A stretch of DNA of 55,842 bases, taken from Gemmatales bacterium. GTDB lineage: Bacteria; Planctomycetota; Planctomycetia; Gemmatales; Gemmataceae. This document shows, piece by piece, positions 1-55,842 of the stretch. The number at the start of each line of letters is the position of its first letter. Position 1 is the first letter of the stretch. The position numbers and the translations under genes were made by a program. The notes under the pieces are model-generated. The model did not search any database, was not told where the DNA came from, and worked only from the letters and a program-made list of their open reading frames with translations. Location: contig JBBRUN010000001.1 in NCBI GenBank assembly GCA_038247765.1, positions 1 through 55,842 of the forward strand. The letters run 5' to 3'.

Positions 1-432
1 GAATTTGCGAAGTCCGCTCGTATCAGCTGTAGAAATGTCTTTTCGCTCTGTGATCGCTGTGGCCAAATTCATTGCGATTCGATCTGCCCCGCATCCGCCG
101 ACTGCTCCGGTTTCGTCGCTTCGACCGGTTGCGCCTGTCCGCTCCGCCCGGGCTTCGCAGTTTCGCGCCAACGCCGGGCCGCACGGGCCGTTGTGCCGGG
201 TAGAGTTGGGGCTATCGAACCGGAAAAGTGTCCGGTTGGCCGATGTTCGGGTTGGCGCGGTTGTGCGAACGACCTCGCGTCACCGGACCGCGGACCGACG
301 CGTTTTCGAAAGATTCGAATGGCGTCGGATGGCTTCCATCGATTACAATTGTTACTCATCCCGTACTTTGTGTTCTGCGGCTCGGGCCGTCCGGCTTCCG
401 ATCCGTCGAAACTAACCAGGAGCGCCCGGGCC

Positions 433-3400
433 ATGACCCTTGTCAAAAGCCTCAGGCTGCTGAGCGCGGTTCTCGGAGGCGCGGCCGCTTGCGCCATCAT
501 CGGGACTTCCGTGTTCGGCGACATCAAATCGGGTTCGAAACCGGCCCCGGCCGTAGCCGCACCGATCGCCGCGCCCAAGTTCGACGCCAGCAAGGTGATC
601 GACGAACTCGCCAAAACCAAATTCAGCGACAAACCCGTCCTGAGCTACAAGAACACCGCCGGCGAAACGATCTTCGCCTGGCAAGTGAAGCCGGTGCTCC
701 CGGCCGCCGCCGCCCGCCCCAAAGACGTGCTCGTCCTCGTCGATACCTCGGCGAGCCAAGCCGGCGACCCGATGAAGCAAGCCGGACTCGTGATTGAAGT
801 CCTGGGCAAGAAGCTCGGCGCCGACGACCGCTTGGACGTCTGGACGCTGAACATCGACAGCAAAGACCACACCCGCTCGCTCACGAAGGGCTTCCAGGCC
901 CCGAGCGATAAGAGCGTGAACCAATCGGTTCTGCAACTCGGCAACCACGAGTACGCCGCCGGCTCCATCGATTTGAAAGCGGGCCTCGACAAGGCCGCCA
1001 AGACGTTCGCGGGCAAAGCCGGTCGCCAGCAGATCATCCTTTTCTTGGGCGATGGCGAAAGCACGTCCGGTACGCCGATCACCGAAAAAGTCCGGGTCGA
1101 AATCGGGAACAAATTGGCCGACCAAGGCACGCAATTCTTCGCCGTGCCGCTCGGTTTGACCGTCTCCGCGAACAACCTCCACGGCCTCACGATGGCGACC
1201 GGCGGCACCGTGGTCCGCGCCAAAGAAAACCTCGCCAGCACCACCGGCAGCACCGAATTCAACAAACGCCTGCTAGCCGCGTTCGACGCCCCGGTGCTGA
1301 AGGCCGACAAAGCGACCTTCGGCGTCCCCGGGGTCGAACTCCTGCCGAATCGCCTGCCCCCGCTGCGATCCGACCGCGCCACGCTCGTCGTCGGCAAACT
1401 CCCGGCTCCGGTGGCCACCTTGACCCTCAACCTCGAAGGCACCGTCGGCGAGAAGAAAGTCTCGATCGATGTCGCCGAGCGCCTGCCCGAGGCGAGCTCG
1501 GATCACTTCTTCCTGAACGCGATGCTCGAACAGTGGAAGTCGGCCGGATCGAAGGATGCCCCCGTGATCTTGGCCGCCGACCGCGCCTTGGCCATGGCCG
1601 GCGAACAGTTCCGCCTCTTCCGCGACGAATTCGTCGAACTCGGGATGAAAGCGATTTCCGCCGACCGCTTCGACCACGCCGAGAAACTGTTCCAAGCCGC
1701 CGCGAAGATCGACCCGGCCCACGCCGAAGCTCTCGCCGGCACGAAAGTGGTCGCGCAACTCCGCTCGGGCGAGTTGACCAAAGACAAGCTCCAAGATCGC
1801 GTCAATCAGAACCAAAAAGCCGGCCGGAAACTCATCGCCCTCCAAGAACCGGTTCCCGGCGGCGGCGTCGTCCCAGCTCCGGTCGTTCCCGCCGGCCCCG
1901 GCGGCATCGAACGGGCCAAAGCGGCCCGTGCCGCCGCGGATCAAGAAGCCCGCGCCATCGTCGAAGAAACGCTCAAGCAAGTCCGCATTTTGAAATCGGT
2001 GGACCCGGATCGCGCCCTCGAAGACCTCAAACGCCAACGCGAAACGATCCTGCTCAACAGCGACCTGTCGGACGACGTCCGCCGCCGGCTGACCTCCGAC
2101 CTCGAAGCCTCGATGCGGGACGTCCAAGTGCAAGGCGCCGAAATCAAACGCCGGTTGTCGACCGAGCGTGATCGCATCAGCTCGGCCCGCTACAAACTCA
2201 ACGAATTCGACCGTTTGCTCTCGCAAGAAGAGCAAACGAAAGCCCGCATCGACCGCTTCCGCGACCTGATGAGCCAAGCCCGTTACGAGCTGGCCTACCA
2301 AGAAGCCCAAGTGATGGCCCAAGAGCGCATCAGCCGTGGCTTGGCCGTCCCGCCGGAAGTCACCGCGACCTACCGCATCGGCCAATCGGCCACGAACCTT
2401 CGCGAATTCACGGAACTCAAACGGATCCGCGAAGACCGCTACCTCATGTGCATGCTGCAAGTGGAGAAGTCGTTCATCCCGTATCCGGACGAACCGCCGG
2501 TTCACTTCCCGCCGGCGCAAGTCTGGCGCGAACTGACGAAGAATCGCTCCGAGAAATACTCGACGTACGAAGTGGGCGGCGACCCGACCTCCCGCGAACG
2601 GATGAAACGCATCCGCTCGATCCTCGAAGATCAGCGCGTCTCCTTCCCGGATTCGCTGAAAGGCAAACCGCTCCGCGTCGTCAAGGAACAGATCGAGTCT
2701 CAATTCAACATCAAGATCCTCATCCGCGAAGACCTCTTCCGCATCCTAGACCCGGACTACGACCCGGAACGCGTCATCTTCAAACTCGACGCGATCCTCT
2801 CGGGCGTCACCCTCGGCAGCTTCCTCGACGTGGCTCTGCTCGACATCAAAGCCTCGTACATCGTCCGCCCGGAATACATCGAAATCACGACCCTCGAACA
2901 GCGCCTCGAAGAAAAGGTCACCCTCGCCTTCGCGGTCGCCGACCTCGTGCTCGCGATTCCGTCCTCGGTCAACCCGCAGACCCTCCAGCAGAACTCGGAG
3001 TTCCAAGCCTCGCAATTGTCGATCTTCGGCGTCGGCCAAGCCCAGCAGTTCGGCAACGCCGGTTTCGGCAACCAAGGGGGCTTCGGCGGCGGTGGCCAAT
3101 TCGGCGGCGGTGGCCAATTCGGCGGCATGGGAGGCGGCGCCCTCGGCGGCGCTCTCGGCGGCGCCCTCGGCGCCGGCGGGATGCTTGGCATGGGCGGCGG
3201 CGGACTCGGCCAAGGCGGCGGGAACAACCTCGGCGTCGGCGGCGGCGTACTGGGGGCCGCCGGTGGCCAACTCGGCCAGTTCGGTAACCTCGGCGGCCAG
3301 TTCGGCATCCAGGGGAACGACCAGAGCATGTTCCTCACGGCCCTGATTCAAACCGTCGTCGCCCGCGGCGAATGGGACAACGTCGTCCCCGGCGTGCCCC

Positions 3401-4980
3401 CGCCCGCGGTGGGCCCCGGCGAAGACCCGGTCGCGACCACCGTGCCCGGGCCGCAACTGAACTCCCTCGGCTTCTACCCGCCGGTCCGGGCCCTCGTGAT
3501 CCGCGGCTCCACCCGCTATCACCCGACCCAATCCTTCAAACTGAAGGTGCCCGGCGCCGGTGGCAACGTCCAAGCGAATCCGCGCCAAGGCGATCCGAAT
3601 GTCTTCGCCCAAGCGAACGCCGGGCCGAGAATCCTCAACCCGAACGAAGATCCCCGCGCCCTGCTCAAGGCGACCAGGGGCAACCCGAAGGAAATCTGGC
3701 AACAGGCGTTCGCCAACAACATCAACGACCCGATGCTCATCGTCAACACGGTGGACATCATGAACGACGCGAAAGAGCACGACCACACGACCGAAGCCCT
3801 CAAGGCGACGATCCGCCACGGCCGCGCCAACGCGAGCTGGACGCACGAAGCCCTCGCCATCGCACTGCAAGCGAGCAAAGCCTCGACGTCCGAAGTCGAA
3901 CGCGCCACGCTCTCCGGCATCGACCTCGATCCGAAGAACGCCAAGGAATACATCAAGGCCGCGAAGTCGGAGAGCGAACTCGGCAATCAAACCGCCGCGA
4001 TCGACCTCTGCAAGCGGGCCGCGACCTTGGAACCGAACCTGCCGGACGCCTACGCCAACGCCCTCGTCTACGTCGAGCGTTCCGGCGACATCGCCACCGA
4101 CGTCGTCGGCTGGGCCACGACGAACTTGATGAAACGCGATTGGACGAACGACGGCGTCGATTACACGAAGCAAACCAAGGATCGCGTCGCCAAGATCGCC
4201 AAGAAACTGACCGACGCCGGCCGCGGTGCCGACGCCGATACGGTGAACAAAGGCTTGAACCAATCGAAGAGCCGCGACCTGCTCGTGGAACTCCGCTGGC
4301 AGGGCCAAGGCGACCTCGACATGAGCGTCGCCGAACCGAGCGGTTCGACCGCCTCGGCCACCGCCAAACGCACCAGCGGCGGCGGCGTCCTCAAGAGCGA
4401 CCTGCTCGAACAGGGCGACGACGACCGCACCGAAATCTACTCGGCCGGCGAAGCCTTCCCCGGCACCTACAAAGTGACCGTGAAGACCAGCTTGGGCCGC
4501 GCCGTCGGCAACAAGGCGTTGGTGAAAGTCACGAAGTTCCCCGGCACCCCGAAGGAATCCTTCGAGATCTTCACCGTCGATATGGCGAACCCGAAGCCGA
4601 TCGAATTCAAACTCGATGGCGGCACGCGTAAGGAACTCGCCGAAATCCCGACCGATGACTCGGAAGCCCGCCAACTGACGACGGCCGCGCCGAAGTCGTA
4701 CGTGCCCAACGGCATCGGTGGCGGGGTCGGCTTGGCCAACCCGGACCTCACCGTCTTAACCGGCGGCAACTCGGGTTCGAACATGCCGATCGTTACGCCG
4801 TCCGTGGAAACCAAGTTCGACAGCATCTCGCCGGTGCTGCCGGGCGTCCGCGTGGTCGGCAGAGTGTCGAGCGACCGCAGCATGCTCGAATACACCGCTA
4901 GCGCCGTGTTCACCGGCCCGGCCGTGGACATCCCGATGCCGAAAGTGAACCTACTTCCCGGCTCGGATCGCAGCAGATAA
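433..4980 (+). CDS. Giant secreted vWA-domain protein (signal peptide, MIDAS vWA, TPR/coiled-coil, Gly/Phe/Gln-rich linker, DUF2135/YfaP-like C-terminal module)
   Basis: Uninterrupted frame (track ORF 193..4980). I place the start at ATG 433 ([24 protein letters not shown], signal-peptide-like) with AGGAG about 12 nt upstream. DxSxS MIDAS motif in [13 protein letters not shown]. The C-terminal [22 protein letters not shown]...GTYKVTVK resembles the DUF2135 pattern from memory. Confidence 0.85.
3085..3120 (+). repeat. Perfect tandem duplication of an 18-nt unit (ggcggcggtggccaattc x2) inside the Gly-rich coding segment
   Basis: Read directly: 3085-3102 and 3103-3120 are identical and encode [12 protein letters not shown]. 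They are followed by about three copies of a ggcggcgcyctc (GGAL) unit. Confidence 0.9.
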
Positions 4981-5003
4981 TCGATGGTTCCCATGCGGAT
5001 CCC

Positions 5004-5044
5004 ACACCGGCCCGGCTTCTCCTACGGGGAAGCCGGGCCGGTGT
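5004..5044 (+). terminator. Rho-independent-type hairpin downstream of the vWA giant
   Basis: 16-bp perfect stem acaccggcccggcttc / gaagccgggccggtgt with a 9-nt loop, followed by cattt. It lies 24 nt after the stop at 4980. Confidence 0.6.
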
Positions 5045-5183
5045 CATTTCCCCCGCAACGCCAATGGAGATGTTTAGTTTCGATCCTCATCGATTCTTCA
5101 CATTCCTTACGCTCGTTCTTCACAGACGGATCTTACAAATGCCGGTGACGGTTTCGCTTCCATTTTTCGAACGGAGTTTCATC

Positions 5184-6416
5184 ATGCGTCAGTCGGCTCG
5201 TCGGGGGGCGTTTACGCTCATCGAACTGCTGGTCGTGATCGCGATCATCGCCATCCTCATCGGCCTGCTCTTGCCCGCCGTCCAGAAGGTCCGCGAAGCG
5301 GCCGCTCGGATGAGGTGCACCAACAACCTGAAACAACTTGGACTCGCAGCGCACAACGTCGAAAGCTCGACGGGCACCTTCCCGCCAGGCGTACCTCGGT
5401 TCAATCAAACATTGGCCGAAAACGCACCGCACAATGCAATCTTACCCAGACCTTCAGGTTGGGCGAGTCCTCCGGCGCCGACGACTTTCGCCGAAGGTTT
5501 AGGCAACCCCGCCAATGTCGCGGCCTCCGACCCGCCACTATGGTGGTTCACCGGTAACCAAGCTTGGAGCGGCGAAGCCCGCTGTTACGGGCCGAGCTGG
5601 CCGTTCCACATTATGGCCGAGATTGAGCAAACCGCACTCGCCACAAGACTGGCTTCGCAGATCACCGATCCGATCACCAGCACTGACTTATACGAAGCCA
5701 ATCCAGCGGATAACCTCGACGGCCAACCGCTTCGCCGGGCCGACCGAGACTACCAATCGACTCTCGCCAAGCGAATATTGCTTTGCCCAAGTTCACCGCA
5801 CAACCCGGACTTCATGCTCAATGACAACTCCCTTGAAAACCTGATGAAGTCCAATTACGTCGGCTGCTTCGGCGGCAACACAGTAGGCAACTCAGCTTCG
5901 TACGGCGGCGGATCGGCAGCGTCCGGTGTGTTCAATCTCGTACAGGTTAAAAAATGGCCCACAACCGCTCGGTTGGGAATCGGCAAAGGGGCGACCATCG
6001 TCGGAGTAACCGACGGAACCTCGAACACCGTTCTCTTCAGCGAAGTCCTTCCGTTCAATGATCCTCTCGACGGTCCTAACTCGACCAGCTCGGGTCGGAA
6101 TCGCGACGGTCGTGGCACTGTTCTACACCCCGGGCCCGGCGGCAACATGTTCACCACGTTCACGCAGCCCAACTCCTCTACCGGGGATAGCATGTTCTAC
6201 TGCGACCTGCGCATTCCCACCACGAATCAAGATAAACTGGCGTGCACGCAGAACCGCGTGGACGGTAACCAATGGGCCGCCGCCCGTAGTAAACACACTG
6301 GTGGCGTCAACGCTTGCTTCGCAGATGGCAGTGTGCGATTTATCCGCGAGAGTATCGCCGTCGGGACTTGGCAAGCGATGGGAACGAAGACCGGCGGCGA
6401 AGTCGTCTCCGAATGA
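5184..6416 (+). CDS. DUF1559 family protein with prepilin-type N-terminal cleavage/methylation domain
   Basis: N-terminus [55 protein letters not shown] is the classic type IV pilin-like/DUF1559 leader. The C-terminal [21 protein letters not shown] is the typical DUF1559 end. Start moved from track 5064 to ATG 5184. Confidence 0.9.
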
Positions 6417-6484
6417 CATTTATAGCTGCTGGCGACAGCGGTCGCCCGCAGCATTCATCCTATCTCAATGTTGGAGTGCGTGCG

Positions 6485-6868
6485 ATGCGCTGCGTGATTG
6501 AGTTCTGCTTGATCCTGAGCTTCCTGTTTGCACTTGGCTGTGGTTCATCCGACACTCCCATAGCACCCGATTTCGGCGGGGAAGATGGTAAGCAAATCGC
6601 AGCTGTCGTCGATCGCATGAACGATGAAAGCAATACAGTGTCGCGTCTGAAAGAATCTTTTGCCAGCGGCACAACCATCGAGAAAAAGCAAACCAAAACG
6701 TATTCGCAGTACCGCTACGACTTGAAGAGCAAAGTCAGCGTCAACGGCGACACGGCTACGGGCACCGTCACGATTGAAAAGAACGCCGGTGGCGATCCCG
6801 TGGAAAAAGAATGGATCTTCGTCAAAGAAGGCGACAAATGGAAGATCAAGTCCGCACCGCTACCGTAA
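6485..6868 (+). CDS. Small putative lipoprotein
   Basis: MRCVIEFCLILSFLFALGCGSS has a lipobox-like ALGC. Composition is AT-richer than the neighbours. The stop lies 4 nt before the next start. Start chosen at ATG 6485 within track ORF 6314..6868. Confidence 0.6.
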   Translation: MRCVIEFCLILSFLFALGCGSSDTPIAPDFGGEDGKQIAAVVDRMNDESNTVSRLKESFASGTTIEKKQTKTYSQYRYDLKSKVSVNGDTATGTVTIEKNAGGDPVEKEWIFVKEGDKWKIKSAPLP

Positions 6869-6872
6869 CCGC

Positions 6873-7895
6873 ATGACCACCCCTGCTCCGCTCGTCAGTC
6901 CACCACCCCAACCCGCGTCTGCCGCCGCGGGTTGGATTGTCTCGCCCGCATTCGACCTGCTCTTCCTCGCCAACCTCGGCTGGCTGCTGCTGCTCATCCC
7001 CGGCATCGCCCTGGCCGATGGCAGCGTTCATACCGAGTTCTGGCAGCTCTACTTCCTGACGACCCCGCACCGCTGGCTCACACTGATCCTCGTCGCCTCA
7101 GACCCGGATCGACGGGTCGGGCGGCACCGCCTCTTCCTCGGCTTCGCCGTCGTCGCAGCACTGCTCGTCGGGGCCATCTGGGGCTTCACCGGCTCGCTCA
7201 CCTGCCTGTTGCTCGTCGATTACATCTGGAACGCGTGGCACTTCGCCTCGCAGCACCAAGGTGTGCTGCGGATGTACGCCCGCAAGTCCGGCGGCGGCCC
7301 GGAGTGGCTCGAACGCCACGGCCTGCGGCTGTTCGTCGTCTACACGATCCTCCGCACGGCCGGGTGGAGTACCGGCTGGCTCGAAGCCGACAGCGTCACC
7401 AAAGGGTGGATGAACGCCGCGGACCTCGCCTGCTTCGGCATCCCCGCAGCGATCCTGCTGTTGAACCTCAAAGGTGCGAGCCGTGCGCGACTTCCCAAGA
7501 TCATCTACCTCGTCAGTCTGCTCGGCCTGTACTGCGGATTGCTCCTGAGCCTGCGGAGCGACTGGCGGATGGGCGTCTTCGCGCTCACCGCCGCGAGTTC
7601 GACCTTCCACGCCGTGGAATATTTGGCCGTGGTCAGCCACTACGCCCGGCGGCGCACGAGCCTCGGCAGCGACGGCCTCTTCCGCAAGATGGCCCTCAAT
7701 TGGGTCGTGCTGCTCGGGGCGTACATGCTCGCATTGGGCCTCATCGGCATCTGGGCGGCGCAGCCGAGCAGCGGCGTCACGCGGGCTTGGCTCGCCATCA
7801 ACACGTGGGCCGCGTTCCTGCACTACACCTACGACGGCTTCATTTGGAAGCTCCGCCGGCCCGACACCGCTCGGGCTTTGGGGGTTACGCCGTGA
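6873..7895 (+). CDS. Polytopic membrane protein with conserved-looking His motifs, family not recognised
   Basis: Multiple hydrophobic segments. Motifs TPHRW, NAWHFASQHQGV, FHAVEYLAVVSHY, LHYTYDGFIWK. Start at ATG 6873 (MTTPAPLV) within track ORF 6774..7895. Confidence 0.7.
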   Translation: MTTPAPLVSPPPQPASAAAGWIVSPAFDLLFLANLGWLLLLIPGIALADGSVHTEFWQLYFLTTPHRWLTLILVASDPDRRVGRHRLFLGFAVVAALLVGAIWGFTGSLTCLLLVDYIWNAWHFASQHQGVLRMYARKSGGGPEWLERHGLRLFVVYTILRTAGWSTGWLEADSVTKGWMNAADLACFGIPAAILLLNLKGASRARLPKIIYLVSLLGLYCGLLLSLRSDWRMGVFALTAASSTFHAVEYLAVVSHYARRRTSLGSDGLFRKMALNWVVLLGAYMLALGLIGIWAAQPSSGVTRAWLAINTWAAFLHYTYDGFIWKLRRPDTARALGVTP

Positions 7896-9046
7896 CCGGT
7901 CGCCAACTCTTCGCGTGGTCTCTCGCTGCGATTGTTCCCGGCCTCGCCCTTTGGTTCGCGGCTCCGCCGGATCGCGGCGACGTCGGCCTCGCGGTCGCCC
8001 CGTTCGGTTGGCCATCGATGGTCGCCGTGCACTTGCTCGCGGCGCTGCCGTTGGCCGTGGCGTTGGGGAATCGGTCGCGCGGTTGGTTCGTCAGTGCGGG
8101 CGAGGGGATTCCGCCGTGGGCACCGGCGATCATCGGAATTATCTTTGCGGCTATCGCTTATTATCAAGCTCAGGACATCGGCGAAGTCCTGACCGAATGG
8201 GGCTTTGCGATGCGTGCCATCGCCCGCACATTGGGCTGCGTGTTACTGGCTTGGCCTTGGTGCCTGATTGCGGCGGATTCGCCGGGCCGGGTCTGGATGC
8301 TATTATTCACGGCGATTGCGGCCTTCGCCCTGCCCGCGATCCACGCCGATGCCTTGGCCGACAAGGGCATCCGCGAAGGAAGCGATCTGCTGCTGCAAGA
8401 CCGGCTCGTCGCCGCGCGGCCGCAGTGGATTGCCGTCGGCGACCTCGCGCCGTTTCGGCTGTCGCCGGGTTTCAAAAAGCCGACGACCCCGCCTGAGGTC
8501 GTGAAACTGCTCGATGCGGACATCGCGAAGATATCGAAGGCGGTCGAAGGCGGATTGCCGGCGAAGATCTCGGCGAAGGGGAAGTTCGACTACACCGGGG
8601 CGCTGTTGAACCTCGACCGCGCCGCGGAAGCCGAGGCGATTCTGCGAACCTTGCCGGCGGATCCGGCGGTGTCGCGACGGCTCGCGGAAGCACTGAGCCG
8701 CCAAGGGAAGTTCCTCGAGAGCGACGACGTCGTGCGGCCGCTGCTCGATTCCCCGGATGCGATCACGCGGCGAGGCGTGTACGAGCAACTGGCCCGCAAT
8801 GCCAGCGACCGCCACGACCAAGCCGAAGTCGCGCGGCTGCTGTCCGAGGCGATCGCAAAAGTGCCGGAGTTCGCGGGGTATTTCCAATTCCAACTCGGCC
8901 GGCACTTCAGCCAAACCGGCCGGCCCTTCGAGGCGCTGGCGGCATTCGACCGGGCCGAGCAACTCGATCCGAAGATGGCGCCCCTGGCGGAACCGTACCG
9001 CGGGTCGATCCGCGAGCACACTCCCGGTTGCCTCATCGGCCGCTGA
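7892..9046 (+). CDS. Membrane protein with C-terminal TPR-like region
   Basis: GTG 7892 overlaps the upstream stop (GTGA, 7892-7895) and is in frame with track ORF 6932..9046. The N-terminal half is hydrophobic (LFAWSLAAIVPGLALWF, MVAVHLLAALPLAVALG, AIIGIIFAAIAYY). The C-terminal half is helical-repeat-like. The part 5' of 7892 overlaps gene 6873..7895 and is Arg/Pro-rich, so I excluded it. Confidence 0.65.
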   Translation: MTGRQLFAWSLAAIVPGLALWFAAPPDRGDVGLAVAPFGWPSMVAVHLLAALPLAVALGNRSRGWFVSAGEGIPPWAPAIIGIIFAAIAYYQAQDIGEVLTEWGFAMRAIARTLGCVLLAWPWCLIAADSPGRVWMLLFTAIAAFALPAIHADALADKGIREGSDLLLQDRLVAARPQWIAVGDLAPFRLSPGFKKPTTPPEVVKLLDADIAKISKAVEGGLPAKISAKGKFDYTGALLNLDRAAEAEAILRTLPADPAVSRRLAEALSRQGKFLESDDVVRPLLDSPDAITRRGVYEQLARNASDRHDQAEVARLLSEAIAKVPEFAGYFQFQLGRHFSQTGRPFEALAAFDRAEQLDPKMAPLAEPYRGSIREHTPGCLIGR

Positions 9047-9061
9047 TGTGGGTCAACGACA

Positions 9062-9090
9062 AAACCCCGCCTCACGGTGGGGTTTCGCAT
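9062..9090. terminator. Hairpin between convergent genes (possible bidirectional terminator)
   Basis: aaaccccgcc tcac ggtggggttt (10-bp stem, one mismatch) followed by cgcattttt. It lies between the stops at 9046 (+) and 9098 (-). Confidence 0.5.
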
Positions 9091-9097
9091 TTTTCGC

Positions 9098-10144
9098 TCA
9101 CTTGCTACTCGGCAGATCGGGCGGTAGCAGAAGCATGTTCGGCGGCATCGGCGACGAGAATGTCGGCCGGGCGGTCGGGTTGCCTTTGGTCGGTGCGGGG
9201 CGGTCGTCGCTGCGCGGGGTCGAGCCCCGGGCGGTGCCGAGCACCGGTGGCTCGAGTTGCGGCAGGCCCGGCCCGGCGCTGGTGCGGAGATCGTAGCCGC
9301 GCGATTCCCCCGTGCCTTTATTCAGCGAAGCGACCGAGCCGCCACCGCTGACCTTGGAACGCGACGCCAGATCGGCCGGGGGCTTGCGGAGCGAGTCGAT
9401 CCACTTCACCTGCAGGTTGTCGACGCTGTCGAAGTCGTAGTGGGTGGCGACGGCCTTCTCCCAGTTTTTGTTCCCCTTCTGCATCCCCGTTTCGAGGAAG
9501 TCGAGGAACTTCTTGCGGCCCTTCAACCCGCCGCCGCCGAGCGCGATGAGGTAGTCCGAAACCGAATAGCCTTGGGCGTAGAGCACGATCATGTCGCGGG
9601 GGTATTCCTTCATGGCGAAGAGAATCCGCAGCGGAATCCCGCGGCCCGCATTCAAGAATTCCCGGCACTTCACATCGTGGTCGAGCCGTTCTTTATCGTT
9701 CTCCGAAAGCACCGAGCCGCCTTCATCGGCCCAGCGCGGCACCGCTTGGCCGAAGTGGTACGCCAGCACCGTGTGCGTGATCTCGTGCGGCAACACGCTG
9801 TCGAGCAGTTGCTTGACGCTGCCGAATATCTTCATCTCTTGGGAGAGCACGCCGGCCTTGGCATCGGAGAAGGTGAACGTGGTGGCCCCGCCGGTGCGGC
9901 CTTCGGTGATCTCGATGGCGAGAGGGCACTTCTGCGACCAGTTCGGCATTTCCTGGCCGAGCCAGTCGCGGGCCTTTTCCTCGCGGTATTTCTCGGCGTA
10001 TTCGCCGAAAGTCTTGGCGAGTGGCTTCGTCGGCGCGCGGACGACGAAGTTCTCGGTGACGTAGCGCTCGTCGGCGCGGGCCGAGGAAACGGACAGAATG
10101 ACGGTGCTGGCCAGAGCCAGGAGTAGCGACCGACGAAGTGTCAT
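9098..10144 (-). CDS. Secreted HExxH zinc metallopeptidase-like protein (gluzincin/peptidase-MA-like)
   Basis: Start at ATG 10144 (MTLRRSLLLALASTVILSVSSARA signal peptide) with GGAGG upstream. HEITH motif in SVLPHEITHTVLAYHF, with a downstream WADEGGS as candidate third ligand. Disordered Pro/Ser-rich tail. Confidence 0.75.
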   Translation of the reverse strand: MTLRRSLLLALASTVILSVSSARADERYVTENFVVRAPTKPLAKTFGEYAEKYREEKARDWLGQEMPNWSQKCPLAIEITEGRTGGATTFTFSDAKAGVLSQEMKIFGSVKQLLDSVLPHEITHTVLAYHFGQAVPRWADEGGSVLSENDKERLDHDVKCREFLNAGRGIPLRILFAMKEYPRDMIVLYAQGYSVSDYLIALGGGGLKGRKKFLDFLETGMQKGNKNWEKAVATHYDFDSVDNLQVKWIDSLRKPPADLASRSKVSGGGSVASLNKGTGESRGYDLRTSAGPGLPQLEPPVLGTARGSTPRSDDRPAPTKGNPTARPTFSSPMPPNMLLLPPDLPSSK

Positions 10145-10627
10145 TCCTTTGACCTCCGTGGAGTGGATCGAACGCCAGTTGTTGACGCCGGACCATCGTG
10201 GTGGCGTCGGAAGTGTACAGTGCAATGCGGGTGCCAAGCATGGGAAGCGACCGTCGCGCGGGGAAGTGTTGTGAAGTAAAGTGCGTGCGGCGCAACCTTT
10301 CGGGTTTGGGGCGACGGCGCCGATTCGCGCGGGGCCCCGTGCGACCGCTGTAACTTGTACCGTTTACCCCGCCGGTGACGGAAAGGTTCGCCGGAGCGTG
10401 TAAGAAGTACAAATGGTTCGTGGAGACCGAGAATTCAGTTTCGCTTTCGGAGCTTTCGGAGCTTTCAGCGAGGGGGGTATGCAGAATGACCGAAACTGAA
10501 ACCATAAATCTGACACCCTCCGCCAGAGTCCGCGGGCGCACCCGAACAGAATCCACATCAAGGGCACGCGGAAATCGCATTCGGCTACAATGGAGGGGGC
10601 TGCCATCGCGAGCGACCGAGAAATCAC

Positions 10628-11236
10628 ATGGCTTTCAGCGAATTCACACTCGATACCGCGCTGAAGTCGCTCGGCGTCAGTGTCCGTGAAATCGACATCT
10701 TTCCGCAGCTCGTGCCTGCGGTGGTTCCGGCTTGGCTTCCCGATTGGCTGGCGCGGGGAACCCGGCTCGCCTTGATCAGCGAGAAAGCCCGCAGCGAATT
10801 CATCGTTGTGCCGGTGCTTTTGGCCGCCAAAGAGTTGAGCGGCGGTCGCTTGGCTATTTTTTCCGGGCAGCGGCTCGATGTCGATCCGAGCCGTGGATTG
10901 ATCGGCGAATGCGATTTCATCCTCGCCTTGGGGCCATCGGTTCCCCCGCTCCGGTCGCCGATCGCCGCCATCGTCGAAGCCAAGAAGAACGACGTCGAGG
11001 GAGGACTGGGACAGTGCGTCGCCCAGATGGTCGCCGCGCGAGAGTTTAACGCGGCAGCAGGACGATCGCCCTTATTACCGGTCTACGGATGTGTGACGAC
11101 CGGCGAAGCTTGGCAATTTTTGAAACTGGCCGACGGGGTAGCCGAACTCGACGCTCGGCGCTTTTACCTCGACAACCCGGCGGGTATCCTCGGAGCAATT
11201 TCGGCCGTCGTCGCCGATACCGCAAGGAACCCGTAA
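10628..11236 (+). CDS. PD-(D/E)xK nuclease-fold-like hypothetical protein
   Basis: Motif pair GECDFILALG ... AAIVEAKKND ... QCVAQMVAA fits the D...E-x-K restriction-endonuclease-like core. ATG start with no better alternative. Confidence 0.55.
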   Translation: MAFSEFTLDTALKSLGVSVREIDIFPQLVPAVVPAWLPDWLARGTRLALISEKARSEFIVVPVLLAAKELSGGRLAIFSGQRLDVDPSRGLIGECDFILALGPSVPPLRSPIAAIVEAKKNDVEGGLGQCVAQMVAAREFNAAAGRSPLLPVYGCVTTGEAWQFLKLADGVAELDARRFYLDNPAGILGAISAVVADTARNP

Positions 11237-11294
11237 GCAGGTTTCGTGCGTTCTCCGCTAACATCTTCCATTGCCCGCTGCCCGGAGCCAGCAG

Positions 11295-13097
11295 ATGACC
11301 GATGAAACCGTCCGCGTGCCGACGCGGACCGAAGTGCCCGTCGCCGATACTTGGGACCTCACGACCCTGTTCGAAACCGATGCCACATGGGAAGCGGCCT
11401 TCGGCGTCTGGTCGAACGAACTCGAGCTGTTCGCGCAGTACCGCGGTCGACTCGGGGAATCCGCATCGGTGTTGCTCGACTATTTGAAGTTCGAGACCGA
11501 GTACGAATGCAGCGGAGATCGCCTCGGCACGTTCGCGTTCCTCAAAGAGACCGAAGACCTCGGCAACTCGGTTTACCAGGGCATGAAGGCCCGCTACCTC
11601 GGCATCGCGGCCAAGGCCAACGAAGCGAGCAGCTTCAGCCGGCCCGAGATTCTCGCGCTTCCCGAAGCGACACTCGCGGCGTTTCTCGCCGATCCGTTCC
11701 TTGCCGAGTATAAGCTCCTTCTCGAACGTGTCGTCCGCTACCGACCGCACACGCTGAGCGACAAGGAAGAGCGTCTGCTGGCCTTGCAGTTGGAATCGTC
11801 TCAGACGGCGCGGGAAGTCTTCGGGCAACTCACGAACACCGACATGAAGTTCGGCATGCTGTCGATCGACGGCCGAACCATCGAACTCTCGCATGCCACC
11901 TACGCCAGTTGCTTGGAGAAGCCGAACCGCGAGTTGCGCAAGGCGGCCTTCCAACAGTACTACGCCGAGTTCGCCGATCACGCGAACACGCTGGCCACGA
12001 CGCTAGCGGGGAGCGTGAAGCAGGACGTCTACAACGCGAAAGTGCGGAACTACCCGAGCGCCCGCGTGGCGTCGCTGTTTCCGGATCAAGTCCCGCTGAG
12101 CGTCTACGACAACTTGATTACGGCGGTGCGGGCGAACCTGCCGGCGGTGCACAAGTACTACGCTGTGCGCCAGCGGGCGATGGATCTGCCGAAACTTCAC
12201 TTCTACGACACGTACGTCCCGATTCTGACGGAATTCCGCAAGGTCACACCGTGGGACGACGCCGTCGAATTGGTGCTGAAATCGCTGAAGCCACTGGGGA
12301 AGGATTACACCGACACGCTGGCCATGGGGCTGCGCGGCCGCTGGTGCGACCGCTACGAAAACAAGGGTAAACGCAGCGGAGCCTTCAGCAGCGGCTGCTA
12401 CGATAGCGATCCGTTTATTTTGATGAACTACAAGCCGGATGTGCTCGACGACGTCTTCACGCTGACCCACGAAGCGGGGCACAGCATGCACACGAACTAC
12501 AGCAAAGAGCAACCGTACCAGTACGCCAACTACACGATCTTCGTCGCCGAAGTCGCGAGCACGTTCAACGAGCAACTTTTGACGCGGACGCTGATGGAAC
12601 GCGCCAGCAGCGACCGCGAACGGGCCTACTACCTCAACAAAGAAATCGACAGCATGCGGGCGACGATCGTCCGGCAGACGATGTTCGCGGAGTTCGAAAA
12701 GATCATCCACGAGCAAGCCGAGGCGAACGAGCCGCTGACGCTCGACGCTTTGAGAGCGACCTACCGCGCACTTTTGGAAACGTACCTCGGGCCGGGGATG
12801 ACGCTCGACGACGAGCAGAGCCTCGAATGCCTGCGGATTCCGCACTTCTACGGGGCGTTTTACGTGTACAAGTACGCCACGGGCTTGGCGGCCGCGATCG
12901 CGCTGTCGCAGAAGGTGTTGAAGGGCGGCCCGGCCGACTTGGCGGCGTACTTGAACTTCCTCCGCGGCGGCAGCAGCCAAGATCCGTTGGATCTGCTCCG
13001 CGGCGCCGGGGTCGACTTGGCAACGCCCGAACCGGTGGACGCCGCGTTGAAACACTTCGGCGAGATCGTGGACGAACTCGATGGCCTGTTGAAATGA
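11295..13097 (+). CDS. pepF: Oligoendopeptidase F (peptidase M3B)
   Basis: About 600 aa with THEAGHSMH (HExxH) in the expected position. N-terminal PTRTEVPVADTWDLTTLF and the overall pattern are typical of PepF. Start at ATG 11295 within track ORF 11271..13097. Confidence 0.9.
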   Translation: MTDETVRVPTRTEVPVADTWDLTTLFETDATWEAAFGVWSNELELFAQYRGRLGESASVLLDYLKFETEYECSGDRLGTFAFLKETEDLGNSVYQGMKARYLGIAAKANEASSFSRPEILALPEATLAAFLADPFLAEYKLLLERVVRYRPHTLSDKEERLLALQLESSQTAREVFGQLTNTDMKFGMLSIDGRTIELSHATYASCLEKPNRELRKAAFQQYYAEFADHANTLATTLAGSVKQDVYNAKVRNYPSARVASLFPDQVPLSVYDNLITAVRANLPAVHKYYAVRQRAMDLPKLHFYDTYVPILTEFRKVTPWDDAVELVLKSLKPLGKDYTDTLAMGLRGRWCDRYENKGKRSGAFSSGCYDSDPFILMNYKPDVLDDVFTLTHEAGHSMHTNYSKEQPYQYANYTIFVAEVASTFNEQLLTRTLMERASSDRERAYYLNKEIDSMRATIVRQTMFAEFEKIIHEQAEANEPLTLDALRATYRALLETYLGPGMTLDDEQSLECLRIPHFYGAFYVYKYATGLAAAIALSQKVLKGGPADLAAYLNFLRGGSSQDPLDLLRGAGVDLATPEPVDAALKHFGEIVDELDGLLK

Positions 13098-13177
13098 GGT
13101 CACTGATTTTTCGGCCCGGTGGGCCGAAGGATCGTCGGTGCCTCTTTGGTGAATCATCTTCCTCACGAACTTCCACC

Positions 13178-14296
13178 ATGACCCATCCGTACCGACTGAT
13201 CGACGAAGCCGCGGTACCCAGCCCGGCGCTGATTTTCTTCCCCGAGATCATCCGGCGGAACATCGCCGAGGTGATCGCCATGGCCGGCGGGCCGGGGCGG
13301 TTGCGGCCCCATTGCAAGACGCACAAGACGTTGGAACTCACGCGGATGCAGCTCGACGCGGGTGTGCTGAAGCACAAATGCGCGACCCTCGCCGAGGCCG
13401 AGATGCTGGCGATGGCCGACGCGCCGGAGGTGCTGATCGCCTACCCCCTCGTCGGTCCGAACATCCACCGCTTCGCCAAGCTGATTTTGAAATATCCGCG
13501 CACCGAATTCGCCGCCATCGCCGACCACCCCGCGATGGTGCAGGCGCTGTCGGCCGTCGTCAGTGCCAACGGGTTGTCAGTGGAAGTGCTCGCCGATATC
13601 AACGTCGGACAGGATCGCACGGGCATCGACCTCGCCGGCGCCGCGGAACTGGTCCCGCTCATCGCCCGCAGTCCCGGCCTCCGGCCCGGCGGGCTCCACG
13701 TCTACGATGGCCACAACAACATGGAGCACCACGAAGACCGCGAAGCGGCGGTGCGGGCGCTCCTCACGCCGGTATTGACCTTGCGGGCGAAGCTGGAGAA
13801 AGCCGGGTACCCGGTGCCGCGCATCGTCTGCGGCGGAACGCCGAGCTTTCCGATTTACGCTGCCATCAAAGATGTGCCCGGATTGGAGTGCTCGCCCGGA
13901 ACCTATGTTCTCCACGACTTCGGTTACGGATCGAAGTACGCGGACCTCGGCGCGGTGATGCCGGCGGCGGTGCTGCTGACGCGCGTGATCAGCAAGCCGA
14001 CGGCCAACCGCGTGACGCTCGACCTCGGGACGAAAGCCGTGGCCAGCGACCCGCCGGCCGGGAAACGGGTACAACTGCTGGAGTTCGCCCCGCACACGCC
14101 GGTGGGCCACAACGAAGAGCATTACATCGTCGAGACGGCCCACGCCGACCGCTACCAACCGGGCGATGTCGTCTACGCGATTCCGGCGCACATTTGCCCG
14201 ACGGTTGCTTTGCACAAAGAAGCGCTGATCGCCGAGCAGGGCTTGATCGTCGGCAGTTGGCCGATCATCGCCCGGGACCGGGTACTGACGGTGTGA
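13178..14296 (+). CDS. D-threonine aldolase / DSD1-like PLP-dependent enzyme (alanine racemase N-terminal fold)
   Basis: MTHPYRLIDEAAVPSPALIFF...LRPHCKTHKT (PLP-lysine motif typical of the D-TA family), about 372 aa. Start at ATG 13178, in frame with track ORF 12827..14296. Confidence 0.85.
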   Translation: MTHPYRLIDEAAVPSPALIFFPEIIRRNIAEVIAMAGGPGRLRPHCKTHKTLELTRMQLDAGVLKHKCATLAEAEMLAMADAPEVLIAYPLVGPNIHRFAKLILKYPRTEFAAIADHPAMVQALSAVVSANGLSVEVLADINVGQDRTGIDLAGAAELVPLIARSPGLRPGGLHVYDGHNNMEHHEDREAAVRALLTPVLTLRAKLEKAGYPVPRIVCGGTPSFPIYAAIKDVPGLECSPGTYVLHDFGYGSKYADLGAVMPAAVLLTRVISKPTANRVTLDLGTKAVASDPPAGKRVQLLEFAPHTPVGHNEEHYIVETAHADRYQPGDVVYAIPAHICPTVALHKEALIAEQGLIVGSWPIIARDRVLTV

Positions 14297-14630
14297 CTTC
14301 GGAATCGAAGCGAACCCCGCAGACGCGCGACGTTGAACGCGCGCTGCGCTCAGCCGGGTTCGTGCAGTCCGACGCGTATCGCTACAACTCGGCCGCCATC
14401 CGCCTCCGCGTGATCGATCCCCGATTGCAGGGCTGAAGATCGCGGAACCCGATGCATTAATCGAACCGATTTTGGAGACGTTGCCCGTAGAAACCCAAGG
14501 CGACATCATGTCGGTTTTCACCTTCGCCCCTTCCGAGGTCCTCGCGGATCCTAACACGAACAGCGAAGATTCCTTGAGAAACCGACTTCAAAACCTGGAA
14601 TTCGACGACCCCAGTCCTTCCATGCTCTGA
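14293..14630 (+). pseudogene. Small conserved-looking ORF split by an apparent -1 frameshift at a C4 run (about 14419-14422)
   Basis: GTG 14293 overlaps the upstream stop (GTGTGA). Frame 1 reads ...DVERALRSAGFVQSDAYRYNSAAIRLRVIDPRLQG* (stop 14434-14436). The next frame is open from 14337 to 14630 and reads ...PIAGLKIAEPDALIEPILETLPVETQGDIMSVFTFAPSEV... with no plausible start of its own before 14508. Confidence 0.35.
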
Positions 14631-15454
14631 TTCACCGCCACGACCGGCAACGCCGGCTTCGGTTGGTTCAATTTGAACAGCAAAGGCATCAGCACCACCA
14701 CGGTCATCACGCCGAACACGAGTGCCAACCCGATGGCGTGACCGGCGAGGTACTGCAATATCGGCCAAAAGGCGGTGAACCACGCCGCGAACATCAACAG
14801 GTTGAGGGCCATCGCCACGATCAGCGTGCCACTGCTGGGGGCCATGACCTTGTTCGGGGTTTCCCCTTCCAAAAACCGCGAACCGGCTTTCTCTTTGAAC
14901 AACTTGTTGTCGGTGCTGTAGACCTTGCCGATGCGGGGTTCGTCGCGCATCTCGGCGTCGAAGCGGACCTTCTTGCCCTCAGGATCCGGCACCATCATCG
15001 CCACCGTGATGTAGCCGCCGCCGGCATCGGCGAGTTTGAACCGTTGTCCGCCGTCATCGACGAAAATCGGCTCCTTGGTTCCGGTTTGCAGTTTGAAGGG
15101 AACCGACTTTTCGTCCTTCGTGTTGACTCCGTACCGGATGGCGTCGAATTCTTTGATGTCTTTCTCCCCGGTCGGGTTGAACTCGAAGAACGTGCCGTAC
15201 TTATTTTCGGAATCGGCGCGCGTGTTGAAGTAAGTCCACATCGTCAAATAGCAAGCGAGCGCCAAACCCGCCGTGAGCGCCCGCAGCGGGAGCCGGCCCG
15301 CCGGCATGCTGTAGAGATAGCCCTGCAAAAACAGGGACAAACCCCAAAAAGCCGCGGTGAAGGCGAGCGTGAGGACGGCGAGCGTGACGACGAGAACCAC
15401 GGTGGCACCCCGGTGCGGGCGGAAAGGTCTTGGCTTTATAGCGGAATTGGCCAA
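14588..15454 (-). CDS. Integral membrane protein, function unknown
   Basis: Four or more hydrophobic segments (VVLVVTLAVLTLAFTAAFWGLSLF, ALTAGLALACYLTMW, LIVAMALNLLMFAAWFTAFWPIL, AIGLALVFGVMTVVVLMPLL). The track start at 15454 is a TTG. An in-frame GTG at 15400 is an alternative start. Confidence 0.6.
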   Translation of the reverse strand: MANSAIKPRPFRPHRGATVVLVVTLAVLTLAFTAAFWGLSLFLQGYLYSMPAGRLPLRALTAGLALACYLTMWTYFNTRADSENKYGTFFEFNPTGEKDIKEFDAIRYGVNTKDEKSVPFKLQTGTKEPIFVDDGGQRFKLADAGGGYITVAMMVPDPEGKKVRFDAEMRDEPRIGKVYSTDNKLFKEKAGSRFLEGETPNKVMAPSSGTLIVAMALNLLMFAAWFTAFWPILQYLAGHAIGLALVFGVMTVVVLMPLLFKLNQPKPALPVVAVNQSMEGLGSSNSRF

Positions 15455-15692
15455 CCGTCGAACCCGGTCCCTCGTCGTATTGTCACGGGAACCTACGCGC
15501 TGTTGCCGGTGGTGTTAGACTAACCCTGTACGAGTCGTCTGAATAGGTTGTGGGCGACCGGGCTTCGGTTCGGATCGGTTTGTAACCTGACGTAACCCGA
15601 ACCGGTTTTCTGCTTGTAGTCGCCGTGCCGAGTTGCCAGAATACTAATCCGAGCGGATCCCGAGTTCGGCCAGGCCAACGAAGAGAGCACAC

Positions 15693-18600
15693 ATGCGAAC
15701 GATGAACTTCCGCGCCGTGGTTCTGGTCGCCGTGATCGCGGGACTGGGCACCGCCTTGTTCACCACGCGGACGGCGGTCGGCCAGCAACAACTCCAAGTT
15801 CAAATACAACCTGCGCCGCCCATCGGCCCCGGCGGCGAAGAGCCACCCAAGAACCTGATCGAGAAGTTTACGTTCCCCGAAGACCGCGATACCAACCTCA
15901 AGTTCGAGGCGGTGCTCGATTACCTCAACGTCAAGAACGATAAAAAAATCGAATGGCCGACGGTCGTCAAGCTCGCCCAAGGGTTGCTCGACGCCAAGAG
16001 CGACTTCTTTTACCAGTACCAAGAAAAAGACAAGCGCCGCGTGAGCGTGAAGGACGAAATCGGCCGGCTCATCGGCACCTTCACCAAAGACGGTCGCGAG
16101 TTCTACCAACTGACGTACGGCCCGCCTGCCGATGGCGATCTCAAGACCGCGACCCAGAGCGGGTACGATGTCGCCAAGATCGCGGTCGTGTCGCAGAAGT
16201 ACTTCAACACGAAAGCCGGGGCGCAAGCCACTCTGCTGCTCGCCCGGATCAATTTAGAATTCGGCAACTTCCCCGAAGCCGCCCACGGATTTCAACGGCT
16301 GCTGGCGCGATCCGATGTCGATGAAGTGCTTGATTCCAAGGCGTTGTTCCAAGCGACCGTCGCGCTCCGCCGGGCCGGGGAGACCCGCCGGCCCGAACTG
16401 CTCACGAACTTGTGGGATAAGATCGAAAAGAAATTCCCCCGCGACGGGGTCGTGTTCGGCAACAAGACCTATTCCCTCGAGAACCTGAAGGCCGAATACG
16501 ACCGGAACATCGAGTTCCTCTACGGAAAAGTGAGTGCCGCCCACATCGCGATGAAAGGCGGGGACATGACCCGCGCCGGCGTCTCGGACGCCGGGGCGCC
16601 GTTTCTCGATCCTCTGTTCAGCGTTCCGGCGCTCTTCCGCACCGAAGACGCCAACCAAAGCGCCGGGGCGACCTTCGTTCGCCAGAACATCGAAGCCGCC
16701 TACAAACGGGCCATCCAACAGAAGAAACAATTGCTGCCGTCGTTCTTCCCGGTGACGGCGCCGAACATGATCATCTTCCGCGGTTACGACGGCACGTACT
16801 CCTTCTACACGAAGGACGGCGTCGGGCCGACGGGCAAGCCGTACCGCACCGGCGATCTCGCTTGGTTCTCGCCGTGCAAGGGCGGCGCCCAAAGCCTGTG
16901 GGCCGCGGACGACTCGGTGAACTCCCCGGAGAAAACCAACGTCACCGGCTGGTGGCAGCAATACTGGCAAAACCAAATGCCGAGCGTCCTGTTCGAAAAC
17001 CCGTTGCTCGGCAGCCTGAGCCATGACGGCAAGTACGTCTACTCTATCGACGACCTCGCGGTGCTGCCGTACCAGCAGAACGGCTACGACCAATGGGGCG
17101 GCGGCATGCCCCAGCCGGGCATGAACGGACCCAAGGGCATGAAGGACTACAGCCGCCTCGTGGCGGTGGACATCGAGACCGGCTCGCTCGCTTGGACCCT
17201 CGGCGGGTTGGGCGCCGCGATCAAATCGGAAGAGGAAGAGAAGATCACGAGCGCCGCGAAACTCATGGAAAACAGCTACTTCATGGGTGCACCGCTGCCG
17301 ATCAACGGCAAGCTTTACACCCTGTACGAACGCGATGGCTACCTCAAGATGGCCTGCCTCGATCCGCACAAGTCCACGATTCCGCCGGCCGTCAACGGCC
17401 GGGCCAGCACGCCGGTGCCGGAATTGATCTGGGTGCAGAACTTGGGCCGGGCGAATAACCCGATCAAGCAAGATTCGCTGCGGCGGATCCAATCGTCGTT
17501 CATGGCCTCGGCCGACGGCGTGATCATCTGCCCGACCAACTCCGGCGCCGTGATCGCCGTCGATATCAACGCCCGCAGTCTGCTTTGGGCCCACACCTAC
17601 GCCGCCGGCGACGCCCGCGGCGAAATCGGGCCCGGCGGCGGAATGCGCCCGGGTCGCCCCTTCCCCGGCGGCGGCTTCGGCCAAGCATTGCCGAACGAAC
17701 GCTGGCGTTCGTCCAACCCGATCATCGTCAACGGCCGAGTGATCATGAGCTCGTACGACTCGGATCAAGTCCAGTGCCTCGATTTACGGACGGGCAAACT
17801 GATCTGGTCGGAAGCCCGCCAAGTCGACGATATGTACATCGGCGGCGTCGTGGCCGGGAATGTGATCGTCGTGGGCCGCGGCTCGGTCCGGGCGATCAAG
17901 CTCGTGGGGACCAAAGACGAGAAGACCGGCCGCGAAGCCGCGGTCGCCGCGTGGAAAGAGCCTTTGAAGATCGGATCTCCGTCCGGGCACGGCGTGCCGA
18001 GCAAAGACGGCCTGTATTATCTACCGGTCGTCGGCGATCCGGACAAACCCGATTCGACCATGCCCGCCGTCTGGGCCATCTACGCCGATACGGGCCTGCC
18101 CAAAGCGAAGACCCCATTCCGCCGTAAAGAAGTCAACACCGGGGTCGCGCAAGATTCCCGGTTGTCGCTCGGGAACCTGCTCTTCCACGACGGCATGATG
18201 TTCTCGCAATCGGCCACGGAAATCAGCGCGTTCCCGCTGATCGAAGTGAAGAAGGCCGAGATGGACGCCTTGCTCAAGAAAGATCCGAACAACCCCGAAG
18301 GACTGACGTCCCGGGGCGAGCTGCTGTTGGACGAAGGCAAGCTCAACGACGCGATCGCCGACTTCAAGAAGGCCGAATCCAACAAGCCGACGGAATCGAC
18401 CACGCGCAAGATCAATCAGAAACTGTACGTCGCGTACACCGAAATCCTGCGGGCCGACTTCGCCGCTGCGAACAAATTCCTCCCGGAATACAAGAAACTC
18501 TGCGACTTTGCGATCACCGCAGAAGAAGGTACGCCCGAGCGAGCGCGGGAGATTGAAGAGCAGATCCGCCGCAAAGGCCTGTTCTACAGCCTCGTCGCCA

Positions 18601-20696
18601 AAGGCTGCGAGAAGGAAGGCCGCTTGGTCGAAGCATTCGACAACTACCGCGCCTACGCCGCCCTCGGCGAAAAGGGCCGCCTGCTGCCGGTGCCCGAAGA
18701 CGCCAACACGCTGGCGCTCTCGTCGGTCTGGGCCAGCGGCCGCATCGACGCCATGATGCGGGCCGCCAAGGACGACGCCGTCCGCAAGCCGCTCGAGGAG
18801 AAAGTCTCCAAGGAATGGGATACCGTCCGCGGTGCGAACGACCTCGTTCAACTCGAAAACTTCGTGAAGACCTTCGGTCCCTACTTCGCCTCCGGCCGCG
18901 AAGCCCAATTCCTGCTCGCCGAGCGATTGATGCTCACGAACAACGACGACGACAAACGCAAGGCCCAATCGCACCTGCTGAACCTCATCGGCGATGCCGC
19001 CGACACCAAAGACGGCAAAGCCTCGGCCGCGCGGGCCACCGAAGCCTTGGCCCGGCTGCTCACGAGCCGGAACATGATGGAAGACGCCGTGGGGATGTAC
19101 TCCCGCTTGGGCCTCGAATTCCCGACCGTCGCCGTCCGCGACGGCAAAACCGGGGCCGACATCTACGGCGACATCATCACCGACAAACGCCTGCTGCCGT
19201 CGCTCGAACCGGCCCGCACCATCAGCTTGAGCAAATACAAAGTCGAGAACACCCCCGGCAACAACGGCAACTACCGCGGCCCGTCGATGGCGATCATACC
19301 GGACGGCGATCTGTTGCCGTTCTTCAAACGCCACCGGCTCAGCTTGGATCAAGACCAGAACACGGGTCTGCAAGCCTTCAAGGTGTTCGACCGGGTCACG
19401 GGCGAAGAGCGATGCAAATTCACGGGCATGCAGAACGTGCAGATGTACAACAACAACGGCCAGCCGACCAACACGAATTCCGTCCGCATCGCCCAAGCCA
19501 GCGGTCACTTGCTCATGCTCCACGTCGGGCAATTCGTCTACTGCTACGACCTGTCGCAGGAGAAGGGCAAAGAACTCTGGAAGCAAAACCTACTCAACCA
19601 GGACGTTTTGCCGAACGGGAATTTGCAGATGGATCCGACCCCGAGCACCGACGGCGATGTCACTTTTCGCACGCCAGACGGCTGGGTGTTCCGCCTCGGC
19701 AAGTCTTCGGTGCTGCAATCGTCGTACGCCGCCGTGCTCACTCGGGACGGTTTGTTCGTGCTCGATCCGCGCACGGGCACCAAACTCTGGAGCCGGGCCA
19801 ATATCTCGGGCCGGGCTTCGGTCTTCGGCGATGCCCGCCACATTTACTTGGTCGAAGCCAGCTCCACCGGCACGACCTCGCGAATTCTGCGGGCTTCGGA
19901 CGGTGCTACCGTCGAAGGTATCAAAGACTTCGGAGCCATGGTCAGCGGTCCGAACCGGCTCGCCATGTTCGGCCGGCAAATCCTGCTCGGCGAACCGGGC
20001 ACGAAAGATGCGCCCCGCAAGCTCCGCTTGTATGACATCCTCGAAGGCAAAGACGTCTGGAGCAAAGAATTCCCGGCCGACTCGGTCGTACTGAAAACCC
20101 ACGACCCGGAACTCACCGGCATCGTCACCGTCGAAGGGGCCATCCAAGTGCTCGCCTCCAAGACGGGGAAAGTCCTGCTCGAGGGCAAAGTCGATGCGCA
20201 GAAGCTCGACGATCACCTCAAGATCGCCGGCAAGGTCGCCCTCAAAGACCCTTTGCTGATGGCCGACTCCGAGCGGTTCTACGTCTTCTTGAACAAGGAC
20301 GACAAAGGCGGTAACGTGAACGTGTTCTGGGGACAAGCTCAGGTGAAGACGGCCCCAGTCAACGGCGCCTGCTACGCATTCGACCGGACCACCAGCAAAC
20401 GGCTCTGGTACACCGACACTCAGTTCAACCGCCAGCAAATCTGCGTCGAACGGTTCGAAGACATGCCGTGCATTGTCGGGTCCAACCCATCGTACGTCGA
20501 TCCCGATTCCAAAGTGCCCAATAACGGCCAATACCAACACCAAGTTTTGGCCGTGGACAAACGCACGGGCGTACTCAAACTCTACAAGAACAACCCCCCG
20601 GGTAACGGGCAATTCCAAACCCTAAACTACGACGCCAAGACCGGCGGCTTCGAGTTCTGGAACTACAACCTCCGGGTGAAAATCAGCGCGGAATAA
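15693..20696 (+). CDS. Giant secreted PQQ-like/BamB-like beta-propeller repeat protein with TPR-like helical region
   Basis: 1667-aa open frame. Signal peptide MRTMNFRAVVLVAVIAGLGTALFTTRTAVG. Repeated propeller-like blades (e.g. GSLAWTL, RSLLWAH, GKLIWSE, TKLWSR, KDVWSK, KRLWYT). Confidence 0.8.
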   Translation: MRTMNFRAVVLVAVIAGLGTALFTTRTAVGQQQLQVQIQPAPPIGPGGEEPPKNLIEKFTFPEDRDTNLKFEAVLDYLNVKNDKKIEWPTVVKLAQGLLDAKSDFFYQYQEKDKRRVSVKDEIGRLIGTFTKDGREFYQLTYGPPADGDLKTATQSGYDVAKIAVVSQKYFNTKAGAQATLLLARINLEFGNFPEAAHGFQRLLARSDVDEVLDSKALFQATVALRRAGETRRPELLTNLWDKIEKKFPRDGVVFGNKTYSLENLKAEYDRNIEFLYGKVSAAHIAMKGGDMTRAGVSDAGAPFLDPLFSVPALFRTEDANQSAGATFVRQNIEAAYKRAIQQKKQLLPSFFPVTAPNMIIFRGYDGTYSFYTKDGVGPTGKPYRTGDLAWFSPCKGGAQSLWAADDSVNSPEKTNVTGWWQQYWQNQMPSVLFENPLLGSLSHDGKYVYSIDDLAVLPYQQNGYDQWGGGMPQPGMNGPKGMKDYSRLVAVDIETGSLAWTLGGLGAAIKSEEEEKITSAAKLMENSYFMGAPLPINGKLYTLYERDGYLKMACLDPHKSTIPPAVNGRASTPVPELIWVQNLGRANNPIKQDSLRRIQSSFMASADGVIICPTNSGAVIAVDINARSLLWAHTYAAGDARGEIGPGGGMRPGRPFPGGGFGQALPNERWRSSNPIIVNGRVIMSSYDSDQVQCLDLRTGKLIWSEARQVDDMYIGGVVAGNVIVVGRGSVRAIKLVGTKDEKTGREAAVAAWKEPLKIGSPSGHGVPSKDGLYYLPVVGDPDKPDSTMPAVWAIYADTGLPKAKTPFRRKEVNTGVAQDSRLSLGNLLFHDGMMFSQSATEISAFPLIEVKKAEMDALLKKDPNNPEGLTSRGELLLDEGKLNDAIADFKKAESNKPTESTTRKINQKLYVAYTEILRADFAAANKFLPEYKKLCDFAITAEEGTPERAREIEEQIRRKGLFYSLVAKGCEKEGRLVEAFDNYRAYAALGEKGRLLPVPEDANTLALSSVWASGRIDAMMRAAKDDAVRKPLEEKVSKEWDTVRGANDLVQLENFVKTFGPYFASGREAQFLLAERLMLTNNDDDKRKAQSHLLNLIGDAADTKDGKASAARATEALARLLTSRNMMEDAVGMYSRLGLEFPTVAVRDGKTGADIYGDIITDKRLLPSLEPARTISLSKYKVENTPGNNGNYRGPSMAIIPDGDLLPFFKRHRLSLDQDQNTGLQAFKVFDRVTGEERCKFTGMQNVQMYNNNGQPTNTNSVRIAQASGHLLMLHVGQFVYCYDLSQEKGKELWKQNLLNQDVLPNGNLQMDPTPSTDGDVTFRTPDGWVFRLGKSSVLQSSYAAVLTRDGLFVLDPRTGTKLWSRANISGRASVFGDARHIYLVEASSTGTTSRILRASDGATVEGIKDFGAMVSGPNRLAMFGRQILLGEPGTKDAPRKLRLYDILEGKDVWSKEFPADSVVLKTHDPELTGIVTVEGAIQVLASKTGKVLLEGKVDAQKLDDHLKIAGKVALKDPLLMADSERFYVFLNKDDKGGNVNVFWGQAQVKTAPVNGACYAFDRTTSKRLWYTDTQFNRQQICVERFEDMPCIVGSNPSYVDPDSKVPNNGQYQHQVLAVDKRTGVLKLYKNNPPGNGQFQTLNYDAKTGGFEFWNYNLRVKISAE

Positions 20697-20708
20697 ATGC
20701 GAAAACCG

Positions 20709-20743
20709 TCCGCCGGCGATTCCCAGCGCCGGCGGATTTTCTT
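20709..20743 (+). terminator. Rho-independent-type terminator after the beta-propeller giant
   Basis: tccgccggcg attcccag cgccggcgga (10-bp GC stem) followed by ttttctt. Confidence 0.6.
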
Positions 20744-20867
20744 AGAATTCACCACGTCGATCGCGCCCCTCTCCCACCTGCGCGGTCATTTGTTGCCCAC
20801 CGCGTGACAGAAATGTCCCCGCGGTTCGTCTTACCCATGTTCGCCCGTTTCCGCCGTGGAGTAGGCT

Positions 20868-21983
20868 ATGCTGTCGTCTCAATTGCGCACCGCCGCAATC
20901 CCCGCGCTCGTGGCACTGGCGCTGTTCGTCGGCTCCGTGCCGCCGGCGAATGCGCAAGATAAAAAGAAAATCAACACCGACGACATGGTCGAGAAGGGCC
21001 TCGAGTACCTCAAGAAGAGCCAAAACCCGGACGGCCACTGGGACGCCGGCGGCGGCAGCTACCCGACCGTGATGACGGCCCTCGCCGGCATGGCCCTTTT
21101 GATGGAAGGCAGCACCCTCCGCGAAGGCAAATACAGCGATAACCTCGTCAAGGCCGTCGATTGGTTCCTGACGCGTTCTCAGAACAATGGCCTCCTCGGC
21201 AACCCGCAGAATCCGACGGAATCGTCCCGCTACATCTACGGCCACGGCTTCGGCCTCATGTTCTTGTCCTGCGTGTACGGCGAAGAAGAAGACGCCAACC
21301 GCCGCAAGAAGCTCGAAGCGATCATCAAGAAAGCCGTGGAATTCAGCGGAAAAGCCCAAACGAAACAAGGCGGCTGGGGCTACGTGTCTTCGGCCGACGG
21401 CGGCGGCTTCGACGAAGGCTCGACGACGATCACGCAACTCCAAGGTCTCCGGGCGGCCCGCAACGCCGGGATCGTCGTGCCCAAAGGCATCATCGACAAC
21501 TCGACCGAATACCTGCGGAAATGCACGACGCCTCGCGGCGGGGTCATCTATAACCTCGGCCAAGGGCAGATCGCCCAAGCCGGGGCCGAGCGCCCGCCGA
21601 TCACGGCCGCGGCCGTGGCCTGCGCGTTCAGCTCGGGCCAGTACGATGACAAATACGCCAAGATGTGGATCAAGTTCTGCAAAGACAACATCTACGGCCA
21701 AGGCGGTCGGGGCGGCGGCCACGACGAATACCAGAGCTACTACATGGCCCAAGCCGTCTACGTGCTCGGCGACGACCGCTACGGCAAGCTCTTCCCGGAA
21801 GAGAAGAAAGAGAACCACATGCTCTGGAGCAAGTACCGCGAAGTGATCTTCGAGCATTACAAATCGACGCAGACGTCCGATGGTAGCTGGAATGGCGGTT
21901 ACACCGGTTCCATACTTTCCACCGCCTTCGCGCTGACGATTCTGCAACTCGAGAAGGGTATTCTCCCCCTGTACCACCGTTAA
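20868..21983 (+). CDS. Secreted prenyltransferase/squalene-oxidase-repeat (alpha/alpha-toroid) protein
   Basis: Signal peptide [29 protein letters not shown]. Repeats of the type [73 protein letters not shown] are typical of terpenoid-cyclase/prenyltransferase-like repeats. Confidence 0.8.
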
Positions 21984-21999
21984 AACGATAAAACTCCAG

Positions 22000-22026
22000 C
22001 GGGCCGCGGCGATTCCGCGCGGCCCG
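22000..22026 (+). terminator. GC hairpin between the toroid protein and moxR (weak terminator or attenuator candidate)
   Basis: cgggccgcg (22000-22008) pairs with cgcggcccg (22018-22026), followed by ttcgttggtttcg. Confidence 0.35.
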
Positions 22027-22092
22027 TTCGTTGGTTTCGATCGACATTGTTTCCGAACTCCGTCCCCACACCATAACCCCCGCGAGCGACGA

Positions 22093-23190
22093 ATGAGCGA
22101 CATCGACGAAGTGAAACTGGCCCGCGCCACCCGGGTCGGCGACGCCGAACTCACCAACACCGACTTGGACAGCGTGCAGAAACTCAAGCACGCGTTCGGC
22201 GAAATCAAGAAGCAACTCGGCAAGGTCATCGTCGGCCAAGACCAGGTCATCGAAGAGCTGCTGATCGCCATGTTCGGACGGGGCCACTGCATGCTGGAAG
22301 GCGTGCCGGGCCTCGCCAAAACGCTCATGATCTCGACGCTGGCCAAGTGCTTGTCGCTCGACTTCAGCCGGATCCAGTTCACCCCGGACTTGATGCCGTC
22401 GGACATCACCGGCACCGACGTGATCGAAGAAAACCGGACGACGGGTTCGCGGGAATTCCGCTTCCTCAACGGCCCGCTGTTCGCCAACGTCGTCCTCGCC
22501 GACGAAATCAACCGGACGCCGCCGAAGACGCAAGCCGCGCTGCTCGAAGCCATGCAAGAGCGCCAAGTGACCGTCGGCCGCATCCGCCACAAGCTCGGCA
22601 ACCCGTTCTTCGTGCTCGCCACGCAGAACCCGATCGAGCAAGAAGGCACGTATCCGCTGCCCGAAGCCCAACAAGACCGCTTCATGTTCAAGGTCTTCGT
22701 GAACTACCCGAGCTTCAACGAAGAATTCGAAATCGCCCGCCGGACGACCTCGACCCACAGCGACGAACCGACGACGGTGCTGACGGGCGAGCAGATCTTG
22801 GAACTGCAAACGCTCGTCCGCAAAGTACCGGTGACGGATCACATCATCAAGTATGCCTTGGCCCTCGTCCGCCAGACCCGCGTCAGCATGCCGGGCGCGC
22901 CGAAGTTCATCCGCGATTGGTTGAGCTGGGGCGCCGGCCCCCGCGCCGTGCAGAACCTCATCATCGGGGCGAAGTCGCGGGCGCTGCTGTTCGGCCGGTC
23001 GTACGTCACCGTCGAAGACGTCCAAGAAATCTGCCTGCCGGTCATGCGGCACCGGATCGCGACGAACTTCACGGCGGCGTCGGAAGGCGTCACGACGGAC
23101 ATGGTCGTCAAGCGCATCCTGCACGAAACGCCGAGCCGCGAAGGCGAGTTGGAAAAAGACGACCGCTTCAAGAAGATCTTCGCATCGTGA
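22093..23190 (+). CDS. moxR: MoxR-family AAA+ ATPase
   Basis: [33 protein letters not shown] (Walker A), [29 protein letters not shown] (Walker B and downstream signature), [29 protein letters not shown]. Textbook MoxR/AAA_3. Confidence 0.95.
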
Positions 23191-23191
23191 T

Positions 23192-23284
23192 TCGATTTCG
23201 GATTTGGGATTGCGGATTTCGGATTTTCCATCCGGCATCCGCAGTCTTCAAATCCGAAATCCCCAATCCGCAATCCGAAATGGT
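23192..23284. repeat. Heptamer-periodic inverted repeat (NGGATTN x4-5 / NAATCCN x4-5) between moxR and the DUF58 gene
   Basis: Left arm units: cggattt gggattg cggattt cggattt (23199-23226). Right arm units: aaatccg aaatccc caatccg caatccg (23250-23277). They form a 28-bp stem with 3 mismatches and a 23-nt loop. Confidence 0.8.
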
Positions 23285-23290
23285 TCCACC

Positions 23291-24217
23291 ATGGCCCGCA
23301 CCGACGCAGACGATCCGAAGCGGTTCTTCCACCCGACCACGATCTCCAAGATCACCCAGCTCGACCTGCGCGCCAAGCAGGTCGTCGAAGGGTTCCTGTC
23401 GGGCATGCACAAAAGCCCCTTCTTCGGCCAAAGTATCGAATTCGTCCAGCACCGGGATTACGTCCCGGGCGACGACATCCGCCACTTGGACTGGAAGGTC
23501 TGGTCCAAGACGAACAAGTTCTACATCAAGCAGTACGAAGCCGAAACCAACCTCCGCTGCGCGTTCGTCGTCGACACCAGCGAGTCGATGGTCTACGGCA
23601 ACGGGGCGATGAACAAGTACGAATACGCCTGCACCGGCGCGGCCTGTTTGGCTTACCTCGTCGTCCGTCAGCAAGACTCGGCCGGCTTGGTCAGCTTCGG
23701 CTGGGACGTCAAACAAGCCATCCCGCCGAAGAGTTCGCAGCGGCAACTCTCGGCCATCGCCAGCACACTCAACTACTCGAAGCCGGCCCAAAAGACCGAC
23801 ATGCTGAAGTCGCTCCGGCAAGTCGCCGAGACGATGCCGGCGCGCGGTGTCGTCATCATCTTCTCCGACTTATTGACCGAGCGCGACCGGTTGTTCCAAG
23901 GCCTCGAGATGCTCCGGCACCGCAAGCAAGACGTCGTGGTCTACCACGTCATGGACGACGACGAACTGACGTTCCCCTTCGGCGGGATGACGAAGTTCGA
24001 AGGTATGGAAGAACTGCCCGACATCTTCTGCGACCCGAAGGCCCTGCGCGACGGCTACCTCGAAGCGCTCGAAGAGTACTTGGTCGAAGTCCGCCGCGGT
24101 TGCACGAAACTCGGCGTGGACTACAACCTCGTCCGCACCAGCGACTACCTCGACGCCGTGCTGTCCCGGTTCCTGTTCCGCCGGATGGCCGAGCGGAAAG
24201 CCCCCGTCCGACACTAG
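23291..24217 (+). CDS. DUF58 (vWA-like) protein, MoxR partner
   Basis: SPFFGQSIEFVQHRDYVPGDDIRHLDWKVWSKTNKFYIKQYEAETN is the DUF58 signature. DxSxS in FVVDTSESM. Start at ATG 23291 within track ORF 23204..24217. Confidence 0.9.
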   Translation: MARTDADDPKRFFHPTTISKITQLDLRAKQVVEGFLSGMHKSPFFGQSIEFVQHRDYVPGDDIRHLDWKVWSKTNKFYIKQYEAETNLRCAFVVDTSESMVYGNGAMNKYEYACTGAACLAYLVVRQQDSAGLVSFGWDVKQAIPPKSSQRQLSAIASTLNYSKPAQKTDMLKSLRQVAETMPARGVVIIFSDLLTERDRLFQGLEMLRHRKQDVVVYHVMDDDELTFPFGGMTKFEGMEELPDIFCDPKALRDGYLEALEEYLVEVRRGCTKLGVDYNLVRTSDYLDAVLSRFLFRRMAERKAPVRH

Positions 24218-24287
24218 TAGGTCACGCTGTGCGTGACGGGTCCGAAAGCAGTCGCGCCGAGCGTGACCTCCAAGAGAAGACACCGCG

Positions 24288-27203
24288 ATGTTCCAAGCGC
24301 TCCTCAGTCCGTTCGATTCGAGCTTCTACCTGCAGCCGTGGACGCTACTGGCCGGATTGCTGCTCGTCAGCGCGCCGATCATCATCCACCTGATCAACCG
24401 GATGCGCTACAAGCGCGTCCATTGGGCGGCGATGGAGTTCCTGCTCAAAGCGCAAAAGCGCATGAAGCGGAAGATGATCATCGAGCAGTTGCTCCTCCTC
24501 CTCCTCCGCATCCTGCTGATGATCCTCATCGGCTTGCTGCTGGCCCGCTTCCTCGGCTTCGACCTGTCCGGCCAAGAAGCACGCAGCACACACCACCTCG
24601 TGCTCATCGACGACAGCCCGAGCACGGCCGACGGCTACAAGGCCGAAGACGGCACTCAAACCGACCCTTTCGAGACCTCGAAGAAAGTGCTGATCGAGCA
24701 GATCGCCCCGACGGCGTCGCAAGCGACCACGCCGCAGAGCCTCGAAGTGATGTACATGTCCGACTCCGCCAACCCGCGAAACTTCGCCCGCTTGAACGGC
24801 GGCAGCATCGAAGAAATCAAAGTCTTCACGGGCGCCACGGCCCCGTCCACGGTGCGCACCGATCTCGCGGCCGCTCTGCGGGCCGCCAAAGAGCAAATCC
24901 TCAAGACCGGCGGCTCGGACACGGCCCGGGTGCTGCACGTGATGACCGATTGCCGGTCGAACGACTGGGCCGAGCACGGCCCGGCGATCAAGAGCGTCGT
25001 CGAAGAAATGACCAAAGCCGGGATCAAGGTGCACATCATCGACACGGCCTCGCCGTACCGCAAGGCGGAGAAGCGCGTGCCGCTGTACAACGACAACATC
25101 GCCGTCATCGACTTCGCGCCGTCGAAAACCGTCGTCGCCCAATACGAACCGGTCGAGTTCACCCTGCGGGTGCAGAACTTCGGCACCAGCGAGCTGAAAG
25201 ACGTCCGCTTCTCGATCCGCGTCAACGGCGACGAAAACAAAGGCAAGTCCGAAAGCATCGCGAGCCTGCCGCCGGGCCAGATCATCACGAAGAAGTTCGA
25301 CATGACCTTCGACACCGACAAAGACTTCAACGCCGAGAACCCGTTCAAACGCTTTCAAATCGTCAGCGTCGTCATGGAGACCGCCGAACCGGGCGGCCTC
25401 ACCGTCGACAACTCCCGGCACACCGTCGTCGAAGTCCGCAAGAAACTGCCCGTGCTCGTCATCGACGGTCAACCGAGCCTGCGCGACACCCGCAGCGGCG
25501 ACAGCATCTATTTGAAGGGGCACTTCCAAGCCAACGGCTCGGGGTACCAGTGGACGCCCGGCACCACGGGCGACTTGGAAAAAGGCGAGCTGAGCCAGTA
25601 CGCGTTCGTCTTGCTGTTGAACGTGCCGAACTTGACGAAGTCGGCCCGCGAGTCGCTCGAAAAATACACACTCGGCGGCGGGGGCGTCGGCTTTTTCCTC
25701 GGGGCGAACGTCAAACCGTCGGAGTACAACAAAGAGTTGTACCGCGATGGCGCGGGGATCTTCCCGGTGCCGCTGCCGGAGGCGCCGAGCAAAGAATTGA
25801 CCGACGAGGAAATCGAGAAGAAGAAGTTCAGCATCTTCCAGAAGAAGATCCTGTTGCGCGACCCGGCCATGCGGTTCCACCCGGCCCTCGAAGGGATCTA
25901 CATCAACAAGTCGGGCCTGTTCGACGCGAAAGAAGCCGAGCAACTCGAGAAGTTCTACCGCTTCGTCACGGTCAAGCGCTACTGGCCGGTGAAGCGCATC
26001 GGCAAGTGGCGGCAAGACAAGTCGATCTCGGAACTCTACTGCATGCCGAACGAGGAGCCGATTAGCAACTTCGAAGCACAGAGCTTGGCTGCCGCAGAGA
26101 AGCTACCCACGGCTGACGAAGACTTCGCCAAGTTCAAAAAGGTGCTCGACGAACTCCAACAGAAGATCAAAACCTCGGCCCGCCAACAGGGGGATCTGTC
26201 CGACCTCGCCGGTTTGTTCGACCGCTTGCTTTCGGATCAAACCGCCGAAGGGGACGCCGAGGAAGCGCTACTCCGCGAGTTCTGGAGCAGCCCGAAAGTC
26301 GCCGACTTGAAAGCCGAGTTCAGCCGATTGCGGGACGCCATGAAGTTCGGCGATCCGCTCTACATGGCCAAGACCTTCGGTCGCGGCCGCGTCAGCGTCA
26401 TGTTCACCACCGCCGGGGAAACGTGGAACGACTGGCCCTCCGAGAAACCGGGGAGCGCGTCGTTCTCGCCGGTCATCCAAGAACTGACCAAGTACCTCTC
26501 CGGCGGCGGTGCGGACGAAAATCGCTCTTGCGGCGAAGTCGTCCAATTGAAGCTCGCTTCCGAAAACTACATCGCCAAAGCCCGCTACGCCTTCGTCAGC
26601 CACGACGGCAAACCGGGCGGCGGTCGCCAAGCGCCGGGCACGAGTGTCGATCCGGCCCCGCTGAAGGTCAGCGACAAGGAAGACACCCTCGACGTGGAGA
26701 CGTTCGAGGAGAAATACATCGAGAAAGAAGGCGACAAGGATGTGGAGAAGATCATCAGCCGCGAGGTGTTCGTCGCCAAAATCCGGGACACCAAGAAGCC
26801 CGGCGTCCACCTGTTCGAACTGACCCAGCAGCGCGCCAACCCGAACAGCCCGACCGAGAAGATCGAAATCAAAGAGTACCGGGCCGTGCCGGTGAACATC
26901 GACTCGGTCCACGAGGGCGAATTGCTGCGGGCCTCGACCGACGACATCCTCCAGCAGTCCCCCGGCGTCGAAATCCACGCCCCCGACGAAACCGACTGGA
27001 TCGACAAACTCAAGAACAAGAAGACCGACCTGTCCGAGCTCGGCTGGTTGTTCTTGGCCTTCTTGCTGGTGCTGCTGATGGAGCAGGCCATGGCCGTGCG
27101 GCTGAGCTACCACGCCAACGCCGAGGGGCTGGGCAGCCAAGCCCCGTCCGCCGCTGCGGCGATGCGGAAATCGTCGCTGCCCCAAGAAACCACCGAAGGC
27201 TGA
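24288..27203 (+). CDS. BatA_N (N-terminal double-transmembrane) / vWA-like large membrane protein
   Basis: The N-terminus PWTLLAGLLLVSAPIIIHLINRMRYKRVHWAAMEFLLKA matches the aerotolerance-regulator N-terminal double-TM domain. DxSxS in LVLIDDSPSTADG. C-terminal TM LGWLFLAFLLVLLMEQAMAV. Confidence 0.85.
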   Translation: MFQALLSPFDSSFYLQPWTLLAGLLLVSAPIIIHLINRMRYKRVHWAAMEFLLKAQKRMKRKMIIEQLLLLLLRILLMILIGLLLARFLGFDLSGQEARSTHHLVLIDDSPSTADGYKAEDGTQTDPFETSKKVLIEQIAPTASQATTPQSLEVMYMSDSANPRNFARLNGGSIEEIKVFTGATAPSTVRTDLAAALRAAKEQILKTGGSDTARVLHVMTDCRSNDWAEHGPAIKSVVEEMTKAGIKVHIIDTASPYRKAEKRVPLYNDNIAVIDFAPSKTVVAQYEPVEFTLRVQNFGTSELKDVRFSIRVNGDENKGKSESIASLPPGQIITKKFDMTFDTDKDFNAENPFKRFQIVSVVMETAEPGGLTVDNSRHTVVEVRKKLPVLVIDGQPSLRDTRSGDSIYLKGHFQANGSGYQWTPGTTGDLEKGELSQYAFVLLLNVPNLTKSARESLEKYTLGGGGVGFFLGANVKPSEYNKELYRDGAGIFPVPLPEAPSKELTDEEIEKKKFSIFQKKILLRDPAMRFHPALEGIYINKSGLFDAKEAEQLEKFYRFVTVKRYWPVKRIGKWRQDKSISELYCMPNEEPISNFEAQSLAAAEKLPTADEDFAKFKKVLDELQQKIKTSARQQGDLSDLAGLFDRLLSDQTAEGDAEEALLREFWSSPKVADLKAEFSRLRDAMKFGDPLYMAKTFGRGRVSVMFTTAGETWNDWPSEKPGSASFSPVIQELTKYLSGGGADENRSCGEVVQLKLASENYIAKARYAFVSHDGKPGGGRQAPGTSVDPAPLKVSDKEDTLDVETFEEKYIEKEGDKDVEKIISREVFVAKIRDTKKPGVHLFELTQQRANPNSPTEKIEIKEYRAVPVNIDSVHEGELLRASTDDILQQSPGVEIHAPDETDWIDKLKNKKTDLSELGWLFLAFLLVLLMEQAMAVRLSYHANAEGLGSQAPSAAAAMRKSSLPQETTEG

Positions 27204-27248
27204 GACCGCCGACTTCCCCCGAATCACCGTTAGACGAACGAGATACCG

Positions 27249-30200
27249 ATGGCACAGAACGGCGTGACCCAAGAGAGCGTGTTCATCCTCCGTCGACTGG
27301 GGGAAGCCTTCCCATTCGCCTCGCCCGAATACGCGAGCGCGGGGGGCAAAGCCTACTGGCTCGGCACGGTGGTGCTGCTGACGCTGATCGGCTTGGCCCT
27401 CGCGGCCCGAACCCTGCTCGGCAAACGCGACGGCGATATTTCCCTCTTCCGTTGGTTCCTCGCCGGCACGCAAGCGGCCTTGTTTATTGTGCCCGCAATC
27501 TGCGTCGGCGTGGCCCGCGAAGTCGAAGGCGAAGTGCTCTGGTGGATCCTCTCCGCGAGCACGCTCATCTGCGCGACGATGATGACGATCCTGCTCTACA
27601 TCAAAGACGCCCACACCATCGGCTGGTGGGCGATCCTGCTCGCCCCGCTGCGGATCTGCGTCTACATCACGCTGCTCGCCTGCTTCTTGCTGCCGGCGAT
27701 CCAGACTTGGGAAGAGACCGAGAAGCGTTCCCGCGTGATCGTCGTCATCGACGTGTCGCCGAGCATCACGACCATCTCGGACGAACTCTCCCGCGTCCCC
27801 GGCGTGAAGCCGAAGACGCGCCTCAACAAAGTCCTCGATCTCCTGACCGACGAGAACGTCAATTTCATCGGCAAACTCACGGAGAAGAACCCGGTCTTCG
27901 TCTACCGCGCGGGCACCCGGCTGGACGAAACCGGCGACGAACTCGCCCAAGGCGCACCGAGCTGGACCCGTGACGAATGGAGCACGTGGGCGAGCTACGA
28001 CTTCAAACCGTACGCCCTGAAAGGCATCTCGGAAGCGGGGCAGATCGAACTGAAAAAGATGCCGGCGTGGAAAGCCGGCGAGCCGGGCATCGCCGATTGG
28101 GCCACCCAGTACGCCAAGGCCGCGGAGACCGACGCCGTACCGACGACGATGAGCGAAGACGACAAAACCATCCTCGCCGGCAACCGGGCCAAGCTCGAAA
28201 AGCGCGTCGATGTGGCGCGTTCGCTGGTGCTCGGCACCAACGTCCCGGATTCGCTGCTGACCGCGGTGAACCGCGAATCGTCGAACATGGTGCAGGGCAT
28301 CGTGGTCTTCTCCGACGGCCGCAGTAACCTCGGCTCCGATTCGGCCATCGGCGATTTGCGCGACCGCGCCGCTAAAGAAAAGATCCCCATCTTCACCGTC
28401 GCCGTCGGCGAGAAGCGCGAGAACGTCGAGATCGTCATCACCGATCTCGCCGCGCCGGATAGCACGCAGCCGGACGAACCGCAGAAAATCTTGGTCGAAG
28501 TGGACGGCAAAGGGCTGGAAAAGCAGACCGTATCGGTGCTCTTGGGCATCTACCTGCCGGGGAAAGATCCGAAGAAAGAACAACCGACGCACACGATGAC
28601 CAAAGAACTGACCTTCGCGCCGGGGGATCCGCCCCACGGGTTGGTCGAGTTCACCATCGACTCGGACGAACTGGCCAAAGACGAGACCGGTAAGGAACTC
28701 ATCGAAGCCTCGAAGAAAGTCGGCCGGGCGTTCCAGTTGAAGACCGGGGCGTTCCAACTCGTGGCCAAGGTGGCCCGCGACAAGCGGGAAATCTTCACCG
28801 AAGAGTTCCACGTCAGCCCGATCCGCACGATGCAAGTCGTCGATAAGCCGGTTCGCATTTTGATGGTCGCCAGTGGCCCGACCCGCGAGTACCAAACGCT
28901 CCGGACGCTGCTGGTCCGCGAAATGGGCGAGAAGCGGGCCGAGGTCTGCATCTACCTCCAGACCGAGGGGGGCATCACCGGGGAAATCGTCCAAGACGTG
29001 CCGCCGGAACGGCTGCTGACACGCTTCCCGGATCGCCTCGACACGACCAAGAAAGTGGTTGCCGACACGCCGGAGGGCAAGCTGGCCAAGTTCTACAACC
29101 TCGACGAATACGACCTGATCATCGCCTTCGACTTCGACTGGAACGAGCGCGACAAAGCCAACCAACTCCGCATCCCGGACGCCGCCATCAAGAACATCGA
29201 AACGTGGGTGAACAACCTCGGGGGCGGGTTCTTGGTCGTGGCCGCACCGCTGCACACCTTTCAACTCGCCCGTACCGAAGACGACGGCCGCTTGAAGCCG
29301 CTGTTGAATGTGCTCCCCGTGGTGCCGGACGATATCGTCGTCATCAAGTCCAAGGGGATCAGTCGGACGCCGCGCCGGCTGAATCTGAAACCGACGACCG
29401 AAGCCGACCTGCTGAAACTCGAAGACGATGGCCGGGCCGACAAGCCGACCGCCGGTTGGGAGAAGTTCTTCATCGGTTCGGACAAACCGGGCGAAGAGCT
29501 GAACCTCAAACGCGGGTTCTTTTCGTACTACCCGGTGAAGGCCGTGAAGCCGGGTGCGACGGTGCTGGCCGAGTTCGTCGATGTCGGCGACCAGAACAGC
29601 GCCAAGCCGCACCCGTACTTCGTAGTGTCGCAGTCGGGCACCGGCCGAGCGGGCTGGCTCGGCTCGGGCGAAACGTACCGCCTCCGCGCGGCCGACGCCA
29701 ACTACTTCGACCGCTTCTGGCTCAAGCTCAGCCGCTACCTCTCGGCGAAGCGCGAAGCCAAAGCCGCGCGCGGCCGGTTGCTCATGAACAAGGACTACGT
29801 CGCCGGCGGGCCCATCCGCATCACGTCTCGTGTGCTGCAACCGTCGGGCGAAGCCTACGCCGAGAACGCCATCAACCCGAAGTTCAAAGTCACGCAGTAC
29901 AACGCCAACGGCGATCAATTGAAGATCCTCGGGCCGTATGAACTCAAGCCCCGCAAGGGGGGCGAGAAGTTCGAGGGCTACTACACCGGCCAAGTCACGG
30001 CCGATGCGAAACAGTTCCCGCACGGCGACTTCCGCTACAAAGCGACGGTCGAAGTGCCCGACTCGCCGGGCGACACGCTCGACGCCGAGTTCATCATCCG
30101 CAAGTCCGACCCGGAGTTGGACGAGACCCGCCCGGACTTCGCGGCTCTGGAGCGCATGGCCGGGACGGTGGACGAAATCAAAGGCAAACTGAACGACCCG

Positions 30201-30872
30201 GCGAAGTTGCAGAAGCTCATGGGGGCCAACTCCGACCCGGCGAAAGCCCGCCTGACGATGAAACTGGCCGAGACCGACAAGATCGCGCTCATCCCGGACT
30301 GCATGGACAAGAAGTTCAACAAGCAGCGCAACCTCGGCGGCATCGACGACATCTGGGACGACGAGTACGAACCGAACGGGAAACTGTACGAGTCCGCCCA
30401 TTACCGCCTCACGCCCTACGTGTCGGTCGGGTTACTGGCGTCGCTGCCGTTCTTCCTCGTGATGACCGTGCTGATCGTCTTCGGCCAATGGAGCGGTTTG
30501 GTCGCCCAACTGCTGCGGATCGCGTCGCTGTCGCTCGGGATGCTGGCTTCGCTCGCGTTCGTCGCGTACGCCGTCGCCGGGTTCTTCTCGGGTGCCGTCA
30601 GCGAGCAAGGGCCGGCCGGCAAGATCGTCGAACTGGTCATCGCCAGCCTGATCTTCGTGCCGTTGCTGGTCAGCTTCGTCGGGCTTTTCGTGTTCTGGAG
30701 TTCGGACTTGTTCCGGGCCCAAGCCGCGCGGATGGGGGCGCTCTTCATCGGTCTCCACGGGGCGTTCCTCGTGTATGCGGGCTACTCGTTCCCGATCGCT
30801 ATCGCGCTCATGGTCGTGGTGAGCTTCCTCTGCATCGAATGGCTGTCCCGCAAACTGTTGCGGCTGGCGTAA
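27249..30872 (+). CDS. Large polytopic vWA-domain membrane protein (BatB-like, expanded)
   Basis: About 4 N-terminal TM segments. DxSxS in RVIVVIDVSPSITTISDE, and later GIVVFSDGRSNLGSD. About 5 C-terminal TM segments (VSVGLLASLPFFLVMTVLIVF ... IALMVVVSFLCIEWL). Confidence 0.8.
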   Translation: MAQNGVTQESVFILRRLGEAFPFASPEYASAGGKAYWLGTVVLLTLIGLALAARTLLGKRDGDISLFRWFLAGTQAALFIVPAICVGVAREVEGEVLWWILSASTLICATMMTILLYIKDAHTIGWWAILLAPLRICVYITLLACFLLPAIQTWEETEKRSRVIVVIDVSPSITTISDELSRVPGVKPKTRLNKVLDLLTDENVNFIGKLTEKNPVFVYRAGTRLDETGDELAQGAPSWTRDEWSTWASYDFKPYALKGISEAGQIELKKMPAWKAGEPGIADWATQYAKAAETDAVPTTMSEDDKTILAGNRAKLEKRVDVARSLVLGTNVPDSLLTAVNRESSNMVQGIVVFSDGRSNLGSDSAIGDLRDRAAKEKIPIFTVAVGEKRENVEIVITDLAAPDSTQPDEPQKILVEVDGKGLEKQTVSVLLGIYLPGKDPKKEQPTHTMTKELTFAPGDPPHGLVEFTIDSDELAKDETGKELIEASKKVGRAFQLKTGAFQLVAKVARDKREIFTEEFHVSPIRTMQVVDKPVRILMVASGPTREYQTLRTLLVREMGEKRAEVCIYLQTEGGITGEIVQDVPPERLLTRFPDRLDTTKKVVADTPEGKLAKFYNLDEYDLIIAFDFDWNERDKANQLRIPDAAIKNIETWVNNLGGGFLVVAAPLHTFQLARTEDDGRLKPLLNVLPVVPDDIVVIKSKGISRTPRRLNLKPTTEADLLKLEDDGRADKPTAGWEKFFIGSDKPGEELNLKRGFFSYYPVKAVKPGATVLAEFVDVGDQNSAKPHPYFVVSQSGTGRAGWLGSGETYRLRAADANYFDRFWLKLSRYLSAKREAKAARGRLLMNKDYVAGGPIRITSRVLQPSGEAYAENAINPKFKVTQYNANGDQLKILGPYELKPRKGGEKFEGYYTGQVTADAKQFPHGDFRYKATVEVPDSPGDTLDAEFIIRKSDPELDETRPDFAALERMAGTVDEIKGKLNDPAKLQKLMGANSDPAKARLTMKLAETDKIALIPDCMDKKFNKQRNLGGIDDIWDDEYEPNGKLYESAHYRLTPYVSVGLLASLPFFLVMTVLIVFGQWSGLVAQLLRIASLSLGMLASLAFVAYAVAGFFSGAVSEQGPAGKIVELVIASLIFVPLLVSFVGLFVFWSSDLFRAQAARMGALFIGLHGAFLVYAGYSFPIAIALMVVVSFLCIEWLSRKLLRLA

Positions 30873-30946
30873 ACGCTCACCCCCGGCCCCCACTCCGCAG
30901 CGGCGAGGGGGGAGACTGAATCGCACACAACGTTGGTGAACCCGAT

Positions 30947-33900
30947 ATGGCACGCACGACGCCCGACGCCCGGAATGCGAACCTCGACGCGCGGATTTCG
31001 AATCCGCTCATCCGGCTGCGCGGCATCATCCGCGTCTTCGTGACGCTCGACGTCGCCCTGTTCATCGCCCTGTTCTCGGTGCTCTGGTTCGTCGGCTGGA
31101 TCGCCTTCGACTACGGCATCTTCAAAGCCACCGGAATCGACTACGCGCTGCACTCGCACTGGGGCCTGCGCGCCGCCCTCATCGCCGTCGTGGTCGCCAT
31201 CCTCGCGGCTTACATCGCCGTGCGGCTCACCCGCTTGGTGAACAAGGATCTCTCTTACACCTCGCTGGCGCTCGTGCTCGAAAAGCGCCACCCCGAACTG
31301 CTGCGGGATCGCCTCATCACCGCCATCGAACTCTCCGACCTCGACAAAGCCGAGAGCCAAGGATACTCGCGCGAGATGGTCCAGAACACCATCGACGAAG
31401 CCCACGAGCGCGTCGGCCGCGTCAACGTGATGGGCGTCTTCCGCTGGAAGCGGCTCTGGTCGAAGGTCATTCTCGCCAGCCTCGTGCTGCTGCTCGGCAC
31501 CGGCGCCGGCTTCGGCATCCACGCCATCGGCACCAAGCAGTTCGAACCGAACCGCGCCGGCCACAAGATCGCCGACGTCTGCGGCATTTGGGCCGAGCGA
31601 AACCTACTGATGAAGAACACCCCGTGGCCGCGCCGCTCGCACATCGAGCTCGTCGGCTTCCCGGAATCGGGCGAACTCCGCCAAGGCAAAGACGCCGGGG
31701 CACCGAAAATCCGCGCCCGCGCCTACAAGTGGGTCATCGCCGACGCAGGCCGCGCCGAAGGCTGGCGCCCACTGAAAGTCTCCGACCTCGGCCGCGGCGA
31801 GTTCGGCATCGCGCCGATGAACCTCTCGGAAGTTCCGCTCGTCGATGCCTACGGCAAAATGACGCGAGTCGATCTGTCGGATGCGACCCTCGACGACGTC
31901 GAAGGGACGCTCACGGTCGAGAACGAATTGGTGAAGCCGGCCTTCGAGAAACTCGACGCGCTCGCCGACGACCCGTGGCAGAGCCGGACGCTGCGGAAGC
32001 TCGTGCTGCCGAAGGAAATGATCCTCACCTTCACCGGCTCGAAGACGGCCGGGATTTCCAACCTGACCCGGGAGCCCAACGGCGAATACACCGGCGAGGT
32101 CAACGGCATCAAAGAGAACCGCGTGTCGTTCGTCGTCCGCGGGGAAGACTACCGCACGCTGCCGCGTTACATCGAACTGATTCCGCCGCCGATGCTGATC
32201 GACCTCCGCCGCAACGAATACCAACCGGCGTACCTCTACCACCCCGCCCCGCGGGACGACAAAGGCATCGAGCTGTCGCACGGCGTCCTGCGCGGCCGCA
32301 AGCAACTCTTCGCCGACCAGAAAATCAGCCTGACGAGCGAGAAGTCGGTCTTCCCCGTGCCGACGGGCACCGACGTGGAAATCTTGGCCACGGCCGACAA
32401 GCCGCTGCGGAAGGTAACGCTGTCGCCCAAAGCCGACGGGAAGAAACTCTGGGAGCGCACCTCGCCAGGCGGCGGTTTCGAGCCGGTGCTCGCGCCGGTC
32501 CGCCAAGACGGCGGTAAGCGCGAAGTCCTCGGCTGGGAGAAATCCGCCGAGGCCGGCTTCGAGAGCTTCTCCTTCCAATTCCGCGGCGACGACGCCGTCC
32601 GCGAAGTCGTGGAGTTCGACTACACACTCACCGACCTCGACGGCGTCACCGCGAAGCGGGCCATCACCATCCAAGTGAACGAGGATCAACCTCCACTGGT
32701 GGAAGTGGCTGTGGACGTCCTCCGCAAAGTCGGCAACGCGTACATGTGCACGCCCATCGCGATGATCCCGTTCCTCAACGAGAGCCGCATCAGCGACGAT
32801 ACCGGGCTCAGCAAAGTCGAATACGATTTCAGCTACACCAAAGTCGAATCGTCGATCGTGTCCACGGTGCAGGGCCAACTCGCCGCCGGCTTGGTCAGCG
32901 CCTTCGGCGGGCCCGTCCGCAACTTCGGGATCCTCGGGACAGTCGGCGGGAACCGCATCGTCTACGATCAACTCGGCACCAAGGCCGAACAGAAGCAATA
33001 CGGGGCGGCGCCGGTGAGTCGGTTCCTCGACGAGCAGAATCGCCTGTCGCGCGACACCGCTACGAAACTCGACCTCATGCTCGCCACGACGCGGGACCGC
33101 AGCCTGCCCGCAGGGGTCGTCAAGCAGATCAAGTTCCCCGATCCCGCCTTCGACTACTTCGACCTGCGCGACACGATCAAGTCGCTGCTGGTGCCGGACA
33201 CCGAAATCCAACCGCGCTACAAGATCGAACTCAACATCACCGCGACGGACGTCAACACGGAACTGTCCGACAAGTTCGGCAAACCGCTCGTCGGGGCGGA
33301 CGGCAAGCCGGTGATCGGCAAGAAGTCGTCGAACGTCGAGCCGATCCGCCTGCTGGTGGTCTCGGAAGCGGATCTGCTGGCCGAGATCACGAAAGACGAG
33401 GAAAACCAGACCGTAAAGCTCGACGAAATCGTGAAGCGCATCGTCGATGCGGAAGCGAAACTGAGCCAAGAACTGGGCCTGCTGTCGTCGCCGAGCGCGA
33501 ACCAAATCAGCAGCTCGGCCGTCCGCGCCTTGGACATCCTCCAGGACGTGAACAAATCGAAGGAGCAACTGGCCTCGGTGCTCGTCGAGTATGAGCGCCT
33601 CTACCGCGAAATTGAAACGAACCGCTGCACTCCGAAACAGCTCGATAAGTATCGCAAGGACGACGGCACGGGCATCATTCAAGAAACCCGGCGCATCTTG
33701 GATGGTACCAATCCGCAGGGCTCGTTCCCGCAAGCGGAACAGGCTCTCGGCACCTTCCAAGGTACCCTCAACAACAAGCAAGTTCCGCCGCAGCCGGAGA
33801 TCGACGCGGCCCGCGTGCAGATCGCCAATTTGAAGAACGTCCTGATCAAGCTCCGTAACATTTCCGGCAGCATCGGGGATATTTCGAAGGCCCGCGACGA

Positions 33901-34267
33901 TCTCAACAAATTGATCGGTTTGCAAAAGCTCATCGCTTTGAATTTGGCGGACTTGCTCGCTGACGAACTCAAACGGATTCAGTCGCCGCTCATCGCGTCG
34001 AACAAGCCGATAGAAATGAAAGTCGGGCAAAAGGTCACCGTGAAGCACGCCATCGATTGGAAGCTCTACGCCCAAGGGCAATTGCTGGTGACGATCGAAA
34101 CCCCGGCCGATTCGGAGTTGAAGGTTCCCAAAGATATCGTGGTGAAGGACGATAAGAACGAGTTCACCTACGATGTCACGGCCGGGATGAAGCCGGGGAG
34201 CTACACCTTGAAAATCAAGCCATTCGTCGGCAACGCGGTCGATCAGCAGATCACCGTCACGAAGTAG
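30947..34267 (+). CDS. Large membrane-anchored protein (two N-terminal TM segments, long extracytoplasmic region), function unknown
   Basis: 1106-aa open frame. TM segments FVTLDVALFIALFSVLWFVGWIAF and LRAALIAVVVAILAAYIAVRL. The position after the vWA proteins parallels the long membrane proteins found in planctomycetal MoxR clusters (from memory). Confidence 0.75.
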   Translation: MARTTPDARNANLDARISNPLIRLRGIIRVFVTLDVALFIALFSVLWFVGWIAFDYGIFKATGIDYALHSHWGLRAALIAVVVAILAAYIAVRLTRLVNKDLSYTSLALVLEKRHPELLRDRLITAIELSDLDKAESQGYSREMVQNTIDEAHERVGRVNVMGVFRWKRLWSKVILASLVLLLGTGAGFGIHAIGTKQFEPNRAGHKIADVCGIWAERNLLMKNTPWPRRSHIELVGFPESGELRQGKDAGAPKIRARAYKWVIADAGRAEGWRPLKVSDLGRGEFGIAPMNLSEVPLVDAYGKMTRVDLSDATLDDVEGTLTVENELVKPAFEKLDALADDPWQSRTLRKLVLPKEMILTFTGSKTAGISNLTREPNGEYTGEVNGIKENRVSFVVRGEDYRTLPRYIELIPPPMLIDLRRNEYQPAYLYHPAPRDDKGIELSHGVLRGRKQLFADQKISLTSEKSVFPVPTGTDVEILATADKPLRKVTLSPKADGKKLWERTSPGGGFEPVLAPVRQDGGKREVLGWEKSAEAGFESFSFQFRGDDAVREVVEFDYTLTDLDGVTAKRAITIQVNEDQPPLVEVAVDVLRKVGNAYMCTPIAMIPFLNESRISDDTGLSKVEYDFSYTKVESSIVSTVQGQLAAGLVSAFGGPVRNFGILGTVGGNRIVYDQLGTKAEQKQYGAAPVSRFLDEQNRLSRDTATKLDLMLATTRDRSLPAGVVKQIKFPDPAFDYFDLRDTIKSLLVPDTEIQPRYKIELNITATDVNTELSDKFGKPLVGADGKPVIGKKSSNVEPIRLLVVSEADLLAEITKDEENQTVKLDEIVKRIVDAEAKLSQELGLLSSPSANQISSSAVRALDILQDVNKSKEQLASVLVEYERLYREIETNRCTPKQLDKYRKDDGTGIIQETRRILDGTNPQGSFPQAEQALGTFQGTLNNKQVPPQPEIDAARVQIANLKNVLIKLRNISGSIGDISKARDDLNKLIGLQKLIALNLADLLADELKRIQSPLIASNKPIEMKVGQKVTVKHAIDWKLYAQGQLLVTIETPADSELKVPKDIVVKDDKNEFTYDVTAGMKPGSYTLKIKPFVGNAVDQQITVTK

Positions 34268-34399
34268 CCGGGTCAGATTTTGCCCGGTGGGGGGCAAAAT
34301 TGTGGCCGCTTCGGTGAGAAACGACCGGATGTCTCGTCTGAATTGCAGGCGAGACTCGCCAAAATGTCCAGTTCGACCCAATTCCGAGGGAGACTTCCG

Positions 34400-36379
34400 A
34401 TGAAGTTGCGATTCTTCCGATTCCGAGTGCTGAAGGGCATCGCCGCCGCGGTGTTACCGGCGACGGCAACGCTCCTTTTGCTCACGTCCACGCTGATGGC
34501 GCAAAACCCGGCTAAGCCGGCGGTTCCGGCGACCCCCGTACCGACGGTCCCGGTGGCTCCCGCCCCGACCGACAAAGAACTCAAAGACAAGCAAGAAGCC
34601 ACCGCGAAGAAGTTCGTCGAATTCAAAGAGAGCCTGTTCCGCCTCGCCAAGCGGCTCGAGAAGAGCGAGCGGGCCGAAGATAAAGAAACCGCCAAGACGA
34701 TCCAACGGGCCATCGAAGTCGCGTTGAAGGAAAACGTCGACGGCCAATTCCAAAAGCTGATCGTCGGGCTGTCGAAGAACGGCAAGACCATCACCGACCT
34801 GGGCGCCATCACCAACGACGAGAAGCAACTCGGCAAGATGCTCCAAGACATCTTGACGATCTTGAACACCGACGACGAATCGGCCCGGATCAAGGCCGAG
34901 ATCGCCAAACTGACGGCGATCCTCAAAGAAGCCAAGATCATCAAGCAGAAAGAAGAAAGCCTGCAAAGCCGGACCGAGAGCAGGAGCGGCGACAAGGATC
35001 GCTTGGCCAAAGAGCAAGAAGAGCTGAAGAAGCAGACCGAAGATCTCGCGGCGAAGGCCAACGGTAAAGATCCGGCCAAGCCCGGCGACAAACCGGCCGA
35101 TCCGAAAGCCGACGCCAAGGCCGATCCGAAAGCGGGCGAGTCGGGCGCCGATGAGAAGAAAGACACCGGCGCCGAGAAGGGCGAAGCCAAGGGCGGGGAG
35201 CCGAAAGAAGGCGAACCGAAAGCGGGCGAAGGCGCCGGCGAACCGAAAGACGGCGGCAAGGGCGATCCGAAGGATGCCGGGATGCCGAAGGCCGGCGAAG
35301 GCATGTCGAAAGAAGGCGATGCCGGCATGCCGAAGGACGCCAAGCCCGGCGAAGCCAAGCCGAGCGACGGCAAGGGCATGGGCGAAGGTAAAGGCGAAGG
35401 CAAGCCTAGCGAAGGCAAGCCGGGCGCCGGTGAAGGCAAAGGCCAAGGCAAGCCCGGTATGGGCGAAGGCAAGCCCGGCGAAGGTAAACCGGGTCAGCCC
35501 GGCCAACCGGGTCAACCCGGTCAACCCGGTCAACCGGGACAGCCCGGCCCGAAGCCGACCCCCGGTGCCAAGGAAATTCAGCAAGCCGTGCCGCCGCAAG
35601 AGCAAGCCAAGCAAGACCTCGAGAAAGATAAACGGCCCGACGCCGGCAAGAGCCAAGACAAAGCCATCGAGCAACTGGCCAAGGCCATCGAAGAGCTCGA
35701 AAAGCGTTTGAAGCAGCTCCGCGAAGAGGAAATGAAGAAGCTCCTCGCCAACATCGAAGCCCGCTGCAACAAGATGCTGCTGATGCAGATCGACGTGTAC
35801 GAAGCGACGAAGTCGATCGACAAGGGCATCATCGCCAAGAACGGGGTCAAGGAAACCGCCGACCAGCAGAAGGCCCAAACGCAAGGGGACAAGGAAGGCG
35901 AAATCGTCGCCGAAGCGGATCGGGCTTTGAAACTGCTCGAGAGCGAAGGCTCGGCCGTGGCGTTCTCCACGGTGCTCGAAGAAGTCCGCCAAGACATGAT
36001 CGCCGTCCAGCGCCGCTTGGCCCAGACCTACGTCGACAAGGGCACCCAAGCGATCGAAGAAGACATCATCGCCATGCTCAAAGACATGATCGAAGCCCTC
36101 AAGAAGGCCCAAGCCGAGCTCAGCAAGGATCCACCGAAAGACGGCCCGCCGAAAGATGGCAAGCCGGCCGACAAGAAATTGATCGACCTGCTCGCCGAGT
36201 TGAAGTTGATCCGCACGCTGCAAATGTCGATCAACACCCGCACCGCGGCCAACGGCGGCAAAGAGAAGATCGAGCAGTCGAAAGATCCGATCATCCAAGG
36301 CGAACTGAAGCAGCTTTCGGCCCGCCAAGTGAAGCTGCAAGAAATGATTGACAAAATCGCCAGCGGCAGCAATCAGTAA
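34400..36379 (+). CDS. Secreted coiled-coil protein with K/E/G/P/A low-complexity core
   Basis: Start at ATG 34400 (MKLRFFRFRVLKGIAAAVLPATATLLLLTSTLMA, signal-like) within track ORF 34280..36379. About 170 aa of KPGDKPADPKADAKADPKAGE...GKPGEGKPGQPGQPGQPGQPGQPGQPG, flanked by heptad-like helical regions. Confidence 0.7.
   Translation: MKLRFFRFRVLKGIAAAVLPATATLLLLTSTLMAQNPAKPAVPATPVPTVPVAPAPTDKELKDKQEATAKKFVEFKESLFRLAKRLEKSERAEDKETAKTIQRAIEVALKENVDGQFQKLIVGLSKNGKTITDLGAITNDEKQLGKMLQDILTILNTDDESARIKAEIAKLTAILKEAKIIKQKEESLQSRTESRSGDKDRLAKEQEELKKQTEDLAAKANGKDPAKPGDKPADPKADAKADPKAGESGADEKKDTGAEKGEAKGGEPKEGEPKAGEGAGEPKDGGKGDPKDAGMPKAGEGMSKEGDAGMPKDAKPGEAKPSDGKGMGEGKGEGKPSEGKPGAGEGKGQGKPGMGEGKPGEGKPGQPGQPGQPGQPGQPGQPGPKPTPGAKEIQQAVPPQEQAKQDLEKDKRPDAGKSQDKAIEQLAKAIEELEKRLKQLREEEMKKLLANIEARCNKMLLMQIDVYEATKSIDKGIIAKNGVKETADQQKAQTQGDKEGEIVAEADRALKLLESEGSAVAFSTVLEEVRQDMIAVQRRLAQTYVDKGTQAIEEDIIAMLKDMIEALKKAQAELSKDPPKDGPPKDGKPADKKLIDLLAELKLIRTLQMSINTRTAANGGKEKIEQSKDPIIQGELKQLSARQVKLQEMIDKIASGSNQ
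35492..35545 (+). repeat. (GQP)6 coding microsatellite-like repeat
   Basis: ggtcagccc ggccaaccg ggtcaaccc ggtcaaccc ggtcaaccg ggacagccc, read in frame. Confidence 0.9.
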
Positions 36380-36493
36380 TTCCTAGCACCGACCCCGCCG
36401 CGTGGGGTAAGATGAAATAATCTCCGCCTGGGCAGCGCGTTCGATTGCCCCGGCCCTGTTCTGATTCTCAACCATCCTTGTCAGGAGTATTCG

Positions 36494-37582
36494 ATGACCC
36501 TGCGTAAATGGCTCTTCAGCGCGGCCGTGGGCGCTTCCGCCATTTTCGGTGCGACCTCCGTCGCCGCCGAAAAAGAAGCGAAGCCCCTCGCCCCGTCGGC
36601 TCTGACCTTCGGTACCCTCCGCGCCATGCCGGTGGAAACCGCCAAAGCCAAGGTCGAAACGTACCTCAAGGCCGCCGGCAAACTCGACCAAGCCAAAGTC
36701 GACGCGATCTTCGCCCAAGGCGATAAGACCGTGCTCGACCGCACGATCGAGTCGATCGCCCTCGCCAACCCGGACGCCAAAACGGCCATCGACCAAGCCC
36801 GCGATGCCGCCGCCACCCCGTCGATCGAAGTCCCGGCCGCGATCAAGAACGAAAAAGACGCCTTCGCCAAAACGAACCTCGCCGCGGCCTTCGCCAAGGG
36901 TCTCGCCGGCAAGCGCGTGTACGAAGAAGCCCTGCTCGCCGCCAAAGACGTCGTTTCCGATAACCTCGTCGATCCGTCGGCCTTCTTCTTCTTCAAAGCC
37001 GTCGCCGAACACGCCCTCACGAAGCGCGACGACGCCGTGCTGTCGGTCATCAAGTTGCTCGACGACGTCACCGACGCCCCGGATCGCTACAAGATGGTCG
37101 CCACCCTGATGTTCTTCGACATCCAAAACTGGTCGAAGGATCCGAAGGATCTGTCGAACATCGGCAAGCTCATGGACAACAGCGGTCGCCGGCTCGATCT
37201 GACCCGCGGCGGCGCCACGACCCAAGACATCCAGAAGAAGATCGTCTTCCGCCTCGACGAGAAGATCAAGGAACTCGAAAACAAAGCCAAGGGTGGGAAG
37301 AGCAATGGCGGCAGCTGCCCCGATGGCGGCGCCCCCGGCCCAGCCAGCGGCGATCAGCCGAGTAGCCCGGCCGGCAGCAGCACCCTGCCGCAAACCGGCG
37401 TCAAGGATGGCAAAGTCAACGACGTAGTCCTCCGCAAGCTGGCCGAAACTTGGGGCAAGCTGCCTCCATCGGAACGCCAGAAGGCCGTCCAAGAACTGAC
37501 CCGCGATCTCCCGGCCAAGCACAAGCCGATGATCGAAGAGTACTTCAAGTCGCTCAACCGCATGAACGGCTTCGACAAGTAA
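36494..37582 (+). CDS. Secreted hypothetical protein
   Basis: AGGAG 8 nt upstream of the ATG. Signal peptide MTLRKWLFSAAVGASAIFGATSVAA. No motif recognised. Confidence 0.65.
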   Translation: MTLRKWLFSAAVGASAIFGATSVAAEKEAKPLAPSALTFGTLRAMPVETAKAKVETYLKAAGKLDQAKVDAIFAQGDKTVLDRTIESIALANPDAKTAIDQARDAAATPSIEVPAAIKNEKDAFAKTNLAAAFAKGLAGKRVYEEALLAAKDVVSDNLVDPSAFFFFKAVAEHALTKRDDAVLSVIKLLDDVTDAPDRYKMVATLMFFDIQNWSKDPKDLSNIGKLMDNSGRRLDLTRGGATTQDIQKKIVFRLDEKIKELENKAKGGKSNGGSCPDGGAPGPASGDQPSSPAGSSTLPQTGVKDGKVNDVVLRKLAETWGKLPPSERQKAVQELTRDLPAKHKPMIEEYFKSLNRMNGFDK

Positions 37583-37600
37583 CCGCAACCGGTTCGCACG

Positions 37601-37640
37601 CGCGGCGGTCGTTGTTCACCAGCGACCGCCGCGTTTTTGT
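37601..37640 (+). terminator. Rho-independent terminator
   Basis: cgcggcggtcg (37601-37611) pairs with cgaccgccgcg (37623-37633), followed by tttttgtt. Confidence 0.65.
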
Positions 37641-37664
37641 TGGCTCTCCCGGCCGCACCCCAGG

Positions 37665-38915
37665 ATGCTCACCGTGCTCACAATGGTTCGCCCGGCCCTC
37701 GGCCTGCTCTTCGCCTGTTTCGCCGTACCGGCATTGTCGGCCGCGGACATCGTGCCCCTCGCCGGCAAGCCGCTCAAAGGCACCATCGTCGGTGTCGATC
37801 CGCTCTTCGTCACCTTCAAAGACGAAGCCAACGCCGAACAGAAAATCTCCGTCAAAGAGATGTCGTCCGTCGAACTCGGCGCCAAAGCGCCGGCGCTCAC
37901 CGACGTCCCCCACGACGAAATCGAACTCACCGACGGCAGTCTGCTGCGCACCGCGCCGGGCGCCGCCAAGTTCAAACGGAAAACCATCGAGCCGGGTTCG
38001 CTCCCCGGCCCCACCGGCGCCGTCGCCCCCACTATCGCCATACCGTCGGACGTCATTTTCGTTCTGCTGCGCGACGCCCACAAACCGGCCAACCGCGCCG
38101 AGTGGAAGAAGCTGATGGGCACCCGCGGCAAGCGCGATCTGTTCGTGATCCGCGAGAAAATCAACACGGGCGAAGTGCTGAATCAACTCGAAGGCACCGT
38201 GATCACGGGGAACGCCGAGGGGGACCGCATCGAGTTCGAAAAGACCTCCGGCGAGAAGTCGGACTTCGCCCTCTCCCGCGCCACGGGCGGGATCGTCTTC
38301 AACCAACCTCCCCGCGCCACGATCCCGCCGACCGTCTGCAAAGTCATCGACGCCTTCGGTAACGTCATCATCGCCGCATCGGTCGAATTCTCCGGCTCCG
38401 GCTTGAAAGTGAAATCGGTCAGTGGGGCGACGGTCGAATACACGTCGCTCGCGTCGGTGACCAAGCTCGACTTCAGCCAAGGGAACTTGGCCTACCTCTC
38501 CGAACTCGACCCGGAAGTCGAAGCCCCGAAGCCGGGCGAAAACGAACCGTACTTCACGTTCTCCAAGAACAAAACCGGCGTCGGCTTGCCGCTGCGGCTC
38601 GACGGCAAGACCTACACCAAAGGCCTCTGGATCAACCCCGAAACGACGCTGAAGTTTAAACTCGGCGCCGAGTACAAAACCTTCCACGTCGTCATCGGCA
38701 TCGACGAGACCGTGCAGATCGCCGACAGCGTCGTGCGGCTGAAGATCGAAGGCGACGGCCGCATCCTGTTCGACGAAGACGTGAAGCGCACGGCCAAGGC
38801 GCTCGACAAACTGTTCGACGTGAAAGAAGTCAAAGAACTGAAGATCAGCGTGGAGCGGCAGTCGCTCTACACTGGCAGCCACCTGAACCTCGGCGACGCC
38901 CGCCTCCAGAAATAA
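37665..38915 (+). CDS. Secreted protein with C-terminal NPCBM/NEW2-like beta-sandwich domain
   Basis: Signal peptide MLTVLTMVRPALGLLFACFAVPALSA. The C-terminal KTYTKGLWINPETTLKFKLGAEYKTFHVVIGIDETV...VRLKIEGDGRILFD...ELKISVE...HLNLGDARL resembles the NPCBM-type module from memory. Confidence 0.65.
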   Translation: MLTVLTMVRPALGLLFACFAVPALSAADIVPLAGKPLKGTIVGVDPLFVTFKDEANAEQKISVKEMSSVELGAKAPALTDVPHDEIELTDGSLLRTAPGAAKFKRKTIEPGSLPGPTGAVAPTIAIPSDVIFVLLRDAHKPANRAEWKKLMGTRGKRDLFVIREKINTGEVLNQLEGTVITGNAEGDRIEFEKTSGEKSDFALSRATGGIVFNQPPRATIPPTVCKVIDAFGNVIIAASVEFSGSGLKVKSVSGATVEYTSLASVTKLDFSQGNLAYLSELDPEVEAPKPGENEPYFTFSKNKTGVGLPLRLDGKTYTKGLWINPETTLKFKLGAEYKTFHVVIGIDETVQIADSVVRLKIEGDGRILFDEDVKRTAKALDKLFDVKEVKELKISVERQSLYTGSHLNLGDARLQK

Positions 38916-38934
38916 CCCCGAGAGCACCACGACG

Positions 38935-40806
38935 ATGACCCCACGATTTCTGAGCCGGCCGGGCGTCTGGTTCGCCGCCGTCTCCATGGCTTTGGCGCTC
39001 ACAGTCGGCCTCGTGGCCGTTGAACCGGCTACCGTCCAAGCCCAAGGCCCCGGCTTGGTGAAGGTCGCCGAGGCCGAGCGCATCGCGACCATCGACAAGG
39101 TCAAACCGGCCGTCGCGGCCGTCTGCTTCTACAACGGCAAAGTCTGCGGCTCGGGCGTCGTCATCAGCGACGACGGTTATTGCCTGACGAACTTCCACGT
39201 CGTCCAGCCGACCGGGGCGATCCTCGCCTGCGGCCTGGCCGACGGCAAACTGTACGACAGCGTGCTGGTCGGGCAAGACAAAGTCGGCGACGTGGCCCTC
39301 GTGAAACTGCTGCCGAAGAAGCCCGGCGACAAATTCCCGTTCGTGAAACTCGGCGATAGCGACATCTGCCGCGCCGGGGAATGGTCGCTCGCCATGGGCA
39401 ACCCCTTCGGCTTGGCCATGGACTTCAACCCGACCGTCACCTTCGGCCTTATCTCGGGCGTCAACCGCTACCAACCGCCCGAAGGCAAAGGCACGCTCGA
39501 ATACACCGACTGCATCCAGATCGACACCTCGATCAACCCGGGGAACTCCGGCGGACCGCTCTTCAATATGAAGGGCGAACTCATCGGCATCAACGGCCGG
39601 GGCTCGTTCGACAAACGCGGCCGGGTGAACTCGGGCGTCGGGTACGCCATCAGCATCAACCAGATCAAGAACTTTTTGGGCCACTTGAAAGCCGGCATCG
39701 ACACCGACCACGCCACGCTCGGGGCGAGCTTCAGCACCGACGCCGAAGAAGGCGACCTCAGCAAGATTTTCGTCGGCTCGGTGCTCGACGAATCGGACGC
39801 CTTCCGCCGCGGGCTGAAACCGCAAGATCAACTGATCGCCTTCGCCGGCCGATCGACGACCAGCGTGAACCAGTACAAGAACATCCTCGGGATCTTCCCG
39901 AAAGACTGGCGCGTGCCGCTGCGGTACCGCCGGGGCACGACCAGCAAAGAGATGCTCGTCCGCCTGATGGGGAACATCGATACCGTCAAGGAGCCGGAAC
40001 CGGGCGCCGTCCCGCCGATGCCGAACCCCGGCCAGCCGCGCCCGGTGCCGCAACCGCCGATGCCCGGCGTCGAGAAAGCCAAGCAATCCGAGGCCGCGAA
40101 GATGTACGTCGCCAAGAAGGGCTACGCCAACTTCTACTTCAACACGCTCCTCCAAGATCAAATCTTGGCCGAGATGAAAAAGAACTTCGGCGACTTCGGC
40201 AAACTCACCGGCGACTGGACGCTCGAAGGCAACGTGCAGCTCGCCGACCGCGGCGGGAACTTGAAGCTGACCTGGATCGACGATAAGACTGGCGTCACCG
40301 AAATGAAGATGGCCCGCGACGGGATCGAAGATTCCGTCAAGCCGCTCGGCGAGAAGCTCGGCCAAGCCGAGCTGTCGCTGCCCCAAGGCAGCGGCGGCTT
40401 GCTTGCCGCGCTCTGGCAGTACCGCTTGCTGATGACCCAACTCCGCGACGGGATGAACCCGAACGCCAACATCAACCCCGGCTTCGTCCACGCCGGCTCC
40501 GAGCCTTTCTACCCGCCCCCGGCCGACGGAAAAATGCCCGCGGACCTCAACGACCTCCGCGTCGATTGCGATGTTTTGAAGACGAAGAAAGGGCAGTTCG
40601 AGACCAAGTGGTACTTCCACCAGAAGGACCGCACGCTGCTCGGCTGCGAGGCGACCTATACCAAAGACGAAGACCCGTGCGAGCTGTTCTTCTACGACTG
40701 GAAAGCCGTTGGCGACGTGAAGTTGCCGCACAAGATCGTCTGCAAGTTCGCGGATAAAACCTTCGCCACGCTCACGGCGCGGACGTACACGCTGGTGAAG
40801 AAGTAA
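38935..40806 (+). CDS. HtrA/DegP-like trypsin-fold serine protease (S1C) with PDZ-like region, catalytic triad intact
   Basis: His in CLTNFHVV (cac 39196-39198), Asp in GDVALVKL, Ser in INPGNSGGPLF (tcc 39547-39549). N-terminal signal/anchor GVWFAAVSMALALTVGLVAV. Confidence 0.85.
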   Translation: MTPRFLSRPGVWFAAVSMALALTVGLVAVEPATVQAQGPGLVKVAEAERIATIDKVKPAVAAVCFYNGKVCGSGVVISDDGYCLTNFHVVQPTGAILACGLADGKLYDSVLVGQDKVGDVALVKLLPKKPGDKFPFVKLGDSDICRAGEWSLAMGNPFGLAMDFNPTVTFGLISGVNRYQPPEGKGTLEYTDCIQIDTSINPGNSGGPLFNMKGELIGINGRGSFDKRGRVNSGVGYAISINQIKNFLGHLKAGIDTDHATLGASFSTDAEEGDLSKIFVGSVLDESDAFRRGLKPQDQLIAFAGRSTTSVNQYKNILGIFPKDWRVPLRYRRGTTSKEMLVRLMGNIDTVKEPEPGAVPPMPNPGQPRPVPQPPMPGVEKAKQSEAAKMYVAKKGYANFYFNTLLQDQILAEMKKNFGDFGKLTGDWTLEGNVQLADRGGNLKLTWIDDKTGVTEMKMARDGIEDSVKPLGEKLGQAELSLPQGSGGLLAALWQYRLLMTQLRDGMNPNANINPGFVHAGSEPFYPPPADGKMPADLNDLRVDCDVLKTKKGQFETKWYFHQKDRTLLGCEATYTKDEDPCELFFYDWKAVGDVKLPHKIVCKFADKTFATLTARTYTLVKK

Positions 40807-40855
40807 CCTGAGCGTCGGCTTGAAAACTCCGAAGATTCACACAATTGGGCCTGCT

Positions 40856-41986
40856 ATGTTCCGCTGGATGTTCCCCGCCGTTCTCGCTCTCGGCTTCGCC
40901 GCCGCCCCGGCTCCGGCCGCCGAGCCGGTGAATAAAGTCGCCGACCAAGTCAACGAGAAAATGGTCAAGATCTTCGGCTCCGGCGGCTTCAAAGGCCTCG
41001 TCAATTATTCCACGGGCATCTTGGTGTCCGAAGACGGGCACATCCTCACCGTGGCGAGCCAAGCGCTCGACACGGCGGAACTGATCGTCCACCTCTACGA
41101 CGGCCGGAAGATGAAGGCCGTCGTCGTGGTCACCGAGCCGGTGCTCGACATCGCCCTCTTGAAGATCAAAGTCGACGGCAAGAAGTTGGACGAACCGACG
41201 GGGCTGAACCTGCCGTTTTTCAACTACGCCGAGAGCTTGAAGCGGCCGCTGGCCGAGGCCGGCGACTGGGTGCTCGGGTTCAGCAACCAGTTCGAAATCG
41301 CCACGCGGAACGAACCGATGAGCGTCCAACAGGGTACGGTCTCGTCGTACTCCAAACTCCACGGTCGCCGGGGGATCTTCGATTTCCCGTACACCGGCGA
41401 AGTCTACGTCATCGACGCCATCACGAATAACCCCGGCGCCGGCGGCGGGGCGCTCGTCGATCGCAAAGGACAACTCTTGGGCATCATCGGCCGGGAGATC
41501 AAGAACACACAATCCGAGACGTGGATCAACTACGCCATCCCGCTGAGCGCCAAGGTCGAGGTGGTGGAAAAAGACAAGCCGAAGACCGTGAGCCTGCCCG
41601 AGTTCGTTTCGCTGGCCGTGCAAGGCAAATACAAACCGACCGAAAAACAAATCGTGTCGATCACGGCCGGCGGGTTCCACGGCATGCGCTTCGTGCCGAA
41701 CATTTTGGAGCGTACGCCGCCGTACGTGGATGAACTGCATCCGAATTCGCCCGCTGTCAAAGCGGGCATCCAGATCAACGACCTCGTCAGCTTCATCGAC
41801 GGCGAGCCGATCTACAGCATCAAGAGCTTCAACGATTACATGCGGAAAACCAAGCCGAAGACGACCGTGCGTTTGGAAGTGCGCCGTGGCGACAACCTCG
41901 TGACCATCGACCTGCCGCTCGAAGAATGGCCCAAAGGCTTGCTGCCGACGCTGCCGAATCCGAAGAACATCGATCCGCCGAAATAG
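40856..41986 (+). CDS. HtrA-like pseudoprotease with PDZ domain (His->Ser, Ser->Gly)
   Basis: Start at ATG 40856 (MFRWMFPAVLALGFAAAPAPAA); the track start at 40820 is a TTG. The His box reads HILTVASQA (agc 41057-41059 at the His position). Asp is retained (LDIALLKI). The Ser box reads NNPGAGGGALV (ggc 41441-41443 at the Ser position). PDZ-like ELHPNSPAVKAGIQINDLVSFIDGEPI. Confidence 0.8.
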   Translation: MFRWMFPAVLALGFAAAPAPAAEPVNKVADQVNEKMVKIFGSGGFKGLVNYSTGILVSEDGHILTVASQALDTAELIVHLYDGRKMKAVVVVTEPVLDIALLKIKVDGKKLDEPTGLNLPFFNYAESLKRPLAEAGDWVLGFSNQFEIATRNEPMSVQQGTVSSYSKLHGRRGIFDFPYTGEVYVIDAITNNPGAGGGALVDRKGQLLGIIGREIKNTQSETWINYAIPLSAKVEVVEKDKPKTVSLPEFVSLAVQGKYKPTEKQIVSITAGGFHGMRFVPNILERTPPYVDELHPNSPAVKAGIQINDLVSFIDGEPIYSIKSFNDYMRKTKPKTTVRLEVRRGDNLVTIDLPLEEWPKGLLPTLPNPKNIDPPK

Positions 41987-41987
41987 A

Positions 41988-42015
41988 GTCCTTCGTCATT
42001 TGTTCTTCGTCATTC
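41988..42015 (+). repeat. Four tandem GTCNTTN heptamers in the intergenic gap between protease paralogues 2 and 3
   Basis: gtccttc gtcattt gttcttc gtcattc, read directly. No inverted partner nearby. Confidence 0.7.
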
Positions 42016-42033
42016 GACTCAACGAGAATCGCC

Positions 42034-44070
42034 ATGCTCCGCTATAGTTTGCTCGCCCTTTTCGCGTTCGCACCGCTGGCGCATGCCCAAGATGTGAACG
42101 AAGAGAACGAGAAAGCCATGAAGGCGGCGATCGCGAAGGCGTCGCCGTGGGTCGCCAAGATCGAAACCGCCGGGGGCACCGGTGCCGTGGGCGGCGGTGG
42201 AGCACCGGGTGGCCCGGCCCCCGTCCGCAAGGGCGTCGGCCCGACCACCGGCCTCGTCGTCAGCGCCGACGGTTACGTCATTTCGAGCGCCTTCAACTTC
42301 GCCAATAAGCCGACCGACATCTTCGTGACCGTCCCCGGCAAGCCGCGGATGGTCGCCAAGATCGTCGCCAACGACACCTCGCGAATGCTCACGCTGCTGA
42401 AAATCGACGCCAAAGATCTCGCGGTGCCGACGGCGTTCCCCAAAGCCGAGATCAAGGTCGGCATGTGGACGCTGGCCCTGGGCCGGGCGCTCGATAACGA
42501 AGACGGCAAGACGCCCTCGGTCAGCCGGGGGATCGTCAGCGCACTCGACCGCATCTGGGGCAAGCTCACGCAGACGGACTGCAAAGTCTCGCCGATCAAC
42601 TACGGCGGCCCGCTCGTGGCCATCGACGGCCGCGTGATGGGCGTGCTCGTGCCGGCGTCGCCGAACGGCGAAGGGGAATCGGCCGGGGTCGAATGGTACG
42701 ACGGCGGCATCGGCTTCTCGGTGCCGCTCGATGACATCAACGCGATTCTGCCGCGCCTGAAAGAAGGTAAGGATATCCGCCGGGGGATGCTCGGGTTCAA
42801 CCCGAAGACGCCGGACGAAATGTACAATATGCCGGTCGTGGTCGGCAACGTCGCGCCGCAATCGGTCTCGGAGAAGATCGGCTTGAAAGTCAACGACAAG
42901 ATCACCTCGCTCGACGGCAAGCCGGTCGAGAACTTCAAAGATTTGATGATGCTGCTCGGGCCGAAGTACGAAGGGGACAAGATCACCCTGACGGTGGAGC
43001 GGGACGGCAAGACCGAAACTTTCAAAGACGTCGCCCTCGGCGGCACTTCGGCGACCTTCTCGCAACGGTTCCTCGGCATCCTGCCGATGCGGGACGATCC
43101 GGAACCGGGCGTCGAAGTCCGGTACGTGTATCCGAAGTCCCCGGCGGATGTCGCGGGAATCAAAGCCGGCGACCGCATCATGAAGTTCGGCCCGGCCCCG
43201 GCGCCGATGCTCACGCCGATCACCGGCGGGCGCACCCAGCTCTCGCAGATCGTCCGCAGCGCCCCGCTGAACCTCGATTTCAAAGCCGAACTGAAGCGCA
43301 AAGCCGGCGATAAAATCGAACCGGTCGTGATCAAGCTCGCCTCGTTGGGCGAGGAACTCCCGGAAAAAGCCGAGTCGAAATCGAGCAAGGGTATGGCATT
43401 CGGCAAAGAGAAAAAAGAGAACGACAAAGAGTTGGAGGTCGGGTTCAAATACGACTTGGCGAACAAGACCACCGGCCGCAAATACTGGAGATACCTACCG
43501 GATAATTACGACGTGAATAAGTCGTATGGTGTCATCGTCTGGTTGCACGATGCGGGCAAAGGGGGCAAAGAAAAAGAGGGCAAGGACGTTTTCAAGATCT
43601 GGGAAGAGTATTGCGATTCGGCCAATTTCATCTTGATCGGGCCGCAGGCTAAAAACGGCGTCGACTGGGTCGCCACCGAAGCCGAGGAACTGACGCAAAC
43701 GATTCAGCAAGCCATCGCGGGATTCACCATCGACCGTTCGCGGGTCGTCGTGCACGGCATGGGCAACGGCGGATCGATGGCGATGTATCTCGCCTTCACC
43801 GCCCGCGACCTCGTCCGCGCCGCCGTCGTCAGCGGCGCGGTTCTAAACGGCAACGCCAAGGACAACCTGCCGGCCCAGCCGCTTTCGTTCTACATCGTCG
43901 CCGGGGACAAGGATCCGTTGATCAAAGAGATCAAAGAGACCAACGAGAAGCTCAAGGCCAAGAAGTTCCCGGTCATCTTCCGCGAGCTGAAGGACTTCGG
44001 CAAAGAGTATCTGGATCAGAAGACCTTGGAAGAGATTTGCAGCTGGCTCGATGCGTTGGATCGGATTTAA
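42034..44070 (+). CDS. HtrA-like pseudoprotease (all three triad positions substituted) + 2 PDZ-like regions + C-terminal alpha/beta-hydrolase-like domain
   Basis: Start at ATG 42034 (MLRYSLLALFAFAPLAHA). His box YVISSAFNF (Phe), Asp box SRMLTLLKI (Met), Ser box SPINYGGPLV (tac 42601-42603). PDZ-like IGLKVNDKITSLDGKPV and VAGIKAGDRIMKFG. The C-terminal YGVIVWLHD...VVVHGMGNGGSMAMYLAF is esterase-like. Confidence 0.8.
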   Translation: MLRYSLLALFAFAPLAHAQDVNEENEKAMKAAIAKASPWVAKIETAGGTGAVGGGGAPGGPAPVRKGVGPTTGLVVSADGYVISSAFNFANKPTDIFVTVPGKPRMVAKIVANDTSRMLTLLKIDAKDLAVPTAFPKAEIKVGMWTLALGRALDNEDGKTPSVSRGIVSALDRIWGKLTQTDCKVSPINYGGPLVAIDGRVMGVLVPASPNGEGESAGVEWYDGGIGFSVPLDDINAILPRLKEGKDIRRGMLGFNPKTPDEMYNMPVVVGNVAPQSVSEKIGLKVNDKITSLDGKPVENFKDLMMLLGPKYEGDKITLTVERDGKTETFKDVALGGTSATFSQRFLGILPMRDDPEPGVEVRYVYPKSPADVAGIKAGDRIMKFGPAPAPMLTPITGGRTQLSQIVRSAPLNLDFKAELKRKAGDKIEPVVIKLASLGEELPEKAESKSSKGMAFGKEKKENDKELEVGFKYDLANKTTGRKYWRYLPDNYDVNKSYGVIVWLHDAGKGGKEKEGKDVFKIWEEYCDSANFILIGPQAKNGVDWVATEAEELTQTIQQAIAGFTIDRSRVVVHGMGNGGSMAMYLAFTARDLVRAAVVSGAVLNGNAKDNLPAQPLSFYIVAGDKDPLIKEIKETNEKLKAKKFPVIFRELKDFGKEYLDQKTLEEICSWLDALDRI

Positions 44071-44099
44071 TCGTTAATCGCAAATCGCAAGAGACGTTG

Positions 44100-44149
44100 G
44101 TCATTCGTTATTCGAGAAAGGTAGGACTTGTTCCCGAATAACGAATGAC
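44100..44149. terminator. Hairpin between convergent genes, built from GTCATTC-type heptamers
   Basis: gtcattcgttattcg (44100-44114) pairs perfectly with cgaataacgaatgac (44135-44149), with a 20-nt loop. It lies between the stops at 44070 (+) and 44156 (-). Confidence 0.6.
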
Positions 44150-44155
44150 TCTCTC

Positions 44156-44791
44156 TCACCTCAACTCGACACTCCAGTACGCCGAATCCAAGAACGACTG
44201 CCAGGTGTGGTACTTCTTCTGGCTCAACTTCATGTTGAGCATCGGGCTGCGCTTCGGTTTCTCCGGCTTGCGAATCAGCGTCAGGTTCGCTTGGCGCGGC
44301 GTGCGGCCCCCCTTGCGGACGTTGCACTCGACGCAGGCGCAGACGATGTTTTCCCACGTCGTACCGCCGCCTTGGCTGCGCGGTACGACGTGGTCCAGGC
44401 TCAGTTCGCTCATGATGAACTTCCGGCCGCAGTATTGGCACTGGTTGTTATCGCGGGCGAAGATGTTCCGCCGGTTGAACTTCACGGCTTGGCGGGGCAC
44501 TTTGTCGTAGTCGAGTAACCGGATGACGCGGGGAGCTTGGATTTCGACGGTGGGCGTGCGCACCCAGTCGTCGTTTTCGTCGCGGAAGTGCTGGGCGCGG
44601 AACGCGCTCAGTTCGGCCCACGATTCGAAATCGTAGCTGAGGTACTGCCCCTCCTCGACGCTCACGACCTCGGCTTGCTGTTTGGCCAGCAGGCAGAAAG
44701 CCCGGCGCACGCTGATGACGTGCACGGCCATGAACATCTTGTTCAGCACCAGCACGCTCGATTCGAGCGGGGAATAAGACTTCGGATTCAT
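44156..44791 (-). CDS. HNH endonuclease
   Basis: C-terminal CQYCGRKF...LSLDHVVPRSQGGGTTWENIVCACVECNVRKGGR is a canonical HNH/zinc-finger nuclease motif. ATG at 44791. Confidence 0.85.
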   Translation of the reverse strand: MNPKSYSPLESSVLVLNKMFMAVHVISVRRAFCLLAKQQAEVVSVEEGQYLSYDFESWAELSAFRAQHFRDENDDWVRTPTVEIQAPRVIRLLDYDKVPRQAVKFNRRNIFARDNNQCQYCGRKFIMSELSLDHVVPRSQGGGTTWENIVCACVECNVRKGGRTPRQANLTLIRKPEKPKRSPMLNMKLSQKKYHTWQSFLDSAYWSVELR

Positions 44792-45079
44792 AATGGCGTA
44801 GACCCCTTACATGCGACGACGAACCGGGGCCGTCGGGGCCGACGCCGGTTCGCTATCTGAGACGCGCCAGGGCTAGGTCAGGTTCATCCACTCAGGTATC
44901 TTACCCATATGAATCGACGGAAAGCAAGCGTCGAGTCGGGAGTTGGGAGCAGCTTCACGATTTGTTCACACGCCGATGGCGAAGTCATTCGGATCCCGTA
45001 GCGCCGGCGTACAGCGATGATTTCGTCCGCTACGAATGTTTGAAGTTCGCTCTCGGCGTCAACCAACGCGTTTCTGAAG

Positions 45080-45181
45080 TGGCGACAAGTTTCCAACTTG
45101 TCGAAGGGCGACTTTCCAGCGACTTCCGTGGAACCGACCGACATCGAGTTTTCTTGGCGACAAGTTTCCAACTTGTCGAAG
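45080..45181. repeat. Two identical 27-nt palindrome-containing repeats (REP-like element pair)
   Basis: tggcgacaagtttccaacttgtcgaag occurs at 45080-45106 and 45155-45181. Each contains the hairpin cgacaagtt-tcc-aacttgtcg. The spacer is 48 nt. Confidence 0.85.
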
Positions 45182-45320
45182 AGCCAAAAGTAAAAGGCAA
45201 AGTCTGCGCTTTCCGACATTTGTCCGCGTGCGAACGGATGGTAAACTTCCCACCGTGAGTTCGAAACCCACTGAGCCGGTGCCCATTTCCAAACCCTCTT
45301 CCCCCATCGGGAGCACGACC

Positions 45321-45554
45321 ATGGCGGCCACGAAAAAGCGGTATTTTGAATCGACCGAAGACGGCGCGAGCAAGTTCTGGGAAGTCTGGATGGAAACCAA
45401 CACCGTCACGACACGCTGGGGCAAAATCGGTTCCGACGGCCAGACGAAAACGAAGGAGTTCGCCGACGAGGCTAAGGCGAAGAAGGAGTACGAGAAGCTG
45501 CTGAAAGAGAAAACCGACAAGGGCTACGTCGAAGGCACCGCTCCGGCGGAGTAA
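45321..45554 (+). CDS. Stand-alone WGR-domain protein (77 aa)
   Basis: MAATKKRYFESTEDGASKFWEVWMETNTVTTRWGKIGSDGQTKTKEFADEAKAKKEYEKLLKEKTDKGY is a WGR pattern (FWEV ... WGKIG ... K.GY). Start at ATG 45321 within track ORF 45228..45554, with a GGGAG-like RBS upstream. Confidence 0.8.
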   Translation: MAATKKRYFESTEDGASKFWEVWMETNTVTTRWGKIGSDGQTKTKEFADEAKAKKEYEKLLKEKTDKGYVEGTAPAE

Positions 45555-45586
45555 GTACGCGTTCCCCCTCCAACCTCGGGTGCATC

Positions 45587-46009
45587 ATGCTCACCGTTTC
45601 CGCGAAGGCCATCGGCCGCAAGAAACCGATTGTCGACGACTTCTCTATCCCGGTACCGGACGCGCTCGCCGACAGATCCTTCCAACTGCGCGATGTCATC
45701 GAGCACGTCGTCCGGGCAGAAGTCACTGCGTTTCGCGGTCGCCAAGCGGAGCGCCGATTGCTCCGGGCGCTCACCGCCAAGCAGATCGACGAAGGCTTGG
45801 CGACGGGCAAGGTCTCGGCCGGCGGCAGCGATCTCGATCAAGCCGTCGATGTTGATCAAGCCGTGGCGACGGCGCTGGAAGCTTTCGCCGATGGCCTGTT
45901 CCTCATTGTGGTCGACGAGGTCGAACTGCAAGATTTGAACGCGGTCGTACCGCTGGCCGAGTCGAGCCGGCTGACTTTCATCCGTCTCACCATGCTCGCC
46001 GGAGGCTGA
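45587..46009 (+). CDS. Hypothetical 140-aa protein, middle gene of the WGR/DUF4132 operon
   Basis: Open frame with ATG start 32 nt after the WGR stop. Its stop (46007-46009) lies 3 nt before the GTG start of the giant gene. No motif recognised. Confidence 0.55.
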   Translation: MLTVSAKAIGRKKPIVDDFSIPVPDALADRSFQLRDVIEHVVRAEVTAFRGRQAERRLLRALTAKQIDEGLATGKVSAGGSDLDQAVDVDQAVATALEAFADGLFLIVVDEVELQDLNAVVPLAESSRLTFIRLTMLAGG

Positions 46010-46012
46010 CCC

Positions 46013-49000
46013 GTGTTGAAGCCCGACCTCGCCCGCGAACAACTCGCCGTGTTGAAATCGAAGAAGCACAAGCAGGCGCGGATCACGCGTTTGCAAAAGC
46101 TGCCGAAGGCGCTCGCGGCGACCGGACTCGGGCTATTCGGCCTGCTTCCGACCGGCTTGCAACCCAAGGAATGGACCGACCGTCACAAGCTCCAAGCATC
46201 GTCCGCCGTCCAACTGAGATCCGATGCAAAGGGCCGCGCGAAGATCATCGCGGCCCTCTTCCCGACGATCGCGGCGGATGTCGAAGCCGGCTGGCAACTC
46301 CTCGGCCGGTTGCCGTACACGTCGGGCTACAACCGCCGTGGGTTCCGGGCGCCGAATCGACCCGAGATCTACGCCTCGTCCCGCCAACGATACTTAAATC
46401 AACTTTTCGACGAACTCGCCGAAGTCCCGGACGATGTCCTCTCGGCCGAGTGGATCGCGGCTTGGGCCGTGCACCTCGGTTACCGGACCGATGAATTCGG
46501 CTACCTGCTCGCTGGCGTCATCGACGCCGGTGGCCAAACGGCCGATACCGTGTTGACGATCCTCCAAGATTCCGCGGCGAACCGTCACGAAATCGGCGGG
46601 CCTGGCCGGCATGCGACGCGCGGCCTCCTCTGCTGCTCGCAGCCGGCCGCGTGGGACTTCTGCGAGAAACTTTTGATCGCTGCGCAGCGTCAAGAAGGCC
46701 TGCGGCAGACGATTCTCGAAGCCGTGGACGAGGCTCACCCCGAGGCCTTCCAGCGGATGGTCAGTTTGGTTCTCGATCAGAACCTGATCCGCTTCGCGTC
46801 GGTGGCCCGCGCCGCCGGGGTCTGGTTCGGAGAACAGGAAGAAGTCGAGAACCCCAAGAAGTTGAAGGCCGATTTGGAAGCCTGCCGCGATCTCCTCGGC
46901 GACCCGGCCGCGCGCAAGAAGGCCGTGGAAAAAGGGGACGCCGTGACCGCCTACCGCGGATTGTGGGCCATGGCCTTCGAAGATATCGAAGTCGCGATCC
47001 AGGCGGCGACGCCGCTGCTGAAGGACAAAGATGCGGCCCGGCGCTTCGCGGCTGTGAAGCTGATCGGCGAGAGTGGCCTGCCGGAAGCGACGAAACTCGA
47101 ACTGCCGCTGCTCGACGATGCCGATCTGCGCGTCGTGAGTTCGGTACTCGGCTCGCTCCGTAATCAAGATGACGATGCAGACGATCACACTCCGAAAGAT
47201 CTCTTCGAACGACTCGAGAAATTGATTCCGAAACTCCCGGAAAAACGCAAGGAACTGAAGCCGCTCGTGCCGGCTTGGCCCGTGCGGGATCTCGGCCAAG
47301 AAGACGCCGCCGATCGACTCCTCGGCTCCCTCGGACAGCGTCCGGCCGAGCGATTGCTGCCGTATTTGCCGATGATGAGCCAGTATCAGCGCGTTCACGC
47401 ACTCGCCAAAGTCTGCGAGCCGCGGACGCTCTCGACGAAAGTCCGGCAGACGCTGCTCGCCATCGCCGGTGAACCGAATCGCTACGTGCGCGAGTCGGCG
47501 CTGAAGCACTTGAAGAAATCGAAACTCGCCGAGGACGAAGTCCAAACGCTGGAAGGTTACCTGACACGCAAGGTCGCCGACTTCCGCCGTAGCATTTTCG
47601 AACTGCTGTTGAACCGCACCGACAAACTCGTCGTCGGCACCATCGACCGCTTGCTCGGCGCCGGCGATGGCAATCAGCGCGCCGCCGGGATCGAACTTTC
47701 GCGGCGGATGGTCGACGACGAACGCATGGCCGAGCCGATCCGCGAGCGCCTGCGCGATTACCGCGAAGCGAAAGGCAAGCGGCTCTCCTCGACCGAAGCC
47801 GAGGCGATTGAGATCGTGCTGAACCCGGCGAGCCGGCCGCCGACGCTCGAAGACGGCCTTGGGCTGTACGATCCCGCCGACCGCAGTTCCGTCGTCGAAC
47901 CGGAGAAGAAGAAGGTCAAGTTCGTCACGCCTGCGGCAGTCGCGTTCCTCAAGGAACTCGACGAGTTCATCCACGAGCACCGGGCCACAACGTTTGTGAA
48001 CATCCGCCACGGGCAGAACTCGGAAAACGTCCTCGGCTCGATCACCTACAGTTGGTACTTCCCCGGCCCCGACAACAAACTGACCGCCGAAGAAGATCGG
48101 CCCTTTCTGCCGCTGCTCGATTTGTGGGAAGGCTGGTGGAAGGATCGCCCCGCCAAGACGCGCGACGCTGACGGCTTCGAATTGCTCCGGGCCATCGCGG
48201 TGCCGAAGGTCGCCATCCGTGAGGGCGATTCGGACGACTTCATTGACGAAGATGACGATGATCGGAAGGCGAAACCGAACCCGGCCCAAGCATCCTTCCG
48301 CAAGGTCTGCGGACAGATTCTCTCGGACAAACCGGTCGGCCTGCGCTACGAGGGTTTGATTTCGCAACTGCTGAGTTGGTTCATCAAGCTCTACCCGGCG
48401 AAGGGCGCGACCGCATTCGTGCTCGATGCCGCCGAGACAGCCTTGGCCTACGCGCCGCAGGACGTGCTCGACCAGACGCCGCTCGCAGATCCTCCGGAAG
48501 TCGAGGATGACGATGACGACGAAAACAAAAGCTTCGAATGGCGGGACCACCAAGCCTTCTTGATCTGGCTCGCCTTCGCCGACCAAGCGCGGCGGGCACC
48601 GGACTGGATGCCGGCCCACGATGTCCGACTTTTCCAGCTCTACCGCTGGCGCGACGAACCGATCCCCGGCGTCACGCGGCACCGCCCGGAGTTGGACGTC
48701 GTGCTGGCCGGGTACGCCGCCGGCGCCGCGACGCTCGCCGATTTCCAAGACCACCTCATCGGCCCGCGCAGCAAACAGCGCTGGGGCCGCGATGGTTTCC
48801 AGTCGCTAGGCACGTTGTCGCACGGCCCGCGCAGAGAATATCCGCTCGTCGAGGAACGCCCGGAACTGCGCGCCGCCGTCGATGCGATCGTGGCGCGCGT
48901 CATCGAGATCGAACTCGTCCGCGGCGAAACCCCGACGGCCGCGACGAACCCGGCCAACGACATCGGCCGGATCAGCGGCCGCGAAATCCTGTTCCGCTTG

Positions 49001-51070
49001 ATCGCGGCGCTCGGTAAACAAGGCTTCGGCAAATCGGCCCGCTACGGCGAAAGCGAAAACAAACCGGCCGTACTCTCCGGCTTGATCAAGAAGTGCGTGC
49101 CTCTGCCGGAAGACACCCCGGAGGCCTTCGCCGCCGATGCGAAAGCGGCCGTGGCAGCCGGGCAATTCGAAATCGACCGAATCGTCGAGCTCGGCTTGGT
49201 CAACCCGCGTTGGGTCGCGCACGCCGCCGCCGCGATCAAATGGCCCGGCTACGCCGAGGCCGTCTACTGGTTCATGGCCCACACCGAGAACAACTGGGGC
49301 AACGCCCTCAACACCGAAGTCGAAACCGACGACGATGACGACGATGCTCCGAAGGCCAAGCCGGAGTCGGTCTGGCAGACCATCGTGAAAGCCCGCACGA
49401 ACCTCTCGGCCGAGCAACGGGCCGACGGGTTGATCGACGTAGTTTGGTTCCATAAGGCCTATGCCGAGGTCGGCAGCGCCAAGCGCTGGGACGCCATCGA
49501 AGACGCGGCCAAGTTCCTCGGCTACGGCCAGGGGCACAAGAAGGCGGCCCGCCTCGCCGATGTGCTGCTCGGCAAAACCAAGAAGAAGGATCTGGTCGGC
49601 GACATCCGCAAGAAGTTCCTCAAAGAGGCGGTGCGGCACCTCGGGCTGTTGCCGTTGCCCGAAGACGCCGCGAAGAAAGAAGTCGAACTCGCCGACCGGT
49701 ATAAGGTGCTGAAGGAGTACGAACGCTACGCCCGCGGGCTCAGTTCGCTGTCGAAAGAACCGGCGCTGCAAGCGGCCCGCCTCGGCATGGAGAACCTCGC
49801 CGTGACCGCCGGGTACGCCGACCCCGTGCGATTGGAGTGGGCCGTGACCGCCCGCGAAGTCGCCGACTTGGCCAAGGGCCCGGTCGCCGTCGCGGTCAAG
49901 AACGTCGCTGTGATTCTCACACTCAACGCCGACGCCGAGACGGAGATCGTTTACACCAAAGACGGCAAACCGCTGAAGTCGTTGCCCGCCGACGCGAAGA
50001 AACTCGACAAAATCGCCGAGGTTCTGGAACGGAAGAAAAACCTCACGCGATTGGCGTCGAGCACGAAGCGCTCGCTCGAACAAGCGATGTGCTCCGGCGA
50101 CCTCTTCCGCGCGGCGGAACTGAAAACGCTGATGGAGCACGCCCTCGTGCGGCCGCTGCTCGAACGGCTCGTGCTGAAGACACCGGCCGGTTTGGGCTAT
50201 CCTGCCAAGGGCGGCGCGGCGTTGAAAAACTGGGACGGGAAATCGATCACGGTGAAAGCTGCGGACGAATGGTCGATCGCGCACCCGCTCGATCTCCTCG
50301 CCGCCGGCGACTGGCACGACTGGCAAGCCGAGTGCTTCCGCACCGAACGCCGGCAGCCGTTCAAACAGATCTTCCGCGAAATCTACGTTCTCACGCCGGC
50401 GGAGAAGGAGGACATCGACAAATCCCGCCGCTATTCCGGGCACCAGGTAAATGAGCAGCAGTCGAAGGCGCTCTTCGCGGGTCGCGGTTGGTCCACGAGG
50501 GAGGATATCAGCAAGCTCTATCGGTCGGCGAATCTCGTCGTCAGTGTCGATTTCGACCACGGCTATTCGACCCCGGCCGATGCTGCGGCGCCGGCCATTC
50601 GCGAGGCCGTGTTCCACCGCCGGGGCGACTGGAAGAAGCTGCCGCTGGCCGACGTGCCGAAGTTGATCTTCAGCGAAGTGATGCGCGATCTAGATCTCGT
50701 GGTGAGCGTCGCCCACGTCGGCGGGGTCGATCCCGAAGCGTCGCAATCGACCGTGGCGATGCGCGCCGACCTCGTCCGCGAAACCTGCCGGCTGTTGCAG
50801 TTGGCGAACGTCTCGCTCGACAGCAAACATGCCCTCATCAAAGGGGAGTACGGCCAGTACTCGGTGCACCTCGGCAGCGGGGTCGTGCACAAGCAACCGG
50901 GCGGGTCGCTGTGCGTCGTGCCGGTGAACGCCCAGCACCGCGGCCGGTTGTTCCTCCCGTTCGCCGACGACGACCCGCGCACGGCCGAGATGGTGTCGAA
51001 GGTGCTGCTGCTGGCGCGGGATCACGAGATCCAAGATCCGACGATCTTGTCGCAGATCGTGGCGAAGTGA
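46013..51070 (+). CDS. Giant (1685 aa) helical-repeat protein with C-terminal DUF4132/MolR-like region
   Basis: GTG start at 46013. The C-terminal third contains RSLEQAMCSGDLFRAAELKTLMEHALVRPLLERLVL, RRQPFKQIFREIYVLTPAE, FAGRGWSTRE, FSEVMRDLDLVVSVAHVGGVDPEASQST, YSVHLGSGVVHKQPGG. I recognise these as the DUF4132 family (E. coli YehI/MolR type) from memory. Three poly-Asp patches (DEDDDDRK, EDDDDDENK, ETDDDDDDAPK). Confidence 0.8.
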   Translation: MLKPDLAREQLAVLKSKKHKQARITRLQKLPKALAATGLGLFGLLPTGLQPKEWTDRHKLQASSAVQLRSDAKGRAKIIAALFPTIAADVEAGWQLLGRLPYTSGYNRRGFRAPNRPEIYASSRQRYLNQLFDELAEVPDDVLSAEWIAAWAVHLGYRTDEFGYLLAGVIDAGGQTADTVLTILQDSAANRHEIGGPGRHATRGLLCCSQPAAWDFCEKLLIAAQRQEGLRQTILEAVDEAHPEAFQRMVSLVLDQNLIRFASVARAAGVWFGEQEEVENPKKLKADLEACRDLLGDPAARKKAVEKGDAVTAYRGLWAMAFEDIEVAIQAATPLLKDKDAARRFAAVKLIGESGLPEATKLELPLLDDADLRVVSSVLGSLRNQDDDADDHTPKDLFERLEKLIPKLPEKRKELKPLVPAWPVRDLGQEDAADRLLGSLGQRPAERLLPYLPMMSQYQRVHALAKVCEPRTLSTKVRQTLLAIAGEPNRYVRESALKHLKKSKLAEDEVQTLEGYLTRKVADFRRSIFELLLNRTDKLVVGTIDRLLGAGDGNQRAAGIELSRRMVDDERMAEPIRERLRDYREAKGKRLSSTEAEAIEIVLNPASRPPTLEDGLGLYDPADRSSVVEPEKKKVKFVTPAAVAFLKELDEFIHEHRATTFVNIRHGQNSENVLGSITYSWYFPGPDNKLTAEEDRPFLPLLDLWEGWWKDRPAKTRDADGFELLRAIAVPKVAIREGDSDDFIDEDDDDRKAKPNPAQASFRKVCGQILSDKPVGLRYEGLISQLLSWFIKLYPAKGATAFVLDAAETALAYAPQDVLDQTPLADPPEVEDDDDDENKSFEWRDHQAFLIWLAFADQARRAPDWMPAHDVRLFQLYRWRDEPIPGVTRHRPELDVVLAGYAAGAATLADFQDHLIGPRSKQRWGRDGFQSLGTLSHGPRREYPLVEERPELRAAVDAIVARVIEIELVRGETPTAATNPANDIGRISGREILFRLIAALGKQGFGKSARYGESENKPAVLSGLIKKCVPLPEDTPEAFAADAKAAVAAGQFEIDRIVELGLVNPRWVAHAAAAIKWPGYAEAVYWFMAHTENNWGNALNTEVETDDDDDDAPKAKPESVWQTIVKARTNLSAEQRADGLIDVVWFHKAYAEVGSAKRWDAIEDAAKFLGYGQGHKKAARLADVLLGKTKKKDLVGDIRKKFLKEAVRHLGLLPLPEDAAKKEVELADRYKVLKEYERYARGLSSLSKEPALQAARLGMENLAVTAGYADPVRLEWAVTAREVADLAKGPVAVAVKNVAVILTLNADAETEIVYTKDGKPLKSLPADAKKLDKIAEVLERKKNLTRLASSTKRSLEQAMCSGDLFRAAELKTLMEHALVRPLLERLVLKTPAGLGYPAKGGAALKNWDGKSITVKAADEWSIAHPLDLLAAGDWHDWQAECFRTERRQPFKQIFREIYVLTPAEKEDIDKSRRYSGHQVNEQQSKALFAGRGWSTREDISKLYRSANLVVSVDFDHGYSTPADAAAPAIREAVFHRRGDWKKLPLADVPKLIFSEVMRDLDLVVSVAHVGGVDPEASQSTVAMRADLVRETCRLLQLANVSLDSKHALIKGEYGQYSVHLGSGVVHKQPGGSLCVVPVNAQHRGRLFLPFADDDPRTAEMVSKVLLLARDHEIQDPTILSQIVAK

Positions 51071-51103
51071 TGGCGCGATGCCTTCTGTCGTGGCGACCAG
51101 TTT

Positions 51104-51132
51104 CCGACTCGCCGACAGTGTCGGCGAGTCGG
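51104..51132. terminator. Perfect 14-bp palindrome between convergent genes
   Basis: ccgactcgccgaca g tgtcggcgagtcgg, lying between the stops at 51070 (+) and 51142 (-). Confidence 0.55.
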
Positions 51133-51141
51133 CCATCGGAA

Positions 51142-54100
51142 TCACTTCGTCAGCTTGAGTTCTTCCTTGCTGGTGATGGCGAAGTAGAACCCGTGTGGAT
51201 TATCCCCGTTGCTTACCTTCAGCAGGATCGTGTTCATCCCCTTCTTGAGTTTCACTTTCACGTTGTCCTGCTCCGGCGCTGCGGCCACCGCCTTATCGTG
51301 GCCGAAAACTTTCTCGCCGTTGACGAACAATCGGCAGCCGTCGTCGGTGCCGAGGAGGATCGTCGCTTCTTGGTCGACGGGGCTTTCGATGGTGCGCGTC
51401 ATCACGCTAACCGAGTTCGCACCCTTGGCCCCGTGGAACGCGGCCAAGTCGACGTAGCCAGTTTGCGATGTCTTCACGGTTGCCCACGGCAGTTTTTCGA
51501 GTGAACCGAAATCGTCTTCCAGCTTCTTCGCCACTGGCCCCAGGATTTGCCAGTTATCCGGCGTCAGCGACGGCGTCTGCAACTTGCTGAGGTACTCGAC
51601 CACATCGACGAGTTCGTCTTCGGTCAGCGTCGCCACGAGAGCTTCGGGCATGATGCTCGTGAGCTGCTTCTTGCGCTCGGTGCCCTTCACCGGGAATTGG
51701 TAATCCTTGCCGTTGGCGTCGCGGATCGTCAATGTCGTTTCGGTCTCGCCGACGAGCAAGCCCGTGATGCTCTGGCCGTCTTCGCCATCGAGTTTCCAAC
51801 TCAGGTATTGATCCGCGATGGCTTTGCTCGGTTGGAACATCGATTCGTACAGGTTCTCTTTGGTCGCTTTCTTGCCGACCATGCTGAGGTCGGGGCCGAT
51901 GCTGCCGCCTTGGCCACGGACCATGTGACACTTCATGCACTGCACTTCGGACGTCAGCGACTTGGCCATCACGGCTTTGCCGTTGTCGGCGTTGCCGACG
52001 CGCTTGGCGAGTTCGGTTATTGCTGGGAGCTTCTTGGGGTCGAGCTTGCCGGGGGCAGGGAAGGCGAGCGCGGCCTTATTACGAAGATCCTGGAAAGGAG
52101 TGTTGCGAAGCAGCCGGCCGACGAGCGGCGCCATTGACTCGGGCAGGCCGCCCCGCTCCTTGATCGCCAGCAGCCATTGCGTGCCCACCCGCGAGCCGGC
52201 CAATCCTTCGATGGCGGTGTTGCGCGTTTCCGCGTCGGCGTCCTTTGCCAGCACCACGCCCGAGAGCAGGTCCACCGCGTCCTTCTGCACCTGCCCCTGG
52301 CTCTTGCCCGCGAGCGCGGCGACGGCCCGGTAGACTTCGCCCTTCGATTCCTTCGCGCCGTCGGCGTCTAGGAGTTTGCGCAGGGCCGCGAAGGATTCCG
52401 CGCTCGGCAGTTGGCCCAGCGTGCGGATCGCGTCCCGGCGGAGGTCGGCGGACTTGGAGTTGCCCGCGAGCGCGGCGATGGCCGCGGTGCGGTCGGTCGC
52501 ATTCGCGGCGGCAACCAACTGCAAGCCCACGGGGGCGAGTTTGTCGTCGGCCAGCAATTTGTCGAGAGCGGCCCCGAGTTCCGTGCCTTTCTTGAGGGCC
52601 GACCACTTCGTCGGCAGGAACAACTTCAAGCTTTCGAAAGCACGGGCTTTCGCTTCAGGGCTGGCGTCGGACGCCAACATCGTCAGCATCGTTTTCCCGG
52701 CGGAAATGTCGTCGCTGGAGGCGATGATGTCGACGATGCGGGCCTTCTGCATCGCGGTGATCTTCGGATCGGCCAGCAGCTTTTCCATCTTCGGCAGCAT
52801 CGACTTCGGCCGGAGTTCCCAGACGAGATCGGCGACCTTGTCGTTCCATTCGGGAAAGTGTTTCTCGAAGTCGGCGAGGATTTTGTCCCGGCGTTCGGGA
52901 TCGGTCCCGCAGGCGATATTCAGCGCGGCGCGGTAGAAGATGTCTTTGCCGTCGTAGAGCTTGGCGAGCGTGTAGAAAAGGGGAATTAGTCGTTCGGCAG
53001 AAGCATCTCGACTCATAAGTAGCATTTCGCTCCAAATCTCCGGGCCGGTTTGTACGATTGAAGCGAACCACTTTTCTTGTTGGGGTCTCGGATCGGCAGG
53101 TGTGACTCCAATAACATATTGTCCCCGCAGTACGGCACATTTGAGTTCGATGGTCCCGGCCTGGCGCTTGCCGAATTCAATCATCGAAGTGGCGATCCGT
53201 TCGCCTTCCTCTTTGGTCAGTTCCTCTACGGGTTTTTTACCATTGCTGATCCGGCTCATGTGCACAAAAGCCCAGGTAGCACGTGCAGCATCCTGTATGA
53301 ATGGCGCGTTCAAACCATCAGCTAATGCGAGAACGCCCGCTTTAGTCGGCGTTGCGTAGCTATACAATGCCAGCGAACGAGTCGTCAAGTTTGGGCTTGT
53401 CAGGGCCGCCAGTACCCCTTCTTTCGTATCCAGCTTCACCTCCGGCACCTTATACCCCTTGTGCCCCTTCGGAGTCAGCCGGTAGATGCGCCCGTCATTC
53501 GGGTCGCCCATACCGTGGCCGCCGACGCCGCGGTCGTACCAGTCGGCCACGAAGACGCTGCCATCCGGGGCCGTGCACACATCGCTCGGCCGGAAAAAAT
53601 TGTCGCCGCTGGTCAGGATCACTTCCTTGTCGAGTTCGTAGCCCGCGCCCTTGGGCTTGCGCGTGAACGCCCGCACTTCCTTGGGGCCGGCGTCGCAATG
53701 CAGCAGCGTGCCGGTGTATTTTTTGCCGAGCAGACTGCCTTCGTAAAACTGAATGCCCGTCGGGCTGCCGAAGCCGGTGCGGAGCGTCTTGTGGACGATG
53801 CCGGGCTGCTCCTCGTGCCAGTGGCTTTGGCCGGCGCCGCGCGGGAAGTAGCCGTAGTTGCCGCCGGGCATGACGTGGCAGATGCGGGTCTGTTGGTTGC
53901 CGTCGTCGTCGTTGTCGGAGAGCCAGATTTCGCCGAAGCTATCGACGCACGCTTCGTAGTTGTTGCGGAAGTTGTGGGCGATCAGTTCGAGCTTCGTGCC
54001 GTCGAGGTCGCAACGCCAGACGGTCCCACCCTGGCAGTCGGTGCGGTTCGAGTCGAACTTCCGGCCTTTGCCGTCCGACGCTTGCAGCCCCTTCACCCCT

Positions 54101-54660
54101 TGGTCGCCGACGGTGAAGTAGAGTTTGCCGTCAGGCCCGAGGTGCAAGCCGTGGACGCCGTGATCGTGGTCGAACCCGCCGAAACCGGTGAGGAACTTTT
54201 TCGGCGGCCCATCGGCCACCGGGTTGGTCGCGTCTTTGCAGGCGAACTCCAGAATATCCGGCGATTGGGCCACCAGCACGCGGTACCCTTTGCCCACGGG
54301 GATGACGCAGACGCTCAGCGGCCCGTAGAGTTCCTTGCCTTGGTAGAAGGTCACGGCCTTGGTCGCCTTCCCTTCGCCCTTCTCGTCGATGAGCACTTGG
54401 ATGCGGTCGCCTTCTTTGCGGAGGATCGGCCGGTTGAAATTCTTCCTGCGGTAGTTGACCGCTTCGGAGACCCAAACCCGGCCTTTGTCGTCCACGTCGA
54501 TCGAGGTCGGATTGATGACCATCGGCTCCGCGGCGAAGAGTTCGACTTGCAACCCCTCCGCCGGCTTCATCGCGGCCAAGCCCTTCTCGGGTGAGAGCTG
54601 GGCGGAGGCGGACAAAGCGAAAAGGGGCAAGAGTGCGAGGGAGAGGAACCGGCGGATCAT
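51142..54660 (-). CDS. PVC-type heme-binding CxxCH protein (membrane-bound-dehydrogenase-like beta-propeller + HEAT repeats + cytochrome c motif + C-terminal beta-sandwich)
   Basis: Start at ATG 54660 (MIRRFLSLALLPLFALSASA). N-terminal GLQVELFAAEPMVINPTSIDVDDKGRVWVSE is typical of the planctomycetal/verrucomicrobial dehydrogenase-like domain. CxxCH in EVQCMKCHMVRGQGGSIGPDLS. HEAT-like repeats lie between them. Confidence 0.85.
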   Translation of the reverse strand: MIRRFLSLALLPLFALSASAQLSPEKGLAAMKPAEGLQVELFAAEPMVINPTSIDVDDKGRVWVSEAVNYRRKNFNRPILRKEGDRIQVLIDEKGEGKATKAVTFYQGKELYGPLSVCVIPVGKGYRVLVAQSPDILEFACKDATNPVADGPPKKFLTGFGGFDHDHGVHGLHLGPDGKLYFTVGDQGVKGLQASDGKGRKFDSNRTDCQGGTVWRCDLDGTKLELIAHNFRNNYEACVDSFGEIWLSDNDDDGNQQTRICHVMPGGNYGYFPRGAGQSHWHEEQPGIVHKTLRTGFGSPTGIQFYEGSLLGKKYTGTLLHCDAGPKEVRAFTRKPKGAGYELDKEVILTSGDNFFRPSDVCTAPDGSVFVADWYDRGVGGHGMGDPNDGRIYRLTPKGHKGYKVPEVKLDTKEGVLAALTSPNLTTRSLALYSYATPTKAGVLALADGLNAPFIQDAARATWAFVHMSRISNGKKPVEELTKEEGERIATSMIEFGKRQAGTIELKCAVLRGQYVIGVTPADPRPQQEKWFASIVQTGPEIWSEMLLMSRDASAERLIPLFYTLAKLYDGKDIFYRAALNIACGTDPERRDKILADFEKHFPEWNDKVADLVWELRPKSMLPKMEKLLADPKITAMQKARIVDIIASSDDISAGKTMLTMLASDASPEAKARAFESLKLFLPTKWSALKKGTELGAALDKLLADDKLAPVGLQLVAAANATDRTAAIAALAGNSKSADLRRDAIRTLGQLPSAESFAALRKLLDADGAKESKGEVYRAVAALAGKSQGQVQKDAVDLLSGVVLAKDADAETRNTAIEGLAGSRVGTQWLLAIKERGGLPESMAPLVGRLLRNTPFQDLRNKAALAFPAPGKLDPKKLPAITELAKRVGNADNGKAVMAKSLTSEVQCMKCHMVRGQGGSIGPDLSMVGKKATKENLYESMFQPSKAIADQYLSWKLDGEDGQSITGLLVGETETTLTIRDANGKDYQFPVKGTERKKQLTSIMPEALVATLTEDELVDVVEYLSKLQTPSLTPDNWQILGPVAKKLEDDFGSLEKLPWATVKTSQTGYVDLAAFHGAKGANSVSVMTRTIESPVDQEATILLGTDDGCRLFVNGEKVFGHDKAVAAAPEQDNVKVKLKKGMNTILLKVSNGDNPHGFYFAITSKEELKLTK

Positions 54661-54730
54661 TGGGGAAAGCTCCGAAGGCGGGGAGGATCTCAGGGAATGA
54701 TAGCGTAACCGAAAGCAGATTGGGACAGCA

Positions 54731-54841
54731 GAAGATTTCACCGCAGAGAAACAAGGGACGCGGAGACCGAACCGATCGGGTTTTCATGCTGAAAAATCTT
54801 GTTGACTCCGCGTTCTCTTCTTTCTCTGCGGTGAAATCTTC
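54731..54841. repeat. Long inverted repeat spanning the divergent promoter region
   Basis: gaagatttcaccgcagagaaa (54731-54751) is the exact reverse complement of tttctctgcggtgaaatcttc (54821-54841). An inner 8-bp pair, acgcggag / ctccgcgt, extends it. Confidence 0.85.
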
Positions 54842-54888
54842 TTCGATGTCGGTCGTATGATGTTGGGAACGGGACAAGGATCCACACC

Positions 54889-55734
54889 ATGCCGACGCCG
54901 GAACGGATGTTGACGACCCTGAAGCGGGCCACCGAGTTCGTGAAACTCACTCCCGGCCGCACGGGGCACTTCGTCGAACTGCGGGATTCGGCCGATGTCC
55001 TCGTCGCAGGGGATTTGCACGGCCACATCGCCAATTTCCAAGTCATTCTCCAAGCCGCCGATTTGGCGAACCACCCGCAGCGGCACCTCGTGCTGCAGGA
55101 AGTCGTGCACAGCGCCTTCCGCTACCCGACGGGCGGGGACAAATCGCATCAGTTGCTCGATTTGTTCGCCGCGCTCAAGTGCCAATACCCGACGCGGGTG
55201 CATTTACTGCCGGGCAATCACGAACTGGCGCAGATGACCGGCCGGCCGATCGGCAAAGGGAACGAATCGCAGAACCAAGTGTTCGTCGAAGGAATCAAAG
55301 CCGCCTACGGCACCGCCTGGGCCGAGATCGAGAAGGCCTATTACGAACTGCTGCGGGCACTGCCGTTGGCCTACCGGACGCCGAACCGCGTGTTCCTCAG
55401 CCACACGCTGATCCCCGGCAAGCAATTGAACACGTTCCACATGCTGCAATTGAAACAGGAAGCCTACGCCGACAGCGATTACGCCCCCGGCGGTATGCCG
55501 TATGGAATCACGTGGGGTCGCGATACTTCGCAAGAGACAGCCGAGGAATTCTTGCGGATCGTCGATGCGGATTTGTTGATCAGCGGGCACATCCCGACGG
55601 ATACCGGCCACGAGGTGCCGAACACGAAGCAGTTGATCGTGGATTGCTCGGCTTCGCCGGCGGCATACGTCCTGTTCCCGACCGACCGGCGGTTGACACA
55701 GCAAGAATTGCTGGCGGGGGTGGTTCAATTTTGA
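54889..55734 (+). CDS. Metallophosphoesterase (PPP-family Ser/Thr phosphatase-like)
   Basis: VLVAGDLHGH and LLPGNHE motifs with the correct spacing. ATG at 54889 with a GGA-rich upstream region. Confidence 0.85.
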   Translation: MPTPERMLTTLKRATEFVKLTPGRTGHFVELRDSADVLVAGDLHGHIANFQVILQAADLANHPQRHLVLQEVVHSAFRYPTGGDKSHQLLDLFAALKCQYPTRVHLLPGNHELAQMTGRPIGKGNESQNQVFVEGIKAAYGTAWAEIEKAYYELLRALPLAYRTPNRVFLSHTLIPGKQLNTFHMLQLKQEAYADSDYAPGGMPYGITWGRDTSQETAEEFLRIVDADLLISGHIPTDTGHEVPNTKQLIVDCSASPAAYVLFPTDRRLTQQELLAGVVQF

Positions 55735-55842
55735 GTCGTTCGTCATGCGTCATTCGTCATTCGGGCTGCCGCAAGTCGGATATGCCCATGAGGCCGTGCG
55801 TCAGCACGAATGACGAATGACGAATGACGAATGACGAATGAC
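55735..55842. repeat. Heptamer-periodic inverted repeat (GTCATTC)n ... (GAATGAC)5, truncated by the window end
   Basis: Left arm: gtcgttc gtcatgc gtcattc gtcattc (55735-55762). Right arm: gaatgac x5 (55808-55842). It starts immediately after the stop at 55734, and the loop is about 45 nt. Confidence 0.85.

Follow-up and report, generated by a model that had tools for sequence, protein, structure and literature searches.

A candidate DNA-damage-response gene pair in a Gemmatales bacterium and other phyla: a predicted ubiquitin-like Gly-Gly protein translationally coupled to a DUF5724-DUF4132-DUF7737 giant

A gene pair of the type analyzed here has been described in Deinococcus radiodurans, in which DRA0165-DRA0166 is an operon of the DdrO/IrrE radiation-desiccation response regulon, DRA0165 is a DdrO target with an RDRM site at -83, and mitomycin C raises the amount of DRA0166-V5 protein in wild type cells, an increase that an irrE mutant does not show (PMC8533742). 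The same regulon includes a WGR protein, DR2173, that is encoded elsewhere in Deinococcus (PMC8533742). WGR and DUF4132 are also encoded together in the E. coli yehF-yehH(molR)-yehI locus, in which WGR occupies its own CDS in the K-12 annotation (yehF), with a LexA-box-like CTGG-N8-ACAG 9 nt before its start. Small Gly-Gly-tailed beta-grasp proteins that work with a larger partner are familiar from MoaD-MoaE, ThiS-ThiG/ThiF, ubiquitin and bacterial ubiquitin-like (Ubl) operons. The WGR domain of PARP1 and PARP2 is a sensor of DNA breaks (e.g. PMC6294510).

The window, by which we mean the whole stretch of 55,842 nucleotides that was analyzed, contains three co-directional ORFs, for a WGR protein, a 140-aa protein and a giant protein (Table 1). 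Their coordinates agree with the gaps of 32 and 3 nt given by an earlier sequence-only reading, the giant's GTG at 46013 lying 3 nt past the TGA of the 140-aa gene (46007-46009), and a search for terminator-like sites between the ORFs found none. The HMM searches which that reading had proposed gave matches for both WGR PF05406 (E 1.1e-20; 73.9 bits against a cut-off of 22, with 73/79 profile positions covered) and DUF4132 PF13569 (E 2.8e-43), the former bearing out its description of a 77-aa single-WGR protein. These E-values, the number of homologues of the 140-aa protein and the dN/dS of 0.10-0.14 in all three ORFs relative to one relative (L161) show that the ORFs are real genes.

Table 1. 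Features of the locus, with positions in the window
Feature	Position	Strand	Details
HNH endonuclease gene	44156-44791	-	211 aa; PF01844 E 2.7e-15
REP-like hairpin, copy 1	45080-45109	.	palindrome CGACAAGTT-TCC-AACTTGTCG at 45083-45103
REP-like hairpin, copy 2	45155-45184	.	ends ~20 nt before ligase remnant
In-frame relic RFPTFVRVRTDG	45207-45242	+	final residues of ATP-dependent DNA-ligase OB domain
Pro/Ser/Thr/Lys-rich linker relic of ligase-WGR gene	45243-45320	+	GGGAG at 45309-45313, 7 nt before WGR ATG
WGR ORF	45321-45554	+	77 aa counted from ATG
140-aa ORF	45587-46009	+	begins 32 nt past WGR stop
GGAGG Shine-Dalgarno for giant	46001-46005	+	lies within the closing Gly-Gly codons of 140-aa gene; GTG 46013 follows after 7 nt
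Giant ORF	46013-51070	+	1685 aa; GTG start
Basic N-terminus of giant	aa 1-72	+	charge analysis
DUF5724 PF18991	46229-49843 (aa 73-1277)	+	E 1.8e-165, 553 bits; alpha-solenoid
Acidic run DEDDDD	48245-48262 (aa 745-750)	+	
Similar acidic run	48503-48523 (aa 831-837)	+	
Similar acidic run	49328-49345 (aa 1106-1111)	+	
DUF4132 PF13569	49964-50491 (aa 1318-1493)	+	E 2.8e-43, 148 bits
DUF7737 PF24879	50756-51058 (aa 1582-1682)	+	E 9e-37, 126 bits

A neighbourhood survey of 80 related loci indicates that two of the three genes travel together. The giant directly follows the 140-aa gene in 77/80 loci, and the remaining three break off at that gene or shortly beyond it. Deinococcus, Bacteroides, Fulvitalea and Novosphingobium have this pair as well. 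No further neighbour of the pair is conserved across the 80 loci, where the surroundings are ordinary, variable planctomycete genes; in particular, no conserved E1, E2, JAB or other Ubl-machinery gene, no molybdenum gene and no defence-type gene was found. The order WGR-140-giant is confined to contigs in which both the WGR and the 140-aa protein show 90% identity or more, and relatives with an 87%-identical 140-aa protein have no WGR upstream. The three-gene operon that had been put forward as the unit is thus replaced by a pair, and the proposed neighbourhood check showed that a stand-alone WGR does not always accompany the 140-aa gene.

Within the pair, the proposal of co-translation gained precision: coupling is tight between the 140-aa gene and the giant, whose ribosome-binding sequence is embedded in the terminal Gly-Gly codons of its neighbour. 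This arrangement, together with the 3-nt gap, is kept in most loci, and the use of GGA/GGG codons is 46:1 in coupled loci vs 8:11 in uncoupled ones (Fisher p = 7e-7). The conserved unit is a widespread, translationally coupled pair of genes.

The D. radiodurans DRA0165-DRA0166 operon has the same pair, gene order and 3-nt gap as the window. DRA0165 is a protein of 134 aa with an LAGG end, like the window protein, and aligns with the 140-aa family profile in hhalign with a probability of 99.9% (E 1e-37), while DRA0166 has the same DUF5724-DUF4132-DUF7737 architecture as the window giant; as in Deinococcus, a LAGG-ending protein of ~135-145 aa lies immediately upstream of the giant in the window. 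The two loci differ in that Deinococcus has no WGR ORF upstream of the pair, DRA0166 lacks the three poly-Asp runs of the window giant, and the RDRM operator, which we located as a palindrome at -82 of DRA0165, is absent at the window pair. Neither an RDRM-like sequence nor another shared palindrome or operator was found upstream of the pair in the planctomycete loci. By analogy, the best reading of the pair, to which we give slightly better than even odds, is a DNA-damage-response complex, its induction being known from Deinococcus, a member of another phylum. A nucleic-acid role had been preferred to molybdate regulation before, and a role with nucleic acids or in DNA damage does fit better than molybdate regulation: the Deinococcus counterpart is under DdrO/IrrE control and is induced by mitomycin C (PMC8533742). 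The LexA-box-like site ahead of the E. coli WGR gene yehF also speaks for a link to DNA damage.

The 140-aa protein had been described as lacking any recognised motif, and it is indeed without a family in the libraries: neither the protein (Pfam, NCBIfam, PADLOC and PHROGs) nor 109 members of its family (Pfam) gave a match, so the family, with 237 close homologues and 1,572 clusters, is not covered by any library searched and has no Pfam entry. What that description overlooked is a C-terminal Gly-Gly and a predicted ubiquitin-like fold. The protein is acidic and ends in ...LTMLAGG, and the Leu-Ala-Gly-Gly tail, which is predicted to be flexible, is near-invariant, with an LAGG terminus in 195/270 family members. 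Exceptions include Gly-Ala, a single Gly and short extensions; a minority carry 1-3 residues beyond the conserved Gly (GGYF, GGLV, AGGC, LSG-RLW, LAG-STY), and in some Bacteroidota the partner ends in LSG-RLW or LAG-STY with no free Gly-Gly. Because Gly-Gly is retained through GGC/GGT codons in loci where the 140-aa gene and the giant are 50-250 nt apart, and LAGG is so frequent, the dipeptide is judged to be selected at the level of the protein.

An AF2 model of the 140-aa protein (pLDDT 78.9) has the order b-b-a-a-b-b-b followed by a low-confidence tail, with a helical insert of ~65 residues that forms a long helical hairpin. The majority of its top 50 Foldseek matches in the PDB are ubiquitin, SUMO, ThiS, MoaD, SAMP or Urm1, all of them weak (best E 0.27; TM 0.4-0.5 against small targets, with high RMSDs). 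On this one model and these weak structural matches, the protein is predicted to be a ubiquitin-like beta-grasp with a helical insert; profile comparison of the family with ubiquitin, ThiS and MoaD by hhalign gave probabilities <1%. Like the small proteins of the MoaD-MoaE, ThiS and Ubl systems, it combines a small predicted beta-grasp with a flexible Gly-Gly, and its gene sits immediately ahead of, and is coupled to, that of the presumed partner. Unlike them, it has the helical insert and no detectable sequence relation, lacks an E1, E2 or JAB neighbour, and has a 1,700-aa solenoid for a partner.

The giant had been called DUF4132-like, which is correct and incomplete, since DUF5724 and DUF7737 are also present; all three exceed the gathering score, in the order DUF5724-DUF4132-DUF7737 that is also found in DRA0166 and a B. 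finegoldii protein, and Pfam HEAT_2 matches occur as well. The start codon coincides in the alignment with that of homologues, in which it is frequently ATG. Conservation is highest in the last 135 aa, and the C-terminal region is at least 50% identical across several phyla. The DUF4132-DUF7737 module is strongly conserved and non-helical, and invariant His, Asp, Glu, Ser and Arg residues are numerous in it; an AF2 model of aa 1278-1685 (pLDDT 83.5) shows two invariant loops at low confidence. The DUF4132 region has a single Cys that is near-invariant, Cys1441, and its place is taken by Val in DRA0166 and by Phe in YehI. Structural and sequence searches with this module returned no significant relative, the Foldseek matches to RWD domains (Knl1) being weak and non-significant (E 0.045-0.12), so that the label of scaffold is a default for the giant and not a finding. 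Pfam detected no E1, E2, JAB or other Ubl-machinery domain in the giant. The three poly-Asp patches noted earlier are all present; homologues in Deinococcus, Phycisphaerae and Anaerolineae lack them, and they are lineage-specific loops outside the core.

The window giant shares the core DUF4132 motifs AHP.DL and PF.Q..R with the E. coli locus, and in both WGR is encoded separately and close by. YehI lacks the DUF5724 and DUF7737 that the window giant has, the small E. coli gene beside the locus (yehK) bears no relation to the 140-aa family, and the MoxR, DUF5682, vWA and SWIM genes (yehLMPQ) into which the E. coli locus runs on have no counterpart here. Assignment to the MolR/YehI type (N-terminal WGR plus DUF4132, no DUF7737) was rejected, as WGR is separate here and the giant carries DUF7737; a true example of this type is the protein of locus L015.

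The WGR ORF had been regarded as split from a DUF4132 protein, and this origin was rejected in favour of another, since the OB relic and linker upstream of it align to ligase-WGR proteins. In tblastn with such a protein from locus L041, in which Pfam DNA_ligase_OB_2 ends at aa 331, 116 aa aligned at 45% identity (E 2e-22), with RFPSFVRVRSDA matching the relic at 45207-45242. The C-termini of the Planctomycetota ligase-WGR proteins (L014, L041, L067), in which a SWIM-like Cys/His motif is seen by eye, align with the window WGR, the linker and 12 OB residues, whereas the nucleotidyltransferase domain and nearly all of the OB domain are absent from the window. The tblastn search left no other ligase homology in the window, so that of the parts of an ATP-dependent DNA ligase (a nucleotidyltransferase domain with KxDG, and OB) only the last 12 OB residues persist. 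The WGR ORF is thus the retained 3' remnant of a broken ATP-dependent DNA-ligase-WGR gene. Its dN/dS vs L161 (0.096) shows persisting purifying selection, as compared with 0.35 for relic plus linker. The window WGR belongs to the same Pfam family as those of PARP1 and PARP2, and its DNA binding is putative; unlike in PARP, it comes with no ADP-ribosyltransferase domain, and here and in relatives WGR is attached to DNA ligase, an enzyme that seals breaks.

In other genomes, WGR recurs as an accessory to the pair. It is found near or in the pair in 5/80 loci, and therefore cannot be obligatory, yet all five WGR genes found in the 80 loci are within 2 kb of the pair or fused to the giant. L014, L041 and L067 have a ligase-WGR gene beside the pair and L015 has a WGR-DUF4132 paralogue there, and WGR is fused at the C-terminus of the giant in P0343, P0348, P0352, P0380 and L047; the window WGR is 60-62% identical to these fused domains. 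The functional link between WGR and the giant that had been suggested from sequence is supported.

The divergent HNH gene fared differently. It faces the WGR ORF across a 529-nt spacer, as reported, but lies beside the module in 0/80 loci and only in same-species contigs (L084, L098, L155), so it is judged to be an unrelated neighbour outside the module. The spacer had fairly been called REP-rich: it has two copies of a 30-nt palindromic element, for which zero are expected by chance, and 70 metagenome contigs carry this stem with loops that vary, in up to 3 copies per contig, often paired 46-75 nt apart and commonly flanked by GTGG. The element belongs to a REP-like dispersed palindromic family, and its hairpins are bystanders, though they mark the point at which the ligase gene was truncated.

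We propose, with a probability of roughly 0.55, that the functional unit is a coupled module of a predicted ubiquitin-like Gly-Gly protein and a giant which is damage-responsive and recruited by WGR. Coupling suggests that the two proteins would be made in fixed proportion and form a complex, in which the C-terminal module that bears DUF7737 is the probable docking site of the small subunit, as the co-occurrence of the two in a handful of cases suggests. Expression of the pair would rise after DNA damage, as others have shown in Deinococcus, and, to judge from the fusions and neighbourhoods, the break-binding WGR domain would bring the complex to DNA breaks. WGR may act in cis where it is fused to the giant and in trans elsewhere, through a neighbouring ligase-WGR or MolR-like protein; in this genome, it would be the stand-alone 77-aa ORF left from the truncated ligase gene directly upstream of the pair.

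Several features could be read as signs of covalent Ubl or sulfur-carrier chemistry, in which the terminal Gly would be activated and then joined to targets where DNA is damaged, or made into a thiocarboxylate, with DUF4132-DUF7737 serving as an enzyme of non-canonical type for activation or ligation, or with activation by a housekeeping E1 (MoeB/ThiF type) encoded away from the pair. The flexible tail selected as protein and the ubiquitin-like matches, though weak, are in keeping with this chemistry, the extensions past the conserved Gly resemble Ubl precursors, and E1-type enzymes can tolerate Gly-Ala or single-Gly termini, as in CBASS Cap2 substrates. In addition, the invariant residues and two low-confidence loops of the C-terminal module could form a ligand or partner site, and RWD domains, to which it has weak matches, share the E2-like fold. 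This explanation is nevertheless doubtful, as those matches are non-significant, Ubl machinery is neither conserved across the 80 loci nor detected in the giant, Cys1441 is not universal, and the 140-aa family does not resemble ThiS, MoaD or ubiquitin in sequence.

The sequence-only reading favoured a three-subunit sensor of WGR, 140-aa protein and giant acting with the HNH nuclease in an anti-phage or conflict system. The closely spaced ORFs without a terminator-like site, the purifying selection on WGR and PADLOC-DB v2 matches agree with such a system, the latter consisting of a weak match of WGR to the model WGR_XIII (E 9e-6), which from the naming scheme presumably derives from type XIII retrons, and generic HNH matches of the HNH protein, whose domain resembles those of PtuB, Cas9 and IscB. 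The system is rendered improbable by the narrow distribution of the three-gene order, the inconstancy of the HNH gene, the finding that neither the 140-aa protein nor the giant matches a PADLOC or PHROG model, the ordinary neighbours, and the conservation of the giant's C-terminal region across phyla, which we consider unusual for defence genes that evolve fast. A regulator of molybdate or molybdenum cofactor (MolR), with the Gly-Gly protein as a MoaD-like carrier, is a far-fetched alternative. E. coli molR owes its name to a phenotype in molybdate utilisation (Lee et al., 1990, cited in PMC8533742), the partner's tail resembles that of MoaD/ThiS, and D. radiodurans modA lies ~1.8 kb downstream of DRA0166. 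However, the 80 loci show no conserved molybdenum gene around the pair, the family has no profile similarity to MoaD, E. coli YehI-type proteins have neither DUF7737 nor a partner, and Deinococcus moeA and moeB expression did not change with the operon (PMC8533742). Defence and molybdate roles are thus both unsupported.

A more specific form of the covalent reading, which we consider a long shot, is that the 140-aa family is an unrecognised bacterial ubiquitin-like modifier whose Gly is activated and ligated by DUF4132-DUF7737 after damage, with WGR targeting the reaction to breaks. If so, DUF4132-DUF7737 would be a ligating module without E1 or E2 ancestry, and the pair would constitute a damage-signalling tag system, analogous to eukaryotic PCNA/histone ubiquitylation, built from unrelated parts.

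The locus had been described, in a sequence-only reading, as three co-directional genes that encode a WGR protein, a protein of 140 aa and a DUF4132-like giant, and that face an HNH endonuclease gene. These ORFs, separated by 32 nt (WGR ORF to 140-aa ORF) and 3 nt (140-aa ORF to giant), are present as described, Pfam matches the WGR, DUF4132 and divergent HNH domains, and all three acidic runs claimed for the giant were found. The giant also matches DUF5724 and DUF7737, and NCBIfam, PADLOC and PHROGs added nothing further for it or for the 140-aa protein.

Coordinates of the features discussed (window positions unless a retrieved locus, L, is named)
Feature	Position	Strand	Description
WGR ORF	45321-45554	+	77 aa; Pfam WGR, E 1.1e-20
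140-aa ORF	45587-46009	+	no Pfam match
Giant ORF	46013-51070	+	1685 aa, GTG start
DUF5724 in giant	aa 73-1277		Pfam E 1.8e-165
DUF4132 in giant	aa 1318-1493		Pfam E 2.8e-43
DUF7737 in giant	aa 1582-1682		Pfam E 9e-37
HNH endonuclease gene	44156-44791	-	211 aa, Pfam HNH
Match to L041 ligase-WGR protein	45207-45533		116 residues, 45% identity, E 2e-22
REP-like copies	45080-45109; 45155-45184
Upstream flank gene	41926-44070	+	trypsin-PDZ-PDZ-esterase fusion, 714 aa
Downstream flank gene	51142-54741	-	DUF7133/HEAT/cytochrome c protein, 1199 aa
Low-complexity protein gene	34280-36379	+	699 aa; long Lys/Glu/Gly/Pro/Ala-rich region incl. (GQP)n
Repeat in 699-aa protein gene	35483-35547
Tandem repeat	55806-55842		perfect, 7 nt, ACGAATG x 5.3
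Ligase-WGR gene, L014	15426-16910		~440 aa, adjoins pair
Ligase-WGR gene, L041	17007-15682	-	~440 aa, adjoins pair
Ligase-WGR gene, L067	15907-17208		~440 aa, adjoins pair
Partner gene, L163 (Bacteroidota)	2650-3069		tail ...LSG-RLW
Partner gene, L164 (Bacteroidota)	2536-3009		tail ...LAG-STY
Long and short pairs, L164 (Fulvitalea)	1775-8224		back to back, 554-kb replicon
LexA-box-like site, L085 (E. coli K-12)	2449-2464		CTGG-N8-ACAG, 9 nt ahead of yehF start
Molybdate ABC transporter, L086 (D. radiodurans)	10097-11714		modA + permease, 0.9-2.5 kb downstream of DRA0166
thiS-thiazole synthase cluster, L086	14542-14736		~5 kb downstream of DRA0166

Comparison across genomes shows that the 140-aa gene and the giant travel as a pair. 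Close homologues of the 140-aa protein number 237, and an exhaustive profile search (E below 0.001) places it in a family of 1,572 clusters at 50% identity; in the best 150 of these clusters, nearly all members are ~135-150 aa and aligned to the final residue. From the 111 genomes returned by a scan of species-representative genomes, 80 loci were retained for comparison with the window proteins, almost all from Planctomycetota, plus a single MAG of Anaerolineae and two with the label Alcaligenaceae. The giant lies directly 3' of the 140-aa gene in 77 of these, and the remaining three stop at or just beyond the 140-aa gene. The pair is also annotated in D. radiodurans, B. finegoldii and Fulvitalea, and Novosphingobium has a partner homologue near a DUF4132 match (hmmsearch E 1e-11). 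In a class of shorter DUF4132-DUF7737 proteins (800-930 aa), the partner is present in one case, Fulvitalea, and is lacking for the proteins of Acetobacter and Chondrinema, while E. coli YehI differs in having DUF4132 alone and no partner. Therefore, what is conserved is the small protein together with a DUF4132 protein that bears DUF7737. Clustering the flanking ORFs of all 80 loci revealed no further conserved neighbour, since only abundant planctomycete paralogue families recur. E. coli YehK was considered as a counterpart of the 140-aa protein and rejected on comparison. Some genomes contain two copies of the module (loci L020 and L027, from the same MAG), and Fulvitalea carries a long and a short pair side by side.

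The proposed three-gene unit is not conserved in this way. The WGR-140-giant order occurs only in contigs L084, L161, L098 and L155, all at least 90% identical, whereas L081 and L083, whose 140-aa protein is 87% identical, have no WGR upstream. A WGR domain was found within 10 kb of the pair in five of the 80 loci. In three of them (L014, L041 and L067), an ATP-dependent DNA ligase carries a PARP-type WGR at its C-terminal end (DNA_ligase_A_M, OB_2, WGR order) and, at its N-terminus, a Cys/His motif (CxC...CxH) that is SWIM-like by eye. The L014 ligase gene starts only ~25 nt past the giant's stop, and to our knowledge no bacterial ligase built in this way has been characterised. In L047 the giant itself carries WGR as a C-terminal fusion, as do the homologous proteins P0343, P0348, P0352 and P0380, and in L015 WGR heads a divergent MolR-type WGR-DUF4132 protein. 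The search covered up to 10 kb of flank per side, yet all five WGR matches lie at most 2 kb from the pair or are giant-fused, and therefore the association is real but optional.

The origin of the window's WGR ORF is revealed by the L041 ligase-WGR protein, whose alignment extends in frame 5' of the WGR ATG, across a Pro/Ser/Thr linker, into RFPTFVRVRTDG, which corresponds to RFPSFVRVRSDA, where the ligase OB domain ends. Farther upstream, the WGR frame passes into both REP-like copies before it reaches a stop, and no other ligase homology was found within the window. The in-frame match therefore identifies the WGR ORF as the remnant of a ligase-WGR gene, and the three-gene order arose by truncation of this gene beside REP-like repeats. 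By dN/dS against L161, the WGR ORF is not decaying (WGR 0.096, 140-aa gene 0.117, giant 0.142, ligase relic plus linker 0.35). Distant WGR relatives (63-83% identity) are found elsewhere beside ligase fragments, Uma2 or HTH/methylase genes. A tidy three-gene "operon" of one genome may thus be a recent accident.

The 529-nt spacer between the HNH gene and the WGR ORF contains two copies of a 30-nt element, each with a perfect 9+9 palindrome, (GTGG)CGACAAGTT-NNN-AACTTGTCG, and the pair stops ~20 nt ahead of the ligase-WGR truncation point. These palindromes were rejected as an operator and are instead dispersed REP-like elements, also seen in loci L087-L156; no shared palindromic operator was found upstream of the pair. 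The exact stems occur in 70 metagenome contigs (mean ~60% GC, up to 3 copies each), and copies are often paired, 46-75 nt apart, with varying loops (GAA, GGA, TCC, TTC). The HNH protein matches phrog_16726 across almost its entire length (E 9e-35). In the HNH region it is similar to IscB and Cas9d (NCBIfam, under cut-off). The two flank proteins of 714 and 1199 aa are, in our judgement, typical of Planctomycetota, and their genes show no link to the module across other loci. Elsewhere in the window, an AT skew of 0.58 in 35001-36000 results from the low-complexity region of the 699-aa protein, and a tandem repeat reaches past the window end.

Conservation of the giant among 59 homologues peaks at the last 135 residues (~75% identity to the window protein) and also at aa 201-250. 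The acidic runs lie within the least conserved stretch and do not occur in the Deinococcus, Phycisphaerae or Anaerolineae proteins, so these poly-Asp patches were rejected as a core functional feature. The C-terminal 408 residues retain at least 50% identity across several phyla and contain ~70 invariant positions, among which His, Asp, Glu, Ser and Arg are frequent. AlphaFold predicts a mixed alpha/beta structure for the C-terminal part (pLDDT 83.5), in which two invariant loops, at giant aa ~1570-1578 and ~1638-1653, have very low confidence. Searches of the giant and its C-terminal alignment against PDB sequences gave no match, and Foldseek comparison of the 408 residues with PDB and BFVD gave nothing significant; the best hits, YwmB (0.034) and Knl1 RWD (0.045), may be taken as a weak lead only. 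The giant's first 72 residues and its DUF4132 domain are basic, and the solenoid is acidic, as is the partner.

The partner ends in two glycines, G139 and G140, that are invariant among close homologues; among 270 family members, LAGG is the terminus of 195, and the remainder mostly have L[VTI]GG or LAGA. In the window, the terminal codons GCC GGA GGC TGA provide a GGAGG 7 nt ahead of the giant's GTG, and the tail might be regarded as a mere Shine-Dalgarno by-product. When the giant starts within a few nt, GGA or GGG encodes the penultimate Gly by 46:1, but at gene distances of 50-250 nt GGC or GGT predominates (GGA/GGG to GGC/GGT, 8:11; Fisher p = 7e-7 for the contrast) without loss of the Gly-Gly end. 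The by-product explanation was rejected because GGC/GGT-coded Gly-Gly is kept at this spacing; the tail is selected at the protein level. Variant ends include Gly-Ala (from MAGs with the label Phycisphaerae or Paludisphaera), one Gly alone, rare extensions of 1-3 residues, and GGYF, GGLV, GGIF or AGGC in a few metagenomic members. The partners in Bacteroidota loci L163 and L164 do not end in LAGG and have three residues past the conserved Gly, like ubiquitin-like precursors that require trimming.

The AlphaFold model of the partner (pLDDT 78.9) contains strands at 2-8 and 16-21, a 39-residue helix, a loop, a second helix, strands at 105-109, 112-114 and 128-133, and a low-confidence tail, a predicted element order that is that of a beta-grasp with a helical hairpin insert. 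Foldseek returned nothing significant (best E 0.27), and its top 50 hits are mostly ubiquitin, SUMO, NEDD8, ThiS, MoaD, SAMP1 or Urm1 (TM-scores 0.4-0.5 when normalised to these small proteins). Comparison of the family with ubiquitin, ThiS and MoaD by hhalign gave probabilities below 1%, its alignment had no match among PDB sequences, and Pfam gave nothing for 109 family members or for the longer members, in which informative fusions were sought. A beta-grasp fold is likely for the partner, a call that we make with moderate confidence.

The D. radiodurans pair comprises a 134-aa protein with an LAGG end and, after a 3-nt gap, a 1,626-aa DUF5724-DUF4132-DUF7737 protein, immediately downstream of trxC; by position and composition, we identify it as the drA0165-drA0166 operon (PMC8533742). 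Induction of this operon by damage has been shown by others: an RDRM operator lies 83 nt upstream of DRA0165, the operon is strongly up-regulated upon DdrO depletion, DRA0166-V5 protein rises after mitomycin C in an IrrE-dependent manner, and the WGR protein DR2173 responds likewise (PMC8533742). Our own inspection located the RDRM palindrome at -82 of DRA0165. E. coli molR was earlier described as a member of the LexA regulon (noted in PMC8533742), and in E. coli K-12 the WGR-only CDS yehF is followed by the yehH pseudogene and then yehI (DUF4132). A LexA-box-like sequence, CTGGATAAAATTACAG, precedes yehF. The modA and thiS genes downstream of DRA0166 are of note given the former 'molybdate regulator' designation and the partner's MoaD/ThiS-like tail, but their proximity is probably a coincidence.

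The best-supported reading is that the giant and its small partner constitute a DNA-damage-response complex. The two proteins would be made in fixed proportion via translational coupling and would associate through docking at the DUF7737 module, and WGR domains may recruit the complex to DNA breaks. The WGR could be part of the giant by fusion, be encoded by an adjacent ligase-WGR or MolR-like gene or, in the window lineage, be the retained stand-alone protein, and the window organism may also induce the module upon damage.

The most interesting alternative is that the Gly-Gly tail, on a predicted ubiquitin-like fold, acts in a covalent ubiquitin-like or carrier role, but the module is without any E1, E2 or JAB partner. 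The near-invariant Cys1441 of DUF4132 was rejected as an E2-like catalytic residue, such a thioester site being unlikely because DRA0166 and YehI lack this Cys. A defence role, as first proposed with the facing HNH gene in mind, finds little support: that gene is kept beside the module in none of the 80 loci and adjoins it in same-species contigs only. A molybdate role, suggested by the MolR name, likewise finds little support, and moeA and moeB show no response in Deinococcus (PMC8533742).

The locus is therefore best described as a lineage-specific variant of a recorded, uncharacterised operon type (DRA0165-DRA0166, MolR-related), with the variation being a WGR ORF left from a ligase-WGR gene. 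DUF4132/'MolR' proteins are widespread and uncharacterised, and an incomplete check of the literature mentioning DUF4132 found no function assigned to it; the partner family is neither covered by the four family libraries searched nor described in the DUF4132 literature found. Within this check, three points seem new for the family: the nearly constant presence of the small partner with the DUF7737-bearing branch, the partner's predicted ubiquitin-like fold and protein-level Gly-Gly selection, and the repeated association with ligase-WGR genes. The pair is widespread, linked to DNA damage and testable. By tying it to DNA-break-related domains (WGR, DNA ligase) and to the sole experimental handle, DdrO/IrrE-dependent induction in Deinococcus, this analysis makes an anonymous 'DUF operon' testable in a tractable organism.
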